From Emcibacter sp. (lineage in GTDB: Bacteria > Pseudomonadota > Alphaproteobacteria > Sphingomonadales > Emcibacteraceae), in contig JAIOYI010000013.1 of the NCBI GenBank assembly GCA_021741205.1, positions 1,773-65,772 on the forward strand: a DNA stretch of 64,000 nt, written 5' to 3'. The notes below the pieces were generated by a model. That model ran no database searches. It was not told the origin of the DNA and worked only from the letters and a program-made list of their open reading frames with translations. Of this stretch, positions 1-64,000 are shown piece by piece (within the stretch, counting starts at the first letter, position 1; every line of letters begins with the position of its first letter). A program made the position numbers and the translations under genes.

Positions 1-2
1 AA

Positions 3-560
3 TCAGAAAGAATATTCCTTCAAATATTTCCGAGCCAATTCCTGATACCCAACTGTTCCTGCCATCATGCCTTTTAAAGCCTCATCATTAAGATCACGAA
101 ATTTTTGTGCTGGTCTCCCTGCCCATAATTCTCTAGATTTAACCCTTTTACTAGGGCTAAGCAAAGAGCCTGCGGCCAGCATTCCTTCATTTTCAACATG
201 TGATCCATCCATCGTGACGGCACAAAATCCTACAAAGCCCTTATCCTCAATGGTGGTACCATGGATCATAGCACTATGCCCAACCAACACATTGTCCCCA
301 ATAATGGTTTTAATACCTCTGCCATCCACATGAATAACTGTATTGTCCTGAATATTGGTTCCTTTGCCTATACGAATAGCTTCAACATCCCCCCGCAGAA
401 CACAATTAAACCATATACTTGAATTATCGCCAATTTCCACATCGCCAATAATACGAGCTCCGGGTGCTATGAATACACCCTTCCCTAATTTTGGCCAAAC
501 ACCATTAAATGGATATAGCTTTCCGCCTCCAGGGGCAGATCTGCATAATTCTTCTGTCAT
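3..560 (-). CDS. gamma-carbonic-anhydrase-like / hexapeptide-repeat (LbH) family protein (YrdA/PaaY-like)
   Basis: Complete 185-aa ORF. Left-handed beta-helix hexapeptide repeats (IGDNSSIWFNCVLRGDV, IGKGTNIQDNTVIHVD, IGDNVLVGHSAMIHG) with His residues at gamma-CA positions. Confidence 0.8.
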   Translation of the reverse strand: MTEELCRSAPGGGKLYPFNGVWPKLGKGVFIAPGARIIGDVEIGDNSSIWFNCVLRGDVEAIRIGKGTNIQDNTVIHVDGRGIKTIIGDNVLVGHSAMIHGTTIEDKGFVGFCAVTMDGSHVENEGMLAAGSLLSPSKRVKSRELWAGRPAQKFRDLNDEALKGMMAGTVGYQELARKYLKEYSF

Positions 561-575
561 AAAAATTCTCCATTC

Positions 576-1706
576 TTATGGGAATAACGGGGCTTGCCTT
601 AAAGATAGCGTTTCTTCCAATCCAAACATGATATTCATATTTTGAATAGCCTGTCCTGACGAACCCTTAACCAAATTATCAATAGCCACAACAAGAATAG
701 CACGTTCTGGTACACGGTCAGCAAAAACACCAATCAAACATTGATTGGACCCTCTCACATGGCGAGTAGCGGGCACAACACCTTCGTCCACAACATGAAC
801 AAAAGGCTCATCCCGATAGGCATCAATTAGGCATGCCCGGAGGTCATCCGCCGTTTGTTCCTTATTCATTGTCACATATATCGTTTCAAGCTCTCCCCTG
901 TTCATGGGAATCAAATGAGGAGTAAAAGTTACCATTAATGGCTCACCATAAGCGAGCGATAATTCCTGTTCAATTTCTGGTGAATGTCTATGATTTGCTA
1001 TACCATAAGGATGCATCGCTTCTGAAACTTCGGCAAATAAATTAACCTCCTTAAGGGAACGACCTGCCCCGCTAGCCCCTGACTTAGCATCGATTATAAT
1101 ACCGTCTTTTTTAATTTTCTTACTCTTTAAAAGTGGAATAAGCGTGAGCAATGCAGCCGTTGGATAACAACCCGGACAGGCCACAAGACGTGCCTTCTTA
1201 ATCTCATCACGATAATGTTCTGTCAGTCCATATACCGCCTCTTTCTGAAGTTCTATGGCTTGATGATATTCACCGTACCATTTGGTGTACACATCGGTAT
1301 CTCTCAATCTAAAGTCCGCCGATAGATCAATAACCTTAACCGATCCCTTTATGGCATTGGCATAATCCGCGGGACGTTCAATCATAAGCTCATCAATGAT
1401 ACCATGTCCCGTTTCATGCAAAATGCCTTTGATAATTTCTTGTGAGGTTGCATGAGGCAGTGCACAAAAAACAACATCCACATCAAGCCCCGGCCACTCC
1501 ACATCACCAATTGTTATGAGATTGGGTAACCCAAGTCCTGTCAAATGAGGATATACCGTTTCAATTGGCTGCCCTGCCTTACGGTCAGCCGTCATTAATA
1601 TGATTTCCACATTAGGATGTAAGACCAAAAGCCTGATTAATTCGGCGCCTGTATAACCACTAGCACCAAGAATTGCTGCTCTGATTTTTTTAGGTTCTTC
1701 TGTCAT
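576..1706 (-). CDS. argC: N-acetyl-gamma-glutamyl-phosphate reductase
   Basis: 376 aa. N-terminal Rossmann motif ILGASGYTGAELIRLL and catalytic-Cys region ACPGCYPTA typical of ArgC. ATG start. Confidence 0.9.
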   Translation of the reverse strand: MTEEPKKIRAAILGASGYTGAELIRLLVLHPNVEIILMTADRKAGQPIETVYPHLTGLGLPNLITIGDVEWPGLDVDVVFCALPHATSQEIIKGILHETGHGIIDELMIERPADYANAIKGSVKVIDLSADFRLRDTDVYTKWYGEYHQAIELQKEAVYGLTEHYRDEIKKARLVACPGCYPTAALLTLIPLLKSKKIKKDGIIIDAKSGASGAGRSLKEVNLFAEVSEAMHPYGIANHRHSPEIEQELSLAYGEPLMVTFTPHLIPMNRGELETIYVTMNKEQTADDLRACLIDAYRDEPFVHVVDEGVVPATRHVRGSNQCLIGVFADRVPERAILVVAIDNLVKGSSGQAIQNMNIMFGLEETLSLRQAPLFP

Positions 1707-1830
1707 TAGTTTTATCCATAGTTCAAAATAATTATTACTACTCTATATAATCATAATGAATAAGGATTACAAAACTATCTGCTGAAAAAATGAAGAAAAA
1801 TATAAAATAATATTTTGGCTGTATGAAAGA

Positions 1831-2232
1831 TTAGATGTCATTATAACCGATTGTAATCAAATGCTCTGCAAATTTTAAGTCGTCCTTTAATATAAGAATT
1901 AATAATTCATGACGCATTTCAAAAATAAATTGCTTCCAATCTGCCAGACTATTTTGGACATTCCCCAATTTTTTTACTTTTTCAAGAATGAGATCATCAA
2001 TATTCTCACGTCTTGCGTCAATAAATCCAAATTCTTCCATGATTTCTGCTTCATTCTTGAAATGCATTTCCAAACGCTCACAAATATTGGTGAATATCTT
2101 TTGGCAATGATCAGTATCAGAGGCTGTAAAGGCGTCAACCATCCCATTTAACAATCCAATGATTTCCAAATGCTCTTTGTCAATTTGCTCATGACCAACA
2201 AGAAATGCGGGGGTTAATTCAAAATATTTCAC
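1831..2232 (-). CDS. hemerythrin-like metal-binding protein (bacteriohemerythrin)
   Basis: 133 aa. Begins FLVGHEQIDKEHLEII; H/E ligand pattern (H..E, HF..E, H....D) is typical of hemerythrin HHE cation-binding domains. Confidence 0.7.
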   Translation of the reverse strand: MKYFELTPAFLVGHEQIDKEHLEIIGLLNGMVDAFTASDTDHCQKIFTNICERLEMHFKNEAEIMEEFGFIDARRENIDDLILEKVKKLGNVQNSLADWKQFIFEMRHELLILILKDDLKFAEHLITIGYNDI

Positions 2233-2304
2233 TAAAAATCATCCTATATAAAACGCATTACGATATTTTATATGTATATTATAAATATTTGTCACCTATT
2301 TTAG

Positions 2305-2340
2305 TACTTTCACAATAAAAAAAGGCCTGCACAAAATGTA
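2305..2340 (-). terminator. putative rho-independent terminator after rplM-rpsI
   Basis: Imperfect hairpin aaaggcctgcac/aaaa/tgtacaagccttt at 2311-2339, followed on the minus strand by a T-run (A-run 2305-2313 on plus). Lies about 40 nt downstream of the rpsI stop. Confidence 0.5.
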
Positions 2341-2378
2341 CAAGCCTTTGATTTTTATAATGATTATAATGTAAAGTC

Positions 2379-2879
2379 TTAACGCTTGGAGAATTGGAAG
2401 CTTCTACGCGCTTTTGCCTTACCATATTTTTTACGTTCAACCACACGGGCATCACGGGTCATGAAACCTTGCGCTTTTAAAGCTGGACGCAAAGTGGGTT
2501 CATAATAAGTCAATGCCTTTGAAATACCATGACGCACCGCACCCGCCTGACCAGAAAGGCCACCACCCTTAACAGTACAAATGACATCAAATTGACCAAC
2601 ACGTGATGTAACATCAAAAGGTTGATTAACAATCATCCGAAGTGTTGGGCGTGCGAAATATGTCTGCTGATCACGACCGTTAACGGTGATAACGCCCTTA
2701 CCCGGTTTAATCCAAACACGGGCAACCGCATCTTTACGTTTTCCTGTTGCGTATGAACGACCTTGAGCGTCAATTTTTGGCTCTACGGGAGTGGCATCAT
2801 CAACAAGATTTGCTACAGGCGCTTTAACTTCTGAAGTTATATTTTTCAAATCTTCCAGAGTTTTCTTTTCTTCAGCCAT
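2379..2879 (-). CDS. rpsI: 30S ribosomal protein S9
   Basis: 166 aa. C-terminal [19 protein letters not shown]...[10 protein letters not shown] is diagnostic of S9. N-terminal extension as seen in alphaproteobacteria. Confidence 0.95.
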
Positions 2880-3346
2880 TATACGCGACTCCTTGTATTC
2901 TTAATATTCATTCCAGCCACATCAAGCACTTCTGGATTCTGAGCCGCATGAGTATGTTCCGGTCCAGAAAATACCCGAAGATTTTTCATTTGGACACTGC
3001 CCAGTGGTCCACTGGGAACCATACGTTGAACGGCCTTTGTCACAACACGTTCTGGGTGTTCACCTTCCAAAAGCTGACGTGCAGTGCGTTCTTTAATGCC
3101 ACCAGGATGACCCGTGTGCCAGTAGTAAATTTTATCATCCATTTTTTTGCCGGATAATTTTACTTTTTCAGCATTGATAACAATGATGTTGTCGCCACAA
3201 TCCATATGAGGCGTATAAGAGGGCTTATGTTTGCCCCGCAGACGATTGGCAACAATAGCCGCAAGACGACCAAGGACAACACCCTCGGCATCAATAACAA
3301 ACCATTTTTTCTCAATGTCTGCAGGTTTTGCAGAAAAGGTTTTCAT
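2879..3346 (-). CDS. rplM: 50S ribosomal protein L13
   Basis: 155 aa. [29 protein letters not shown]...HTGHPGG is a canonical L13 sequence. 1-nt overlap with rpsI. Confidence 0.95.
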
Positions 3347-3607
3347 CTAATATTCCTTAAATCAAAATCACCATGGACATAAAATTATAATCAGTTAATA
3401 CTGGCAATATTACCAAAACTAATCAAAAATATTTTCAACGCCATAAAACGTGGGCAATATGGCAGTATTTTTTTTAATGTCAATGGTATTTTTTTGAATT
3501 AATATCAGATAGTTACCTAAACGGTATTATAATACCATATATTAACTATCTAAAAACAAAGACTATTCTAAACTCAACCTATTAACAAAATAAAGGACAA
3601 GTGACAA

Positions 3608-4894
3608 ATGTCTGAAAACTATAACTTTTCAACATTAGCAATCCATGCAGGACAACAAGCAGACCCGACAACGGGAGCCTGTGCCACTCCCATCTATCAG
3701 ACGGCCTCTTTCGAATTTAAAAGCACAGAACAGGCAGCAAATCTCTTTAATTTGCAGGAATTTGGCAATATATATAGCCGACTCACCAATCCCACCGTGG
3801 CCGTTCTGGAAAATCGTGTTGCTGCCCTCGAAGGCGGCGTTACCGCCCTTGCAGTATCAAGCGGTCATGCGGCACAGTTCACCGTCTTTCATACCTTGCT
3901 CGAACCCGGCGATGAAATTCTAGCGGCAAATAAACTTTACGGCGGCTCTATCAACCAAATGGGCGAAAGCTTTAAAAAGTTCGGCTGGAAAACAACCTTT
4001 GTTAATCCAACCGCCGAAAGCTTCAAGGCAGCCATGAATGATAAAGTCAAGGCAATCTTTATCGAAAGCCTTGCCAATCCGGGCGGTGTTGTAACCGACA
4101 TTGCCGCCATTGCAAAAGTCGCCCATGATGCGGGTATTGTGCTTGTGGTGGATAATACGTTGGCAAGCCCCTATCTATGTCGTCCTATTGAGCATGGCGC
4201 GGATATTGTAGTACACAGCCTGACCAAATTTCTTGGTGGACAGGGTAACAGCATCGGCGGCATTGTTGTGGACAGTGGAAAATTCGACTGGATGGCAAGC
4301 GATAAATATAAAACCTTGTGCAAACCCACAAACAGCTATCATGGCATGGTCATTGGCGAAGTATTTGGCCCCGCCATGGGCAATATTGCCTTTGCTATTG
4401 CTTGCCGTGTACTCAGTCTACGTGATATTGGTCAATGTCTGTCACCACAAAATGCCTTTTATATCTTAAACGGTATCGAGACATTACCCCTGCGGATGCA
4501 ACGTCACTGCGATAATGCATTAAAGGTGGCTGAATTTTTGCGCAATCATAAAAAGGTTGCATGGGTATCCTATGCGGGACTTGACGGGGATAGCTATCAC
4601 GATCTGCAACAGAAATATATGCCAAATGGCGGCGGTGCTGTGATGACATTTGGGCTAAAAGGCGGCTATGATGCGGGGGTTAAAACGGTTCAATCCGTTA
4701 AACTGTTTAAGCATCTCGCCAATATTGGCGACACCCGAAGCCTGATTATCCACCCCTCGTCCACGACCCACCGTCAATTGGATGAAGCAGGGCAGATTGC
4801 CGCAGGTGCGGGACCAGACGTTGTGCGCCTGTCGGTCGGCATCGAGGATATTCGGGATATCATCGCAGACCTTGACCAAGCCTTAAATGGTTAA
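3608..4894 (+). CDS. metY: O-acetylhomoserine sulfhydrylase (aminocarboxypropyltransferase), PLP-dependent Cys/Met-metabolism family
   Basis: 428 aa. FSTLAIHAGQ..., NPT..VLE, PLP-lysine motif HSLTKFLGG, C-terminal LSVGIEDIRDIIADL. Length and motifs fit MetY/MetZ-type enzymes. Confidence 0.85.
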   Translation: MSENYNFSTLAIHAGQQADPTTGACATPIYQTASFEFKSTEQAANLFNLQEFGNIYSRLTNPTVAVLENRVAALEGGVTALAVSSGHAAQFTVFHTLLEPGDEILAANKLYGGSINQMGESFKKFGWKTTFVNPTAESFKAAMNDKVKAIFIESLANPGGVVTDIAAIAKVAHDAGIVLVVDNTLASPYLCRPIEHGADIVVHSLTKFLGGQGNSIGGIVVDSGKFDWMASDKYKTLCKPTNSYHGMVIGEVFGPAMGNIAFAIACRVLSLRDIGQCLSPQNAFYILNGIETLPLRMQRHCDNALKVAEFLRNHKKVAWVSYAGLDGDSYHDLQQKYMPNGGGAVMTFGLKGGYDAGVKTVQSVKLFKHLANIGDTRSLIIHPSSTTHRQLDEAGQIAAGAGPDVVRLSVGIEDIRDIIADLDQALNG

Positions 4895-4903
4895 AACCAA
4901 ATA

Positions 4904-4938
4904 GATGAACCTTTGGATCAAACAGCCAAAGGTTCATC
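4904..4938 (+). terminator. strong hairpin downstream of metY (possible terminator)
   Basis: Perfect 13-bp stem gatgaacctttgg / ccaaaggttcatc with a 9-nt loop, 10 nt after the metY stop. No clear T-run follows, so the assignment is tentative. Confidence 0.45.
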
Positions 4939-5067
4939 TAATCACCCCTCATTTTAAATATTGATTATACAACCAAATTATGTATACTGGCTGCAAATAT
5001 GGGGGCTTATACAATTACAAAATATCATTCCCCACAATAATTAGTTAATGCTTATAAAGGTAATATC

Positions 5068-5484
5068 ATGCGTTACTTAATTTTATTAGTCTTCTTTTTT
5101 TATACTTCTTTACTCGTACATGCAGAAGAAGAAAAAAATCAACTCACCCATGGGATGGTTCAAATGACGCTGAAGGTTGGGGAAACATCTCAACTAGAGG
5201 TAGCCGAAAATTTTGGAGCGCCAAACATTACTACTATTGATGGCAAAGGCCAAGAAGTATGGATATTTAATCGTCATGCTACCATATCGGCTTCAAAAAC
5301 CAATTCCAATAGTTTTTCCATTGGACTTGGTTTTGGTGCAGATGGAATTGGTGGTGGAGCTGGCGGAGGCGTAAGTAATTCTACATCAGGATTTGAACAA
5401 TCATCTAGATCTATGACTTTAATCATCAAATTCAATGAACAGAAGATAGTGTCTGATTTCCGTAGCAGATCTAGTTCATTTTAA
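5068..5484 (+). CDS. secreted hypothetical protein, BamE/SmpA-OmlA-like fold interrupted by a Gly/Ser-rich insert
   Basis: 138 aa. Sec signal peptide (LILLVFFFYTSLLVHA-EEE), BamE-like LTHGMVQMTLKVGETSQLEVAENFGAP...WIF, then GLGFGADGIGGGAGGGV. Confidence 0.55.
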   Translation: MRYLILLVFFFYTSLLVHAEEEKNQLTHGMVQMTLKVGETSQLEVAENFGAPNITTIDGKGQEVWIFNRHATISASKTNSNSFSIGLGFGADGIGGGAGGGVSNSTSGFEQSSRSMTLIIKFNEQKIVSDFRSRSSSF

Positions 5485-5510
5485 TTTAATATAAAATAAG
5501 TGGAAATATA

Positions 5511-5993
5511 ATGAAAAATATTATCATCTTACTAGCATGTATCAGTCTTACTGCCTGCGGATCTACACACAAAGTAAACCAACCCGTCTTATCTGGTCTA
5601 GCACTTCAACAACTGCAAACTCGGGAGTATGAAACGAATTACGAGATTGCTTTCAAATCTGTAATGTCTGTACTTCAGGATGCTGGATATATCCTTGAAA
5701 ATGCCGATATGAATACAGGATTTATTACTGGGAAGGCTCCATCAAACAGTAATACAACTTATAATATATGGACAGGTATTGGTAAAAAAAATGTAACCAC
5801 AAAAGTTAGTTCAACCGTTGATAAAATTGGTGACAATTATACAAAAATAAGACTCAACTTTGTTGCAATTGATGAAAATTCTAACTTATATGGGGATTCA
5901 CGTGTAGATACTCCCATAGAAGATAACGAAGTATATAATAACGTTTTTGAAAAGATAGGTGAAACAATCTTTATAAAGATGTCTACACAATAA
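5511..5993 (+). CDS. hypothetical lipoprotein
   Basis: 160 aa. Lipobox LLACISLTAC-GS. Sits 26 nt after the preceding secreted protein gene. No family recognised. Confidence 0.6.
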   Translation: MKNIIILLACISLTACGSTHKVNQPVLSGLALQQLQTREYETNYEIAFKSVMSVLQDAGYILENADMNTGFITGKAPSNSNTTYNIWTGIGKKNVTTKVSSTVDKIGDNYTKIRLNFVAIDENSNLYGDSRVDTPIEDNEVYNNVFEKIGETIFIKMSTQ

Positions 5994-6003
5994 CTAATCA
6001 ACA

Positions 6004-6315
6004 CTAACTCACCTCGATCCAATTTAGGTAATCCTGATCACCCCCTGTGATGTCCCATCGGACAATACAGGGGGTGTCATAGGAATGCAGTTCCTTTATA
6101 CGCTGAATGGTTTTGTCGGAAATATCCGTTCGGGTTTTCAGCAGCAAAGCGACCTCGCCTTCCTCACACAATGTTCCCTCCCATACATAAAGCGACAGAA
6201 TATCACCCGATATATTGGCACAAGCGATCAATTTTTCCGCTAAAAGTGTACGGGACAGGGTCACGGCCTCGGCCTTTGTCGGAACCGTAACATAAAGGGT
6301 GCAACAAGCCGTCAT
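6004..6315 (-). CDS. cutA: divalent-cation tolerance protein CutA
   Basis: 103 aa. LIACANI...SLYVWEG...LLKT...HSYDTPCI...G...YLNWI matches the CutA1 pattern. 4-nt overlap with ctaA. Confidence 0.85.
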   Translation of the reverse strand: MTACCTLYVTVPTKAEAVTLSRTLLAEKLIACANISGDILSLYVWEGTLCEEGEVALLLKTRTDISDKTIQRIKELHSYDTPCIVRWDITGGDQDYLNWIEVS

Positions 6316-7334
6316 CCGCTTTTAACACGGCGCAGGGCAAATAAGGCCGCCGACAAAACAATCATCGCCCCCGCTTGATGAGCAGCCGCCAAGGAAATTG
6401 GCACCACATGAAGCAGGGTAAATATGCCAAGCGTCACCTGCCCCACTATTGTTATCATGAGAAAATGGCCCGACAAACGCACACTGATATGGGAATCCTG
6501 TCTCAGTTTTAACCAAACAAAAAATCCAAATAGCGTAATAATATAGGCCAACATGCGATGATTGAATTGCACCGTCATGATATTTTCAAAAATATTCATA
6601 TACCATGGCACCATGCTATATAGCCCCTTGGGAATGAATTGTTCCTCCATAAGGGGCCATGTATTAAAAATCATGCCTGCATTCATGCCCGCCACAAGAC
6701 CGCCGAGCAATATCTGGATAAAAATCAGCAAAACCATAAAGGCGACTAAAACAGTGGGTCTTTTTCTGGTTCCCTCGCATCGCACCGTCACAAGACCGCT
6801 CGCCACCCAAAATATGTAAAGATAAATCAACACCGCAAGCCCAAGATGGGCCGTAAGACGGTAATGACTCACATCAGGTCTGTCCACAAGGCCGCTTTTG
6901 ACCATCCACCAACCAAGCGCCCCCTGCAGTCCGCCGAGGAAAAACATGATCCATAATTTAGGTTTCAACCAAGCAGATACTTTTCCCTTTAAAAGGAAAA
7001 TGACAAAGGGAACAAAAAAGACGACCCCAATCAGACGCCCCAGCAGACGATGGCTATATTCCCAAAAGAAAATAGACTTAAATTCCTCAAGACTCATGCC
7101 TTTGTTCACTTTTTGATATTCTGGATATTGTTGATAGGCTGAAAATTCTTTGGCCCATTCCTCCTCCCCAATGGGGGGGATAATGCCGCTTATGGGTTTC
7201 CAATGCACGATGCTAAGACCTGATTCCGTAAGACGTGTTACCCCACCCACAATCACCATGCAAAAAATCATCGCACAAACAAAAAAGAGCCAATTTGCAA
7301 TTTGTCTATTGTTTCGACTTTCCCAAGACATCAA
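6312..7334 (-). CDS. ctaA: heme A synthase (COX15/CtaA)
   Basis: 340 aa polytopic membrane protein. GGVTRLTESGLSIV.W, EF..Y...PEY, FWEYSHR, FNHRMLAY are typical COX15/CtaA His-containing motifs. Confidence 0.85.
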   Translation of the reverse strand: MMSWESRNNRQIANWLFFVCAMIFCMVIVGGVTRLTESGLSIVHWKPISGIIPPIGEEEWAKEFSAYQQYPEYQKVNKGMSLEEFKSIFFWEYSHRLLGRLIGVVFFVPFVIFLLKGKVSAWLKPKLWIMFFLGGLQGALGWWMVKSGLVDRPDVSHYRLTAHLGLAVLIYLYIFWVASGLVTVRCEGTRKRPTVLVAFMVLLIFIQILLGGLVAGMNAGMIFNTWPLMEEQFIPKGLYSMVPWYMNIFENIMTVQFNHRMLAYIITLFGFFVWLKLRQDSHISVRLSGHFLMITIVGQVTLGIFTLLHVVPISLAAAHQAGAMIVLSAALFALRRVKSG

Positions 7335-7491
7335 GCATCCTATATTTCTATGATTAATCTTTATGGCTTATTATTACATCTTTATTCTTTGACACAGATT
7401 ATAAACTATTTTTACGAATGTCTATTTCCCATTTTAAATAAAATTTTATTAAAATTAGAAACAAATTATTAGAAATTTCTAATATGTATTA

Positions 7492-8112
7492 ATGTTTAAT
7501 ATGTATAATTATAAAATGATGACAGCATTATTAGAAAAATTAAATCTATTTAAAATAGGATATAAACATCTAAATGTTTGTATATACCTGTTTGTTTTCA
7601 TATTGTTAGGCCTTATTCCCCTTAAGAGTAAGGCAGAAAATTTATATTTAGTTGATACTGATTTACCGCTTTTCCAATTCAAAACATCAGAAAAATTATA
7701 CGGTAATGAAAAATTTATCATTACGGGAAATATATATGCTGTTAAGGACAGAAATCCATACTCACAATTCAAAACATACCTTGCCTATGAAGAAAAATTA
7801 CCCATCATTGGTCTTCGCATGACTGCTGGAATTGAAATGCCTATTTTTAGTCAGAAAAAATGGAGTCTGCACATTAACGGAAAAATCACCGGTGTGAATG
7901 TTCATGCTCAATATGGCTCCATATATATAAGAAACAGATGGAATCTAGAGCAGCAGATAGGCTGTGGGGTCTATTACCAATTCAATAATTTTCTTCAGAT
8001 TTCAGCAGGCGCCTATCTATACCGTATCATTAATGACTTCCAATATGAAAATCCTTCTGATTTCATGATCACAAGCCAAGGAGGACTTGCCAATCTTCTC
8101 TTCAAATTCTAA
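7492..8112 (+). CDS. hypothetical protein, possible small outer-membrane beta-barrel
   Basis: 206 aa. Hydrophobic leader ending LKSKA-EN, alternating aromatic/hydrophilic strands, C-terminal ...NLLFKF (terminal Phe as in OMPs). Start codon uncertain. Confidence 0.45.
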   Translation: MFNMYNYKMMTALLEKLNLFKIGYKHLNVCIYLFVFILLGLIPLKSKAENLYLVDTDLPLFQFKTSEKLYGNEKFIITGNIYAVKDRNPYSQFKTYLAYEEKLPIIGLRMTAGIEMPIFSQKKWSLHINGKITGVNVHAQYGSIYIRNRWNLEQQIGCGVYYQFNNFLQISAGAYLYRIINDFQYENPSDFMITSQGGLANLLFKF

Positions 8113-8175
8113 TCTACCATGACATTTAAATTCAATTTATGAATTGTTTTTATTGATTTTTACCAAAAAAGCCTT

Positions 8176-8391
8176 ATGTCATCCTTTATGGATAAAAATA
8201 TCACCTATATTTTAATGGCGGGCGTAGCATTATTGTCTGGATTTTGCCTCTATAAAGCGCGCAAGCCAAAAGAACTTGGCAAATCATGGCACGTGCCTTG
8301 GAATGGGCTTTTGTTCCTGAATATTTTGATCTTGCTGCTGCTTGTTCGCCATATTTTTACGCTTTCAGGTATTGATTTTCCTACTCGCTAA
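8176..8391 (+). CDS. small hypothetical two-TM membrane protein
   Basis: 71-aa ORF with two hydrophobic segments, in an otherwise empty gap. No family recognised. Weak call. Confidence 0.3.
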   Translation: MSSFMDKNITYILMAGVALLSGFCLYKARKPKELGKSWHVPWNGLLFLNILILLLLVRHIFTLSGIDFPTR

Positions 8392-8401
8392 GGTCAAGCC
8401 A

Positions 8402-10681
8402 CTATGGCTTTTCCTGATTGATCGCATCCGCGAGCGCAATGGCAGCCATATTAAAAATGCCCTTAGATGTCGCAGACGGCGTAACAATATGAACAGGTCT
8501 TGCAGCTCCCAATAAAATTGGCCCTACCAATAATCCATTATCAATGGTTCTTAGCATCTCAATACAAATATTAGCGGCGTCCAAGTTCGGGAAAATAAAC
8601 AAATTTGCAGAACCCTTAAGTCCACTGTCAGGCACCATTTTGTTACGAACAACTTCCTTTAAGGCCGAATCCGCATGCATTTCACCGTCAATCTGTATGT
8701 CTGGTCGCATATCCCTTAACATTTTAGTGGCTTTGCGCATTTTAACAGCAGATGGGGCATTGGATGAGCCAAAATTTGAATGGGACAGCAGGGCAACTTT
8801 TGGATTTACCCCAAAATGGCTAACCTTTTCGATGGCCGCCAAGGTATTTGCCACAATTTGATCCACATCAGGATCAACGGTCATAAAACTATCGGCAAAG
8901 AAAATCGTTCTATTGGGTAATATTAACGTGCTTACCGTTGATAATTTCTGATGATTGCTCTTTCGTCCAATAATATCAATGATATATTTTACATGAAAAT
9001 CAAAACGCCCATAACTTCCGCATATCATGGCGTCTGCATCTCCCATTCTTACGGCAAGAGCCGCAATCACGGTGGTATTGGTTCTGACAATGGTTCTCGC
9101 CGCCTCTTCTGAGACCCCCTTTCGGCTCACAAGGGAATGATATTTCTGCCAATAGCTTCTGTAGCGATCATCTTTTTGTGGATTAATCAGATCAAAGTCT
9201 TTGTCCCTAATCAATCGCAAGCCAAGTTTTTCAATTTTCCGCGCCACAACCAAAGGCCGCCCCACAAGCGTGGGGTATCCCATTTTTTCATCGACAAGAG
9301 CCTGAACCGCAAGAAGTACCGTTTCATTCTCACCCTCGGCAAAGATTATTCTCTTATTATTATTTTTGGTCTGATCAATGACGGGCTGTAAAAGAATACT
9401 GGATTTAAAGACAAAATGACTGAGCTTTTCGCGGTAAGCATCAATATCCTTCAACGGGCGGGTCGCAACACCGCTATCCATAGCGGCACGTGCTACGGCG
9501 GGGGCGATTTCAAGAATAAGTCGAGGATCAAGCGGTTTTGGAATGATGTATTCTGGTCCAAATTTAAGCACTTCACCCTGATAGGCATTGGCAACCAACT
9601 CAGAGGACTCCTTAAAGGCGAGATCCGCAATTGCCTTAACGCAGGCATGCTTCATGGCCTCATTAATGGTGGTTGCCCCAACGTCCAAGGCTCCCCTAAA
9701 TAAAAACGGAAAACATAAAACATTATTCACCTGATTTGGATAATCAGATCGACCCGTCGCAATAATGGCATCTTTTCTAACTTTTTTCACGTCTTCGGGT
9801 AATATTTCAGGGGTGGGATTAGCCAAAGCCAAAATAAAAGGGTTTTTTGCCATACGGGCAACCATGTCCGGTTTTAATATACCCGGTGCCGAAAGACCTA
9901 AAAAAACATCTGCTCCCCCAATCACATCAGCCAATGTTCTATGGTCTGTTTTTATGGCATATTTGTCTTTATAGGGGTTCATATCCTGATTTCGTCCCTG
10001 ATAAACAACGCCTGCAATATCAACAAGGCTTACATTTTTCTGATCAAGTCCCATACTCACAAGAAGATCAAGACAGGCAAGTGACGCCGCACCCCCACCC
10101 GTGGCCACAACCTTTACGTCCGACAATTTTTTACCCACAATGCGCAGTCCATTATAAACCGCCGCACCAACCACAATGGCTGTTCCATGCTGATCATCAT
10201 GAAAAACGGGAATTTTCATGCGTTTTTTTAATTCTTCTTCGACCTTAAAACATTCTGGTGCCTTTATATCTTCAAGGTTAATTGCTCCGAATGTTGGTTC
10301 AAGGGATGCGATGATTTCAATCAGCTTGTCAGGGTCATTTTGGTTTATTTCAATGTCAAAGACATTAATGCCCGCAAATTTTTTAAAAAGAACCGCCTTC
10401 CCCTCCATAACGGGTTTAGCTGCCAAGGGGCCAATATTTCCAAGCCCGAGCACGGCCGTACCGTTAGTCACAACGCCCACTAAATTTGCCCGAATGGTCA
10501 TATCATTGACGGCCTCTGGGTTCTCCACAATGGCCTCACAAGCGAAGGCAACTCCTGGCGAATAAGCCCTCGCCAAGTCCCGCTGGTTAGACAACGGTTT
10601 GGTTGGGGTTATTTCAAGTTTTCCGGGAATGGGCTCTGTATGATAACGAAGGGAGGTTTCTTTAAAATTCTCATCAGGCAT
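8402..10681 (-). CDS. maeB: NADP-dependent malic enzyme with C-terminal phosphotransacetylase-like domain
   Basis: 759 aa. N-terminal malic-enzyme motifs (DLARAYSPGVA, VVTNGTAVLGLGNIGP, FHDDQHGTAIV) plus a PTA-like C-terminal half. Architecture is typical of MaeB. Confidence 0.9.
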   Translation of the reverse strand: MPDENFKETSLRYHTEPIPGKLEITPTKPLSNQRDLARAYSPGVAFACEAIVENPEAVNDMTIRANLVGVVTNGTAVLGLGNIGPLAAKPVMEGKAVLFKKFAGINVFDIEINQNDPDKLIEIIASLEPTFGAINLEDIKAPECFKVEEELKKRMKIPVFHDDQHGTAIVVGAAVYNGLRIVGKKLSDVKVVATGGGAASLACLDLLVSMGLDQKNVSLVDIAGVVYQGRNQDMNPYKDKYAIKTDHRTLADVIGGADVFLGLSAPGILKPDMVARMAKNPFILALANPTPEILPEDVKKVRKDAIIATGRSDYPNQVNNVLCFPFLFRGALDVGATTINEAMKHACVKAIADLAFKESSELVANAYQGEVLKFGPEYIIPKPLDPRLILEIAPAVARAAMDSGVATRPLKDIDAYREKLSHFVFKSSILLQPVIDQTKNNNKRIIFAEGENETVLLAVQALVDEKMGYPTLVGRPLVVARKIEKLGLRLIRDKDFDLINPQKDDRYRSYWQKYHSLVSRKGVSEEAARTIVRTNTTVIAALAVRMGDADAMICGSYGRFDFHVKYIIDIIGRKSNHQKLSTVSTLILPNRTIFFADSFMTVDPDVDQIVANTLAAIEKVSHFGVNPKVALLSHSNFGSSNAPSAVKMRKATKMLRDMRPDIQIDGEMHADSALKEVVRNKMVPDSGLKGSANLFIFPNLDAANICIEMLRTIDNGLLVGPILLGAARPVHIVTPSATSKGIFNMAAIALADAINQEKP

Positions 10682-10805
10682 TTGCTATGTCCATTAATTT
10701 TTTATGGATATAACATAGCCGTAATGACGGGTAAGTGACAAGAGGTGATTTTGCCATTCACCCCGCCCCAAACGCCGAGGTAAATTTTAGAAAAGAATTA
10801 AACAG

Positions 10806-11681
10806 CTATACATTTTCTTTATAGACGTCAAAGTCTATATTTTCTATAGGATTTGAATGAAGTATAGTACCAATACCAATCACAGCCAATATTTGAAAAT
10901 ATATACTCATAATCAATGGCTCCAAATAATCCAGATTATATTCCCGTATAGACTGAACTGTAATCATTAAAACACTTAGCCCGATGCTCGTATAGACCAT
11001 AACTCTAACAACGACGCCCCTGTGAATACGGCGATCTTTATGGGTCTCATGCGGGTTGATTTTCTTGCCGTAAACCTGCCACATAAAAAGGGCGGCAAAA
11101 TAAAGATGAATACCAATAAGAGCAAGAACAGAAGTTAACGTACCACGAGCCCAAGAAAGATCATAATCCTTTATATAAAAATTAAACCATAATGCGGCAA
11201 AAAATAATATCACGGCTATTCCAAATAAACTTGGCGATACAAAGCCAAAAAAATGGCGCGGCTCCAATTCTGCTTTTCTCTTGCTGGCTTTATTGACGTC
11301 TCGCATGAGTTTCAACTGCTTACATTCGGAAAATTCCAAATAGATAAAAGGTAAAAACTGAAGCATTGCAAATAGGAACACAAATGTTTCTTCCCCCTCG
11401 CCCGATGGGTAATAATCCGAGCGCATGGCAACAACCAAAAGGAGTAAACCCGCAACCATAATAGCCATATTGATATAACGATAAGGTTTAGGGCGTGTTT
11501 TGGCGATATCATCCGCATCTGATCCCAAAAGATTTGGGTAGAGTTTGGGGTATTTTGACGGCGGATATGTTTTTGCAACATATCGCATTCGCTGATATAA
11601 TTTATTAGGGTAATAATAAGACAGAAGAAAAATTTGGCTTAAAAATACCCCGTAAAATGTTATTAATAATAAATCTGGCAT
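10806..11681 (-). CDS. hypothetical polytopic membrane protein
   Basis: 291 aa with about 6-7 hydrophobic segments. Starts 10 nt downstream of the small GntR/YtrA-like gene, so probably co-transcribed. Confidence 0.6.
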   Translation of the reverse strand: MPDLLLITFYGVFLSQIFLLSYYYPNKLYQRMRYVAKTYPPSKYPKLYPNLLGSDADDIAKTRPKPYRYINMAIMVAGLLLLVVAMRSDYYPSGEGEETFVFLFAMLQFLPFIYLEFSECKQLKLMRDVNKASKRKAELEPRHFFGFVSPSLFGIAVILFFAALWFNFYIKDYDLSWARGTLTSVLALIGIHLYFAALFMWQVYGKKINPHETHKDRRIHRGVVVRVMVYTSIGLSVLMITVQSIREYNLDYLEPLIMSIYFQILAVIGIGTILHSNPIENIDFDVYKENV

Positions 11682-11691
11682 GTTAATTTCC

Positions 11692-12072
11692 TTAATCTTT
11701 TCTATTATTCATCACGGTTCCAAAAGCAATTCTGATTTCAGAATCGGTTGCACCTCTGTCTCTTAGAACTTCAATTACTTTGCTTAAATGTTCAAAAATA
11801 GTGGTATTTAAATCGATCATACTATTGACCTTGGCATCAGGATGAACAAATGTTCCTCGATATCCCTTGGTTTGAATCACATTATCCCGCTCCAACAAAC
11901 GATAGGATTTGGCCACCGTCTTACTGTTGATATCTAAATCATTTGCCAATTGTCGGATGGAGGGCAAGGCGTCACCTGCCTTAATTTTACCATCCAAAAC
12001 GGCCTGTTTAATTTGTTCCATTAATTGCGAAAACAGAGGAACAGGGTCGTCAATGTCTATAATTATTTCCAT
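11692..12072 (-). CDS. GntR-family (YtrA-like, short) transcriptional regulator
   Basis: wHTH motif LPSIRQLANDLDINSKTVAKSYRLLERDNVIQTKGYRGTFV. I prefer the ATG at 12072 (MEIIIDID...) over the extended ORF to 12135. Confidence 0.8.
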   Translation of the reverse strand: MEIIIDIDDPVPLFSQLMEQIKQAVLDGKIKAGDALPSIRQLANDLDINSKTVAKSYRLLERDNVIQTKGYRGTFVHPDAKVNSMIDLNTTIFEHLSKVIEVLRDRGATDSEIRIAFGTVMNNRKD

Positions 12073-12140
12073 AGATTTATATGCTCCATATGTACCATGC
12101 ATCATACTGGTACATATGGAGCATATAAGAGTCAAGTCAT

Positions 12141-12184
12141 AAATAAAAAAAATCTCCCCTTTATGTTCAAAAGAGGAGATTTTT
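12141..12184 (-). terminator. rho-independent terminator after ald
   Basis: Hairpin atctcccctt...aagaggagat (12152-12180), flanked by an A-run (12141-12151, giving a T-run on the minus strand) and tttt on the plus strand. Lies 25 nt downstream of the ald stop. Confidence 0.65.
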
Positions 12185-12208
12185 AAAGAGATTAAGTTAA
12201 ACCTTAGC

Positions 12209-13315
12209 CTAGATATCTAAGGGCGTATATTTCTTACCCAAATCCCGTGCAACGGCCTCATAGGTTATATGACCATTGGAAATATTTACTCCATTGGCAA
12301 GATGAGCATCATCTTTACAAGCCTGTTTCCAGCCTTTGTTTGCAAGAGCTAAACCAAAAGGCAATGTGGCATTGTTCAAGGCAAAGGTTGATGTTCTTGC
12401 AACCGCCCCTGGCATGTTGGCAACACAATAATGCACAACACCATCAACGATAAAGGTTGGCTCGGCATGGGTTGTTGGATGGGAATTTTCAAAACATCCC
12501 CCCTGATCGATGGCAATATCCACAAGTACCGCACCGTTTTTCATACGGCGAACCATATCCGCTGACACAAGCTTAGGAGCTGCGGCACCTGCAACAAGAA
12601 CCGCACCGATCACCAAATCAGCTTCTAGCACGGCCTCTTCCAAATCATGAGCTGTAGAATAACAGGTTTTTACACTGCCTCTAAAGCGGTTATCTAAACG
12701 CCGCAGCACATCAATATTGCGGTCAAATATACTCACATCCGCACCCAATCCAACCGCCATTTCGGCTGCATTCATTCCCGACACGCCGCCCCCGATAATC
12801 ACAACCTTAGCAGGCGCCACACCAGGAACACCGCCGAGCAATATTCCCCGACCACCAGAAGCTTTTTCAAGAGCATGGGCTCCTGCCTGAATGGACATAC
12901 GACCCGCTACTTCGCTCATAGGGGCCAAAAGTGGCAAGCCTCCTGCACTATTAGTCACCGTTTCATAGGCAATAGCTGTACAACCAGACTTAACAAGGGC
13001 ATCCGTCTGAGCGGGATCCGCGGCAAGATGAAGATACGTATAAAGCAAATGCTTTTTATTCAACATAGCACATTCGTGAAGTTGGGGTTCTTTAACCTTC
13101 ACAATCATTTCAGATTTTTTGAATACTTCTTCGGCTGTGGCTACAATTTCGCATCCAACGGTAAGATAGTCATCATCCGATAAACCAATGCCCGCACCCG
13201 CATTTCTTTCTACAATAACTTTATGACCGTTGCGAATGAATTCAGATGCACTTGCTGGTGTTAAGCCAACACGATATTCATGTACTTTAATTTCTTTAGG
13301 AACGCCAATAATCAT
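12209..13315 (-). CDS. ald: alanine dehydrogenase
   Basis: 368 aa. MIIGVPKEIKVHEYRVGLTP, NAD-binding VVIIGGGVSGMNAA, VDIAIDQGG. Canonical Ald. Confidence 0.9.
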   Translation of the reverse strand: MIIGVPKEIKVHEYRVGLTPASASEFIRNGHKVIVERNAGAGIGLSDDDYLTVGCEIVATAEEVFKKSEMIVKVKEPQLHECAMLNKKHLLYTYLHLAADPAQTDALVKSGCTAIAYETVTNSAGGLPLLAPMSEVAGRMSIQAGAHALEKASGGRGILLGGVPGVAPAKVVIIGGGVSGMNAAEMAVGLGADVSIFDRNIDVLRRLDNRFRGSVKTCYSTAHDLEEAVLEADLVIGAVLVAGAAAPKLVSADMVRRMKNGAVLVDIAIDQGGCFENSHPTTHAEPTFIVDGVVHYCVANMPGAVARTSTFALNNATLPFGLALANKGWKQACKDDAHLANGVNISNGHITYEAVARDLGKKYTPLDI

Positions 13316-13452
13316 TTTTATTCTTTCTCTAATAAGGGATTAAGGTATGGTTTTTTACTGATATCAATATATCTTATATATTAAGAAATTTCCTTGCAAA
13401 TATTATCAAATATATATTGATAATTCGCATATAATTGTGCATAATCAAACTT

Positions 13453-13950
13453 ATGAGACATAAATTTCGAAATATTAATCTTGATAAAATAGATTATGCT
13501 ATTCTTGATTCCTTGCAGGAAAATGGCAGATTAAGCAATAATGACCTATCTGATAAGGTTGGATTGTCCCCTTCGGCATGCCTAAGAAGAGTGAAATCAT
13601 TAGAAGATAATGGCATAATAGACCATTATGTTGCCATCGTCCCCCAATCTGCTGCGGGGTTATCAGATAATGTTTTTGTTCAGATAACGGTGGAAAAACA
13701 AACCAAGGAAAAACTGGCTGAATTTGAACAAAGAGTGATACAGTGTCCTCAAATTATGGAATGTTATCTTATGAGTGGGGATGCAGATTACCTGCTAAGG
13801 GTTGCGGTATCTGATGCCTCGGATTATGAACGGTTACACATGGATATTTTAACAACATTACCTGGTGTTTCTCAAATTAAATCTAATTTTTCTTTACGTA
13901 CGGTTGCTAAGAAAACGGCGGTTCCTTTTAAAAAACAGTTAAAATATTAA
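13453..13950 (+). CDS. lrp: Lrp/AsnC-family transcriptional regulator (divergent from ald)
   Basis: LDKIDYAILDSLQENGRLSNNDLSDKVGLSPSACLRRVKSLEDNGII plus a C-terminal RAM/AsnC_trans_reg domain. ATG at 13453 preferred over TTG at 13435. Confidence 0.85.
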   Translation: MRHKFRNINLDKIDYAILDSLQENGRLSNNDLSDKVGLSPSACLRRVKSLEDNGIIDHYVAIVPQSAAGLSDNVFVQITVEKQTKEKLAEFEQRVIQCPQIMECYLMSGDADYLLRVAVSDASDYERLHMDILTTLPGVSQIKSNFSLRTVAKKTAVPFKKQLKY

Positions 13951-14008
13951 TCTTTTATTTATCAAATATTGCCATAATTTAATATGGCTGCAACATATTG
14001 GATAAAAC

Positions 14009-14328
14009 ATGAAAAATCGCAATAATAGACAAAATATAAATAACGAGGAAATTTACGAAACATTTTGGGAAGAAAATTTTTTCCCAATGTTTAATAATAC
14101 CACAACAATGGCTAATTCATCTAATCATCGTGAGGGTATTATCAATGCCACCCTAAAAATCAAATCAATTGCACACCAAATCACAAAAAACCTTCAACTC
14201 TAACAAGTTCTGGAAAAGGGCTTGTTATATATAAAGAGTTATCAAAACTTATGAATGCCACCGTTGGGGTATCAAGTATCGTTGAGGAAGGTAGTATTTT
14301 TTGGTTAGAACTTGATCAGGCACAATAA
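14009..14328 (+). pseudogene. decayed C-terminal fragment of a histidine kinase (HATPase_c G1/F/G2 region, frameshifted)
   Basis: Frame 2 (14009-14203) reads ...NEEIYETFWEENFFPMFNNTTTMANSSNHREG, resembling the IFE.F..F.q...s..r..G region. A different frame (14212-14328) reads GKGLVIYKELSKLMNATVGVSSIVEEGSIFWLELDQAQ*, resembling the G2 box G.GLGL.I.k.Lv.lMgG.i.v.S..g.GS.F...L. No H-box or sensor part is present. Confidence 0.45.
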
Positions 14329-14338
14329 TGACTGGTCG

Positions 14339-15265
14339 TTACTCAACCCAATCAAGTCCCATATTTTCGTAACGTTCCTTGTCATCAGACCAATTTTTTC
14401 TGACTTTAACAAAAATAAACAAATGAACTCTGCGACCAAATAATTCTTCCATTTCTTCGCGTGCCATTTTTCCGATTTCTTTCAGGCTGCGGCCATCTTT
14501 ACCGATAACGATTGCTTTTTGAGTATCACGCTCCACATAGATGATCTGTTCAATGCGAACGCTGCCGTCTTTTCGCTCTTGCCATGTTTCCGTCTCGATT
14601 GTTGCAGCATAGGGAAGTTCTTCATGGAGACGAAGAAAAAATTTTTCCCGCGTTATTTCCGCCGCTAGCATGCGTTCCGTTATATCCGTTAATTGGTCTT
14701 CGGGATAAAGCCATGGGCCTTTTGGTAAATTTTCCGCAATAACGTCTTTCAAATCATCCAGTCCGTTTCCCTTAAGAGCTGAAATCATGAGTGTATGGGA
14801 AAATTCTCCTAAGTCATTTAATTCTTTAGACAAACCAAGCAAGGTATCCCGTCGAATGGCGTCAATTTTATTGATGGCAAGAATAGCTTTTTGTCCGGAC
14901 TGTTTTAAACCCTTAATGATACGCCGAGTATTATCGTCAATTCCGCGAGCAGCATCCACAAGAACGATAATAACGTCCGCATCACTAGCCCCCGCCCATG
15001 CTGCAGAGACCATAGCCCTTTCCAATCTTTTCTTTGGCTCAAATATACCTGGGGTATCAACAAATATCATTTGATTGTCATGATAAAGTGCAATACCAAC
15101 AAACCTTGTACGTGTTGTCTGAACTTTATGGGTAACAATGGAAATTTTACTCCCTACCAACGAGTTTAGAAGCGTTGATTTTCCTGCATTTGGGGCACCG
15201 AGCAGGGCAACAAAACCGCATCTCTTGTTATCGGCTTTGTTATCGGGCTTATTATTTTCATTCAT
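14339..15265 (-). CDS. era: GTPase Era
   Basis: 308 aa. G1 LLGAPNAGKSTLLN, G3 DTPG, G4 NKID, C-terminal KH domain (GKDGRSLKEIG). Confidence 0.95.
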   Translation of the reverse strand: MNENNKPDNKADNKRCGFVALLGAPNAGKSTLLNSLVGSKISIVTHKVQTTRTRFVGIALYHDNQMIFVDTPGIFEPKKRLERAMVSAAWAGASDADVIIVLVDAARGIDDNTRRIIKGLKQSGQKAILAINKIDAIRRDTLLGLSKELNDLGEFSHTLMISALKGNGLDDLKDVIAENLPKGPWLYPEDQLTDITERMLAAEITREKFFLRLHEELPYAATIETETWQERKDGSVRIEQIIYVERDTQKAIVIGKDGRSLKEIGKMAREEMEELFGRRVHLFIFVKVRKNWSDDKERYENMGLDWVE

Positions 15266-15276
15266 ATAATTTAACT

Positions 15277-15987
15277 TTATTTATGGGTTTCAATTCTATT
15301 AAGAAGCTTAAATGCAGCATCTTGTTCTGCATGGCGTTTGGATTTTCCCTTGCCTATTTCTGGCTCCAAACCCTGTATTTTGGCCTCTATCGTAAAATAC
15401 GGCTCATGGGCAGGTCCCGTACGCTCAATCACGGAATATTTAGGTGTTGCAATTTGACGTGCCTGAACCCATTCCTGTAATTTTGTTTTGGCATCACGAT
15501 CCCCAATACTGTCCTGTGCGATATAGCATTTCCAGAATTTACGCACTATTTTTCTGGCCTCATGATAGCCACCGTCCAAATTAACGGCTCCAATAACAGA
15601 TTCGCAAACATCAGCAAGTATCGTTATTTTTTTTCGGCCACCGTTGTCTTCTGTACTTTTTGCCATATGAATAAAGTCAGCAAGCTTCATCGCCTTACTC
15701 ACCTTGGCCAATGTTTCCTTACGTACCATATTGGTATGACGGCTTGCAAGTCCCCCCTCGGAAGCATCTGCATAATATTCAAAAAGCCATTCCGCTATAA
15801 CCAATCCAAGAACACGATCACCCACAAATTCTAACCGCTGATATTGTGCTCCACCCTCAAGACTTGGATGGGTAAGTGCCTCACGCAACAAGGCCTCATT
15901 CTTAAAAACATAACCCAAAATTTTATACAGACCGCTATATTGCCCCAAATTTTCAGTCTCACTCTCTGGGCTAAGGTTGGATGTCAT
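15277..15987 (-). CDS. rnc: ribonuclease III
   Basis: 236 aa. RNase III signature QRLEFVGDRVLGL plus a C-terminal dsRBD. Abuts the lepB stop. Confidence 0.95.
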   Translation of the reverse strand: MTSNLSPESETENLGQYSGLYKILGYVFKNEALLREALTHPSLEGGAQYQRLEFVGDRVLGLVIAEWLFEYYADASEGGLASRHTNMVRKETLAKVSKAMKLADFIHMAKSTEDNGGRKKITILADVCESVIGAVNLDGGYHEARKIVRKFWKCYIAQDSIGDRDAKTKLQEWVQARQIATPKYSVIERTGPAHEPYFTIEAKIQGLEPEIGKGKSKRHAEQDAAFKLLNRIETHK

Positions 15988-16785
15988 TTAATTAATACCT
16001 GTAAAAATTCGACTAAGCCTTTGTTTTGGAAACCATTTCCAGAATTCCCAAAGTTTTGCATTATCATCAAAAGAAATCCAAATGACTTCGGCACGGCCAA
16101 CAATATTTTCAAAAGGTACATATCCAACACCTTCGCTTTTCTTCCAGCGGCTATCTTTTGAATTATCCCTATTATCACCCATGGCAAAATAATGTCCCTT
16201 GGGTACCAAAAACACATCTGTATCATCGGCCTCACCATAAGGAGACCAACCCATATCAAGGGTCATATAGGATTTACCACTGGGAAGTATTTCTTGATAT
16301 TTCGGATATGTCTCTTCCTGACCATATTCATTGATAATTTTAAAATCTTCAACTTGCTTGCGCTCGACAATCTGCCCATTCAAATAAAGACGACTTTTTT
16401 TCATCTGTATAGTATCACCGGGTAAGCCAATAATTCTTTTAATATAATATATGTCCGGATCACGAGGCAATCGAAACACCACAACATCCCCCCGTTTTAC
16501 AGGGCTTTCAAAAATTCGACCTGAAAAGAAATTGGGGCTAAAGGGAAAGGAATGATGGCTGTAGCCATAAGACATTTTGGAAACCAAAAGATAATCACCC
16601 ACCAAAAGATTATCCATCATTGATTTTGATGGAATTTTAAAGGGTTGAAAGAAAAAAGTTCTAAAAATCAGTGCAATAATCAATGCCCAGATAAGAACAC
16701 TCAACAGGCTTTCCTCTTTTTTCTCTTCTATTTTTCCCTTCTTACCAATGGTTTTGGAGGGTTCTTGAAGATTAATTTCCGTCAT
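15988..16785 (-). CDS. lepB: signal peptidase I
   Basis: 265 aa. N-terminal TM, catalytic Ser box PSKSMMDNL, Lys box, GDNRDNSKDSR box. Confidence 0.9.
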   Translation of the reverse strand: MTEINLQEPSKTIGKKGKIEEKKEESLLSVLIWALIIALIFRTFFFQPFKIPSKSMMDNLLVGDYLLVSKMSYGYSHHSFPFSPNFFSGRIFESPVKRGDVVVFRLPRDPDIYYIKRIIGLPGDTIQMKKSRLYLNGQIVERKQVEDFKIINEYGQEETYPKYQEILPSGKSYMTLDMGWSPYGEADDTDVFLVPKGHYFAMGDNRDNSKDSRWKKSEGVGYVPFENIVGRAEVIWISFDDNAKLWEFWKWFPKQRLSRIFTGIN

Positions 16786-16848
16786 ATATCTTTCACAATT
16801 CTATAATTTGTATAATTAATTATTTCTATCCCATCAATAAGGCAATTT

Positions 16849-17259
16849 CTAGGCCTTATCAACTGGAACCGACGTAATAAGTACCACCGCCTGCGCCCAA
16901 GGGTGGTCATCCGTCAAAGAAAGGTCAATTTGTGCGATTGTACCTTGTGGAGTTATTTCACGAAGCCTAAGCAAAGCTCCCCCCGTAAGATGAAGAACGG
17001 GCTTGCCATTTTCGCCTCTTACAACACACACATCACGCCAGAATACACCTTTTGCAAAACCCGTACCCAACGCCTTTGCACAGGCCTCCTTGGCGGCAAA
17101 TCTTTTGGCATAATAGGAAACTCTGCCTGCCTTATTATCACAATAACTTTGTTCAATTTCAGAAAATATGCGACTGATAAACCGTTGACCATATTTTGTG
17201 ATTGACTGATCAATACGATCAATATTCACCAAATCATTACCAAGACCAATAACCCGCAT
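16849..17259 (-). CDS. acpS: holo-[acyl-carrier-protein] synthase
   Basis: 136 aa. IGLGNDLVNIDRI...FAAKEACAKALGTG is typical AcpS. TAATG overlap with pdxJ. Confidence 0.9.
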   Translation of the reverse strand: MRVIGLGNDLVNIDRIDQSITKYGQRFISRIFSEIEQSYCDNKAGRVSYYAKRFAAKEACAKALGTGFAKGVFWRDVCVVRGENGKPVLHLTGGALLRLREITPQGTIAQIDLSLTDDHPWAQAVVLITSVPVDKA

Positions 17260-18044
17260 TAATCTTTTCCATTTCCAAAATGGTCAAGGCTAAACCCTCG
17301 TCCCTTATCCATAAGCTCTATCATTCTCTGAATGGATTGTTCAAGTCCAACAAAAATAGCTTCGCCGATGAGAAAATGACCAATATTAAATTCTGTAAAT
17401 TGTGGAATAGCGGCAATTTCTTCGATAGTCTCATAATTCAAGCCATGCCCTGCATGAACCTCCATATCAAGTTTCTCACACAATGCAGCCGAACTTCTCA
17501 AGCGGTCCAGTTCCTCTTTACGATCACGTCCCACCTTTTCTACATAGGTTCCCGTGTGAAGTTCAACTTTATCTGCTCCAATTTTTTTTGAAGCCCTTAT
17601 TTGGTGTTCATCGGGATCAATAAATAGGCTCACACTGATATTGGCATTTCTTAATTTTTGCACATAAGGAGACAGATAATCATAGCCGCCAGATACATCA
17701 AGTCCACCTTCGGTCGTTACTTCCTGACGTTTTTCTGGTACAATACAAGCCGAGGCTGGTTTATGTTTTAAGGCGATGGTTAACATTTCTTCTGTGGCCG
17801 CCATTTCAAGGTTAAGCGGAACATTTAATTTCTCCATCAATAAATCAATATCCCGATCAGAAATATGTCGCCGATCTTCTCTTAAATGTGCGGTAATACC
17901 ATCCGCACCCGCCTTAACAGCAAGAAGGGCGGCCTCTACTGGGTCAGGGTGAATACCCCCACGGGCATTACGAATGGTTGCAACATGGTCTATATTAACC
18001 CCTAAACGAATTCTATTATGATACACTACGTGCCCTTTCCTCAC
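17259..18044 (-). CDS. pdxJ: pyridoxine 5'-phosphate synthase
   Basis: 261 aa. LGVNIDHVATIRNARG, ITAHLREDRRHI, ELHTG, HAGHGL. Non-ATG (GTG) start, so the exact start is uncertain. Confidence 0.9.
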   Translation of the reverse strand: MRKGHVVYHNRIRLGVNIDHVATIRNARGGIHPDPVEAALLAVKAGADGITAHLREDRRHISDRDIDLLMEKLNVPLNLEMAATEEMLTIALKHKPASACIVPEKRQEVTTEGGLDVSGGYDYLSPYVQKLRNANISVSLFIDPDEHQIRASKKIGADKVELHTGTYVEKVGRDRKEELDRLRSSAALCEKLDMEVHAGHGLNYETIEEIAAIPQFTEFNIGHFLIGEAIFVGLEQSIQRMIELMDKGRGFSLDHFGNGKD

Positions 18045-18639
18045 TCTTTAACCGTCTTTTCTTTGCTGCCGCCATATGTCTTAAATGTTTTTTATGTTTA
18101 TATTCACGAACCAATTTTTCTAATATCCAAAATAATATAATCCAGACAATAGATCCCAAAATTAATCCACCAATAAACATTGGCAATAAAATAGTATGAA
18201 GAAATGGACCCAAGACATCCAAAGGAGATTTAATGATGTCCATTAGACTATGTGCATCCAAGGTTACATAAATCTGACCCAAAAGGTCATCGGTTTTTGG
18301 TATACCGAGCAACCAGCTACCTATGTTATAAATTGCAATCCAAATAAAGGGAAATGTCCAAGGATTACCAATAACAGTTCCCATGGCCGAAGTCAGAATA
18401 TTTCCCCCAATAATCCAAGCAAGAAAAGCCGCCAATAAAAAATGCAGCCCAATAAATGGGGTAAAAGACACCGCCGCACCACAAGCAAAACCCGCCGCAA
18501 TAGCATAAGATGTTCCCGGAATGCGGGCAATGCGATGACGCATATAAGCTAGCGCCCGCCTCCACCCAGCGGAAGGCCATACATATTCACGTATGGCAGC
18601 AAAAATATGTCTTTTTCTACGACGGTCAAACACATTCAA
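18016..18639 (-). CDS. DUF2062-like membrane protein
   Basis: 207 aa. N-terminal basic region, then 3-4 TM segments (AIAAGFACGAAVSFTPFIGLHFLLAAFLAW...). Resembles the DUF2062 family (from memory). Overlaps the pdxJ start. Confidence 0.55.
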   Translation of the reverse strand: MNVFDRRRKRHIFAAIREYVWPSAGWRRALAYMRHRIARIPGTSYAIAAGFACGAAVSFTPFIGLHFLLAAFLAWIIGGNILTSAMGTVIGNPWTFPFIWIAIYNIGSWLLGIPKTDDLLGQIYVTLDAHSLMDIIKSPLDVLGPFLHTILLPMFIGGLILGSIVWIILFWILEKLVREYKHKKHLRHMAAAKKRRLKSEERARSVS

Positions 18640-18669
18640 GTCCTCTTAAATTTCACGAGCGTGCAAAAT

Positions 18670-19254
18670 TTACTTCAATCCCCTGCTGCCTGGTTTCATG
18701 GCTGGAATAGCCATAAGCTCTGGCGGCAAATTGTCTTCCTTGTAGGCAGGTATTTCAAGACCAGCCAAGGAAACTAGCGGCACGCCTATATCAACGGCAC
18801 CATTACTGCGGTCGATTAAACAACTGGCTGCCACTACATTTCCACCATAATCATTAATAACCTTGATACATTCCCGCGAAGAAAGACCCGTTGTTACGAT
18901 ATCCTCAGCCATTAATATATTGGCGCCTTTTGGAATTTCAAACCCGCGCCGTAACATTAATTGACCATCAACACGCTCTGTAAAAATTGATTTAACCCTA
19001 AGCTGTCTAGCCATTTCATAGCCAACCACAACCCCACCCATCGCTGGTGATACCACAAGATCAATTTTGACATTCAAAATTGTCAAAATTTTGTCCGCAA
19101 GACTTCTGCATAATTTTTCTGAAACAGAAGGATCCATTAACACCCGTGCACATTGCAAATAACGTGCTGCATGTAGCCCTGATGAAAGAATGAAATGCCC
19201 CTCTAACAAAGCATCTGCATCTCTAAAATATTGTAAAACTTCTTCACGATCCAT
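18670..19254 (-). CDS. pyrE: orotate phosphoribosyltransferase
   Basis: PRPP-binding motif ILMAEDIVTTGLSSRE and HFILSSGLHA. ATG at 19254 preferred over TTG at 19266. Confidence 0.85.
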   Translation of the reverse strand: MDREEVLQYFRDADALLEGHFILSSGLHAARYLQCARVLMDPSVSEKLCRSLADKILTILNVKIDLVVSPAMGGVVVGYEMARQLRVKSIFTERVDGQLMLRRGFEIPKGANILMAEDIVTTGLSSRECIKVINDYGGNVVAASCLIDRSNGAVDIGVPLVSLAGLEIPAYKEDNLPPELMAIPAMKPGSRGLK

Positions 19255-19280
19255 TCTAATACCCAACTAATTTCTTTTAA

Positions 19281-21428
19281 TTATCCAAAAGTCCGCTCGA
19301 CTGAACTAACTCGCTCATTAACCCGCAATGCTGCTATTATACTAGTGAGATGTTTAGTATCCCGTACTTCAACATCAAGACTTACCTTAAACAACTCTGG
19401 TGTACGTTCAATAAATTTTATATTTGTAATGTTACCTTTTTCCTGTGCAATAACGGTCAAGACAGCGGCAAGCGCCCCTGGAAGGTGCTCTAAGAGAATC
19501 TCTATCCTACTGACAAAAATGTTATTATCGTCTTCTGATGATACCCAAGATAAATCAAGCCATGTTTCAGGTGAATCACTATAAACATCCAAGGCTTCGC
19601 AATCAATGGTATGAACCATAATTCCTCTACCTCTTGTCACTATTCCGACTATTCTATCGCCCTTTATAGGATGACAACAATCAGACATATGAACAGAAAG
19701 GCCAGGCGTTAGTCCCTTGATGGGAATGGAATGATCCCCACTCTTTCTATCTTTAAGTGAGCCTATCATTTTGGCAGGCATTTGGGGATAATTATTATTT
19801 AACTTAATGCCGGGATAGATGGTCTCTAAAACTTTTCTGTCTGATAATTCACCTTTACCAACCAATTCATAAACTTCAGCAACTGATTGAAAGTTTAACT
19901 TTTTCAAACAAAGTTCAACAACCTTATTGTTGAAATCTCTCTCTTCCAATTTAAAAGCGCGTTCGAGCAATGTTTTGCCAAGCTCCTGATATTCATGTCT
20001 TTTTTTATTGCTGATAAAACGGCGTATGGCAGCCTTTGCCTTCCCCGTAATCACAAAACTCAGCCAATTCGGCGAAGGTTGTTGAGCCTTTGAGCGAAGT
20101 ATCTCCACCTGATCGCCGTTAACGAGCTGGGTTTTAAGTTGCACAGGATTTCCGTTGACCTTGCCACCAACGCATGAGTCACCCACATCAGAATGCACCG
20201 CATAAGCAAAATCAACCACCGTCGAACCAAGAGGCAAATTGACCAGTTTTCCCTTAGGGGTAAAACAGAATACCTGATTTTGATACATAGCGAGCTTGGT
20301 ATGCTCTAAAAATTCATCTGGACTTTCCGCATGCTCCATAATCTCGAGCAGATCCTTAAGCCACTTATATTGTTCCCCCTCCTTATTTGACCCATGCTGT
20401 TTATAGAGCCAATGAGCCGCAACACCCTTTTCGGCAATATCATCCATTTTTGATGATCTGATCTGAATTTCAATGCGTTTCTTTTTAGGGCCAAGCACGG
20501 CTGTATGAATGGATTGATAACCATTGGGTTTTGGCATAGAAATATAATCTTTAATTAAACCCGGTATAGCAGACCATTTTTGATGAACCACACCAAGAGC
20601 ACGATAACAAGTTTCGGCATCATCAACAATTATACGAAAGGCGATAATATCAGCCTGATCATCAAGGCTCACATGGCGATAGGTCATTTTCCGCCAAATA
20701 GAATACAGTTTTTTTTCACGGCCCAGGACTTCAGCTTCGATTCCTGCTTCTTTCAAAAGACGCTCTAGCTCTGCAATAACCGAATCCTTTATATCCTCGG
20801 TATTGGCATAGATTTGATTCATTCTTTTAAGGATCGATTCATAGGCCTCTGGATAAACATAGGGAAAAGCCAAAGCTTCTAATTCTTCTTTGACTTCCTG
20901 CATACCAATGCGTTCTGCAAGTGGTGCGTATATATCTAGTGTTTCCCGTGCTATGCGAATGCATTTATCTTTATTTTTGATATGACTAAGGGTGCGCATA
21001 TTGTGAAGTCTGTCAGCAAGCTTCACCAGCAATATTCTTATGTCATGAGACATAGCGAGTAGGAATTTACGAAAATTATCCGCCTGCTTTGCACTTTCTG
21101 ACGAATAGGTCAATTCGGAAAGCTTTGTAACACCATCCACCATCTTGGCTACATTTTGTCCGAATAATTCCTCAATTTGATCATAAGTTGCAATAGTGTC
21201 TTCGATGGTATCATGCAAAAGAGCCGTGATAATCGTATCACAATCCATTTTCATTTTTGTCAGGATTCCAGCCACTTCCAAAGGATGTGAAAAATAAGGG
21301 TCACCACTGGCGCGCGTCTGCTTGCCATGGGCTTTCATAGAAAAAACATAAGCCCTGTTCAACAAATTTTCATTGATATCCGGGTCATATTCCTTAACCC
21401 GTTCCACTAACTCATATTGTCTGATCAA
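19281..21428 (-). CDS. spoT: bifunctional (p)ppGpp synthetase/hydrolase (RelA/SpoT homologue)
   Basis: 715 aa. HD domain (HPLEVAGIL...LHDTIEDT), synthetase domain, TGS and ACT domains. TTG start giving MIRQYELVERV. Directly downstream of rpoZ. Confidence 0.9.
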   Translation of the reverse strand: MIRQYELVERVKEYDPDINENLLNRAYVFSMKAHGKQTRASGDPYFSHPLEVAGILTKMKMDCDTIITALLHDTIEDTIATYDQIEELFGQNVAKMVDGVTKLSELTYSSESAKQADNFRKFLLAMSHDIRILLVKLADRLHNMRTLSHIKNKDKCIRIARETLDIYAPLAERIGMQEVKEELEALAFPYVYPEAYESILKRMNQIYANTEDIKDSVIAELERLLKEAGIEAEVLGREKKLYSIWRKMTYRHVSLDDQADIIAFRIIVDDAETCYRALGVVHQKWSAIPGLIKDYISMPKPNGYQSIHTAVLGPKKKRIEIQIRSSKMDDIAEKGVAAHWLYKQHGSNKEGEQYKWLKDLLEIMEHAESPDEFLEHTKLAMYQNQVFCFTPKGKLVNLPLGSTVVDFAYAVHSDVGDSCVGGKVNGNPVQLKTQLVNGDQVEILRSKAQQPSPNWLSFVITGKAKAAIRRFISNKKRHEYQELGKTLLERAFKLEERDFNNKVVELCLKKLNFQSVAEVYELVGKGELSDRKVLETIYPGIKLNNNYPQMPAKMIGSLKDRKSGDHSIPIKGLTPGLSVHMSDCCHPIKGDRIVGIVTRGRGIMVHTIDCEALDVYSDSPETWLDLSWVSSEDDNNIFVSRIEILLEHLPGALAAVLTVIAQEKGNITNIKFIERTPELFKVSLDVEVRDTKHLTSIIAALRVNERVSSVERTFG

Positions 21429-21563
21429 CCCAACCTGTCCCTTTCAAAAGACGAAAAGAAAAAATTTTTCATACTATAACGAGATATTATCAGAATTTGG
21501 TAAAAAAAAGACCCACTATGAATTTCAAAGCAGGTCTCAATATTTTTATTTGAGAAGGAACTA

Positions 21564-21965
21564 TTATTCCGCCTCACTGCCCTCTGTATCTTCATCAACA
21601 ATCTTGCTAAACATTGCCTCTGCTCTCATTTCTGCAGATACTTTAGCGAGGCTCTCCGTTGTGACTTCCTGTTGATTTTCACCGAGTTTTTTACCCGCAA
21701 GCAGCAAAGAAAAATCATCATCCTCAGGTTCATCAACTTCAATATTTTTTTGCAGTCCACTAATGAGTGATTCCCGCAAAGCATCGGACGTCAATTCCTC
21801 ATCCGCCAATTCCCGCAAAGCGACAACTGGGTTTTTATCATTGTCCCGTTCCACCAAAATCGGTGCTCCAGACGAAATTTGCCGTGCCCTATGAGCCGCC
21901 AGAAGAACCAATTCAAATCGGTTCGGAACTTTATCAACACAATCTTCAACGGTAACGCGTGCCAT
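21564..21965 (-). CDS. rpoZ: DNA-directed RNA polymerase subunit omega
   Basis: [30 protein letters not shown] is canonical. ATG at 21965 preferred over the ORF start at 21986. Acidic C-terminal tail. Confidence 0.9.
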
Positions 21966-22093
21966 GCCGCTTATTCTCCAATACAATATCGGTCCACAAA
22001 TGCAGACCCAATTTCAAATTCGGCTTATACAACTCATAAGCTTATCTGTAAAGGCTGTTATGATGAGAAAAACAGAAAAAATACGCTATATTC

Positions 22094-22633
22094 TTAACAT
22101 AAAGGCCGAATAATGCCCTGATCTGACCGTCTTTTCATATCATGCCGCAACTCATCCACCGTTAAGCCCAAAACAGGATGTCGCCAATGAGGACATATTT
22201 CAGACAGAGGCTCTAACACAAACAATCTTTCCTGTAATCTTGGATGGGGAATAATCATACCAAGAGATGCATTATCTTGTACAGTCTCCTGCCCTTTATC
22301 TTTTCTAGGATATATTTCATCGCCGTAAGCCAAAAGGTCGAGATCCAAGATTCTCGCTTCCCATTTGATGCGTCTTTTTCGCCCAAAGCTTTCCTCTATT
22401 TCATGCAAACTATGCAATAATTCTTCTGCGCTTAGTTTTGTTTCAACCAGTGCTACGGCGTTAATAAACCATGGCTGATCTGATTTTGGTACAGGTTCAG
22501 TTTCATAAAATCGTGACAATATTTTTATCTCAATGCCATAATCAGGCATTTTAATCAAAGCCGCCTCTAGGACAGCCTTAGGACTATCAAAATGCTGTCC
22601 CGTCAAGTTGCTGCCCAGTCCAATAATAATCAT
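22094..22633 (-). CDS. folK: 2-amino-4-hydroxy-6-hydroxymethyldihydropteridine diphosphokinase (HPPK)
   Basis: 179 aa. IIIGLGSNL...SRFYETEPV...RILDLDLLAYGD...PHPRLQERLFVLEPL. Confidence 0.85.
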   Translation of the reverse strand: MIIIGLGSNLTGQHFDSPKAVLEAALIKMPDYGIEIKILSRFYETEPVPKSDQPWFINAVALVETKLSAEELLHSLHEIEESFGRKRRIKWEARILDLDLLAYGDEIYPRKDKGQETVQDNASLGMIIPHPRLQERLFVLEPLSEICPHWRHPVLGLTVDELRHDMKRRSDQGIIRPLC

Positions 22634-22736
22634 AAAATTTCCTTACAAAAAGCGCTGTTGACGAAAAATACAAAAAAATCAAAAAATATGATATAAAGAA
22701 CATATTATTTGATTATATTTTTTAGGACATATTATT

Positions 22737-23324
22737 ATGATGTATTTTCATCCCAATGAAAAACTTGCCTTATTTATTGACGGTTCCAATCTATTTGCCA
22801 CTGCAAAATCTTTAAACTTTGACATTGATTATAAGCAACTTCGCAATTTTTTTGCAGAACAAGGCATATTGCTCAGAGCATATTATTATACAGCACTCTT
22901 AGAAGAACAGGAATATTCACCCCTGCGCCCCTTGGTGGATTGGTTGGACTATAATGGTTACACCCTCATCACCAAGCCAACAAAAGAATTCACCGACAAC
23001 AGGGGAGAAAAGCGCATAAAAGGCAATATGGATATGGAACTTGCCATCGACATGATGGGCATGGCCGAATATGTGGATCATATGGTTTTATTTTCTGGTG
23101 ACGGCGATTTTAGACGACTTGTAGAATCAGTACAACGCAAAGGTGTTCGCGTCACAGTCGTTAGCAGCACCAAAACCAATCCTTCTATGATTGCAGATGA
23201 ATTGCGCCGTCAGGCTGATAATTTCATTGAACTGTCTGATATGAATCAACAGTTTGGAAGATCGCCCAACACGGCCGTTTCCCATGATGGTCATCATTCT
23301 CATATGCCCAGTGAAGACAAATAA
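22737..23324 (+). CDS. NYN/LabA-like domain protein
   Basis: 195 aa. ALFIDGSNLFATAKSLNFDIDYKQL...KGNMDMELAIDMM...VLFSGDGDFRRLV matches the LabA/NYN (PIN-like) pattern. Confidence 0.75.
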   Translation: MMYFHPNEKLALFIDGSNLFATAKSLNFDIDYKQLRNFFAEQGILLRAYYYTALLEEQEYSPLRPLVDWLDYNGYTLITKPTKEFTDNRGEKRIKGNMDMELAIDMMGMAEYVDHMVLFSGDGDFRRLVESVQRKGVRVTVVSSTKTNPSMIADELRRQADNFIELSDMNQQFGRSPNTAVSHDGHHSHMPSEDK

Positions 23325-23992
23325 TGATAAAAGAGATGACGACAGATGCGCCACTGAACTGCGCTCTTTGTCCACGCCTTGTGGAATTTCGTGTCGAGAA
23401 TAAAAACAAGTATCCCCATTACTTTAACGCTCCGGTTCCTTCCTTCGGCGATAATAATCATGAAATACTGATTGTGGGACTTGCTCCTGGTCTAAAGGGC
23501 GCCAACCAAACGGGTCGCCCCTTCACGGGTGACTATGCGGGAGATTTGCTTTATGCGACGCTGACAAAATTTGGCTATACCGAGGGGGCATATGGTGCCA
23601 ATGCCCATGATGGCCTGATACTAAAAAACGTCTTGATCACCAATGCAGTGCGCTGTGTTCCACCTCAAAACAAAACCACAACTGAAGAAGAAAATAACTG
23701 TAGACCATTTCTCATAAGACAGATAAAATCCGCCTCTCGCCTTAAACTTATTTTGGTCTTGGGACTTGTTGCCCACAATGCCGTGCTGACGACATTTCAG
23801 AAAAAGAAATCAGCTTTTAAATTCAGTCATGGTGCGGTACATAATCTGGGTAATGAGATGGGAAAAAATATTACCTTGATCGACAGTTATCATTGTTCTC
23901 GCTATAATACCAACACAGGCCGGCTTACTCAGGATATGTTTGAAGATGTTTTTCAAAAAATTAATTCTTTTTTTAAGCAACAAATAATTTAA
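23324..23992 (+). CDS. uracil-DNA glycosylase superfamily protein (family 4/5-like)
   Basis: 222 aa. CALCPRL, motif A-like VGLAPGLKGANQTGRPFTGDYAGDLLY, C-terminal HCSRYN. TAATG overlap with the preceding gene. Confidence 0.8.
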   Translation: MIKEMTTDAPLNCALCPRLVEFRVENKNKYPHYFNAPVPSFGDNNHEILIVGLAPGLKGANQTGRPFTGDYAGDLLYATLTKFGYTEGAYGANAHDGLILKNVLITNAVRCVPPQNKTTTEEENNCRPFLIRQIKSASRLKLILVLGLVAHNAVLTTFQKKKSAFKFSHGAVHNLGNEMGKNITLIDSYHCSRYNTNTGRLTQDMFEDVFQKINSFFKQQII

Positions 23993-24009
23993 ATTTGAGG
24001 ATAAAACAA

Positions 24010-24915
24010 ATGACCCGATTTATTTCATTAAGTATAATTTTTTACATAACCTTTATTGGCATTGTTACAGCCCAAAATAATTATGACGATGTGGAAATCA
24101 AAAGCATTAAGGTAGAGGACGGTATTTATATGCTTATGGGGGCTGGCGGTAATATTGGCCTCTCATCTGGTGAAGATGGTGTTTTTATGATTGATGATCA
24201 ATATAGCCCCCTCACCCTGAAAATTGTTGCTGCCATTAAAAAAATATCAGACAACCCCATTAAATTTGTACTTAACACCCATTGGCATTGGGATCATACG
24301 GGTGGAAATGAAAATCTTGGCAAAACAAATGTGGTTATCGTGGCCCATGACAATGTCTATGAACGTCTTACCCATGAACAATTTATAAAAATCTTCAATA
24401 GAAAAACGACGCCTTCCCCCAAAAAGGCACTTCCCGTTATTTCCTTTAATGATCAGGTGACCTTTCATCTAAATGGACTTCATATTCAGGCACATCATAT
24501 TAACAATGCCCATACAGATGGAGACAGTATCATTATTTTCAAAGATAAAAATGTCATCCATACAGGAGATATTTTCTTTAATGGTATGTATCCCTTTATT
24601 GATACTGGAGCAGGCGGCTCTATTTATGGTATGATTGCGGGTGCAAATACAATACTCGCCCTTGCTGATGACAAGACAAAAATCATTCCAGGGCATGGAC
24701 CTTTGGCCAATAAAAAAGATTTGGAAAATTTCCGTGATATGCTCATTCATGTTGTAGATAATGTTACACCACTCGTCAAAAAAGGCCTTTCCTTAGAAGA
24801 GGCCGTTAAGCAAGACCCATTAAAAGATTTAAATGAGAAATGGGCCGTTGGCTTTTTAAAACCAGATGTTTTTTTGGCTACCGTTTATCAAACCATACAA
24901 GACCATCAAAAATAA
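24010..24915 (+). CDS. secreted metallo-beta-lactamase-fold hydrolase
   Basis: Signal peptide, then HxHxDH motif (NTHWHWDHTGGN), later HTDGD and PGHGP. ATG at 24010 is preceded by gagg and preferred over TTG at 23995. Confidence 0.75.
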   Translation: MTRFISLSIIFYITFIGIVTAQNNYDDVEIKSIKVEDGIYMLMGAGGNIGLSSGEDGVFMIDDQYSPLTLKIVAAIKKISDNPIKFVLNTHWHWDHTGGNENLGKTNVVIVAHDNVYERLTHEQFIKIFNRKTTPSPKKALPVISFNDQVTFHLNGLHIQAHHINNAHTDGDSIIIFKDKNVIHTGDIFFNGMYPFIDTGAGGSIYGMIAGANTILALADDKTKIIPGHGPLANKKDLENFRDMLIHVVDNVTPLVKKGLSLEEAVKQDPLKDLNEKWAVGFLKPDVFLATVYQTIQDHQK

Positions 24916-25018
24916 AAGATGCTGAATTTTTTGTTCATCCATCATTCAGACATAAAGTTATACTATGATTTTAAGATATAGGTGAGGCTATAAAACTTTA
25001 AGTTAAGGAGCGAATATC

Positions 25019-25600
25019 ATGGGTAAATTCAGTTATATGACTAAAACAGCCATCTTTACATTAAGCATAGCCGCCTTTGGGCTCATTCCTGTTGCACAAT
25101 CTGTTGCAGAACAAAGACATAACAATAATAGATATGATCAACACCGAAACTATAATAATCACAATGGTCGTGGCAATCAAAGATATTATAATCGTCATTA
25201 TAACAAACATAACTATAACAGGCATAATTATTCAAGATATTATGGAAATTACAACAACCACAACCATCATGGAGGTGGTGAAGTTGCCTTAGGATTGCTC
25301 ACAGGAGGCTTATTGTTTTATGCTCTTACGGCTAATCAAAGAAGTCGGGATACGGTTTATGTTCAGCAGCAACCGGTCTATGTTCAGCAGCAACCGGTCT
25401 ATGTTCAACCGCAAGGGCAGCAATGGACACAGCAACAACCCGTTCAACAACAAATGGCACAGAATAGTTCATGCCTTCAGATCAGAGAATATCAAACCAC
25501 CATCACCGTTGGTGGCAATATGGTTCCAGCTTATGGTCAATCCTGCCTGCAACCTGATGGTACATGGAAATTGGGACCCGCCATACCTGAACCCAATTAA
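25019..25600 (+). CDS. surface-antigen-like secreted/membrane protein with Asn/His/Tyr/Arg-rich region and Q-rich repeats
   Basis: aaggag RBS 8 nt upstream. Signal peptide (...PVAQSVA-EQ); about 55 aa of N/H/Y/R low complexity; Gly-zipper-like hydrophobic segment GGGEVALGLLTGGLLFYAL; VYVQQQP x3; C-terminal Cys motif CLQIREYQTTITVGG...AYGQSCLQPDGTWKLG, recalling COG4520-type surface antigens. Confidence 0.6.
   Translation: MGKFSYMTKTAIFTLSIAAFGLIPVAQSVAEQRHNNNRYDQHRNYNNHNGRGNQRYYNRHYNKHNYNRHNYSRYYGNYNNHNHHGGGEVALGLLTGGLLFYALTANQRSRDTVYVQQQPVYVQQQPVYVQPQGQQWTQQQPVQQQMAQNSSCLQIREYQTTITVGGNMVPAYGQSCLQPDGTWKLGPAIPEPN
25355..25417 (+). repeat. 21-bp in-frame tandem repeat (about 3 copies) inside the surface-antigen-like gene
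   Basis: gtttatgttcagcagcaaccg / gtctatgttcagcagcaaccg / gtctatgttcaaccgcaaggg, encoding VYVQQQP repeats. Confidence 0.85.
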
Positions 25601-25603
25601 TAA

Positions 25604-25753
25604 AAATATATATTGAATTTGACCAAAGACCATCCCTTTGGCTATGGAATGGAGCTTTATTTCTGGGCCTTTGTGGTGGTCATTGAAGCTGCTAGTGATG
25701 ACGTTGTTCAGGCCATATCTGATATTATCTATATCAAACAAATATTACATTAA
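25604..25753 (+). pseudogene. possible remnant of a cation-diffusion-facilitator (CDF) transporter gene
   Basis: Open frame reads KYILNLTKDHPFGYGMELYFWAFVVVIEAASDDVVQAISDIIYIKQILH*. The DHPFGYG.ELYFW.F.V segment matches the conserved CDF motif (HPFGHG.E.YFWSF.VA) as I remember it. Only about 50 codons remain, with no start context. Confidence 0.35.
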
Positions 25754-25915
25754 ATTTTTGGGGTTCAAAATGCCATTAGAAATAAAATTCATCTAATGTG
25801 GGAAAATAAAAATTTTGCCAAGGTATTGATCCCTGTTTGACAACTTCATATACAAATAAGAGCCGTCTAAATTAATAGACAGCCCTTAAATATAAACATT
25901 TTAATTATCTGAATT

Positions 25916-26461
25916 TCAATGACGTCTGCGGAAAAGAAGCAGTCCAAATCCCAAAACAAATATTCCCAATATGCCAGGTTCTGGTAGTATACGCTGATCC
26001 GAAACTAATCTGATATTTACAGAAACGTAACCACTATTATCATAACTATTTGAATCCCAGTAATAAAGTGCAAGAGCACCTGCCTCTGACATTATTTGAT
26101 CAAATGCTGTTCCCACAAAGAAAAAATCACCTGCACCTATTTTTCCCATCAAGGAACCAAAGGCTGCACTAACACCTGCCTGAACATGGTTACCAAATAC
26201 ACCATTGCCAGGACAAGGATTGCCAGCAGTCAAGCCATCAGCATTACTATCTCTGGGATACGCACCCGCACTCCAACAATCATTAACATCTGTGATCATA
26301 ATCAGTTGGTCACCAATACCAACATTAATACCCGTAACAGCACCAACACCACCCGTACTGCTGTTGGCCTGTGCATAGACATCAATTACGGTCGCCTGTG
26401 CGTTAAAGCCACCAAATACTGTTGCTATTATGCCAATAATAAATATTTTTACCAAATTCAT
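25916..26461 (-). CDS. PA-IL/LecA-like lectin-domain protein with PEP-CTERM sorting signal
   Basis: gggagg RBS before the ATG at 26461. Signal peptide (...GGFNAQA). Body motifs parallel P. aeruginosa LecA (GDQLIMIT; AAFGSLMGKIGAGDFFFVGT; GALALYYWDSNSYDNSGYVSVNI versus LecA [46 protein letters not shown]). C-terminus is LPEPGILGIFVLGFGLLLFRRRH* (PEP + TM + basic). Confidence 0.65.
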   Translation of the reverse strand: MNLVKIFIIGIIATVFGGFNAQATVIDVYAQANSSTGGVGAVTGINVGIGDQLIMITDVNDCWSAGAYPRDSNADGLTAGNPCPGNGVFGNHVQAGVSAAFGSLMGKIGAGDFFFVGTAFDQIMSEAGALALYYWDSNSYDNSGYVSVNIRLVSDQRILPEPGILGIFVLGFGLLLFRRRH

Positions 26462-26616
26462 TTCAACCTCCCAAATAATACATATAATTATGCAGCATTT
26501 AACCTTGCAATATACATACCACAAAAAAAAATGTTTAAATATCAATTAATTAAGAATAATATGACAAAATACACTACCCATAAGTGTAAAAAAAACTGAC
26601 AATTTGTCGGGGAATC

Positions 26617-27111
26617 TTACATATTATCTTTTAGTAGCCGACCTTTTTCACGATTCCAGTCCCGTTCCTTTTCTGTTGCCCGCTTGTCATGGTCCTTCTT
26701 GCCCGTTGCTAGACCTATTTTGACCTTGATCCTGTTTTTATCATTAAAATAAATGGATAAAGGCACCAAAGTTTTGCCCTTGCGCTGAATGGCGGATGCT
26801 ATTTTATTCACTTCCCGCCTGTGCATAAGTAATTTTCGGGGTCTGCGAGCATCATGATTAAAGCGATTCCCCATCTCATATTCTTTGATATAGGCATTAA
26901 CCAGAAATAATTCCCCCATCTTAGCCTCGGCAAAAGAATCGGTGATATTCGCCTCTCCTGCTCTAAGAGATTTAACCTCCGTCCCTAAAAGTACAATTCC
27001 CGCCTCAAAATCTTCTTCAATATGGTAATTATACCGTGCCTTGCGATTTAGGGCGATGGTACGAAATCCCCCCTTTGGTTTATCCGTTTTTTTTGATTTT
27101 GGCTGTGCCAT
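26617..27111 (-). CDS. smpB: SsrA-binding protein
   Basis: 164 aa. [29 protein letters not shown]...KLLMHRREV is canonical SmpB. Confidence 0.95.
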
Positions 27112-27112
27112 T

Positions 27113-27991
27113 TTATGCCAATAATCCTGCTTTGCTCATGGCTGCCTTAACCATAACCTTGGCATTATCACTGATACCCACCATAGGAAGACGCATTTCA
27201 GCAGAACATATACCCATCAATTCAAGAGCATATTTTACAGGACCCGGATTTGGTTCAATAAATAAAGCATGATGTAAATCAGTCAATTTATCCTGTATAG
27301 CCAGAGCGGATTTATAATCCCCAGCGAGACAATAATTTTGGAATTCAGAGATTAATTTCGGCGCAATATTTGACGTGACCGAAATGCAGCCGACCCCACC
27401 ATGAACATTAAAGCCAAGTGCGGTCTGATCTTCGCCTGAGAGCTGAATGAAGTCTTTGCCCATGGCAATACGTTGCAACGGAACCCGAGCCACATTACCT
27501 GTGGCATCCTTAACACCGATCACATTTTTTAATTCACGGTAACAACGGCTCATGGTATCAACAGACATGTCAACAACCGACCGACCCGGAATATTATAAA
27601 TCACTAAAGGCAAATCCACTTCATCATTCAAGGCCTTATAATGCCGAAACAGTCCTTCCTGGCTGGGTTTATTATAATAAGGCATAGCAATTAGTGCCGC
27701 ATCAGCGCCCGCCGTCTTGGCATGGGTGAGCAAGCTTATAGCTTCGCTTGTTGAATTAGAACCACATCCCGCAATAACAGGAACCCTGCCCGCAACTTCT
27801 TCAATGCAGATTTCCGTAACACGGCGATGTTCGTCATGATTAAGGGTAGGAGACTCGCCCGTTGTACCGCAAGGAACAAGCCCGTGTGTCCCCTGATCAA
27901 TTTGCCAATTCACCAAATTACGAAACGCTTTTTCATCAAACTGACCATTCTTGAATGGCGTAACAAGCGCTGTAATTGATCCTCTTAGCAT
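27113..27991 (-). CDS. dapA: 4-hydroxy-tetrahydrodipicolinate synthase
   Basis: 292 aa. [31 protein letters not shown] (active-site Lys). Confidence 0.9.
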
Positions 27992-28105
27992 AATGATGTC
28001 TCCTCAAACTTATTTTTATTAAAGGGCAAAATAGTCTGCCTTTCACTCTACTGCAAGACATGAATTCACAAAGCGCTATCTTTATAATTCCCGCCACATT
28101 TATAT

Positions 28106-28135
28106 TATAAAAAAGGCGAGGATAAACCCCGCCTT
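28106..28135 (-). terminator. rho-independent terminator after the EF-hand protein gene
   Basis: On the minus strand: AAGGCGGGG-TTTAT-CCTCGCCTT (9-bp stem including one G-U) followed by TTTTT. Lies about 30 nt downstream of the stop at 28167. Confidence 0.65.
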
Positions 28136-28166
28136 AAAAGCCTAATAAAAATTATAGCGTTACAGT

Positions 28167-28670
28167 TTAGGGCTTATCGCTATTTTTTTTCATTTCATGC
28201 ATTTTTTTCTTCTTGTCCATCATTTTTTTATGGTCTTCTTTGGTTAAATGTCCGTCTTCATTATGATCCATATGGTTAAACTTCATATCTTGTTTGGCAT
28301 CAAATTCTGCTCTTGAAATCTTACCATTTTTATCCGTATCAAGTTTTTCAAAATGTTTTTTTAAACGGCTCTGTTTAACTTTTTCCATGGCCGCCATATG
28401 CTTTTCTTCCATTATATTAGAAAAAGTCACAAATTCCTGATCATCAAGACTACCGTCACTGTTTTTATCAGCACTCATAAAAACATTGTCACCAAAATTC
28501 CTAAACTCCTGATCGCTCACAGTACCGTCATTATCGGCATCCATCAATTCAAGCATGGCAAGATGTTCACCACCTTTCCTTGGCATAGTCCATTTCTCAC
28601 CAGCAAAAACCGATGAAGAAAAAAATATTGCTGTAACGGATACACAGCTGACCAATAATAAATATTTCAT
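28167..28670 (-). CDS. secreted calcium-binding protein with four EF-hand loops
   Basis: Signal peptide (...SSSVFA-GEK). Loops DADNDGTVSDQE, DKNSDGSLDDQE, DTDKNGKISRAE and DHNEDGHLTKED fit the D-x-[DN]-x-[DN]-G-x-[ILV]-x-x-x-[ED] consensus. K/M/H-rich tail. Confidence 0.75.
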   Translation of the reverse strand: MKYLLLVSCVSVTAIFFSSSVFAGEKWTMPRKGGEHLAMLELMDADNDGTVSDQEFRNFGDNVFMSADKNSDGSLDDQEFVTFSNIMEEKHMAAMEKVKQSRLKKHFEKLDTDKNGKISRAEFDAKQDMKFNHMDHNEDGHLTKEDHKKMMDKKKKMHEMKKNSDKP

Positions 28671-28780
28671 TTCTATTTTCCTTAAATTATGTGTTTAAAG
28701 TCCAAACCCCTCTCCTAAAGAGTGATACGGTCTAACTCTGAAAAACATGCGATATAATTTAAGAAAAAATGAGCGCATTT

Positions 28781-29233
28781 CTATATAACGCCCAACGCCG
28801 TTAAAAGAGCCCAACAAGTCATAAATATTAGAATAAGTGACCCAATCGTCCAAAAAGTTGCCCGAACATCATGGGTTTGTGCCGTAAAATAGGCTGCAAA
28901 ATGCATAAATCTGGAAACAACATAACCATAAAGAAGTATTTGAGCCATTAAAAGTGAGGGGTCGGTCATAATGAAAAGAAATCCCGCCACAAGAAAATAG
29001 GGCAAATTTTCCAAATCATTCATCTGAATACGTCGAATGCGATCAACATATTCATTTTTATCAAGCTGGTCTGGAGAAGGCTCAGGATTAAGAGGCGTTT
29101 TTTTAAGGTCTTCTGGCGAACGAAAACCAGCCTTCACTTTCATCATCCGAACAACTGTAAGCCAAGACATACCAACAGCCTTAAGGATCATGAGAGAGGC
29201 TGCAATGACATAAGTATTATAGAGTGTATCCAT
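28781..29233 (-). CDS. MAPEG-family protein (microsomal glutathione S-transferase-like)
   Basis: 150 aa, 4 TM. RRIQMNDLENLPYFLVAGFLF matches the MGST1-type R..H.NDLEN.PFF motif. Confidence 0.7.
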   Translation of the reverse strand: MDTLYNTYVIAASLMILKAVGMSWLTVVRMMKVKAGFRSPEDLKKTPLNPEPSPDQLDKNEYVDRIRRIQMNDLENLPYFLVAGFLFIMTDPSLLMAQILLYGYVVSRFMHFAAYFTAQTHDVRATFWTIGSLILIFMTCWALLTALGVI

Positions 29234-29314
29234 TACTGATTCCTTGTATGTTTTTTTATTATTTAAAAAATTTGTACGGATAAAAATATATCCGCTGTCA
29301 CAAAAACATAAGCT

Positions 29315-30514
29315 TTATTGTAAAATTGAATCATCTACATCAATACGCCTCACGGATCGTACCATAAATAGCACAATCAAACATAACCCCGCCATAAAAA
29401 AATACGCATGCCCGCCAAACCTATTATAAAGTGGACCAGCGAGCAACATCACCATACCAATTGAGAAACCCATAGGAACAGAGCTGTAAAGCGATTGTGC
29501 GGTCGTAAAATATTTATCTGGCACACGGGTGGATAAAAAATACATGGAAACCAAATGAGCCGCGCCAAAAGTTAGTCCATGAATAGTTTGCACCATAAAT
29601 AATAAGGGCAGTGATAAGGAAATTGCCAAAACAGACCATCTTATGGCACCAAAGACCGCAATAAAGGCCAAAACATGCATGGGTCGAAAAAGAGCTATAA
29701 ATTTTCCCGCAAAAAGAAAGACCAATATTTCTGCAATAACTCCTGTGCTCCATAAAGCGCCAACGGTTGCGTTGTCAATCCCATTGCTTGCCCAATAATA
29801 ACTACCCATGGCCTGCAAAAAACCATGGCTCATAAATATAAGACTTAATACAACAAGGAACATAACAAATTGTTTATTGGTCAACAGAAATTTTAACGGA
29901 GAAATACCATCATTCTGGGTGATAACTTTGTCTTTCTTCTTGTTTTCCTCTTTGGGTAGAAAAAACACCGAGATAAAAATAAGCGCAAAAGATCCCAGAC
30001 AAAAATATAAGAAATAGTCATAGCCATAATAATCAAGGTATTTGCCCATAAAAACAGAGCCTAGGATGAATACAGCAGAGCCTATGGATCTCATACGGCC
30101 ATATTGTAGGTTATATTTTTCGCATGCCCGCACTGTATAGGTCTCCATCAATGGAGCAAACCCCGTATAAGCAATGGAAAATAAAATTGCCACAGCCGCA
30201 AACATATAAAACGTAGAAAAAACAAGATAGCCACAGAAAAAAAAGATAGCCAAAGCAATAAGGACCAGCATAGGTTTACGTTTCATGCCAAGTTTATCAC
30301 ATAATTGCGCTATAAAAGGCGACGTCAGAAGCTTTAAAAAAGCAGGAAACCCCAACAAAAACCCAATTTCAGAGGGCGTGATACCAACCGTAGCAAGCCA
30401 CAATGCCCAGAAAGGCGTTGCAATTCCAACATAGAAAAACATGCCCGTATACGCACCCCCAATTTTATAGGCAATAGGATTTTTATAGCCACTCATATTG
30501 TTATTTGTCGTCAT
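29315..30514 (-). CDS. MFS transporter
   Basis: 399 aa with about 12 TM segments. DKLGMKRKP loop between TM2 and TM3 is typical of MFS. Substrate unknown. Confidence 0.75.
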   Translation of the reverse strand: MTTNNNMSGYKNPIAYKIGGAYTGMFFYVGIATPFWALWLATVGITPSEIGFLLGFPAFLKLLTSPFIAQLCDKLGMKRKPMLVLIALAIFFFCGYLVFSTFYMFAAVAILFSIAYTGFAPLMETYTVRACEKYNLQYGRMRSIGSAVFILGSVFMGKYLDYYGYDYFLYFCLGSFALIFISVFFLPKEENKKKDKVITQNDGISPLKFLLTNKQFVMFLVVLSLIFMSHGFLQAMGSYYWASNGIDNATVGALWSTGVIAEILVFLFAGKFIALFRPMHVLAFIAVFGAIRWSVLAISLSLPLLFMVQTIHGLTFGAAHLVSMYFLSTRVPDKYFTTAQSLYSSVPMGFSIGMVMLLAGPLYNRFGGHAYFFMAGLCLIVLFMVRSVRRIDVDDSILQ

Positions 30515-30601
30515 AGTTGATGACTAAGCCTGCTAGATGTAATAATTTTATAGAGAGAGTTTTCTTGTACAATATTCATTCATAATCTTCATAATGAATA
30601 T

Positions 30602-31192
30602 TTATAATTTTTTATCATAGAGAATCTCTTCTAGCTCTTCACGAGCCATTCCAAGCGTTCTGTGACCAAGCGTATAAGAAAAACCTGCTCGACACATACT
30701 AGCCAATTCTTTTTCTATGATCTCTGAATTATCATGACGACTATTAAATGCTCCAAATCTTCGTTTTTTGATATATCGCACCGCTGCCAACGCATCCTGA
30801 TCCTCCAACTGTTCGGACAAATTGGAAATAATGTCATCTATCAAACCTGATGGCACACCCTTGGTCCGTAATTTTTGAATAATCATTACCTTGGAATTGC
30901 CATTACGAATAAGAGATCTTGCTCTTGATTCTGCATACTCACGATCATTGACGAGATTTAGAGATACCATCTGAGCCACAATATCATCAATCCATTCTTG
31001 CGTATTTTCAAATAATTGGCCATGCTCAATAGAAACATTATCGTCAGAAACAGCCATAATGCGTCTTACCTTGCGTTCTAAGACATCTTTCAGATTTTTT
31101 TCTGTCGTTGCAAATTTCTGTAAGTAGCTATAAGTTGCCCGCACAAGATAATCGCGCGTCACTTTGCGCTTTTTTATTTTTTTTATTACCAT
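30602..31192 (-). CDS. recX: RecX-family regulatory protein
   Basis: Helical-repeat protein with RecX-like pattern (YLVRATYSYLQKFATTEKNLKDVLERK..., LVNDREYAESRARSL..., ALAAVRYIKKRRFG). ATG at 31192 preferred over the extended ORF to 31264. Confidence 0.6.
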   Translation of the reverse strand: MVIKKIKKRKVTRDYLVRATYSYLQKFATTEKNLKDVLERKVRRIMAVSDDNVSIEHGQLFENTQEWIDDIVAQMVSLNLVNDREYAESRARSLIRNGNSKVMIIQKLRTKGVPSGLIDDIISNLSEQLEDQDALAAVRYIKKRRFGAFNSRHDNSEIIEKELASMCRAGFSYTLGHRTLGMAREELEEILYDKKL

Positions 31193-31237
31193 TTTCCGCC
31201 CGCTATAAATCTCAATAAACAATAGTATCAGAGCATA

Positions 31238-32140
31238 ATGATAGAACATAGAGCCCCAAGCCATTTTTTTTATCTCCTTCTTCTTGCCTTATTTTGGGGC
31301 AGCGCCTTTATGTTTGTTAAAATTGGGCTTGAAAGCATATCTCCCATAACACTTGCCGCTGGTCGTATCACTATTGGGGCAATAATTATGATCTTACTGT
31401 CCCTTAAAATGGGCATAAAATTTCCGCAAAAAGTTATGGAATGGTTCCATTGCATGATTGTTGGTATTACGGGTATTATCATTCCCTTTATTCTTATAAA
31501 TTCGAGCATTCAATATGTTCATAGCTCGCTTGCCGCAATTTGCATGTCGCTTTCTCCCCTTTTTACCATAACACTAAGCCACTATATGACCCATGATGAG
31601 AAATTCAGCAAAAACAAATTATTCGGTATAATATTTGGTATATTGGGCGTCATAAGCCTTTTTTACGGCGCTATCACAGATATCAATAATTCTCCTGAAA
31701 TTTATCTGGCTTTACTGGGATTAGTTGCCTCATCATTTTTCTATGCCCTATCTGGTGTTCTGATAAAAAAACTCAAAAACAAGAACCCCATCAGCACGTC
31801 TTCTGCCATGCTCATCACGGCAAGCCTGATTATTATTCCACTTGCTCTCATCATTGAAAAGCCCTGGATGCTTCAGCCCACATCCTCAGCCATTTATGCC
31901 GTATTTGTGCTTGGAATCTTTGCAACGGGAATTGCCTCTCTTGTATTATTCCATCTTACCCATCTCGCTGGTGCAACATTTGTATCTTATAGTGCTTACC
32001 TTATTCCGCTCATTGGAATGGCAGCAGGCAATATCTGGCTTGATGAACCATTAAAAATACATTATACGGTTTCAGTCTTATTTATATTTTCAGGAATTTA
32101 TCTGGCAGAAAAAAAGAAAACTAAATCGAAAATACTCTAG
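31238..32140 (+). CDS. EamA/DMT-family transporter
   Basis: 300 aa, 10 TM, two EamA-like halves (LLALFWGSAFMFVKIG...). Divergent from recX. Confidence 0.8.
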   Translation: MIEHRAPSHFFYLLLLALFWGSAFMFVKIGLESISPITLAAGRITIGAIIMILLSLKMGIKFPQKVMEWFHCMIVGITGIIIPFILINSSIQYVHSSLAAICMSLSPLFTITLSHYMTHDEKFSKNKLFGIIFGILGVISLFYGAITDINNSPEIYLALLGLVASSFFYALSGVLIKKLKNKNPISTSSAMLITASLIIIPLALIIEKPWMLQPTSSAIYAVFVLGIFATGIASLVLFHLTHLAGATFVSYSAYLIPLIGMAAGNIWLDEPLKIHYTVSVLFIFSGIYLAEKKKTKSKIL

Positions 32141-32359
32141 TGTGTCGTATTAAATACGAGAACAACAAAGAATAAATATCTTGGAAAGTAGGCCAACTAG
32201 AGATAAAGTGACTTAATTTAAATTAATTCCTTGCGATTTATAACAACAAAATGTATCGAAGGCACAATAAATTAGAGATAGGAAAGCAACATTACACTGA
32301 TGCTGTCCTGTTAAGGTTGTGGTTATTCCACGGAAAAATACGAGTGATTTTAAAAATAC

Positions 32360-34099
32360 ATGCTTGAACCTATTCCAACACATGACCCTAATCTTCCGCG
32401 CAGATTTTCTGATTTCGGAACATTATTAGAGGCCATAGAATATGCAGCCAAGGGCATTAGGGGTTTGAATTTCTATTCCCCTCGTGGTGAACTTGAAACG
32501 AGCATTACTTTTGCTGAAATAAAAGATAAAGCCCAAGAAATTGGACAACGCTTTATTCATTTTGGTATTGAAAAAGGGGCACGAGTTGCCCTGATTGCCG
32601 AAACAAGCGATGAATTTATTTGTTATTTTATTGGCTGTCAATATGCGGGGCTGTTACCAGTTCCCCTTCCTTTACCCACATCATTCGGTGGACGAGAAGG
32701 TTATACAAGCCAATTAAACCAGCAGATGAAAAGCTGTGGAACATCTGTTGCCATATCCGCATCTTATATGCTTCCCCTTTTGGATGAGGCAACATCTGAT
32801 ATTAAAATGAAATTTGTCGGCACATCAACCACCTTCGAGGCACAGGCAGACTTTAACGATATAAAAAATATTATTCTGCCCGATGTGCAATCAAATGATC
32901 TGGCTTATCTTCAATATTCATCAGGAAGTACACGTTTCCCCCATGGGGTCGCTGTGAGCCATAGGTCTCTTATGGCAAATTGCCACGGCATCGGAGCCGA
33001 AGGAATGCAGCTTAACGAGAATGACCGCGTTGTTTCTTGGTTACCCTTTTACCATGATATGGGTTTAGTCGGAACATTACTGTCCCCCATTGCAAATCAG
33101 GTAACGACGGATTATCTGACTACTGAATCCTTTGCCCGCCGGCCATTACAATGGTTAAAGCTTATTTCCAAAAACAAAGGCACGCTAGCCTATAGTCCAA
33201 CATTTGGTTACGACATATGCACCCGCCGTGCAAGTCCTGCCAATATCGCCGAACTGGATTTATCCAGCTGGCGGGTTGCCGGCATTGGTGGTGATATGAT
33301 CCGTGCTGATGTTCTGACACAATTTCAAGAAACCTTTGAAGAAGTTGGCTTTAAAAGTACAACTTTCGTACCGAGCTATGGACTAGCCGAATGCACGTTA
33401 GCGGTGAGTTTTGCCACCTTAAACAAGGGATTCGAAATAGATTTGGTCAATGAAAAGGTTTTATCTGGAGAAGAAAAACACATCAGTAAATCTAAACTCA
33501 ATGGCAATGGGGCAAAATACCGTAATGTTGTTAATTGTGGCGTTCCCATTTCGGAATATGAATTAGAAATCCGTGATGAAGATGAGAATGATCTTGGTGA
33601 ATATCAAATTGGTCGTGTGTGTGTTCGTGGTACAAGTGTCATGGATGGGTATTTCCAAGACCTTGAATCGACTAAAGCATGCATGTCTGAAGATGGTTGG
33701 TTGGATACAGGCGATATTGGCTATATGAAGGAAGGTTCCCTTTATATCATAGGCAGAATAAAAGACCTTATTATCATCAACGGCAGAAACCACTGGCCCC
33801 AAGATATTGAATGGGCGGTTGAGCAGTTGGATGATCTCCGATCAGGTGACACGGCTGCGGTATCTATTCCCGGCGAACGTGATGAGGAAATTCCAGCGAT
33901 TTTGGTGCAATGCCGCACACGCAACGAAGCAGAACGCCTTACTATGGAAAATAAAATTAAAGATACCGTACATTCCATGCTTGGGATTTCACCGCTCGTT
34001 GCCCTTATTCCACCAAGATCCCTTCCCCGCACTTCTTCTGGAAAACTGAGCAGAGCAAAGGCGAGAAAACAATATCTTGAAGGAAGCCTGACAGCCTAA
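32360..34099 (+). CDS. fatty acyl-AMP ligase (FAAL) / acyl-ACP synthetase-like adenylating enzyme
   Basis: 579 aa. FAAL-type core YLQYSSGSTRFPHGVAVSH, LPFYHDMGLV, SYGLAECT, GDIGY. First gene of the ACP/Spt block. Confidence 0.8.
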   Translation: MLEPIPTHDPNLPRRFSDFGTLLEAIEYAAKGIRGLNFYSPRGELETSITFAEIKDKAQEIGQRFIHFGIEKGARVALIAETSDEFICYFIGCQYAGLLPVPLPLPTSFGGREGYTSQLNQQMKSCGTSVAISASYMLPLLDEATSDIKMKFVGTSTTFEAQADFNDIKNIILPDVQSNDLAYLQYSSGSTRFPHGVAVSHRSLMANCHGIGAEGMQLNENDRVVSWLPFYHDMGLVGTLLSPIANQVTTDYLTTESFARRPLQWLKLISKNKGTLAYSPTFGYDICTRRASPANIAELDLSSWRVAGIGGDMIRADVLTQFQETFEEVGFKSTTFVPSYGLAECTLAVSFATLNKGFEIDLVNEKVLSGEEKHISKSKLNGNGAKYRNVVNCGVPISEYELEIRDEDENDLGEYQIGRVCVRGTSVMDGYFQDLESTKACMSEDGWLDTGDIGYMKEGSLYIIGRIKDLIIINGRNHWPQDIEWAVEQLDDLRSGDTAAVSIPGERDEEIPAILVQCRTRNEAERLTMENKIKDTVHSMLGISPLVALIPPRSLPRTSSGKLSRAKARKQYLEGSLTA

Positions 34100-34202
34100 A
34101 ATACCGTTGTTTTTCGTGTGTACTTTATCTCTCGATATTTATTATTGACGGAAAAACATATATAACGGTAATCTTTACTGAACAGGGATTACCAATTTTA
34201 TT

Positions 34203-35138
34203 ATGACAAAAATAATAGCAGTCACCGGAGGAACAGGGTTTGTTGGTAAACATCTGATTCGTGAACTCATCCATCAAGGATATCACGTTAAAGCTCTGAC
34301 CCGTAGCCCTCAAGCAGAAACCAGTAATGTGAACTGGATTAAGGGTGATCTTGAAAATACTGACTCGCTCAAAAAACTTATAGAAAATTCTGATGCATTG
34401 ATACATTTAGCGGGATTGATTAAAACAAAAAGAAAAGAAAATTTTAAACTCATCAACAGCGAAACAATCCCCAAGCTGTTGGAAATCGTTCACAATATGT
34501 CCTCAAAACCCCATTTTATTCTACTGTCTTCTTTGGCGGCAAGGGAAAGACATTTATCCCATTACGCAGAAAGCAAAAGAAAGGGAGAAGAATTTCTCAT
34601 GAGTGGCGCAAAGAATATCCCATGGACTATTCTGCGACCGCCTGGGATATATGGCCCCGAAGATTTGGAAACCTTAAAGATATTTAAGGCCGTATCTTCT
34701 GGGATTGCCCCATTACCGAAAAATTCACATAATCGCGCATCATGGATTTATGCCCCAGATTTAGCAAAAGCCATCATTTCTTTATTAGGCAATACGGCCT
34801 GTTTTGGACAATGTCTTGATGTTGACGACGGTAAAGAGGGAGGCTATTCAAATCAAGAGCTTTATGCCACAGCCTCAAACATATTAAATGTGAAACCCTT
34901 ACAATTTACGATACCAAAATTTGGCTTAACCTTTATTTCTCATTTAAACGTCTTATTTTCAACATTTTTTGGTTATACTCCGATGATAACGCCAGATAAA
35001 ATAAATGAACTATGTTATCCAGACTGGATATGCCACGGTCCTCATGTTATGAAAGTAACAGAATGGAAACCGCAAACAGATTTAAAACAAGGGTTTGAAA
35101 ATACGCTAAAGTGGTATAAAGAAAATAATCTAATATAA
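34203..35138 (+). CDS. NAD(P)-dependent epimerase/dehydratase-family (extended SDR) protein; candidate ceramide-pathway reductase (CerR-like)
   Basis: 311 aa. Rossmann motif VTGGTGFVGKHLIREL; SDR-like body. Position between the FAAL and ACP-Spt genes mirrors the Caulobacter ceramide locus gene set. Confidence 0.7.
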   Translation: MTKIIAVTGGTGFVGKHLIRELIHQGYHVKALTRSPQAETSNVNWIKGDLENTDSLKKLIENSDALIHLAGLIKTKRKENFKLINSETIPKLLEIVHNMSSKPHFILLSSLAARERHLSHYAESKRKGEEFLMSGAKNIPWTILRPPGIYGPEDLETLKIFKAVSSGIAPLPKNSHNRASWIYAPDLAKAIISLLGNTACFGQCLDVDDGKEGGYSNQELYATASNILNVKPLQFTIPKFGLTFISHLNVLFSTFFGYTPMITPDKINELCYPDWICHGPHVMKVTEWKPQTDLKQGFENTLKWYKENNLI

Positions 35139-35178
35139 TTTTTGCCTGTTATCAAAACTGAACGAATAATTTTTTCAG

Positions 35179-35442
35179 ATGGAAAACTGTATGACACAAA
35201 GTGTTGATGAAATTTTTGAGCGTATCAGTATGCTCATAAAGCCTTTTAATAAGAAAAATATATCCATAAGCAAAGATACTGTATTTAGTATTGATCTGGA
35301 ACTTGATTCTCTGACTGTAATGGATCTGTTATCTGAAATTGAAGATGAATTTGATATTACGGTTCCTCTCAACATGCTTCCAGATCTGGAAACTGTTGGA
35401 CAATTCACTGAGGCTGTACAAAAATTATTGAGCGAACAATGA
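35179..35442 (+). CDS. dedicated acyl carrier protein
   Basis: 87 aa. Phosphopantetheine-attachment motif LELDSLTVMDLLSEIEDEFDI. Stop overlaps the start of the next gene (ATGA). Confidence 0.8.
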   Translation: MENCMTQSVDEIFERISMLIKPFNKKNISISKDTVFSIDLELDSLTVMDLLSEIEDEFDITVPLNMLPDLETVGQFTEAVQKLLSEQ

Positions 35443-36674
35443 CCCAAGATCTTTTTGAAAAATTTAATCCAATCCTAAATAGCTACAACAGCATTCCTTC
35501 GGGGGAGAATAACCCCTTCACTGTTAGCATGGAAAAGGTCTTATCACCAACAACGGCCATCATCAATGGGCGTGAGACCATTCTTGCCGGCACCAATAAC
35601 TATATGGGCATGACGTTTAACGAAGAATGCATAAAGGCCGCGACAGACGCTTTGATGACCTTGGGAACTGGCACAACGGGTTCACGTGTTCTCAACGGAA
35701 CATATAACGGTCACAAAAACCTAGAAGAAACCTTAAAGAAATTTTATGACACAGAATATGCAGTTGTCTTTTCTACGGGTTATCAGGCAAATCTTGGCGT
35801 TATTTCAACACTTGCAGGACCAAAGGATTATATCGTTATTGATGCGGATAGTCATGCCAGCATTTATGATGGTTGTGCATTGGGTAATGCGTCTGTTGTT
35901 CGTTTCAAACATAATGACCCTGAAAATCTTGAAAAAAGATTGAACCGCATTCGCCGAGATGATCCGGAGGCTGGTATTCTTGTTGTTTTAGAAGGCGTCT
36001 ATAGCATGCTTGGTGATCAGGCCCCTCTTAAAGAACTTACAACAATTTCTAAGAAATATGATGCATATGTGCTTGTGGATGAAGCTCATTCCATCGGTGT
36101 TTTTGGCAAGACGGGTCGTGGGGTCGCTCAGGAACAAGATGTGGAAGATCAGGTTGACTTCATCGTGGGAACTTTTAGCAAAAGTGTAGGAACCATTGGC
36201 GGCTATTGTGTTTCAAACCATCCGAAATTTGAAGTATTACGTCTTGTCTGCAGACCTTATATGTTTACGGCATCTCTTCCGCCGTCTGTCGTTGCCTCCG
36301 CAACAAAGGCCTTGGAACTCATTTCCAACAGTAATCTTCGCAGCAAACTATTACAGAATTCCGCCCGTTTAAATAATGGGCTGGATGATGCAGGGTTTGA
36401 TATGGGCACAACAGGTGAAAGTCCCATTGCGGCCATCATTGTAGGCGATCAAAAAACAGCAATCGCTTTCTGGGGTGAGATGATAAGAGAAGGTGTTTAT
36501 GTTAATCTCGCCCTGCCCCCTGCGACACCCAATGGTTTAAATCTGATGCGGTGTAGTTTGTCAGCGGCGCATAGTTTTGAGCAAATTGATTTTATGTTGG
36601 AAAAATTCATAAAAGTTGGCCGTAAATTAGGTCTGTTACAATCTGTCACGGAACGCAATCTTGAAACGGCTTAA
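35439..36674 (+). CDS. spt: alpha-oxoamine synthase family enzyme, serine palmitoyltransferase-like
   Basis: 411 aa. PLP-lysine motif GTFSKSVGTIGG, DEAHSIGVFG, NNYMGM. The genomic context (ACP, FAAL) favours Spt over BioF/Kbl. Confidence 0.75.
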   Translation: MTQDLFEKFNPILNSYNSIPSGENNPFTVSMEKVLSPTTAIINGRETILAGTNNYMGMTFNEECIKAATDALMTLGTGTTGSRVLNGTYNGHKNLEETLKKFYDTEYAVVFSTGYQANLGVISTLAGPKDYIVIDADSHASIYDGCALGNASVVRFKHNDPENLEKRLNRIRRDDPEAGILVVLEGVYSMLGDQAPLKELTTISKKYDAYVLVDEAHSIGVFGKTGRGVAQEQDVEDQVDFIVGTFSKSVGTIGGYCVSNHPKFEVLRLVCRPYMFTASLPPSVVASATKALELISNSNLRSKLLQNSARLNNGLDDAGFDMGTTGESPIAAIIVGDQKTAIAFWGEMIREGVYVNLALPPATPNGLNLMRCSLSAAHSFEQIDFMLEKFIKVGRKLGLLQSVTERNLETA

Positions 36675-36680
36675 CTATTT

Positions 36681-37643
36681 CTAACTTAACCGAATAAACT
36701 TTAAGCGATCCATAATTGTAATCAATATTTCACCTGAATCGCAGGCCTCATAATAGCTTCCGTCCAAGACAAATGCTGTCTGGAGGACAAATCTTGCATG
36801 ATTGATATCGGTTATGATATGGCCTGCGATATCCTTGGTTTCATAATGCCCCTTCAAAAATTCTTTTCCCACATGCATGACGGACTCAGGCGTATTTTCA
36901 ATACTAATAAAATGAGCGAAATCTTTACGTTTTAAGGGATCAAGCGCAATCCCCCACAAAGATTTATCAAGGGTCGTTATAGACAACATAAAGAAATGTC
37001 CCATAACGGCTCCCCGTTGATTTCGATTAATGCGAATGGCATCTTCAAGTTTATTTCTGCTCAGTGCAGAACGATATGCAGACTGAATTAAACCAATTAC
37101 CTTAAATTTACGCCTAAAATAATCAACAAATGATTGCCCTAGTATCTTTCTGTTGAATATATTTTTTTGCTTTACAATCTCTCCAGCACAAAAGAAAAGC
37201 CCATAAAGATGACCAACGCCCCTCACACCCTCAATTTTAATCAGGGAGCATTCAATAATTTTATTTAAAAAATTTTCTTTATGGTGATAATCCAGTAATA
37301 GTTTTCTCAAGGCTATGTGTGGTTCTGACTGATGGGCACCAAAACTCTCAGCAATAATATTATTATCCCCCGCAGGCAGGATCGCCAAAGGAATGTTTCT
37401 GCTCAGTATATTTTTTTCAATAATATGTTCAAAGACAGCCGATGTTAACGCTCTGTCTCCAATAATCACAATAATATCAATATCCGATTTCCGAAACAAC
37501 ATAAGAGCTTCTGTAATATCTTGATGTTTTTCAACCTCATAATGGAAAATACCAGACCCCGATGAGATAACGGAACGAATTTTATTCATTTCATCATTCT
37601 TTAAAAAAGACGACGGACTGCTTAGAATACCAATAATACCCAC
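36681..37643 (-). CDS. diacylglycerol/sphingoid-lipid-kinase-fold protein with degenerate nucleotide-binding motif
   Basis: 320 aa, GTG start. DAGK_cat-like layout: IIGILSSPSS (beta1), IIVIIGDRALTSAV where GGDGT is expected, LAILPAGDNNIIAESFG where iPlGTgNdfa is expected. Convergent with spt, 6-nt gap. Confidence 0.5.
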   Translation of the reverse strand: MGIIGILSSPSSFLKNDEMNKIRSVISSGSGIFHYEVEKHQDITEALMLFRKSDIDIIVIIGDRALTSAVFEHIIEKNILSRNIPLAILPAGDNNIIAESFGAHQSEPHIALRKLLLDYHHKENFLNKIIECSLIKIEGVRGVGHLYGLFFCAGEIVKQKNIFNRKILGQSFVDYFRRKFKVIGLIQSAYRSALSRNKLEDAIRINRNQRGAVMGHFFMLSITTLDKSLWGIALDPLKRKDFAHFISIENTPESVMHVGKEFLKGHYETKDIAGHIITDINHARFVLQTAFVLDGSYYEACDSGEILITIMDRLKFIRLS

Positions 37644-37843
37644 TTAAATTTCCAATTATTCCCATTTAGCCTTAACAGTTAGATTTATTATTTTATCAAT
37701 TTTTAGTCCATAGCCCCATAAAAACCATAAAAAAATATTATCTGACGTAAATATTTTGCTTTTGGGTATATTCTTCTTGCATATATTCTTTTATACCAAA
37801 AGCTACAAATGATATTAGTCTAAATCCAGATCAAAAGCGACGA

Positions 37844-39019
37844 ATGCTAAAAAAAATTGATAAATATATTTTAACAGAGACAATTGTGCCGCTCATGACC
37901 ACGTTGATCATCTCGGCATTGTTACTGCTGCTTGAAAAAATGCTCAGCCTATTTGATTTCGTTATTAATCAAGGAGGGCCCATTGATATTGTCTGGCGGA
38001 TGCTTGGTAACCTCATGCCGCAATATCTGACTTTAGTATTGCCATTATCCGTATTTTTTGGCGTATTGCTTGCCATTCGGAAATTTGCCCTCAACAGTGA
38101 ACTTGATGCTCTGCTTGCCTCTGGCGTTAGTCTAAATCGCCTTATACAACCCAGTTTATATGTGGCAATTGTTTTACTGGTCGTAAATATTATCGTTGTT
38201 GGTTTTGTTCAACCCTATAGTCGTTATACATTTCAAGGTCTTGTTTTTGACATCAGAAGCGGGGCACTAGGAGCAAGCATCAAGGCGGGCGAATTTACGC
38301 CACTTGGTAACGGTCTTACCCTGAGAATCGAAGAATCACGTGATAATGGACGTGAACTGATTGATATATTTGCCCAGAAGGAATCATCCAGTGGCAGAAT
38401 TCAATCTATTAGTGCTGAAAAGGGGAATTTCTTTATTTCTCCTGATAAACGTTATATGATCCTTAGACTTTACAACGGTATGCTGATTGATCTTGATATA
38501 GCCCAAAGCCGTCCTAGCATTGTAAATTTTGATATGCACGACCTACCCCTTGCGGTACCAAATTTTGCAACATTCAGGGAACGTGGAGAAGAAGCCAGAG
38601 AAATGACCATCCTTGAGCTCTGGAATGACCGCAAAAGCAATGACCCCGATGTCATAGCAACCCTTCACTCTCGTCTGGCCCGCGCCCTTTCCATCTTAAT
38701 TGTACCTTTTTTGGCTGTGCCTCTGGGGCTTGTAGCAAAAAGATCCGGGCGGGCACTCGGCATCACGGTTGGTGTGATAATATTGCTTGTTTACCATAAA
38801 ATCTTAGAATTTGGGCAGGATTTTTCTGCTGCTGGGCTTATTTCACCTTGGCTTGTGATTTGGTTACCAACCTTAATATTTGTCCTGCTTACAGCAAGAC
38901 TTTATTATATTGGCACCTACAAAGTTGGTGGCTTGCCGTTAAGGAAGATTGAGATCATCTATGAAATTATAATGGATTCCTTTCACCGCATTGCCAATCG
39001 GTTAAGGATGACAAAGTAA
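37844..39019 (+). CDS. lptF: LPS export ABC permease LptF (YjgP/YjgQ family)
   Basis: 391 aa. Six TM with a large periplasmic beta-jellyroll insert between TM3 and TM4. N-terminal LKKIDKYILTE... is typical of LptF/G. Followed immediately by a paralogue. Confidence 0.75.
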   Translation: MLKKIDKYILTETIVPLMTTLIISALLLLLEKMLSLFDFVINQGGPIDIVWRMLGNLMPQYLTLVLPLSVFFGVLLAIRKFALNSELDALLASGVSLNRLIQPSLYVAIVLLVVNIIVVGFVQPYSRYTFQGLVFDIRSGALGASIKAGEFTPLGNGLTLRIEESRDNGRELIDIFAQKESSSGRIQSISAEKGNFFISPDKRYMILRLYNGMLIDLDIAQSRPSIVNFDMHDLPLAVPNFATFRERGEEAREMTILELWNDRKSNDPDVIATLHSRLARALSILIVPFLAVPLGLVAKRSGRALGITVGVIILLVYHKILEFGQDFSAAGLISPWLVIWLPTLIFVLLTARLYYIGTYKVGGLPLRKIEIIYEIIMDSFHRIANRLRMTK

Positions 39020-40147
39020 ATGGAAAGATTCATTAAATATTCCAATTTTCTTGGCGGAATGCTAGACCCCGGTAGTATGGATATTTACATAGCCAAATTA
39101 TTCATCACTCGGTATATAATCATATTGCTTGGGCTTGTGGCCACCCTGCAAATGTTAGATCTTCTTTCGGAATCAGACAATATTTTAGCAGGTGAAGGGG
39201 CGACTTACGGCGAACTGTGGCATTATATAACCCTCAGAGTACCAACCTTATTATCTCTCTTCTCTCCATTTGTGACCTTACTTGCCGCTATTATCTGTTT
39301 GGCAAGCCTTAATATTCATAGCGAAATTGTTATTATGAAAACCGCTGGTTGGTCTGCTTTTCGCATCATAACCCCCATGATTATGGTATCTTTACTGATT
39401 GCGGTTGTTCATTTCGTTTTCACAGAATCCATCACAGTCAAAGCCAAGGCTGAACTTGAAAACTGGAAAGAGAATGAATATGCCACTAACCTGCCACCTG
39501 CACCAGATACCGTATATGACACATGGGTCAACGACGGCAACAACCTGATCAAGGCAGAAAAGGCCAGCCGTAACGGCAGTATTTTACTTCTCGACAAAGT
39601 TACCCATTATGTTCGTAATAAAAACAGACATATTACATCCCTTATCAAGGCGGACTTTGCCGTCTATCGTGACGGCAAATGGACCATGTTCGAGGTGAGA
39701 GAATTCGACATTCGCACCTTAAAAGTGACCCCCATGGAAAATCTTTTATGGGAAACGGACATTCCACCGGAAAGATTTATCGCTTTGGCCTTAAAACCCG
39801 ATCAGGTTAGCATTAAAAAACTCCGTAGTGCCATTACCCAACTGAAAAAAGAAGGTCATAATACGGCAAGTTTTGAAACTATGTTATTTCAAAAATTTGT
39901 CTCTCCCTTGAGTACATTACTCATGCCTCTACTTGCAGGACTTGCCGCATTTGGACTTCATAGAGGCGGAAATTTATTTAGACGTATTATGTTTACGGGT
40001 GCCATGGGCTTTGGTTATTTTGTGATCAATAACCTTTTTGTTGCTCTTGGACAATATGGTGCGGTACCGCCCTTTATTGCCGCTTGGTTGCCATTTTTGC
40101 TATTTTTTCTAATTGGCACCAGTTTTATTCTCATCACCGAAGAATAA
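39020..40147 (+). CDS. lptG: LPS export ABC permease LptG (YjgP/YjgQ family)
   Basis: 375 aa with the same architecture as lptF. The start abuts the lptF stop (TAAATG). The true start may be an internal Met (MDIYIAKLF...). Confidence 0.75.
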   Translation: MERFIKYSNFLGGMLDPGSMDIYIAKLFITRYIIILLGLVATLQMLDLLSESDNILAGEGATYGELWHYITLRVPTLLSLFSPFVTLLAAIICLASLNIHSEIVIMKTAGWSAFRIITPMIMVSLLIAVVHFVFTESITVKAKAELENWKENEYATNLPPAPDTVYDTWVNDGNNLIKAEKASRNGSILLLDKVTHYVRNKNRHITSLIKADFAVYRDGKWTMFEVREFDIRTLKVTPMENLLWETDIPPERFIALALKPDQVSIKKLRSAITQLKKEGHNTASFETMLFQKFVSPLSTLLMPLLAGLAAFGLHRGGNLFRRIMFTGAMGFGYFVINNLFVALGQYGAVPPFIAAWLPFLLFFLIGTSFILITEE

Positions 40148-40167
40148 TGAGAAATTAGAGAGATATT

Positions 40168-41313
40168 ATGACATCAGACATCACTATAACAGAAGTCACG
40201 AACAACCAAATTTTGAAACAGTTCGTCAAATTTCCCTTGTCGCTCTATAAAAATGATGCCAATTGGGTGGCACCATTAACGATGGAACGTATGGAAATTC
40301 TTAATCCTAAGAAAAACCCCTATTTTGAACATGCCAAGGCAAAATTATGGCTCGCCTATCAAGACGGTAAAATTGTTGGGCGCATTACCGCACAAATTGA
40401 TGAACTTGTCGAACAACGTTATCACGAAAAAATCGGTCATTTTGGTTTTTTTGACTGTATCAATGATCAAAATGTTGCGAATGCTCTTTTGGATACGGCT
40501 TTTTCTTGGTTAAAATCAGAAGGACGTGAGAAAGTGATTGGCCCGTTCAGTCTGTCCATCAACGAAGAAACGGGCCTGCTTACAGAAGGATTTGACACAC
40601 CTCCTAGTCTTATGATGAATCACGCCTTACCTTATTTTCAAGACCTGATTACTGGATATGGCATGGAAAAAATTAAGGATTTATGGGCATATTACCTTAA
40701 AATTGATAATAACATTTTACCGCCAACCATTGATAAGCTTATCAAGCGTAGCATGCGTGATGGAAAAATCAGATTACGTCCCATTAATATGAAAAATTAT
40801 GAGGAAGATCTCAAAACCATACTTGATATTTATAATGATGCATGGTCTGACAACTGGATGTCTCTGCCCTTCACAGAAACCGAACTGAATAAAACAGTCA
40901 AAGACCTTAAATTACTTATTCGTAGTGATTTTACCTTTATAGCAGAATATGACGGCGTTCCCATGGCCATGATGGTAACGCTGCCTAATCTTAATGAAAT
41001 TATAAAAGACCTACAGGGTAGTCTTTTTCCTTTTGGAATATTCAAGCTCTTATGGCGACTTAAATTACGCCCAAATTATAAGACCGTTCGTGTTCCCTTG
41101 ATGGGGGTGCGTAAAGAATATCAAAATACCGCCGTCGGCGGGGCTATGGCCTTTGCGCTTATTGAGGAATGCAGAATTCATGCTGAAAAGGCAGGCTGCA
41201 CCCACGCAGAACTATCATGGGTTTTGGACGAGAATACAAGACTATCCAAAATGCTGGAAAGCATTGGTTGTTGGAAATATAAAAAATATTGCATGTATAC
41301 AAAGACACTATAA
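40168..41313 (+). CDS. large GNAT-like N-acyltransferase family protein (candidate bacterial ceramide synthase)
   Basis: 381 aa. Conserved-looking N-terminus FVKFPLSLYKNDANWVAPL...NPYFEHAKAKLWLAYQDGKIVGRITAQID...GHFGFFDC and C-terminal acyltransferase-like VRKEYQNTAVGGAMAF. Sits 20 nt downstream of lptG. Confidence 0.5.
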   Translation: MTSDITITEVTNNQILKQFVKFPLSLYKNDANWVAPLTMERMEILNPKKNPYFEHAKAKLWLAYQDGKIVGRITAQIDELVEQRYHEKIGHFGFFDCINDQNVANALLDTAFSWLKSEGREKVIGPFSLSINEETGLLTEGFDTPPSLMMNHALPYFQDLITGYGMEKIKDLWAYYLKIDNNILPPTIDKLIKRSMRDGKIRLRPINMKNYEEDLKTILDIYNDAWSDNWMSLPFTETELNKTVKDLKLLIRSDFTFIAEYDGVPMAMMVTLPNLNEIIKDLQGSLFPFGIFKLLWRLKLRPNYKTVRVPLMGVRKEYQNTAVGGAMAFALIEECRIHAEKAGCTHAELSWVLDENTRLSKMLESIGCWKYKKYCMYTKTL

Positions 41314-41383
41314 AATATCATACTATCATTGAACTCATAAATTTATTTTGGTCGTTGAAAAACCAAAATTTTGAAAGAAAAAT

Positions 41384-42058
41384 ATGACTGACGATCTACT
41401 TATTGATAACAAAAAAACTTTTCTACAACGCTTAAGAACATATTTCCTAACGGGTCTTGTGGTCGCATCGCCTGTGGGTATTACAATCTATCTTGCCCTC
41501 GCATTCATTGATTTGATCGATCGTAATATTAAACCATTAATTCCCGCAGGCTATAATCCTGATAATTATCTACCCTTTCCTATACCAGGACTTGGTCTTA
41601 TTTTTCTGTTTATTATTCTGACATTGCTTGGTTTTCTTGCGGCCAACTTTATGGGAAAAACCCTCATTCACCTAGGGGAAAGAATTCTTAATCGCATGCC
41701 CATCGTCAGAAGCGTCTATAATACGCTAAAGCAAATTTTTGAAACGGTTATTTCTGAAAATACAGGAAGTTTTCAAGAAGTGGTTCTGGTTGAATATCCC
41801 CGCAAGGGATTATGGGCTATCGCCTTTATTTCTGGTGAAAATGTGGGCGAAATACAAGAAAAAATGGATGATGATATCGTCAATGTTTTCCTGCCTACCA
41901 CACCAAACCCCACATCGGGCTTTCTTTTATTTGTACCCAAAAAGGACATTATTCATCTTGATATGACCCCCGATGAAGGAGCAAAATATGTGATTTCCGC
42001 CGGACTTGTGGATCCCAGCAATTTAAAAGTTAAAAATAAAAAACCGCCCTCCAAATAA
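41384..42058 (+). CDS. DUF502-family membrane protein
   Basis: 224 aa. Two N-terminal TMs and the LPTTPNPTSGFLLFVPK motif characteristic of DUF502. Confidence 0.7.
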   Translation: MTDDLLIDNKKTFLQRLRTYFLTGLVVASPVGITIYLALAFIDLIDRNIKPLIPAGYNPDNYLPFPIPGLGLIFLFIILTLLGFLAANFMGKTLIHLGERILNRMPIVRSVYNTLKQIFETVISENTGSFQEVVLVEYPRKGLWAIAFISGENVGEIQEKMDDDIVNVFLPTTPNPTSGFLLFVPKKDIIHLDMTPDEGAKYVISAGLVDPSNLKVKNKKPPSK

Positions 42059-42060
42059 CA

Positions 42061-44154
42061 TCACCCAGATATCAAATATTTAACACCCTCGTCCCGTTCA
42101 AACAAATATAGCAATATACGAAGCGCACGACCCCTTTCACTGGAAAGATTGGGGTCTTTTTCCAAAATTAAACGGGCATCATCACGGGCCATGGCAATCA
42201 AATGGCCTTGTTCTTCAAGGCTCGCCACTTTAAAATCGGGCATTCCGCTTTGGCGGGTTCCGAGCAATTCACCAGCCCCCCGAAGACGCAAATCTTCTTC
42301 TGCTATCAAAAAGCCATCATCGGTTTCGCGCATAATTTTAAGACGAGCCTTTGCATTTTGCCCCGTTAAGGCACCATAAACCATTAAGCAGGTTGACTTA
42401 TCCGCACCACGTCCAATACGACCCCGCAACTGGTGAAGCTGTGAAAGACCAAATCTTTCGGCATGTTCAATCACCATAACAGAGGCTTCTGGCACATCAA
42501 CGCCCACCTCTACCACGGTTGTGGCAACCAAAATATCAATCTCTCCGCTGATGAACCGTGCCATAACAGCATCTTTTTCCTTGGGTTTCAATTTACCGTG
42601 AACAAGCCCCACCCGTGATCCAAATATCTTTTCCAGATGATGAAATCTTTCTTCTGCGGCGGCAAGATCGAGAATTTCTGATTCTTCCACCAGCGGGCAT
42701 ATCCAAAATACACGGGTTCCCGCATTAATGGCTCTGCCTATGGCCTGCACTACCTCCCCAAGTCTATTCAGAGGAATTGTTCTTGTGTCCACAGGTTTTC
42801 GTCCTGGCGGTTTTTCATACAGACGTGACACATCCATATCACCGTATACTGTAAGGGTGAGCGTGCGGGGAATTGGTGTTGCCGTCATGGTCAGAACATC
42901 CATAGCGATGTTTTTAGGGCCTTTTTGTGATAATGCCATACGCTGTTCAACCCCAAAGCGATGCTGTTCATCAATCACGACAAAGGCCAAATCATGATAA
43001 ATAACATCCTTTTGAAACAGGGCATGGGTTCCGACAATAATGTCAATTTCGCCTGTATGCAGTTGGTCAAGAAGCATAGCCCTCGCCTTACCCTTATCCC
43101 GCCCCGTGAGAATCGCTACACTCACCCCCAAACCGTCAAGCATTTCAACTATATTGGCGTAATGTTGACGAGCCAGTATCTCTGTAGGAGCAATGATGGC
43201 GGCCTGCACCCCATTTTCCACCGCATTAAGCATAGCAAGGAGGGCGACTACGGTCTTGCCACTGCCCACATCCCCTTGCAGCAATCGCATCATGGCAAAG
43301 GGTGCAGCAAGGTCATGGTCTATTTCTTCGATACATTGTTTCTGGGCATCTGTTAAACTGTAGGGCAGTTTTTCAAGGAGAGCCTGTTTCAAATGTCCTT
43401 TAGCAACCAAACAACGGCCTTTTTTCTTTTGGTTTTGCCTTCTCATAATTTCCAAGGCCAACTGATTGGCCAAAAATTCATCATAGGCAAGCCTTAGTCT
43501 TGCAGGGCTATTGATTTGCAAATCTTGGGATAACTTGGGATGATGGATTTTATTTATGGCATTGTACCAATCAGGCCAACCTTCCCGCTTGATGAGCGTT
43601 TTATCCTGCCATTCTGGAAGTGCAACAATTTTTTCCAAGGCACCCCGAATGATTTTAGCCATCACCTTGCCACTTATTCCCGCGGTTAGGGGATAAATAG
43701 GCTCAATCTCTGGGATTTCATCCCGCTTACTGGGCAACAACATATAATCAGGATGGCTCATTTGCAGCTGATTGTTATAGACCTCTACCTTACCGCTAAT
43801 GGTGCGCACCTCTCCCTCAGGCAATTGGGTTTTGATATAATCACCCTTGGCATGAAAAAAGATAAGCTGCAAATTCCCCGTGGCGTCATGACACCATACC
43901 CTATAGGGGCGATTTGTCCCTCTTGGAGGGCTGTCATGCTTACCTATGGTGAGGTCTAAGGTTACGATTTGGTCATAGGTTATCTCTGAAAGCTTTGGGC
44001 TTGATCTTCGATCTATGACATCAACGGGCATATGCCAAATAAGATCAACCACCTTACGGCCAATTATTTTTTCCAATAAACCTGCAATGCGGCCTCCCAC
44101 ACCAGGAAGACTTATGGTATCGGCAAAAAATGGGTATAATATTTCTGGTCGCAT
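42061..44154 (-). CDS. recG: ATP-dependent DNA helicase RecG
   Basis: 697 aa. Wedge domain plus helicase motifs GDVGSGKT, DEQHRFGV, TATPIPRT, QLRGRIGRG. Confidence 0.95.
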   Translation of the reverse strand: MRPEILYPFFADTISLPGVGGRIAGLLEKIIGRKVVDLIWHMPVDVIDRRSSPKLSEITYDQIVTLDLTIGKHDSPPRGTNRPYRVWCHDATGNLQLIFFHAKGDYIKTQLPEGEVRTISGKVEVYNNQLQMSHPDYMLLPSKRDEIPEIEPIYPLTAGISGKVMAKIIRGALEKIVALPEWQDKTLIKREGWPDWYNAINKIHHPKLSQDLQINSPARLRLAYDEFLANQLALEIMRRQNQKKKGRCLVAKGHLKQALLEKLPYSLTDAQKQCIEEIDHDLAAPFAMMRLLQGDVGSGKTVVALLAMLNAVENGVQAAIIAPTEILARQHYANIVEMLDGLGVSVAILTGRDKGKARAMLLDQLHTGEIDIIVGTHALFQKDVIYHDLAFVVIDEQHRFGVEQRMALSQKGPKNIAMDVLTMTATPIPRTLTLTVYGDMDVSRLYEKPPGRKPVDTRTIPLNRLGEVVQAIGRAINAGTRVFWICPLVEESEILDLAAAEERFHHLEKIFGSRVGLVHGKLKPKEKDAVMARFISGEIDILVATTVVEVGVDVPEASVMVIEHAERFGLSQLHQLRGRIGRGADKSTCLMVYGALTGQNAKARLKIMRETDDGFLIAEEDLRLRGAGELLGTRQSGMPDFKVASLEEQGHLIAMARDDARLILEKDPNLSSERGRALRILLYLFERDEGVKYLISG

Positions 44155-44270
44155 GCGTTTATAATTGATTCACGTTGTTTTTTTTCCTATCACTATTATT
44201 TGATACGAAAATGATACACTAGCATAATAGAATTACGATCCACATCAAACATAAAATAGATTGCATAACC

Positions 44271-44588
44271 ATGTCATCATATGATGCTCCAGGCTTTACA
44301 GAACCGCAAATCGATAAAAATGAATCCATTGAAACTCGCAGAAAGCGGCTTAAATTCAGAAGTTGGCACCGCGGCATTAAGGAAGCTGACATTTTGCTTG
44401 GTCATTTTGCCGATAAACATCTGAATGATCTTAATGATGATCAGTTAGACCGCTATGAAGATCTGCTCAGGGAACCAGACCTTAAAATTGTTTCATGGAT
44501 CACCAAAGATTCCAAAGCTCCTGAATATTTACAGAATGATGTTATGGACATGCTCCAAGCCATAGATTACCTCAAGATCATCAAGTGA
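44271..44588 (+). CDS. sdhE: FAD assembly factor SdhE (succinate dehydrogenase assembly factor 2, DUF339)
   Basis: 105 aa. RRKRLKFRSWHRGIKEADILLGHF contains the RGxxE motif. Stop overlaps the mfd GTG start (GTGA). Confidence 0.8.
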   Translation: MSSYDAPGFTEPQIDKNESIETRRKRLKFRSWHRGIKEADILLGHFADKHLNDLNDDQLDRYEDLLREPDLKIVSWITKDSKAPEYLQNDVMDMLQAIDYLKIIK

Positions 44589-47500
44589 CCCCATTAAATC
44601 AATTTATAGAGGCCGTAGCCCCGCTGCAGATCGCCAATGCACCTGAGGGAATTGACGCCCTTTTTGTGGCCGATATCTTATCTTGCGATGTCAAGGTTAT
44701 GCTTCATATTGCCCTTGATGATCACCGCATGAGTAATATGGCGGATTTAATCTCTTTTTTTGCACCAGATATAGAAATTATCACCTTTCCAGCATGGGAC
44801 TGTTTGCCCTATGATAGGGTTTCTCCCAATCCCGATATAAGCGCACAGCGCATGACCGCCCTATGTAGGCTTGCCTCAAACTTTGATCCCCTGAAGAGAT
44901 ATCTTGTGGTCACCACCATCAGTGCCATAACCCAAATGATCCCAGAACAAAGCATGTTAAAGAATTTGTCCTTTTTCTTGAAAATCGGTGATCAGGTGAA
45001 TATGGATAAACTCACCGCATATCTCAGCCGTAACGGATATGCAAGGTCAAGCACTGTCATGGAACATGGCGACTTTGCCATTCGGGGAAGCCTCATTGAT
45101 ATTTTTCCTTCTGGTCAAGATATGCCCGTTCGCATTGATCTTTGGGGGGATACCATTGACGTTATGCGCCTCTTTGACCCCATAAGCCAACGAACAGCGG
45201 AAAATATTGATCAGATATCTCTTGTTCCCATGAGCGAGGTTATTCTTGATGATGAAAGTATTCGCCGTTTTCGGGGGGCATATGTGCGTGAATTTGGCAC
45301 CGTTATTCATCAGGATCCGCTTTATGAAGCCATAAAAGAGGGTCGGAAACATCAGGGTATGGAACATTGGCTACCCTATTTCCATTTTAAGCTGGAGACT
45401 CTGTTTGATTATTTGCCTGACTGTCCTGTGACCATGGATCATCTGACAAATGAGGCTTTTTCAGATCGTCTAAAATCTATACAGGATTATTATCACGCTC
45501 GAAATGAAGCTTATAAACAGTCCTCTAAGGCAAGTCAAAAAAGTCTAGCCCAAATCTCATCACCCTATAAGCCTCTTCCTCCTGAGAAACTCTATCTTTC
45601 TGAAAAACAGTGGCAAAAGTGGTGCGAGCGCAGAAAAATTCACCAATTTATTCATTTTAATGCCCCGCCCATGATCGATCACCTTGATCTTCATGGTAAG
45701 GTTGGACGAAACTTTGCCGCCTCACAGACCAACGACAAGAAAGACCAAAAACTTAACGTCTATGATGTGTTAAGGGATCATTGTTTTGCCCTTCAAAAAT
45801 CCAGAAAAAAAGTCTTTATAGCTTCATATAGTGCAGGCTCCCAAAACAGACTTGCGATTTTGCTCAACGAACATGGTATGACGTCCCATAAAGAAATCAA
45901 TTGTTGGACGGATCATAAAACATTAGCCCATGACACTATTGGTCTTATTATACTGCCCCTTGAACATGGTTTTGAATTTGAAAATTTCGCCGTCATAACA
46001 GAACAGGATATTCTAGGTGACCGCCTTGTTCGTAAGATACGCAAATCCCGTAAAGCTGAAAATTTTATCGAAGAAGCCTCTGCCCTAACACCTGGGGATC
46101 TTGTGGTTCATATGGATCACGGGATTGGACGTTATGAAGGACTGCTCACCATTGATGTGAATGGTGCCGCCCATGATTGCGTCCATTTAACCTATCAAGG
46201 CGGTGATAAGCTTTATGTGCCTGTGGAAAATATTGAAATATTAAGCCGCTATGGCTCCGAGGGTAGCGATGGCCAGTTGGATAAACTTGGTGGTGTAGCG
46301 TGGCAAGGCCGCAAAGCCCGTCTAAAACAGCGCATTCGGGAAATGGCCGATGAGCTGATTAAGGTTGCCGCAAGGCGTGCATTGCGCAAAGGCGCCATCA
46401 TCAATCCACCAGAAGGATTATACGATGAATTTTGCGCCCGTTTTCCCTATACGGAAAGTGATGATCAGTTGCGTTCCATCGCTGACGTGATCACTGATCT
46501 TGGCAGCGGCAGACCCATGGATCGACTAATCTGTGGTGATGTGGGGTTTGGCAAGACGGAGGTGGCGCTGCGCACAGCCTTTCTTGGCGTAATGGACGGC
46601 TTTCAAGTGGCCGTCATCGCCCCCACGACCCTTCTCGCCCGCCAGCATTACAAGACATTTGTTGATCGTTTCAAGGGGCTTCCTGTAAAAATTGGTCATC
46701 TGTCAAGACTGGTACCTGCAAAAGAACAAAAACTAACCCGAGAGGCGATGGCAGGCGGCACATGCGAAATTGTGATCGGCACCCATGCCTTGCTCGGTAA
46801 AAATATCAGCTTTAAAAATCTTGGCCTGATTATTATTGATGAGGAACAGCATTTTGGCGTGGTTCACAAGGAACGCTTAAAGCAGATGAAACATGACGTG
46901 CATGTTTTAACGCTGACCGCAACCCCTATTCCACGCACACTTCAAATGGCCATCAGTGGTATGAGGGGTCTTAGCTTGATTGCAACACCGCCCATCGATC
47001 GCTTGGCGGTTCGTACCTTTGTCTTGCCTATGGACAATCTGGTGATCAGGGAAGCCTTAATGCGGGAACATTACCGAGGCGGGCAAAGTTTCTATGTCTG
47101 CCCAAGGGTATCTGACCTAAAGGAAATAGAGGAATTCCTATCGGAATATATTCCAGAGATTAAATGCGTGATTGCCCATGGTCAAATGGCACCAAGTCAA
47201 ATAGAAGACATCATGAATGCCTATTATGATGGTAAATACGATGTTCTGATTTCAACCACCATCATAGAATCAGGGTTGGATATTCCAACTGCCAATACCA
47301 TGATTATCCATAGGGCGGATATGTTTGGTCTCGCACAACTTTATCAATTAAGGGGGCGTGTAGGACGATCGAAGGTACGTGCCTATGCATATCTTACTCT
47401 CCCCCCCAACAGAACACCCACCGTACAGGCAGAAAAACGACTTCATGTCTTGCAAACTTTGGATACATTGGGGGCAGGCTTTACCCTTGCCAGTCATGAT

Positions 47501-48100
47501 CTTGATATTAGAGGGGCGGGAAATTTACTTGGTGAGGAACAGTCAGGTCATATCAAAGAAGTCGGCATGGAACTTTACCAGCATATGCTTGAAGAGGCCG
47601 TTGCAGAGGCACGTTCTGGTATTACGGATGATGATATTAAAGGGATATGGTCGCCGCAAATCAGTGTAGGGGTCACAGTGCTCATACCGGAAGGATATGT
47701 GCCTGACCTTAATTTACGCATGTCGCTCTACAGGCGCCTTGCTGATCTTAACAGTCGGCAGGAAATTGATGCCTTTGGTGCAGAACTTATTGACCGCTTT
47801 GGTGATTTGCCAGAAGAAGTCGATCATCTTCTTAAAATTATCCTGATTAAGCATTTTTGCCGCCTTGCTGGCATTGAAAAAATTGAGGCTGGAGCCAAGG
47901 GTGCCATTGTCACATTCCGAAACTCAAAATTTTCTAATCCCGCGGGCCTGATTGAATTTATCACGACCCAATCAACAGTTACAAAGCTCCGCTCTGATCA
48001 TAAGCTCGTTTATCTGCGCACCTGGCCAAAAGTAGAAAATCGCCTGCAAGGCTCTTTGAATTTGGCTCATGCCCTTGCCAAGGTATCACAACATAAATGA
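44585..48100 (+). CDS. mfd: transcription-repair coupling factor
   Basis: 1171 aa. UvrB-homology N-terminus, CarD-like RID (GDLVVHMDHGIGRY), helicase motifs GDVGFGKTEVA and DEEQHFGV, TRG motif. Confidence 0.95.
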   Translation: MTPLNQFIEAVAPLQIANAPEGIDALFVADILSCDVKVMLHIALDDHRMSNMADLISFFAPDIEIITFPAWDCLPYDRVSPNPDISAQRMTALCRLASNFDPLKRYLVVTTISAITQMIPEQSMLKNLSFFLKIGDQVNMDKLTAYLSRNGYARSSTVMEHGDFAIRGSLIDIFPSGQDMPVRIDLWGDTIDVMRLFDPISQRTAENIDQISLVPMSEVILDDESIRRFRGAYVREFGTVIHQDPLYEAIKEGRKHQGMEHWLPYFHFKLETLFDYLPDCPVTMDHLTNEAFSDRLKSIQDYYHARNEAYKQSSKASQKSLAQISSPYKPLPPEKLYLSEKQWQKWCERRKIHQFIHFNAPPMIDHLDLHGKVGRNFAASQTNDKKDQKLNVYDVLRDHCFALQKSRKKVFIASYSAGSQNRLAILLNEHGMTSHKEINCWTDHKTLAHDTIGLIILPLEHGFEFENFAVITEQDILGDRLVRKIRKSRKAENFIEEASALTPGDLVVHMDHGIGRYEGLLTIDVNGAAHDCVHLTYQGGDKLYVPVENIEILSRYGSEGSDGQLDKLGGVAWQGRKARLKQRIREMADELIKVAARRALRKGAIINPPEGLYDEFCARFPYTESDDQLRSIADVITDLGSGRPMDRLICGDVGFGKTEVALRTAFLGVMDGFQVAVIAPTTLLARQHYKTFVDRFKGLPVKIGHLSRLVPAKEQKLTREAMAGGTCEIVIGTHALLGKNISFKNLGLIIIDEEQHFGVVHKERLKQMKHDVHVLTLTATPIPRTLQMAISGMRGLSLIATPPIDRLAVRTFVLPMDNLVIREALMREHYRGGQSFYVCPRVSDLKEIEEFLSEYIPEIKCVIAHGQMAPSQIEDIMNAYYDGKYDVLISTTIIESGLDIPTANTMIIHRADMFGLAQLYQLRGRVGRSKVRAYAYLTLPPNRTPTVQAEKRLHVLQTLDTLGAGFTLASHDLDIRGAGNLLGEEQSGHIKEVGMELYQHMLEEAVAEARSGITDDDIKGIWSPQISVGVTVLIPEGYVPDLNLRMSLYRRLADLNSRQEIDAFGAELIDRFGDLPEEVDHLLKIILIKHFCRLAGIEKIEAGAKGAIVTFRNSKFSNPAGLIEFITTQSTVTKLRSDHKLVYLRTWPKVENRLQGSLNLAHALAKVSQHK

Positions 48101-48197
48101 TGATTAGATAGCCAAAAGCTTTATTCATTGTTAAGACAATATTATAATTCATTGGGTATATTTGATAAGAATCAGGCAAAGTTATTGAAAAAATAAT

Positions 48198-48572
48198 ATG
48201 TTTAAAGCCATACAAACAAGTATTTCGGGATTAGTTGCTTCTACGGTGCGGGCAAATACCGCCGCCAGTAATATTGTTCATTCAACCGTTAAATCATCAC
48301 CCTTTAATGCGGGCTATACCCCGCAGCATGTGGAACAATCTACTACGGCAAATGGCGGCGTTCGTGCCAATGTTATTCCCGTGTCCCCCACAAGCCTTTC
48401 TGTATATGATCCCACGTCTCCTTTTGCAAATGGTGGTGGAAATGTTGACATACCAAATATTTCTTTGCCAGCCGAGATTGGGGAACTTACTAAGGCGAGC
48501 AATGCCTATAAGGCTAATGCAAAAGTTCTAAAATCCTTAGACGATACCTTCAAAACGCTCCTTAAAATTTAA
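48198..48572 (+). CDS. FlgC-like flagellar basal-body rod family protein (orphan in this window)
   Basis: 124 aa. N-terminal ISGLVASTVRANTAASNIVH (FlgC consensus: SGL.A...R....A.NiAN), central Y.PQHV...GGV.A.V....YDP..P.A...G.V..PN, C-terminal E...L..A...YKANAKV. Weak RBS. Confidence 0.55.
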   Translation: MFKAIQTSISGLVASTVRANTAASNIVHSTVKSSPFNAGYTPQHVEQSTTANGGVRANVIPVSPTSLSVYDPTSPFANGGGNVDIPNISLPAEIGELTKASNAYKANAKVLKSLDDTFKTLLKI

Positions 48573-48785
48573 ATAAAGCCTATGTTAGTCAATATTAAAT
48601 TTTTTTAAACTATTTAATATTATATTTTGCTAATATACATGTATATATGTCATTATAAATAAGAATCTCTTAATATAAATAATAGGTTACAAGAAAATAA
48701 GTAAATTTATTCTGCTTGCAAAGTGGTAAATAAGAGCATAACATCATGATTCATTACGCTAAAATAGGAGTATCAACAGGTTGTT

Positions 48786-49901
48786 ATGTCAGTAAATAAT
48801 AAACCCATAAATGAAGAGGTCGTACATCTTCTTGAGATAGCGAATACCAAAGGGGAAACTGGCCGTGGAGAATTATTTGGTACAATCACGAATTTTTTAG
48901 AAAGACGTCACGGCGAACTTTCACAAATTCAACTCTCTCTCATGTCCGATATTTTGGAGAAACTGATCCATAATGTTGAAATTGATATTCGAAAAAAAAT
49001 GGCAAATAAACTTTCTGACAAGTTAGATGCCCCACTTGACCTTATCATTCTTTTGGCTAATGATAATATAGATGTCTCCCTTCCTATATTAACCTTCAGC
49101 AGATTATTATCAGATGAAGAACTTATCAAAATAATTCACCATAAAACAGTTCAACATCAACTTGGTATTGCCAGCCGTAAACAACTATCTTCCCATGTTT
49201 GCCGTGAACTTATTTCAGTTGGAACGACCAAGACATTGATCATGTTATTAAATAATTATGATGCCCATATTGACCCTCAATCTCTTGCTATTTTAGCAGA
49301 AAAATCAAAAAATAACATCCCGATACAGGCTCCCCTTATTGAACGACCGGACTTGCCCAAGGTCTTGGCTGCAAAAATATATCAATGGGTCTCTGATGGT
49401 CTAAAAGAATCTATTTTAGCTAATTTCAAATTAAATGAAGATGAAATTGCAAATCTTTTAGAATCCACCGTTTCAGAAATTCATTCAGAAAATATGAGCA
49501 AAGAGACGCAAGAAAAGTCTGAGGCCGTACTTGTTAATAAATTATATGATGCGGGTAATTTAAAGCCGTCTTTCCTTATGAAATGCCTTTATCAAGGACA
49601 ATCGTCTCTGTTTGAAATTGCCTTTTCAAAAATGACTAAAGTGCCAAGAAATATAATGAGGGCTTTCCTTTATGATCGAGGCTCAGAATCCTTAGCGGTT
49701 TCTTGTTGTGCGGCGGGCATTGATAGAAGCGTATTTCTGACAATTTATGAACTCACCCGCAAGGCTCAGAATAAAGACCCTAATCTTTCTAAAAATGAAA
49801 TTGAGGCTGCTTTGGAATATTTCAATAAATATGATAAAAAACGCGCAATGATGACTATTCAGAAATGGGTTGCAGAAGCCACGCACACCACTGTATTCTA
49901 G
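48786..49901 (+). CDS. DUF2336-like helical-repeat protein (paralogue 1)
   Basis: 371 aa. Clearly paralogous to 52483-53613 (shared pattern L..D.L.KL....E..I+K.+...L.D...aP..L...LAND.IDV..P.L......L.DE.LI.I....T..H...IA.R......V..EL). Family name from memory. Confidence 0.55.
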   Translation: MSVNNKPINEEVVHLLEIANTKGETGRGELFGTITNFLERRHGELSQIQLSLMSDILEKLIHNVEIDIRKKMANKLSDKLDAPLDLIILLANDNIDVSLPILTFSRLLSDEELIKIIHHKTVQHQLGIASRKQLSSHVCRELISVGTTKTLIMLLNNYDAHIDPQSLAILAEKSKNNIPIQAPLIERPDLPKVLAAKIYQWVSDGLKESILANFKLNEDEIANLLESTVSEIHSENMSKETQEKSEAVLVNKLYDAGNLKPSFLMKCLYQGQSSLFEIAFSKMTKVPRNIMRAFLYDRGSESLAVSCCAAGIDRSVFLTIYELTRKAQNKDPNLSKNEIEAALEYFNKYDKKRAMMTIQKWVAEATHTTVF

Positions 49902-49967
49902 GATATAAGTTCACAGCCAACTTTATAAAACTGTCGAATTTAATCAGCAAGGAATATTCAAATAGTC

Positions 49968-50741
49968 ATGGCAGAAAATAACAAAAAAATTGCCCTTGTC
50001 GCCTCCGATACAGATGTTGCACAAGATGCTGCACGTAACCTTGAACAATGCTATAATTTTGTCCCCATAGATGAAGCAGATATAATAATAGCTCTTGGCG
50101 GTGATGGATTTATTCTGCATTTAATTCATGAAATTATGCCCCATAAAGCTTCTATTTTTGGTATGAACAGGGGCACAGTAGGTTTTTTGCTCAATGAATT
50201 CAAGACAGAGGGACTTATTCAACGTATCAATAATGCAGACTCTATTGCGCTACATCCCTTACGAATGACAGCCCATACCGACAATGGCCAGAAAATAGAG
50301 GCCCTTGCCATTAACGAGGTATCACTCCTTCGGCAAACGCGGCAAACGGCTAAAATTAAAATTCTTATTGACCATAAAGTTAGAATGGAAGAGTTGGTCT
50401 GTGATGGTATATTGCTTTCTACTGCCGCGGGCAGTACGGCGTATAATCTTTCTGCCCATGGCCCAATCATTCCCATTAAGGCAGAAATTATGGCCTTAAC
50501 GCCCATCAGTGCATTCCGCCCAAGACGTTGGAGGGGTGCTCTTTTGCCTCAAAATTCAAATGTTACTTTTGAAATAATTGATCCTAAAAAACGCCCTGTA
50601 AGTGCAGTCGCTGATACTACAGAGGTACGAAATATTACAAAAGTAGATATTAAACAAGACAGATCAATCAAAATAAACCTGCTCTTTGATGGCGATCATA
50701 CCCTAGAAGAGAGAACACTCAATGAGCAATTTATCTATTAA
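49968..50741 (+). CDS. nadK: NAD kinase
   Basis: 257 aa. GGDGFIL motif, [27 protein letters not shown]. Confidence 0.85.
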
Positions 50742-50773
50742 AATGCAAGTCACAAACAAACATAAGTACTAAA

Positions 50774-52480
50774 TTATTTTGCCAAATTTAGGGTTACGGT
50801 AAATTCTGAACCTTCGTTAAGAATACTCTTCAAGGAAATACCTCCTCCCATTTGATGGGCAAGATGTTGGGAAATATGCAGCCCCAAACCTGTGCCCTCT
50901 TCTTTACGGGAATAAATATTGTTTGTCGCCTGATGAAATTTTTCAAAAACGAGTTTCTGTTGGTCTTCCGTGATACCAATACCCGTATCCCAAACCGTTA
51001 TGTCCACCGTAGAATTATTGTTTTCTATGACCCTAATACCTATTTTACCGTAATCCGGGGTAAATTTAATAGCATTACTGAGTAAATTCACAAAGATCTG
51101 GATGGCTCGTCTTTCATCAACGGAAATATAATAATCTTTTTCTATACAAACCTGGCTAATGTCCAAATGCTTCTGAGTGGCCCTTAAAGAAATAAAATTT
51201 GATGCTTTTTCAATAATTTCTTTTAAGGAATATTCTTCAAGATTAAGATTAAGTTTGCCGTTTTCTAGAACCGCCACATCAAGAACATCATTGATAAGAT
51301 CCAAAAGATGCTTACCTGCCGTCATAATATCGTGACTGTAAGAAACATATTGTTTATTAAGTTCGCCAAATACTTCCATTTTCATGGCCTCTGCAAAACC
51401 AATAATGGCATTAAGAGGTGTTCTGAGTTCATGGCTCATGGCTGCAAGAAACTCACTTTTAGCCCCAAGTGCCGCCTCTGATTGAGCCGATGCTATATCC
51501 AGCTGGATATTCTTATTGGTCAGTTCTTCTAAGGTATTTTCCAACGATTTTTGAACGGCAATTTTTTCCTTATAGGTTTTATAATTGATCGTAACGTCCA
51601 TTCCGGCACCACGATATCCCATAAATTCGCCTGTCAGAGAATCAAAAACGGGAACACCGCTTAAATGCATATAAACCATATCGCCTTCAAGGTTATGCAT
51701 CAAAAACAACTTATCCCTAAAGGGTTTCATGCTGCCTAAGAAATTCTCACAATAAATTGTTCGGCCATCAAGTTCTGCTTTTAATTCTCCAAAATCCTCG
51801 AAACGCTTCCCCTTCATAAGTATTCCAGGCTTGCCAGTAATTGACATCAGACGATCAGACACATAAACTATATTAAAGTCACGATCAATTTCCCAGTACC
51901 AATCCGATGTTGCGCGGGCAAAATCTCGAAATCGCTGCTGCATCAAATTTTCTTTGCCCAGTGTTTCTATTTTATCCGTACAATCAACATAGGTTCCACC
52001 AACAGCGATTACACATCCCCCATCATCACAGATTGGAAAATGTCGTGAGCGATATTGCCGAGGTTTTCCCTGTAACTTTATTGTCTCCTCAACAGAAACA
52101 TTTTTACGGGTAAGCTGAATTTCACTAAGAATTGCTCTTAAACTTGACGGTAATCTTTCATCATTCATCTGGTCTGCCACAGCATTACCGCTGAATTCAC
52201 AGGTGGACACAAGATTACGATACCCCCTATTCACATAAACCAGTTCACCCGATATTGTAGATATATATAAGGGAACATGCTCATCAAAATTCATGTGAGA
52301 AATTAGTTTATGAATTTTATCAGCAACAGATGGAGGATTATTATGTCGTTCAGTATTGGCATAGGACGAAAGACGCTGAACCAACCCTAGCGGAATAATC
52401 GTCTGATTTTTGAGTAACGGAATAACGTTACCCTCCTCAGGTTCAAGAGCTAAATTATTTTTATCCAAACTAGAAAACAT
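50774..52480 (-). CDS. cytoplasmic PAS-domain sensor histidine kinase
   Basis: H-box FLAAMSHELRTPLNAIIGF, N-box LLSNAIKFT, DTGIGI, G2 GTGLGLHISQHLAHQMGG. Two PAS-like modules upstream and no TM segments. ATG at 52480 (MFSSLDK) preferred, 2 nt after the stop of the upstream DUF2336-like gene. Confidence 0.85.
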   Translation of the reverse strand: MFSSLDKNNLALEPEEGNVIPLLKNQTIIPLGLVQRLSSYANTERHNNPPSVADKIHKLISHMNFDEHVPLYISTISGELVYVNRGYRNLVSTCEFSGNAVADQMNDERLPSSLRAILSEIQLTRKNVSVEETIKLQGKPRQYRSRHFPICDDGGCVIAVGGTYVDCTDKIETLGKENLMQQRFRDFARATSDWYWEIDRDFNIVYVSDRLMSITGKPGILMKGKRFEDFGELKAELDGRTIYCENFLGSMKPFRDKLFLMHNLEGDMVYMHLSGVPVFDSLTGEFMGYRGAGMDVTINYKTYKEKIAVQKSLENTLEELTNKNIQLDIASAQSEAALGAKSEFLAAMSHELRTPLNAIIGFAEAMKMEVFGELNKQYVSYSHDIMTAGKHLLDLINDVLDVAVLENGKLNLNLEEYSLKEIIEKASNFISLRATQKHLDISQVCIEKDYYISVDERRAIQIFVNLLSNAIKFTPDYGKIGIRVIENNNSTVDITVWDTGIGITEDQQKLVFEKFHQATNNIYSRKEEGTGLGLHISQHLAHQMGGGISLKSILNEGSEFTVTLNLAK

Positions 52481-52482
52481 TG

Positions 52483-53613
52483 TTAAACGACGTCCCTCAT
52501 TTCCAGAATTGCATTCTGGTAACCAAAATCCCTTTGCCAATATCTCACGGCGATCTTAGCATTTTTTATCTTAATTTCATCATATAAAGATATAATAGAA
52601 TTGACCAACCCCGTAGCCCTCGCCTTTCCGCCAGAGCGAGATTGAATAATAAGCAGAAAAAGGGATGCAAATCTTTCCCGATCAATATCAAGTGATTTTG
52701 CAATAATAGCAAGGCTTTCGCCCGTTCTCTCTCTTATTGCCCGCCAAATAACATTCACATCCAATCCTGACATCTCGGACAGTCCTGCGACAAATAGATT
52801 TATTTTTTCCTGCCTGAGACAGCGTTGTAAAAACGCAATATTCAAGTCCCCACTATTGGCAAGTTCTTTGACAAGTTTAAAGGCTGTTCTCATAACACCA
52901 TCAAGAGGATCATGGTTTTGAATGGCCGACTTTGTCGCCATCTCAAGGACATCATCAAGAATAACGCTATCCACATTATAATTTAGAATGATCTTACGGC
53001 GCAATGCTGAGGTTACCCACCAATACATGCTATGGACCAGTTCAATTGGTAAGTCTTCCCGATTTAACAAGGGTTCCTGAAAGCGATCAACATTTTTAGA
53101 TTCCGCAACAAGATATTTTATAGAAAGCTCTGAAATTTTAGCATTGTCATTACGGATCAAGGCCTCAACAACATCTTCACTCCCCCTTTCAATCAGTTCA
53201 CTGCTTACCTCTTCACTTACATGAGAACGAATTGCAATAGCCATTCTATGGGCATCAGTGCGGTTACGAACAATCTCGATCAATTGTTCATCCCGCAACA
53301 CCTTACACTGAGACAACATCGGTTCAGCGATATCGATTGAATCATTAGCAAGTTTTGCCGCAAGCTCTGGGGAAATATCCTCAACATCAGCAAGTCTACG
53401 GCTCAATTCTTTTTTTACGGATTTTTCTACTGAATTGACCAATTTAAATAAGACATCATTCATCAAAGCACGTTCATGATCGTTTAAACGTCCTTCAGGA
53501 GACAAAAATAAATCGGATATATTTTCCAATAATGCAGTCCTCGCAGAAACTGACTTTTCTTGGGCCAGAATCAACAAATCCTTGGAGAGTATTTTACTGT
53601 TTAACATCCCCAT
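52483..53613 (-). CDS. DUF2336-like helical-repeat protein (paralogue 2)
   Basis: 376 aa. Paralogous to 48786-49901. Immediately upstream of, and probably co-transcribed with, the PAS histidine kinase. Confidence 0.55.
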   Translation of the reverse strand: MGMLNSKILSKDLLILAQEKSVSARTALLENISDLFLSPEGRLNDHERALMNDVLFKLVNSVEKSVKKELSRRLADVEDISPELAAKLANDSIDIAEPMLSQCKVLRDEQLIEIVRNRTDAHRMAIAIRSHVSEEVSSELIERGSEDVVEALIRNDNAKISELSIKYLVAESKNVDRFQEPLLNREDLPIELVHSMYWWVTSALRRKIILNYNVDSVILDDVLEMATKSAIQNHDPLDGVMRTAFKLVKELANSGDLNIAFLQRCLRQEKINLFVAGLSEMSGLDVNVIWRAIRERTGESLAIIAKSLDIDRERFASLFLLIIQSRSGGKARATGLVNSIISLYDEIKIKNAKIAVRYWQRDFGYQNAILEMRDVV

Positions 53614-53773
53614 GCTTTTTAATTTCCTCTATTTACTTTGTATTTTATGGAATTCTGCCGTTTATATATAGTGTTAACATCACTCTTATAAACTTAGTTT
53701 ATTAACAAAGACTAAAAAACCCATTAATATATGATCAAAAGAGATGGGGTAAACGGGAGTTTTAAGGTTAATA

Positions 53774-53803
53774 CCAAAAGTAAGAGGGCCAAAAGTAAGA
53801 GGG
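53774..53803. repeat. perfect 15-bp tandem duplication
   Basis: ccaaaagtaagaggg occurs twice back to back (53774-53788, 53789-53803) in an intergenic region. Confidence 0.85.
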
Positions 53804-54043
53804 GATGCACTGCGTTCTGTTGGGGGTCAGATCAAGCAGCACATCCCACAATGTGCCGAAGCACAATAGATATATATTACTTTATTTTAAAGAATCAATA
53901 TTTCTCAGTATAAAATAATAAAATAATTTCATTATACATCCAACGATTGATAATCATAACCATAAGTCACAGCCACCAGCAACCACAAGTTTACAAAAAT
54001 AATTTCATCATATAACAATAATGGGATTTCAGAAAAAGGATAG

Positions 54044-54129
54044 TGGTGCGTCTGGCCGGACTTGAACCGGCAAGCCTATACAGGCGGCAGATTTTAAGTC
54101 TGCTGTGTTTACCATTTCACCACAGACGC
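54044..54129 (-). tRNA. tRNA-Leu (anticodon UAA), class II with long variable arm, CCA encoded
   Basis: Reverse complement folds as acceptor GCGTCTG/CAGACGC; D-arm GTG..CAC; anticodon stem GCAGA/TCTGC with loop CTTAAAA; variable arm CGCCTGTATAGGCTT; T-arm GCCGG-TTCAAGT-CCGGC; discriminator A + CCA. 86 nt. Confidence 0.9.
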
Positions 54130-54222
54130 ACATAAATTCCTCGAATTAAGAAATTCGTGATAGGGTATTGCACATTCCCCCCATAAAATAAACACTAAAA
54201 ATCATCCTTTTTTGAATTAATT

Positions 54223-54984
54223 TTATAATGCCGCCTCACCCTCGAAACATTCCTTGCCCATTACCTTTATTTTCAACACCAACATCGCCAAAGCAAGATC
54301 AAGTTCACGCTCTATCTGTGACCTTAGCACAAAGCTCGCCCCATATTTTTTATTGCGGAAAAAGGGATAACTGCCAAGAGATACATTTGGGAATGTTTTT
54401 TCCACATCTTCTAAAATATCGGCAAAATAACTTTCCCCCTCAAAGACATGAACAGCTTTTGACAGCATTTTGTCGCCGCCAAAAATTCTCATCTCCAGGT
54501 CCAGCAACATACTTTGCATAACAACAGGGATACCGGCCATAACAAAAACATTTTCCATTTGAAATCCGGGAGCGGAACTCACAGGATTTTTGATAAGGGT
54601 GGCACCTTCTGGTATCATCGTCATACGAAGCCTTGCATCAGAAACACCTTCCTTGCCGTAATGCTTGTTCAAAAGCTCTAAGGCTTCTGGGCTCTGAACA
54701 AAGTTCACGCCAAAGGCCTTGGCAATATTTTTTGCCGTAATATCATCATGGGTAGGCCCTATTCCTCCCGTGGTAAAGACATAATCAAATTGAACCCGCA
54801 ATTCATTGACCGTATTCTGAATCGTTATTGCGTCATCAGGAATGACCCGAACCTCTTTTAATTGAACGCCCATACGGTTAAGCCAAAGCGACAAATGGTT
54901 AAGATTCGCGTCACGGGTTCGTCCAGACAAAATTTCATCCCCAATAATGATCATCGCTGCTGTTACTGTCTTTATTTCGGTCAT
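54223..54984 (-). CDS. CinA-like molybdopterin-binding (MoCF_BD) domain protein
   Basis: 253 aa. AAMIIIGDEILSGRTRDANLNHLSLWL...VFTTGGIGPTHDDIT is typical of the CinA N-terminal/MoaB-MogA fold. Confidence 0.75.
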   Translation of the reverse strand: MTEIKTVTAAMIIIGDEILSGRTRDANLNHLSLWLNRMGVQLKEVRVIPDDAITIQNTVNELRVQFDYVFTTGGIGPTHDDITAKNIAKAFGVNFVQSPEALELLNKHYGKEGVSDARLRMTMIPEGATLIKNPVSSAPGFQMENVFVMAGIPVVMQSMLLDLEMRIFGGDKMLSKAVHVFEGESYFADILEDVEKTFPNVSLGSYPFFRNKKYGASFVLRSQIERELDLALAMLVLKIKVMGKECFEGEAAL

Positions 54985-55040
54985 TAAAAGTTATTCTTGT
55001 CTCATTGATTTTAATTTATTTTAAGATTATACCCTGTCTT

Positions 55041-55751
55041 ATGAAATTTGAACATAAACTTATCAAAGGTATCTTGATAAAACGTTACAAACGTTTTTTA
55101 GCGGATATCCAATTGGATAATGGTGATATTGTTACCGCCCATTGTGCTAATTCAGGCTCCATGATGGGTCTTTGTCTGCCTGGCAGCATAGTATGGCTAT
55201 CACCCGTAAATAATCCAAAAACAAAACTGAACTATAAATGGGAGCTTGTCGAAGCAAATGATACTCTCGTGGGTATTAACACCTCACTACCCAATGGATT
55301 GGTGGAAAAGGCCATAAAGGATGGCATTATTTCGGAGCTTTCTGGATATGGCTTGCTGCGCCGAGAAATGAAATATGGTCAACATAGCCGCATTGATATG
55401 TTTTTATCGGAGTCTCATAACAACACATCCGACTGCTATGTAGAGGTTAAAAGCGTAACCCTATCACGGCAAAAATCTCTGGCCGAGTTTCCCGACTCTG
55501 TCACCGCAAGAGGCACTAAACATTTACAGGAATTATCCCAAATGGTTAAAGACGGCTATCGTGCCGTCATGATCTATCTTATTCAACGGAATGATTGCAC
55601 AATATTCAGCATAGCAGATGACATAGACCCCATTTATGCGGCGGCACTCAAAAATGCGCTTAATTTTGGTGTTGAAGCCTATTGTTACAGTTGTAATTTA
55701 AATAAAAAAGAGATTATAGTAGAAAAAAATATTCCAATTAACTTACGATAA
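55041..55751 (+). CDS. sfsA: sugar fermentation stimulation protein SfsA (nuclease-fold DNA-binding protein)
   Basis: KGILIKRYKRFLADIQLDNGDIVTAHCANSGSM...YVEVKSVTL. ATG at 55041 preferred over the extended ORF start at 55005. Confidence 0.85.
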   Translation: MKFEHKLIKGILIKRYKRFLADIQLDNGDIVTAHCANSGSMMGLCLPGSIVWLSPVNNPKTKLNYKWELVEANDTLVGINTSLPNGLVEKAIKDGIISELSGYGLLRREMKYGQHSRIDMFLSESHNNTSDCYVEVKSVTLSRQKSLAEFPDSVTARGTKHLQELSQMVKDGYRAVMIYLIQRNDCTIFSIADDIDPIYAAALKNALNFGVEAYCYSCNLNKKEIIVEKNIPINLR

Positions 55752-55795
55752 TTGATAGTATTATCAACAAAAACAAAAATATTTATGGGTAAAGA

Positions 55796-56617
55796 ATGAA
55801 ATATATCAAGGCAAGTGAAGCAAGTACAAAAACACATGACGCTATAAAACTATATACATCAGAAGATTTTGAGGGCATGCGAAAAGCAGGGAAATTGGCC
55901 GCAGAAACTCTTGATATGATAACAGAATATGTCAGTCCTGGGGTCACGACTGATGAGTTGGATTTAATATGCGCTAATTTTGTAGAAAGCCGTAAAGCCA
56001 TCAGTGCGCCTCTTAACTATCGAGGTTTTCCTAAATCTATCTGTACCTCCATTAACCATGTGGTCTGTCATGGTATCCCAAACGATAAAAAACTGCAAAA
56101 GGGTGATATTATCAATATTGATGTCACTGTTATTCTTGATGGATGGTACGGCGATAGCAGCCGCATGTATTTTGCAGGAACCCCTTCTGTAAAGGCAAAA
56201 AGACTGGTTGATATCACCTATGAATGTCTTATGCGGGGGATTTCGGCGGTTAAACCCGGAGCAACGGTTGGTGATATTGGTCACGCCATTCAAAGCTATG
56301 CGGAATCCGAACGCTGCGGTGTTGTTGATATATTCTGTGGTCATGGTTTGGGGCGTGTATTTCATGATACACCCAATATTATGCATATTGGAAATCCAGG
56401 TGAAGGACCAGAATTAAAAGAGGGCATGTTTTTTACGATTGAGCCTATGATTAATCTTGGCAAAGCAGATGTGAAAATATTGTCTGATGGATGGACTGCG
56501 GTAACAAGGGATAAATCTCTGTCTGCCCAATTTGAGCACAGCCTAGGCGTGACCAAAAACGGGGTCGAAATTTTTACCCTGTCACCCAAAGGATTTCATC
56601 ACCCCCCCTATGCGTAA
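55796..56617 (+). CDS. map: type I methionine aminopeptidase
   Basis: 273 aa. VCHGIP, DVTVILDGWYGDSS, GHGLGRVFH, FTIEPM, QFEHSL metal-ligand motifs. Confidence 0.95.
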   Translation: MKYIKASEASTKTHDAIKLYTSEDFEGMRKAGKLAAETLDMITEYVSPGVTTDELDLICANFVESRKAISAPLNYRGFPKSICTSINHVVCHGIPNDKKLQKGDIINIDVTVILDGWYGDSSRMYFAGTPSVKAKRLVDITYECLMRGISAVKPGATVGDIGHAIQSYAESERCGVVDIFCGHGLGRVFHDTPNIMHIGNPGEGPELKEGMFFTIEPMINLGKADVKILSDGWTAVTRDKSLSAQFEHSLGVTKNGVEIFTLSPKGFHHPPYA

Positions 56618-57333
56618 TGTTTTTTAGAGAAGAGTTAATAGCCTTGGACAATCCGAATGACAAGCCCCATTTCAGCGGCCACAGGCAACGCCTAAAAGAT
56701 CGTTTTAACAAAGGTGGCGTGGATGCTGTTGCCGATTATGAATTATTGGAACTTGTCCTTTATTCCGCAATTCCAAGACGGGACGTCAAACCACTCGCCA
56801 AGGATTTAATCACCCATTTTGGCAGTTTTTCAGAAGTCATCAGCGCTCCAAATGACCGTCTGAAGGAAATTTCTGGCATTGGAGACACTGTTGTTTCTGC
56901 GCTTAAACTTGTCGAAGCCGCGGCTCAAAAACTTGCTCAAGGCAAAATCATGAATAAACCCGTCCTGTCCAATTGGCAGGCCTTAATTGATTATTGCCAA
57001 ATTAAAATGGCTCATCAAAAAAAGGAACAGTTTCGCATATTATTTCTCGATCGGCAAAACAGACTTATTGCCGATGAAAAACAACAGGAAGGCACCATTG
57101 ATCACACGCCTGTATACCCCCGAGAGGTTATTAAACGTGCCCTAGAACTCCATTCTACGGCCATTATTCTCGTCCATAATCATCCAAGCGGCGACCCAAC
57201 CCCAAGCCGAGATGATGTAACAATGACCAAAAATATTGAAGAGGCTGGAAAACAGCTAGGTGTCCTGCTTCATGATCATTTGATTATTTCAAAAAGTGGC
57301 CAAACCAGCTTAAAAACAATGGGTTTGATATAG
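56617..57333 (+). CDS. radC: RadC-family JAB/MPN-domain protein
   Basis: 238 aa. HhH region, then JAMM motif ILVHNHPSGDPTPSRDD. TAATG overlap with map. Confidence 0.85.
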   Translation: MFFREELIALDNPNDKPHFSGHRQRLKDRFNKGGVDAVADYELLELVLYSAIPRRDVKPLAKDLITHFGSFSEVISAPNDRLKEISGIGDTVVSALKLVEAAAQKLAQGKIMNKPVLSNWQALIDYCQIKMAHQKKEQFRILFLDRQNRLIADEKQQEGTIDHTPVYPREVIKRALELHSTAIILVHNHPSGDPTPSRDDVTMTKNIEEAGKQLGVLLHDHLIISKSGQTSLKTMGLI

Positions 57334-57467
57334 GACGTTGACGATACTTCTGAAATTCTCATATCCTGCCAATAAAATTTTAGCTATAATTTAGGCAGGA
57401 GGTCTTGTTCCCATGACCATTTCCTGTTAAAGCCTGCGGCAGAGAAAATTTAAAAACAGGTGTTGCC

Positions 57468-58760
57468 ATGATTCCACGTTATTCCCGCGAAGTAATGACC
57501 TCCATTTGGGAGCCACAATCAAAATTTAAAATTTGGTTTGAAATTGAGGCTCATGCCTGTGATGCTCTCGCTGAACTTGGTGTTATTCCCAAAGAAAGCG
57601 CAAAAATTATCTGGGAAAAGGGTAATTTTGATATCGACCGAATTGACGAAATTGAACGAGAAGTCAAACATGATGTTATTGCTTTTCTCACGTCGTTGTC
57701 TGAATATATTGGCCCCGAAGCCCGTTTCGTTCATCAAGGCATGACATCATCCGATGTGCTTGACACCTGTTTCAATGTACAACTGGTAAGAGCAGCTGAC
57801 ATTCTAATTGATGATGTGGAACAATTGCTTGTTGTTCTAAAAAGACGTGCCTATGAACATAAGATGGACGTGTGCATTGGCCGCAGTCACGGTATTCATG
57901 CAGAACCAGTAACCTTTGGCCTGAAAATGGCCGAAGCTTATGCGGAATTTGACCGTAATTTAGAACGGCTTAAAAACGCCCGTAAAGAAATTGCCACCTG
58001 TGCAATTTCCGGTGCAGTGGGAACTTTTGCTAATATCGACCCTCGTGTTGAAGAACATGTGGCGCATGCCTTGGGTCTTGAAGTGGAACCCGTGTCCACC
58101 CAAGTCATTCCCCGTGACCGTCACGCCATGTTTTTTGTCACACTTGGCGTTGTGGCAAGCTCTATTGAAAGACTCTCCACTGAAATCCGCCATTTACAGC
58201 GCACAGAAGTCTTAGAAGTTGAAGAATTTTTCTCTAAAGGCCAAAAAGGCTCAAGTGCCATGCCCCATAAACGCAATCCCGTATTGACAGAAAATTTGAC
58301 AGGACTTGCACGACTTGTACGCGGCATGGCCATCCCCGCCATGGAAAATGTAGCGCTTTGGCATGAACGAGATATTTCTCATAGCTCCGTTGAACGCATG
58401 ATAGGCCCTGATGCAACGGTAACGCTTGATTTTGCTTTGGCACGTCTGATCAATGTCATGGATAAGCTTGTGGTTTATCCTGAAAATATGATCGCTAATA
58501 TGGATAAACTTGGTGGGCTTCATAATTCTCAGCGTGTTCTTCTTGCTCTTACCCAAGCGGGCGTGAGCCGTGAAGACAGTTACCGCCTCGTCCAAAGAAA
58601 CGCCATGAAAGTATGGGAACAGGGGGCGGATTTTGCAACCGAATTAAAGGCCGATCCAGAAGTATCTGCAAAGCTATCCGATGCCGAAATTGATGATAAA
58701 TTTGATCTTGGCTATCACACCAAACATGTGGATACAATCTTCAGAAGAGTATTTAAGTAA
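57468..58760 (+). CDS. purB: adenylosuccinate lyase
   Basis: 430 aa. MIPRYSR..M..IW, fumarate-lyase signature GSSAMPHKRNP. Confidence 0.95.
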   Translation: MIPRYSREVMTSIWEPQSKFKIWFEIEAHACDALAELGVIPKESAKIIWEKGNFDIDRIDEIEREVKHDVIAFLTSLSEYIGPEARFVHQGMTSSDVLDTCFNVQLVRAADILIDDVEQLLVVLKRRAYEHKMDVCIGRSHGIHAEPVTFGLKMAEAYAEFDRNLERLKNARKEIATCAISGAVGTFANIDPRVEEHVAHALGLEVEPVSTQVIPRDRHAMFFVTLGVVASSIERLSTEIRHLQRTEVLEVEEFFSKGQKGSSAMPHKRNPVLTENLTGLARLVRGMAIPAMENVALWHERDISHSSVERMIGPDATVTLDFALARLINVMDKLVVYPENMIANMDKLGGLHNSQRVLLALTQAGVSREDSYRLVQRNAMKVWEQGADFATELKADPEVSAKLSDAEIDDKFDLGYHTKHVDTIFRRVFK

Positions 58761-58784
58761 CGGCCTTAAGTAATTGAATAAAAA

Positions 58785-59918
58785 TCAATTTTTTCTCTTG
58801 CGTTTCTTATTTTTTTTGACCCTTGAGGGAGGCAAAATGTCCTGATATTCCGACAAAGCCTTGCCCGTTAATCTTTGACTGGCTGTTGCTGTGGTATACT
58901 TAAAATCATAATCCACAATATAACGGTAATTGGCAACAGATGCCCGAGAACTGGCAAAACCTTTTTCAAAGAAATTAAGATGATCATTAATATTGAAATG
59001 ATCAATCTTCTTATTAAGTCGGATGGTACCCCGTATACTTTCATGGTCATTATTGGCTTTCACCACAATCACTGTAGGGTATGATGTTTTTTTATCTTCT
59101 TGGATAATATCCTTATATTCAAGCGTGACATCAGAAAAATTTGTCACTTTTCCCGACTTGTCTAATAATGTCAGGATAATATCCTTCTCTCCATCTGGTC
59201 TTATAATCGAAGATAAAAAAGGGATGGGTTGTTGATCTGCCCCAGAAAGGCCGCTCACACGGAGCCAATTCGTCAAAACATTCTCTAAATCACCATTGAT
59301 CAATACATGAGTGCCGAAACCTTGAACTTTACCTTTTTCCGTTTCAAAAATTTGCTCTTCATTTTGGTCAATGTTTTTTAAAATACGCCAACTACCCTCG
59401 CCTTTAAAATAAGGTAAGTAAATGGCGCTATTCATCTGGGCATCTTCATTCTTGAATTCAGCATGATCGAATATCTTGATATCCTGCGGAGAAATTTGTG
59501 AAGTAACCGTCACATCAATTTCATTTTTATCATCGGCACCCAAATATATTTTGTTTTGGTCGTCATCTCCACTCAGGCGATGGGTATGGATAAAAATATC
59601 AAATTTTTCAGGGTTAAATCCCCATTCACCGAGATTACGACCATTTTTAATGATCGTGCGTTTTCCATCTGGGCTTACAACGGTTGCAATCATTATGCCG
59701 TGGTCATTGCCCACAGGCCAAGGAAAATTAGCAGCCAAAAATTGGCTCGTTACAAATGTTCCATCCTCAAAAAGGAAATGCTGTTCCCAATATTCTTTAT
59801 AGTTCTTATCTTCTTGCAATTGGGGTTTTGTATGATCCATTGCAAAGACATGACCGTTAATGAAAAATAATGCCAATAACCCGCTCAACGCAATGAAAAT
59901 TAATTTGGTCAATCTCAA
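58785..59918 (-). CDS. secreted hypothetical protein with strongly basic C-terminal tail
   Basis: 377 aa, TTG start. Signal peptide (LIFIALSGLLALFFINGHVFA-MD). No family recognised. C-terminus is ...PPSRVKKNKKRKRKN*. Confidence 0.55.
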   Translation of the reverse strand: MRLTKLIFIALSGLLALFFINGHVFAMDHTKPQLQEDKNYKEYWEQHFLFEDGTFVTSQFLAANFPWPVGNDHGIMIATVVSPDGKRTIIKNGRNLGEWGFNPEKFDIFIHTHRLSGDDDQNKIYLGADDKNEIDVTVTSQISPQDIKIFDHAEFKNEDAQMNSAIYLPYFKGEGSWRILKNIDQNEEQIFETEKGKVQGFGTHVLINGDLENVLTNWLRVSGLSGADQQPIPFLSSIIRPDGEKDIILTLLDKSGKVTNFSDVTLEYKDIIQEDKKTSYPTVIVVKANNDHESIRGTIRLNKKIDHFNINDHLNFFEKGFASSRASVANYRYIVDYDFKYTTATASQRLTGKALSEYQDILPPSRVKKNKKRKRKN

Positions 59919-60090
59919 GCGATAACTCCTTACATATCAAACCCAAGCCCATATAATTAATATAAATATTACAGGGACATTTTATGTTCAGCAACTTATC
60001 CTGTATAAATATGGTGATTAAATGGCAAAATAAAAAAAGCCACCCTAGATAATTAAAGAGCAGCTTTCTGAAAAAATATAAAAGTTATAA

Positions 60091-60420
60091 TCAACCCTTG
60101 AGTTCGGTTGTCATTTGTTTTCGAGCAACAGCAAGCAAATCATCCATTTCACGACGCAATTGATGCTCAGAGATTTCAATACCACTGGCTTCAAGATCCC
60201 CCTTCACTTTGCGATAAACATCTTCGTCTCCGACTTCTTCAAAGTCAGCCACAACGACTTCGCGCGCATAAGCAGCCGCTGCATCACCCGCAAGCCCCAT
60301 TTTTTCTGCGGCCCACAGTCCAAGAAGTTTATTTCGGCGTGCATTAACCTTAAAGTCAAATTCCTCATTGCGAGCAAAATCTTTCTCGTAGGCATTTTTG
60401 CGATCGTCAAACTGGGTCAT
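60091..60420 (-). CDS. DUF1476 protein (alphaproteobacterial F1-ATPase inhibitor zeta-subunit family)
   Basis: 109 aa. MTQFDDRKNAYEKDFARNEEFDFKVNARRNKLLGLWAAEKMGL... matches the zeta/DUF1476 pattern. Typical position divergent from purC. Confidence 0.75.
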   Translation of the reverse strand: MTQFDDRKNAYEKDFARNEEFDFKVNARRNKLLGLWAAEKMGLAGDAAAAYAREVVVADFEEVGDEDVYRKVKGDLEASGIEISEHQLRREMDDLLAVARKQMTTELKG

Positions 60421-60672
60421 TCATTCAATCTCCTTTAGAAAAGCCAATTTATTCTTAAAAATCTTTATAACTTCTTGTGTACGTTAGAAAGCGTTTCATT
60501 TCCATAATTTTATATGGGTTTAGCAAGTTTATTGTAAAGGGTAAACTCTTTATATATTTTTCAAGGGACACCAATTGTTTTATTACTGCAATTGATATAT
60601 GTTCGCCTCGCTTGATTCTTTCATTTATAATATGGTTTGAAGATTAATATTATCTGCAACGGGAAAGCTCAT

Positions 60673-61437
60673 ATGTCCTCAAAAACACCCAAAGGTGAAA
60701 AACTATACGAAGGCAAGGCAAAAGTCCTTTATCAAGGAACAGAGCCTGGAACAATTATTCAATATTTCAAAGATGATGCCACCGCATTTAACGCTCAGAA
60801 ACGCGGAACGATTGCGGGAAAAGGCATTATAAATAACAAGGTAACAGAACTTGTTATGAATAATCTGGAAATGATTGGAATTCCGACTCATTTTATCGAA
60901 CGACTAAGTGACCGTGAACAATTAATCCGAGAAGTGGAAATTATTCCTCTTGAAGTTATTGTCCGCAATACCGTCGCTGGTACCATGGCAAAACGGCTTG
61001 GTCTTGATGAAGGTATCCGCCTTGATCGCCCTCTTATTGAATTTTCTTTAAAGGACGATGCCCTTGGTGATCCCCTTATTGCAGAAGAACATATTCTTTC
61101 CCTTGATATTGCTGATGAGGAAGAACTCAGCGAAATATTTGACATGACCCATCAGATTAATAATTTTCTGCGGGGAATGTTTGCAGGTATTGGTATTGAA
61201 CTCATTGACTTTAAACTTGAATATGGCCGTCTTTATGACGAAGAAGATACAGGCTACACAATTATTCTTGCTGACGAATTCAGCCCTGATAATTGCCGCC
61301 TTTGGGACATGAAAACGGGTGAAAAAATGGACAAGGATCGTTTTCGCCGTGATCTTGGCGGTGAAGTGGAGGCCTATCAAGAAGTGGCTCGTCGTCTTGG
61401 TATAAGCCTTGAAGCCGAAGATGGACGCAAACAATAA
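60673..61437 (+). CDS. purC: phosphoribosylaminoimidazole-succinocarboxamide (SAICAR) synthase
   Basis: [12 protein letters not shown]...[11 protein letters not shown]...[15 protein letters not shown] at 60673 preferred over the ORF start at 60637. Confidence 0.9.
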
Positions 61438-61476
61438 CGGCCGAACATAAGGCCCAGATACAAGAAAGGACACCCC

Positions 61477-61716
61477 GTGAAAGCACGTGTTCATATCACT
61501 TTAAAAAATGGCGTACTTGACCCTCAGGGCAAGGCAATACAGCATGCTCTGTCGGCGCTTGGATTTGACGGCGTAAAAGACGTGCGCCAAGGAAAATATA
61601 TTGAGCTAGATTTGACAGAAACCGATAAAAATAAAGCCATGACTTCCGTTGAGGCCATGTGCAAAAAGCTTTTGTCTAATACGGTCATTGAAAATTACGC
61701 CATCGACATTGAATAA
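61477..61716 (+). CDS. purS: phosphoribosylformylglycinamidine synthase subunit PurS
   Basis: 79 aa, GTG start. MKARVHITLKNGVLDPQGKAIQHALSALGF is canonical PurS. Confidence 0.85.
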   Translation: MKARVHITLKNGVLDPQGKAIQHALSALGFDGVKDVRQGKYIELDLTETDKNKAMTSVEAMCKKLLSNTVIENYAIDIE

Positions 61717-61753
61717 TGACATTGAATAACTTATTTTAATCTGGATATAATCC

Positions 61754-62443
61754 ATGAAAACTGCTGTAATTATATTTCCCGCCTCTAATTGTGATCGTGA
61801 TATGATCATAGCTCTTGAGAAAATAACGGGCCATAAACCTCATATTATCTGGCATCAAAATACAAACATTCCCGAAGTTGATCTTATTGCCCTTCCTGGC
61901 GGTTTTTCTTTTGGGGATTATTTGCGTTGTGGCGCCATGGCGGCCCGCTCTCCTGTAACAAAAAAGGTTATTGAACATGCAGACCGTGGGGGTAAGGTAA
62001 TTGGTATTTGCAACGGTTTTCAAATTCTGACTGAAACGGGGTTATTGCCAGGTGCCTTGATGCGCAACGAAAGCCTTAAATTTATTTGCAAGGATGTAAA
62101 TCTTCGGGTGGAAAATAACGATACCCCTTTCACCAATGCCTATAAAAAAGATCAGATTATAACTATTCCCATAGCTCACCATGACGGAAATTATTTTGCT
62201 GATGAAGACACTCTCGCAGCCTTAGAAGAAGAAGGACGGGTTGCTTTTCGCTATGTGGATGACAAGGGGCAGCCGACTAAGGATGCAAATCCTAATGGGT
62301 CGCGCAATAACATTGCCGGCATTATAAGCCGTCGCAAAAATATTCTTGGTATGATGCCGCATCCAGAACGGCTCATTGAAGATGCCCAAGGCGGAACAGA
62401 TGGCCTTGGTTTCTTTAAAAGCATAATCAACGCTATAAATTAA
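61754..62443 (+). CDS. purQ: phosphoribosylformylglycinamidine synthase subunit PurQ (glutaminase)
   Basis: 229 aa. [11 protein letters not shown], catalytic Cys in [16 protein letters not shown]. Confidence 0.9.
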
Positions 62444-62452
62444 GGTTCTCAA

Positions 62453-64000
62453 ATGACTTGGAATAATACCATAGAAATTACCAAACAACTGGTCAAAGAA
62501 CATGGCCTAAGCGATGATGAATATGCCCGTTGTTTGAAAATATTGGGGCGCACGCCAACACTCACAGAACTTGGCATATTTTCTGTTATGTGGAGCGAAC
62601 ATTGTTCCTATAAATCATCCAAAGTTCATTTAAAAACTTTGCCTACAAAAGCGGCATGGGTTATTCATGGCCCCGGTGAAAATGCAGGCGTCATTGATAT
62701 TGGCGACAATCAGGCCATTATATTTAAAATGGAAAGCCATAATCATCCCTCCTATATTGAACCCTATCAAGGGGCAGCAACGGGCGTTGGCGGTATATTG
62801 CGGGATGTCTTTACCATGGGTGCCCGTCCTATCGCCAATATGAATGCACTGCGTTTTGGATCGCCTGAGCATCCCAAAACCCGTCATCTTTTAAGTGGTG
62901 TTGTGGCCGGCATCGGTGGATACGGTAATTGTGTTGGCGTTCCGACTGTGGGCGGTGAAACCAATTTTCATCCGTCCTATGACGGCAATATTTTGGTCAA
63001 TGCCATGAATGTAGGACTGGCAACCCAAGATAAGATATTTTTATCAGCGGCCGCTGGTATTGGCAACCCTGTCATTTACGTTGGCTCAAAAACAGGCCGT
63101 GATGGTATCCACGGCGCCACAATGGCGTCTGCAGAATTTACCGAGGACAGCGAAGAAAAGCGCCCCACCGTGCAAGTGGGCGATCCCTTTACGGAAAAAC
63201 TTCTTATCGAGGCCTGCCTTGAACTGATGGCAACCGACATGATTGTCGCTATTCAGGATATGGGGGCTGCGGGTCTTACCTCATCCTCGGTTGAGATGGC
63301 ATCGGGCGGCGGTGTGGGCTTTGCCTTTAATCTTGATATGGTTCCCCAGCGGGAAGAAGGCATGACCCCCTATGAAATGATGCTTTCTGAAAGTCAGGAA
63401 CGTATGCTTATTGTTCTTAAACCAGGACGGGAAGCCGAAGCCAAAGCAATCTTTGACAAATGGGATCTTGATTTTGCCGTTATAGGCATAATAACGGACA
63501 CGGGCAACCTCACACTCACCTTTAAGGGAGAGGTTGTCGCCGATATTCCAACCCAACCTTTGGCCGATAATGCCCCTGAATATAAACGACCTTTTGTCAT
63601 GACAGCCCCCAAAGCAAGTCTCGATCCAAAAGATGTCCCTGCCCCATCTGATTTGAAACAAGCTTTGCTCACCATGATAGGCTCCCCGCATTTATGCAGC
63701 CGTGATTGGATATGGCAACAATATGACATGCAAGTTATGGCTGACACCATTCAGAAACCGGGTGGTGATGCGGCAGTGGTTCGGGTTCATGGTACAAACA
63801 AGGCGGTTGCTATCTCAACGGACTGTACCCCCCGTTATTGCTATGCGGATCCTGTTGAGGGGGGCAAACAAGCTGTCGTAGAAACATGGCGAAATATTAC
63901 GGCTGTTGGGGCAACACCCCTTGCTATTACAGATTGCCTTAATTTCGGTAATCCCGAAAGACCCGAAATTATGGGACAATTCGTTGGCTGTATCGAGGGC
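62453..64000 (+). CDS. purL: phosphoribosylformylglycinamidine synthase subunit PurL (5' part, runs off the window end)
   Basis: Not in the ORF track because it is truncated. My translation from the ATG at 62453 gives [57 protein letters not shown]...[11 protein letters not shown]...[35 protein letters not shown], canonical PurL. In frame to position 64000. Confidence 0.9.

What the first reader, a model, noticed from the sequence alone, without database searches (positions are those of the whole stretch)
32360..41313. Ceramide/sphingolipid biosynthesis-type locus: FAAL, SDR reductase, dedicated ACP, Spt-like synthase plus accessory genes
Four co-directional genes encode a fatty acyl-AMP ligase (YLQYSSGSTRFPHGV core), an extended-SDR reductase (VTGGTGFVGK), a stand-alone ACP (LDSL site) and an alpha-oxoamine synthase (GTFSKS PLP lysine). 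The ACP stop overlaps the synthase start (ATGA). This is the gene set shown in Caulobacter crescentus to make ceramide: Spt, dedicated ACP, acyl-ACP synthetase, CerR reductase and a GNAT-type ceramide synthase. A candidate for the fifth gene lies 3.5 kb downstream (40168-41313), and a lipid-kinase-fold gene is convergent with spt. Bacterial sphingolipid synthesis is rare outside Sphingomonadales, Bacteroidota, Myxococcota and a few Caulobacterales. Finding it in an AT-rich, gene-decaying genome would be noteworthy, and the gene order differs from Caulobacter.
Basis: partly seen in the sequence, partly recalled or inferred. Interest (0 to 1): 0.7.

Follow-up and report, generated by a model that had tools for sequence, protein, structure and literature searches.

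The report
Ceramide synthesis gene cluster, Emcibacter
This is a compact but otherwise standard bacterial gene cluster for making ceramide (a sphingolipid backbone) in a free-living marine Emcibacter. This bacterial group is already reported to carry such genes, so the locus is real but mostly ordinary.

Summary
The core interpretation also holds. The synthase is a serine palmitoyltransferase, not BioF or Kbl. The FAAL, SDR, ACP, Spt and GNAT proteins each match, over their full length, the five proteins of the E. coli BL21 ceramide cluster (AasR, ECD_02852, AcpR, SPT, YghO). That cluster's AasR, AcpR and SPT have been tested biochemically, and the literature lists all five as orthologs of the Caulobacter genes.

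Three side claims fail. The gene order is collinear with Caulobacter and S. wittichii: aasR-cerR-acpR-spt-(cpgB)-lptF-lptG-cerS. The window is about 88% coding with intact housekeeping genes, so it is not decaying. The host is an Emcibacter, and the spt operon is already published as most frequent in the SERIK group that includes Emcibacterales.

Two small twists emerged. The kinase-fold gene is a CpgB-type protein that, across Emcibacteraceae, has lost the GGDG ATP motif, and its partner genes are missing from these loci. A conserved, partly structured leader of about 150 nt, with no Rfam match, precedes the operon.

Verdict: new member of a known kind; interest is low to moderate.

The parts
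32181..32359 (+). Promoter-like element (TTGGAA at 32181-32186, 17 nt, TAAAGT at 32204-32209) followed by a conserved 5' leader of about 150 nt. The leader has an inverted-repeat block at 32231-32259, a variable-sequence hairpin at 32277-32312, and the block GGTGGTTATTCCAC at about 32317-32333.
   Evidence: Conserved in all 13 Emcibacter-type loci that include this region. The exact motif occurs once per such locus and in none of the 72 other loci. The hairpin is more stable than shuffles in 11 of 13 sequences although the stems differ in sequence. No Rfam match. Function is unknown.
32360..34099 (+). aasR-type fatty acyl-AMP ligase (acyl-AcpR synthetase), 579 aa
   Evidence: NF006624 FAAL, 797 bits against a cutoff of 600. 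Best solved relative is 3pbk at 530 bits, and 3pbk is essentially E. coli AasR ECD_02851. BLASTP against AasR_Ec gives 45% identity over 561 aa, E 5e-178.
34203..35138 (+). cerR-type extended SDR reductase, 311 aa
   Evidence: Pfam Epimerase, 3Beta_HSD and NAD_binding_10. The GGTGFVG and YAESK motifs are present in the sequence. Best PDB relatives are NDUFA9/39-kDa complex I subunits, as published for CerR (PMC11087976). It is 32% identical over 303 aa, E 2.5e-55, to ECD_02852, the listed ortholog of CC_1164. It occupies the same position as CC_1164.
35179..35442 (+). acpR-type dedicated acyl carrier protein (87 aa, or 83 aa if translation starts at 35191)
   Evidence: PP-binding domain, 41.6 bits. 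It scores below every housekeeping AcpP cutoff. The DSL serine is present. It is 38% identical over 63 aa, E 2e-11, to AcpR_Ec. Its stop codon overlaps the spt start codon.
35439..36674 (+). spt, serine palmitoyltransferase, 411 aa
   Evidence: NF047599, 620 bits against a cutoff of 500. It scores 513 bits against S. wittichii SPT 2x8u and is 47% identical to the active E. coli SPT. The equivalents of His159, Asp231, His234, Lys265 and Arg390 are conserved.
36681..37643 (-). CpgB-position, DAGK-fold protein whose kinase motifs have degenerated (probable pseudokinase or repurposed protein), 320 aa
   Evidence: Pfam DAGK_cat scores 22.8 bits, below the gathering score of 23.6. The Foldseek top 30 are all DgkB, SphK1 or YegS lipid kinases. 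It is homologous to the Kordiimonas and L070 proteins at the cpgB position. GGDGT, GKTN and DGE are replaced throughout Emcibacteraceae, which has instead its own conserved motifs.
37844..39019 (+). lptF-family permease embedded in the cluster
   Evidence: TIGR04407, 261 bits against a cutoff of 230. It occupies the same position as CC_1156/Swit_3905. It is closer to canonical E. coli LptF (58.5 bits) than to the E. coli B paralog (36 bits).
39020..40147 (+). lptG-family permease embedded in the cluster
   Evidence: TIGR04408, 283 bits against a cutoff of 240. It occupies the same position as CC_1155/Swit_3906. It scores 109 bits against canonical E. coli LptG and 72 bits against the E. coli B paralog.
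40168..41313 (+). bCerS/YghO-family N-acyltransferase (ceramide synthase candidate), 381 aa, starting 20 nt after lptG
   Evidence: Pfam Acetyltransf_1, 33 bits. It is 45% identical over 377 aa, E 5e-114, to E. coli YghO (ECD_02850), the listed ortholog of CC_1154. It is syntenic in about 65 loci. A relative at 78% identity is annotated 'associated with Serine palmitoyltransferase'.
41384..42058 (+). DUF502 membrane protein, co-directional with and 70 nt downstream of the GNAT gene; its membership in the system is uncertain
   Evidence: PF04367, 132 bits. It follows the GNAT gene in the Emcibacter clade and in several other lineages. The Caulobacter gene descriptions list no counterpart.

Best explanation
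This is the alphaproteobacterial ('Rhodobacteria'-type) dihydroceramide biosynthesis cluster in an Emcibacter chromosome.

Inferred pathway, taken from characterised orthologs:
1. The FAAL-type AasR adenylates a free fatty acid and loads it onto the dedicated carrier protein AcpR. A holo-ACP synthase is encoded elsewhere in the window.
2. Spt, a PLP enzyme, condenses acyl-AcpR with L-serine to give 3-oxosphinganine.
3. The YghO/bCerS-family GNAT adds the N-acyl chain.
4. The NDUFA9-like SDR CerR reduces the 3-keto group, giving dihydroceramide. The order of steps 3 and 4 is disputed in the literature.

The lptF-lptG pair sits between spt and the ceramide synthase gene, which starts 20 nt after lptG. 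It may feed the lipid into an Lpt-type export route, as proposed but not shown for Caulobacter LptF2/G2.

Compared with Caulobacter, Kordiimonas and Hyphomicrobiales versions, the Emcibacter version is stripped down. The head-group genes are absent from this locus, and the CpgB-type kinase homolog has lost its ATP-binding motifs. The end product is therefore more likely plain (dihydro)ceramide, or a derivative made by unlinked genes, than ceramide phosphoglycerate.

Shown here: family assignments, synteny and motif states. Inferred: every enzymatic step and the transport role.
For: Spt:
- It passes the NCBIfam equivalog cutoff (620 bits against 500), while it falls below the BioF and Kbl cutoffs.
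- Its best solved relatives are bacterial SPTs at 513 and 466 bits, against 231 or less for Kbl, BioF and ALAS.
- The catalytic residues are intact.

Match to the E. coli BL21 cluster yghO-aasR-epi-acpR-spt (L083), by BLASTP:
- FAAL 45% identity, E 5e-178.
- SDR 32%, E 2.5e-55.
- ACP 38%, E 2e-11.
- Spt 47%, E 5e-128.
- GNAT 45%, E 5e-114.
- In the reverse direction, each E. coli protein hits only the expected window gene.
- AasR, AcpR and SPT of that cluster are biochemically characterised, and its five genes are listed as orthologs of CC_1165, 1164, 1163, 1162 and 1154 (PMC9386255).

Other protein evidence:
- 3pbk is essentially AasR_Ec and is the FAAL's best solved relative.
- The SDR's best solved relatives are NDUFA9 subunits, as published for CerR.

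Gene order:
- It is identical to the published Caulobacter and S. wittichii maps.
- It is conserved in about 80 genomes from Emcibacter to Hyphomicrobiales MAGs.
- L070 reproduces the Caulobacter cluster domain for domain.

Literature: the spt operon is already reported in the SERIK group, which includes Emcibacterales.
Against: - There is no lipid or enzyme data for this organism.
- I could not compare the proteins directly with the Caulobacter sequences CCNA_01212, 01222 and 01218. The link runs through E. coli orthologs and synteny.
- ECD_02852 and YghO are themselves only predicted in E. coli; the genetic and biochemical tests were done on the Caulobacter orthologs.
- The LptFG pair resembles canonical E. 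coli LptFG more than the E. coli B cluster paralogs, so a role in sphingolipid export is speculative.
- Loss of the head-group genes is shown only for the window and the 21-kb loci. The genome-wide evidence is a truncated hit list.
Confidence: 0.85

Rival explanations
1. The alpha-oxoamine synthase is not a serine palmitoyltransferase. It would instead be a BioF-, Kbl-, CqsA- or cysteate-acyltransferase-type enzyme, and the FAAL/ACP pair would feed a biotin-like, autoinducer, sulfonolipid or polyketide-like pathway.
For: The family is broad, and weaker hits to BioF, Kbl, ALAS, CqsA and cysteate-C-fatty acyltransferase do exist.
Against: Only the Spt equivalog cutoff is passed. BioF scores 328 against a cutoff of 426, and Kbl 327 against 460. 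Solved SPTs score 466-513 bits, against 231 for Kbl, 211 for cysteate acyltransferase, about 165 for BioF and 125 for CqsA. The protein is 47% identical to the biochemically active E. coli SPT. The window has no biotin or polyketide context.
Confidence: 0.03
2. The cluster is a decaying remnant in a reduced genome and no longer makes any lipid.
For: The kinase-like gene has lost its catalytic motifs, and several accessory genes are missing.
Against: All core ORFs are intact, and they are 62-87% identical to orthologs in more than 10 other Emcibacter-type genomes with the same order. Catalytic residues are conserved. The window is at least 88% coding with intact housekeeping genes. Even the kinase-like protein carries invariant family-specific motifs in 27 sequences, which indicates selection.
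Confidence: 0.03
3. On the lptFG part: the embedded LptF/LptG are simply the organism's ordinary LPS permeases. Their position in the cluster would be inherited synteny with no role in moving sphingolipid.
For: Both pass the LptF and LptG equivalog cutoffs. Both are closer to canonical E. coli LptF/G (58.5 and 109 bits) than to the E. coli B cluster paralogs (36 and 72 bits). No second lptFG pair is seen in the 64-kb window.
Against: Linkage of lptFG with spt and cerS persists across Caulobacter, S. wittichii, E. coli B, Kordiimonas, Iodidimonas and Hyphomicrobiales-type loci. In this clade cerS starts 20 nt after lptG. In Caulobacter, CC_1156 mutants show cofitness with sphingolipid-gene mutants. 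PGAP also names the E. coli B paralogs LptF/LptG, so the cutoffs do not discriminate between the two kinds.
Confidence: 0.4
4. On the kinase-like gene: it is still an active ceramide kinase, like CpgB, that binds ATP through a divergent loop, and the product is ceramide-1-phosphate.
For: It has the DAGK fold, sits at the cpgB position, is an intact ORF in every Emcibacteraceae genome seen, and is strongly conserved. The window's subclade retains a Gly-Asp dipeptide (IGDRA).
Against: GGDGT, GKTN and DGE are all replaced. In the E. nanhaiensis and Pseudemcibacter subclade the loop reads GGQA, so the Asp is gone as well. Pfam DAGK_cat falls below its gathering score here, but scores 48-52 bits in Kordiimonas and L070. 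The partner cpgC-position gene is absent from all Emcibacter-type loci and from the best 120 database hits.
Confidence: 0.2

Closest known systems
Caulobacter crescentus sphingolipid region CC_1168-CC_1152 (aasR CC_1165, cerR CC_1164, acpR CC_1163, spt CC_1162, cpgC/B/A CC_1161-1159, lptF2/G2 CC_1156/1155, bcerS CC_1154)
   Same: It has the same five core gene families in the same relative order: aasR-cerR-acpR-spt ... kinase ... lptF-lptG-cerS. The reductase is NDUFA9-like, and acpR lies immediately upstream of spt.
   Different: The window lacks counterparts of CC_1161, 1159, 1158, 1157, 1153, 1152, 1166, 1167 and 1168. The CpgB-position protein lacks GGDG. The cluster is about 9 kb rather than 17 genes. 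I could not make a direct sequence comparison with the Caulobacter proteins.
Escherichia coli B/BL21(DE3) cluster yghO (ECD_02850)-ECD_02854 plus the lptG/lptF paralogs
   Same: All five core proteins match over their full length at 32-47% identity. acpR and spt are adjacent, and an lptFG pair lies next to spt. AasR, AcpR and SPT of this cluster are biochemically characterised (PMC9386255).
   Different: In E. coli, yghO is divergent and lies upstream of aasR, and lptG/F are inverted downstream of spt. E. coli has no kinase-fold gene. The E. coli lptF/G copies are clear paralogs of a canonical pair, whereas the status of the window's pair is unknown.
Sphingomonas wittichii RW1 Swit_3897-3908 (with the solved SPT structure 2x8u)
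   Same: This SPT is the window Spt's closest solved relative, at 513 bits. The order cerR-acp-spt-cpgC-cpgB-lptF-lptG-cerS matches.
   Different: In Sphingomonadaceae aasR is unlinked, whereas here it heads the operon. S. wittichii keeps cpgC and cpgB.
Kordiimonas, Iodidimonas and other SERIK-group loci (for example L034 and L052)
   Same: They have the same order and orthologous proteins: Spt about 60%, FAAL about 57%, and GNAT about 44% identical. They belong to the lineage group already reported to carry the spt operon.
   Different: They retain a gene at the cpgC position, a kinase with intact GGDGT, a DUF2141 gene, a MatE-like flippase and an upstream class-V aminotransferase. All of these are absent from Emcibacter-type loci. 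They also lack the Emcibacter-type leader.

Membership tests
Bacterial serine palmitoyltransferase (Spt) | Scores above the curated family cutoff and below the cutoffs of sister alpha-oxoamine synthases | tested here: met
   NF047599 scores 620 bits against a cutoff of 500. bioF scores 328 against 426, Kbl 327 against 460, and ALAS 232 against 339. The alphaproteobacterial model NF047603 scores 563, below its cutoff of 670.
Bacterial serine palmitoyltransferase (Spt) | Closest characterised or solved relatives are SPTs | tested here: met
   2x8u scores 513 bits and 2w8j 466 bits, against 231 for Kbl, about 165 for BioF and 173 for ALAS. The protein is 47% identical to the active E. coli SPT.
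Bacterial serine palmitoyltransferase (Spt) | PLP lysine and catalytic His/Asp/His/Arg (S. paucimobilis H159, D231, H234, K265, R390) | tested here: met
   All are conserved in the alignment. The R378 equivalent is Leu, as it is in the active E. coli SPT.
Bacterial serine palmitoyltransferase (Spt) | Forms 3-oxosphinganine from serine plus an acyl thioester | not testable with these tools
   This needs an enzyme assay.
AcpR (dedicated sphingolipid ACP) | Small PP-binding protein with a DSL serine, encoded immediately upstream of spt, and distinct from housekeeping AcpP | tested here: met
   PF00550 scores 41.6 bits. It falls below every AcpP equivalog cutoff. The gene overlaps spt as ATGA. It is 38% identical over 63 aa to AcpR_Ec, E 2e-11.
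AcpR (dedicated sphingolipid ACP) | Acylated selectively by the cognate AasR and preferred by Spt | not testable with these tools
   This is a biochemical property (PMC9386255).
AasR (FAAL-type acyl-AcpR synthetase) | FAAL-subfamily adenylating enzyme homologous to characterised AasR and linked to acpR-spt | tested here: met
   NF006624 scores 797 bits against a cutoff of 600. It is 45% identical over 561 aa to AasR_Ec. Its best solved relative, 3pbk, is essentially AasR_Ec. The gene heads the operon.
CerR (ceramide reductase) | NDUFA9-like extended SDR with an NAD(P)-binding GxxGxxG and a YxxxK motif, encoded between aasR and acpR | tested here: met
   Pfam Epimerase and 3Beta_HSD. GGTGFVG and YAESK are present in the sequence. 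The top PDB hits are NDUFA9/39-kDa subunits. It is 32% identical over 303 aa, E 2.5e-55, to ECD_02852, the listed ortholog of CC_1164.
CerR (ceramide reductase) | Direct similarity to C. crescentus CCNA_01222; periplasmic location | not tested
bCerS (bacterial ceramide synthase, CC_1154/YghO family) | GNAT-fold protein of about 380 aa, homologous over its full length to family members and linked to spt and lptFG | tested here: met
   Acetyltransf_1 scores 33 bits against a cutoff of 20.7. It is 45% identical over 377 aa, E 5e-114, to YghO ECD_02850, listed as the CC_1154 ortholog. It lies directly after lptG, as in Caulobacter and S. wittichii.
bCerS (bacterial ceramide synthase, CC_1154/YghO family) | Direct similarity to CCNA_01212; N-acylation of (3-oxo)sphinganine | not tested
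CpgB (bacterial ceramide kinase) | DAGK-type catalytic fold | tested here: met
   The Foldseek top 30 are DgkB, SphK1, YegS and related DAG kinases, E 2e-6 to 5e-3. The N-terminal domain has pLDDT 80-90. Pfam DAGK_cat scores only 22.8 bits against a gathering score of 23.6.
CpgB (bacterial ceramide kinase) | Conserved GGDG ATP-binding motif (PMC10331486) | tested here: not met
   The window reads IGDRAL. All 27 Emcibacteraceae proteins read GDRAL or GGQA(L/I), while about 50 homologs outside the family keep NGGDGT. GKTN and DGE are also replaced.
CpgB (bacterial ceramide kinase) | Encoded between spt and lptF next to a cpgC (CC_1161-type) gene | tested here: inconclusive
   The position between spt and lptF matches. 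The cpgC-position gene is absent from all Emcibacter-type loci.
LptF/LptG permeases | Score above the LptF and LptG equivalog cutoffs | tested here: met
   TIGR04407 scores 261 against 230, and TIGR04408 scores 283 against 240.
LptF2/LptG2 (second, sphingolipid-associated copies) | A separate canonical lptFG pair exists elsewhere in the same genome | not testable with these tools
Similarity leans towards the canonical pair but does not decide the question.

The most novel reading that the evidence does not exclude
Emcibacteraceae run a streamlined ceramide module that differs in kind from the Caulobacter system in three ways:
- A single lptFG pair, co-transcribed with the ceramide synthase gene, handles export of ceramide, and perhaps of LPS too.
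- The former ceramide kinase has been converted into a non-catalytic ceramide-binding or regulatory protein.
- The aasR-cerR-acpR-spt operon is controlled by a previously undescribed structured RNA leader.
Probability: 0.12. Interest if true: 0.55.

Novelty: new member of a known kind. Interest (0 to 1): 0.25.

Why it matters
The locus adds one more well-supported example of the bacterial ceramide pathway. It comes from a marine lineage with cultured representatives: E. nanhaiensis, P. congregatus and P. aquimaris.

Its practical value is as a minimal natural version. Five core genes plus lptFG sit within about 9 kb, apparently without the phosphoglycerate head-group genes. This makes it a convenient test bed for three open questions:
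- Does an Lpt-type machine move sphingolipids to the outer membrane? This is proposed but untested in Caulobacter.
- In which order do the acylation and reduction steps occur?
- What does a motif-less CpgB relative do?

None of this overturns current understanding.

Tried and rejected
- I could not read the paper that defines bCerS and CerR (PMC8891067 is not held), and no Caulobacter sequences were retrievable. The link to the Caulobacter genes therefore runs through the E. coli BL21 cluster and synteny.
- A DNA-level search with spt against E. coli genomes found nothing. I fetched the cluster by accession instead.
- I guessed that the block at 14339-21428(-) was an lpxD-fabZ-lpxA-bamA LPS cluster. 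It is era, rnc, lepB, acpS, pdxJ, pyrE and spoT. No LPS genes other than lptFG were found in the window.
- Consensus promoter and terminator scans of the locus were at chance level and were not used.
- I checked the R378-to-Leu change in Spt as a possible sign of altered substrate. I rejected that idea because the active E. coli SPT has the same residue.
- The AF2 model of the kinase-like protein is reliable only for residues 1-135, so I attempted no active-site geometry.
- RNAalifold on the leader found only invariant stems and no compensatory pairs. The variable hairpin had to be assessed one sequence at a time, which is weaker evidence.
- Whether the lptFG pair is the sole copy could not be resolved, because the genome-collection scan was exhausted and hit lists are truncated at 120.
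- The genome-wide absence of cpgC in Emcibacteraceae rests on a truncated top-120 list and is only suggestive.

Full report
**What is there**

- a 579-aa adenylating enzyme (32360-34099)
- a 311-aa SDR (34203-35138)
- an 87-aa carrier protein (35179-35442)
- a 411-aa alpha-oxoamine synthase (35439-36674)
- a convergent 320-aa gene (36681-37643, minus strand)
- a 381-aa GNAT protein (40168-41313)

The quoted motifs are present. The ACP stop codon overlaps the synthase start codon as ATGA. The GNAT gene starts 20 nt after lptG. A DUF502 gene follows 70 nt later and ends 2 nt from the convergent recG.

**Whose genome**

The GNAT protein is 100% identical to a deposited "hypothetical protein K9G26_10950 [Emcibacter sp.]". 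The closest Spt loci (79-87% identity) are Emcibacter and Paremcibacter MAGs. Kordiimonas follows at about 60%, then Iodidimonas, then Hyphomicrobiales-type MAGs at about 52%. NCBI places Emcibacter in Emcibacterales, Alphaproteobacteria.

The window is 40.4% GC and at least 88% coding. It is filled with intact housekeeping genes: rpsI/rplM, ctaA, malic enzyme, ald, era-rnc-lepB-acpS-pdxJ, pyrE, spoT, rpoZ, folK, smpB, dapA, recX, recG, sdhE, mfd, purB/C/Q and one tRNA-Leu. Nothing supports a "gene-decaying" genome.

**Is the synthase an Spt?**

Yes.
- It passes the curated cutoff of an NCBIfam serine palmitoyltransferase equivalog (620 bits against 500). It fails the BioF, Kbl and ALAS cutoffs.
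- Among solved structures, it scores 513 bits against S. wittichii SPT and 466 against S. paucimobilis SPT. It scores 231 for the best Kbl, 211 for cysteate acyltransferase, about 165 for BioF, 173 for ALAS and 125 for CqsA.
- The equivalents of His159, Asp231, His234, Lys265 and Arg390 are conserved. The Arg378 equivalent is Leu, exactly as in the biochemically active E. coli SPT.

**The other four core proteins**

The literature showed that E. coli B/BL21(DE3) carries all five ceramide genes together: yghO/ECD_02850, aasR/ECD_02851, epi/ECD_02852, acpR/ECD_02853 and spt/ECD_02854. AasR, AcpR and SPT of that cluster have been tested biochemically, and each of the five genes is listed as the ortholog of CC_1154, 1165, 1164, 1163 and 1162 respectively (PMC9386255). 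I fetched that locus (L083) and compared the proteins directly:

| Window protein | E. coli BL21 protein | Identity | E-value |
|---|---|---|---|
| FAAL | AasR | 45% over 561 aa | 5e-178 |
| SDR | ECD_02852 | 32% over 303 aa | 2.5e-55 |
| ACP | AcpR | 38% over 63 aa | 2e-11 |
| Spt | SPT | 47% over 387 aa | 5e-128 |
| GNAT | YghO | 45% over 377 aa | 5e-114 |

In the reverse direction, each E. coli protein hits only the expected window gene.

Independent support:
- The FAAL passes the FAAL subfamily cutoff. Its best solved relative, 3pbk, is essentially AasR_Ec itself.
- The SDR's best solved relatives are NDUFA9/39-kDa complex I subunits, which is the published description of CerR (PMC11087976).
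- The ACP scores below all housekeeping AcpP cutoffs.

**Gene order**

The published Caulobacter map reads: aasR (CC_1165), cerR (1164), acpR (1163), spt (1162), cpgC (1161), cpgB (1160), cpgA (1159), 1158, 1157, lptF2 (1156), lptG2 (1155), cerS (1154). S. wittichii has Swit_3897 (cerR), 3899 (acp), 3900 (spt), 3902 (cpgC), 3903 (cpgB), 3905/3906 (lptF2/G2) and 3908 (cerS) (PMC11324152).

The window reads FAAL-SDR-ACP-Spt-kinase-LptF-LptG-GNAT, which is the same order.

A tblastn survey of 80 related loci shows this order in every Emcibacter-type genome. It also appears, with extra genes inserted, in Kordiimonas, Iodidimonas, Eilatimonas and Rhodothalassiaceae, and with lptGF and the GNAT gene inverted in Hyphomicrobiales-type MAGs.

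One of those, L070, reproduces the Caulobacter cluster domain for domain:
- a gene at the CC_1161 position
- a DAGK_cat kinase
- a CDP-alcohol phosphatidyltransferase
- LptG and LptF
- a HIT protein
- a metallophosphoesterase
- two nucleotidyltransferases
- the GNAT protein

**What is special about the Emcibacter version**

Compared with the Kordiimonas locus L034, the window lacks:
- the 313-aa gene at the cpgC position
- a DUF2141 gene
- a 510-aa MatE-like flippase
- an upstream class-V aminotransferase

Compared with L070, it lacks the genes of CC_1159, 1158, 1157, 1153 and 1152 type. None of these has a homolog anywhere in the 64-kb window or in any Emcibacter-type locus.

I also searched 5.8 billion proteins with the cpgC-position protein of L014, the nearest lineage that still has one. 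The best 120 hits came from Kordiimonas, Gimibacter, Yunchengibacter and Pseudokordiimonas, and none from Emcibacter, Paremcibacter or Pseudemcibacter. Those genomes are in the database, because they supply the GNAT and kinase-like hits. This suggests genome-wide loss, but the list is truncated, so it is not proof.

**The kinase-fold gene**

An AlphaFold model built from 27 sequences is confident for residues 1-135 and poor for the C-terminal half. Its best 30 PDB matches are all DgkB, other bacterial DAG kinases, sphingosine kinase 1 and YegS.

The protein is homologous to the proteins at the cpgB position in Kordiimonas and L070. However, the feature that the CpgB paper highlights, the GGDG ATP-binding motif (PMC10331486), is missing:
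- About 50 homologs outside Emcibacteraceae read NGGDGT, GKTNM and DGE.
- All Emcibacteraceae proteins read [ILV]GDRAL or [IV]GGQA[LI], then GDNN or more divergent strings, then DGS or DGC. This includes E. nanhaiensis, P. congregatus and P. aquimaris.
- Pfam DAGK_cat drops from 48-52 bits in Kordiimonas and L070 to 22.8 bits here, below the gathering score.

The family is nevertheless intact in every genome seen and has its own invariant motifs: R(I/V)NRNQRGAV, HYEV, SVENT and HAR. It is therefore under selection.

I do not file it as a CpgB kinase. The most likely reading is a CpgB-derived pseudokinase or repurposed lipid-binding protein. An active kinase with an unusual nucleotide loop remains possible, at about 0.2.

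**LptF/LptG**

Both pass the LptF and LptG equivalog cutoffs. That does not separate housekeeping copies from dedicated ones, because PGAP gives the same names to the second pair in the E. coli B cluster.

The window's proteins are closer to canonical E. coli LptF/G (58.5 and 109 bits) than to the E. coli B cluster paralogs (36 and 72 bits) (PDB searches agree).

Whether Emcibacter has another lptFG pair could not be determined here. Transport of sphingolipids by such proteins is a published hypothesis, not a demonstrated fact.

**Mechanism**

These steps are inferred from characterised orthologs:
1. AasR activates a fatty acid and loads holo-AcpR. An acpS gene lies at 16849-17259.
2. Spt condenses acyl-AcpR with serine to give 3-oxosphinganine.
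3. The YghO/bCerS-family enzyme N-acylates.
4. CerR reduces the keto group, giving dihydroceramide. The two published models differ on the order of steps 3 and 4.

Because the head-group genes are missing and the kinase motifs are lost, ceramide phosphoglycerate is unlikely to be the end product here.

**Novelty**

Three sources bear on this:
- Geiger et al. 2023 state that the four-gene operon ending in spt, together with its partner genes, is most frequent in the SERIK group (Sneathiellales, Emcibacterales, Rhodothalassiales, Iodidimonadales, Kordiimonadales) (PMC10411912).
- A relative of the GNAT protein at 78% identity is already annotated "associated with Serine palmitoyltransferase".
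- Other work predicts sphingolipid genes in dozens of phyla.

The locus is a new member of a known kind. The family-wide motif loss in the CpgB homolog, the compaction and the leader are modest additions.

**Side observation**

Upstream of aasR, all 13 Emcibacter-type loci that include this region share, in order:
- a promoter-like TTGGAA-17 nt-TAAA(A/G)T element
- an invariant CTTGCGATAC-N13-GTATCGAAGG inverted repeat
- a hairpin whose sequence varies between loci but which stays more stable than shuffles in 11 of 13 cases (z from -2.1 to -5.5)
- a GGTGGAT.TATCCAC block
- an invariant stretch running to the start codon

The region has no Rfam match even at E up to 1. The core motif occurs once per Emcibacter-type locus and in none of the 72 other loci. 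A covariance model finds only a weak candidate, directly upstream of aasR in L014 (E 0.17). RNAalifold found no compensatory pairs in the aligned stems. The RNA-versus-operator question therefore stays open.

Noticed in passing
window 32181-32359: A conserved promoter-like element is followed by a leader of about 150 nt upstream of the FAAL/aasR gene. The leader has an invariant CGATAC-N13-GTATCG inverted repeat, a variable-sequence hairpin (32277-32312) that stays stable across 11 of 13 loci, and an invariant tract up to the ATG. It has no Rfam match and is restricted to Emcibacter-type loci, with one weak candidate in L014. It could be a cis-regulatory RNA or a set of operator sites.
   Followed up: partly
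window 31238-32140 (+): An EamA/DMT-family transporter gene lies immediately upstream of the ceramide operon. It overlaps the start of the divergent recX gene. It is conserved at this position in the Emcibacter clade and in several Iodidimonas-like and other loci (L017, L020, L025, L052, L055, L059, L068). It has no counterpart in the Caulobacter cluster description.
   Followed up: no
window 41384-42058 (+): A DUF502 membrane-protein gene follows the ceramide-synthase candidate in the same orientation. The pairing recurs in several lineages besides Emcibacter (L014, L016, L017, L052, L059, L061, L065, L068). A functional link to the cluster is unknown.
   Followed up: no
L083 16920-19066 (E. 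coli BL21(DE3) NC_012971.2 2994920-2997066): The E. coli B ceramide cluster carries a second lptG-lptF pair, about 28-29% identical to the canonical pair at 4397810-4399992. RefSeq names both pairs plainly as LptG/LptF. Annotation alone therefore cannot tell sphingolipid-associated Lpt paralogs from the LPS exporter.
   Followed up: partly
window 35439-36674: This alphaproteobacterial Spt passes the cutoff of the NCBIfam model labelled for Betaproteobacteria (620 against 500). It falls below the cutoff of the model labelled for Alphaproteobacteria (563 against 670). The SERIK-type Spt is evidently not well represented by the alphaproteobacterial model.
   Followed up: no
window 16849-18044 (-): acpS (holo-ACP synthase) and pdxJ (PLP synthesis) sit side by side in a housekeeping operon with era, rnc and lepB. 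They supply the cofactors that AcpR and Spt need, but they are ordinary genes and not part of the cluster.
   Followed up: no
window 48786-53613: Two DUF2336 paralogs (48786-49901 on the plus strand, 52483-53613 on the minus strand) flank an NAD-kinase-like gene and a PAS-domain histidine kinase. A small ORF with a flagellar rod C-terminal motif lies at 48198-48572.
   Followed up: no
window 18016-18639 (-): A 207-aa ORF between pdxJ and pyrE gives a sub-threshold match (112 bits against a cutoff of 300) to the NCBIfam model named for the type IV secretion effector BspA. It is probably just a shared conserved domain.
   Followed up: no
window 28167-29233 (-): A secreted-looking EF-hand calcium-binding protein (28167-28670) sits next to a MAPEG-family membrane protein (28781-29233). 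Both are conserved on the identical Logan contig.
   Followed up: no
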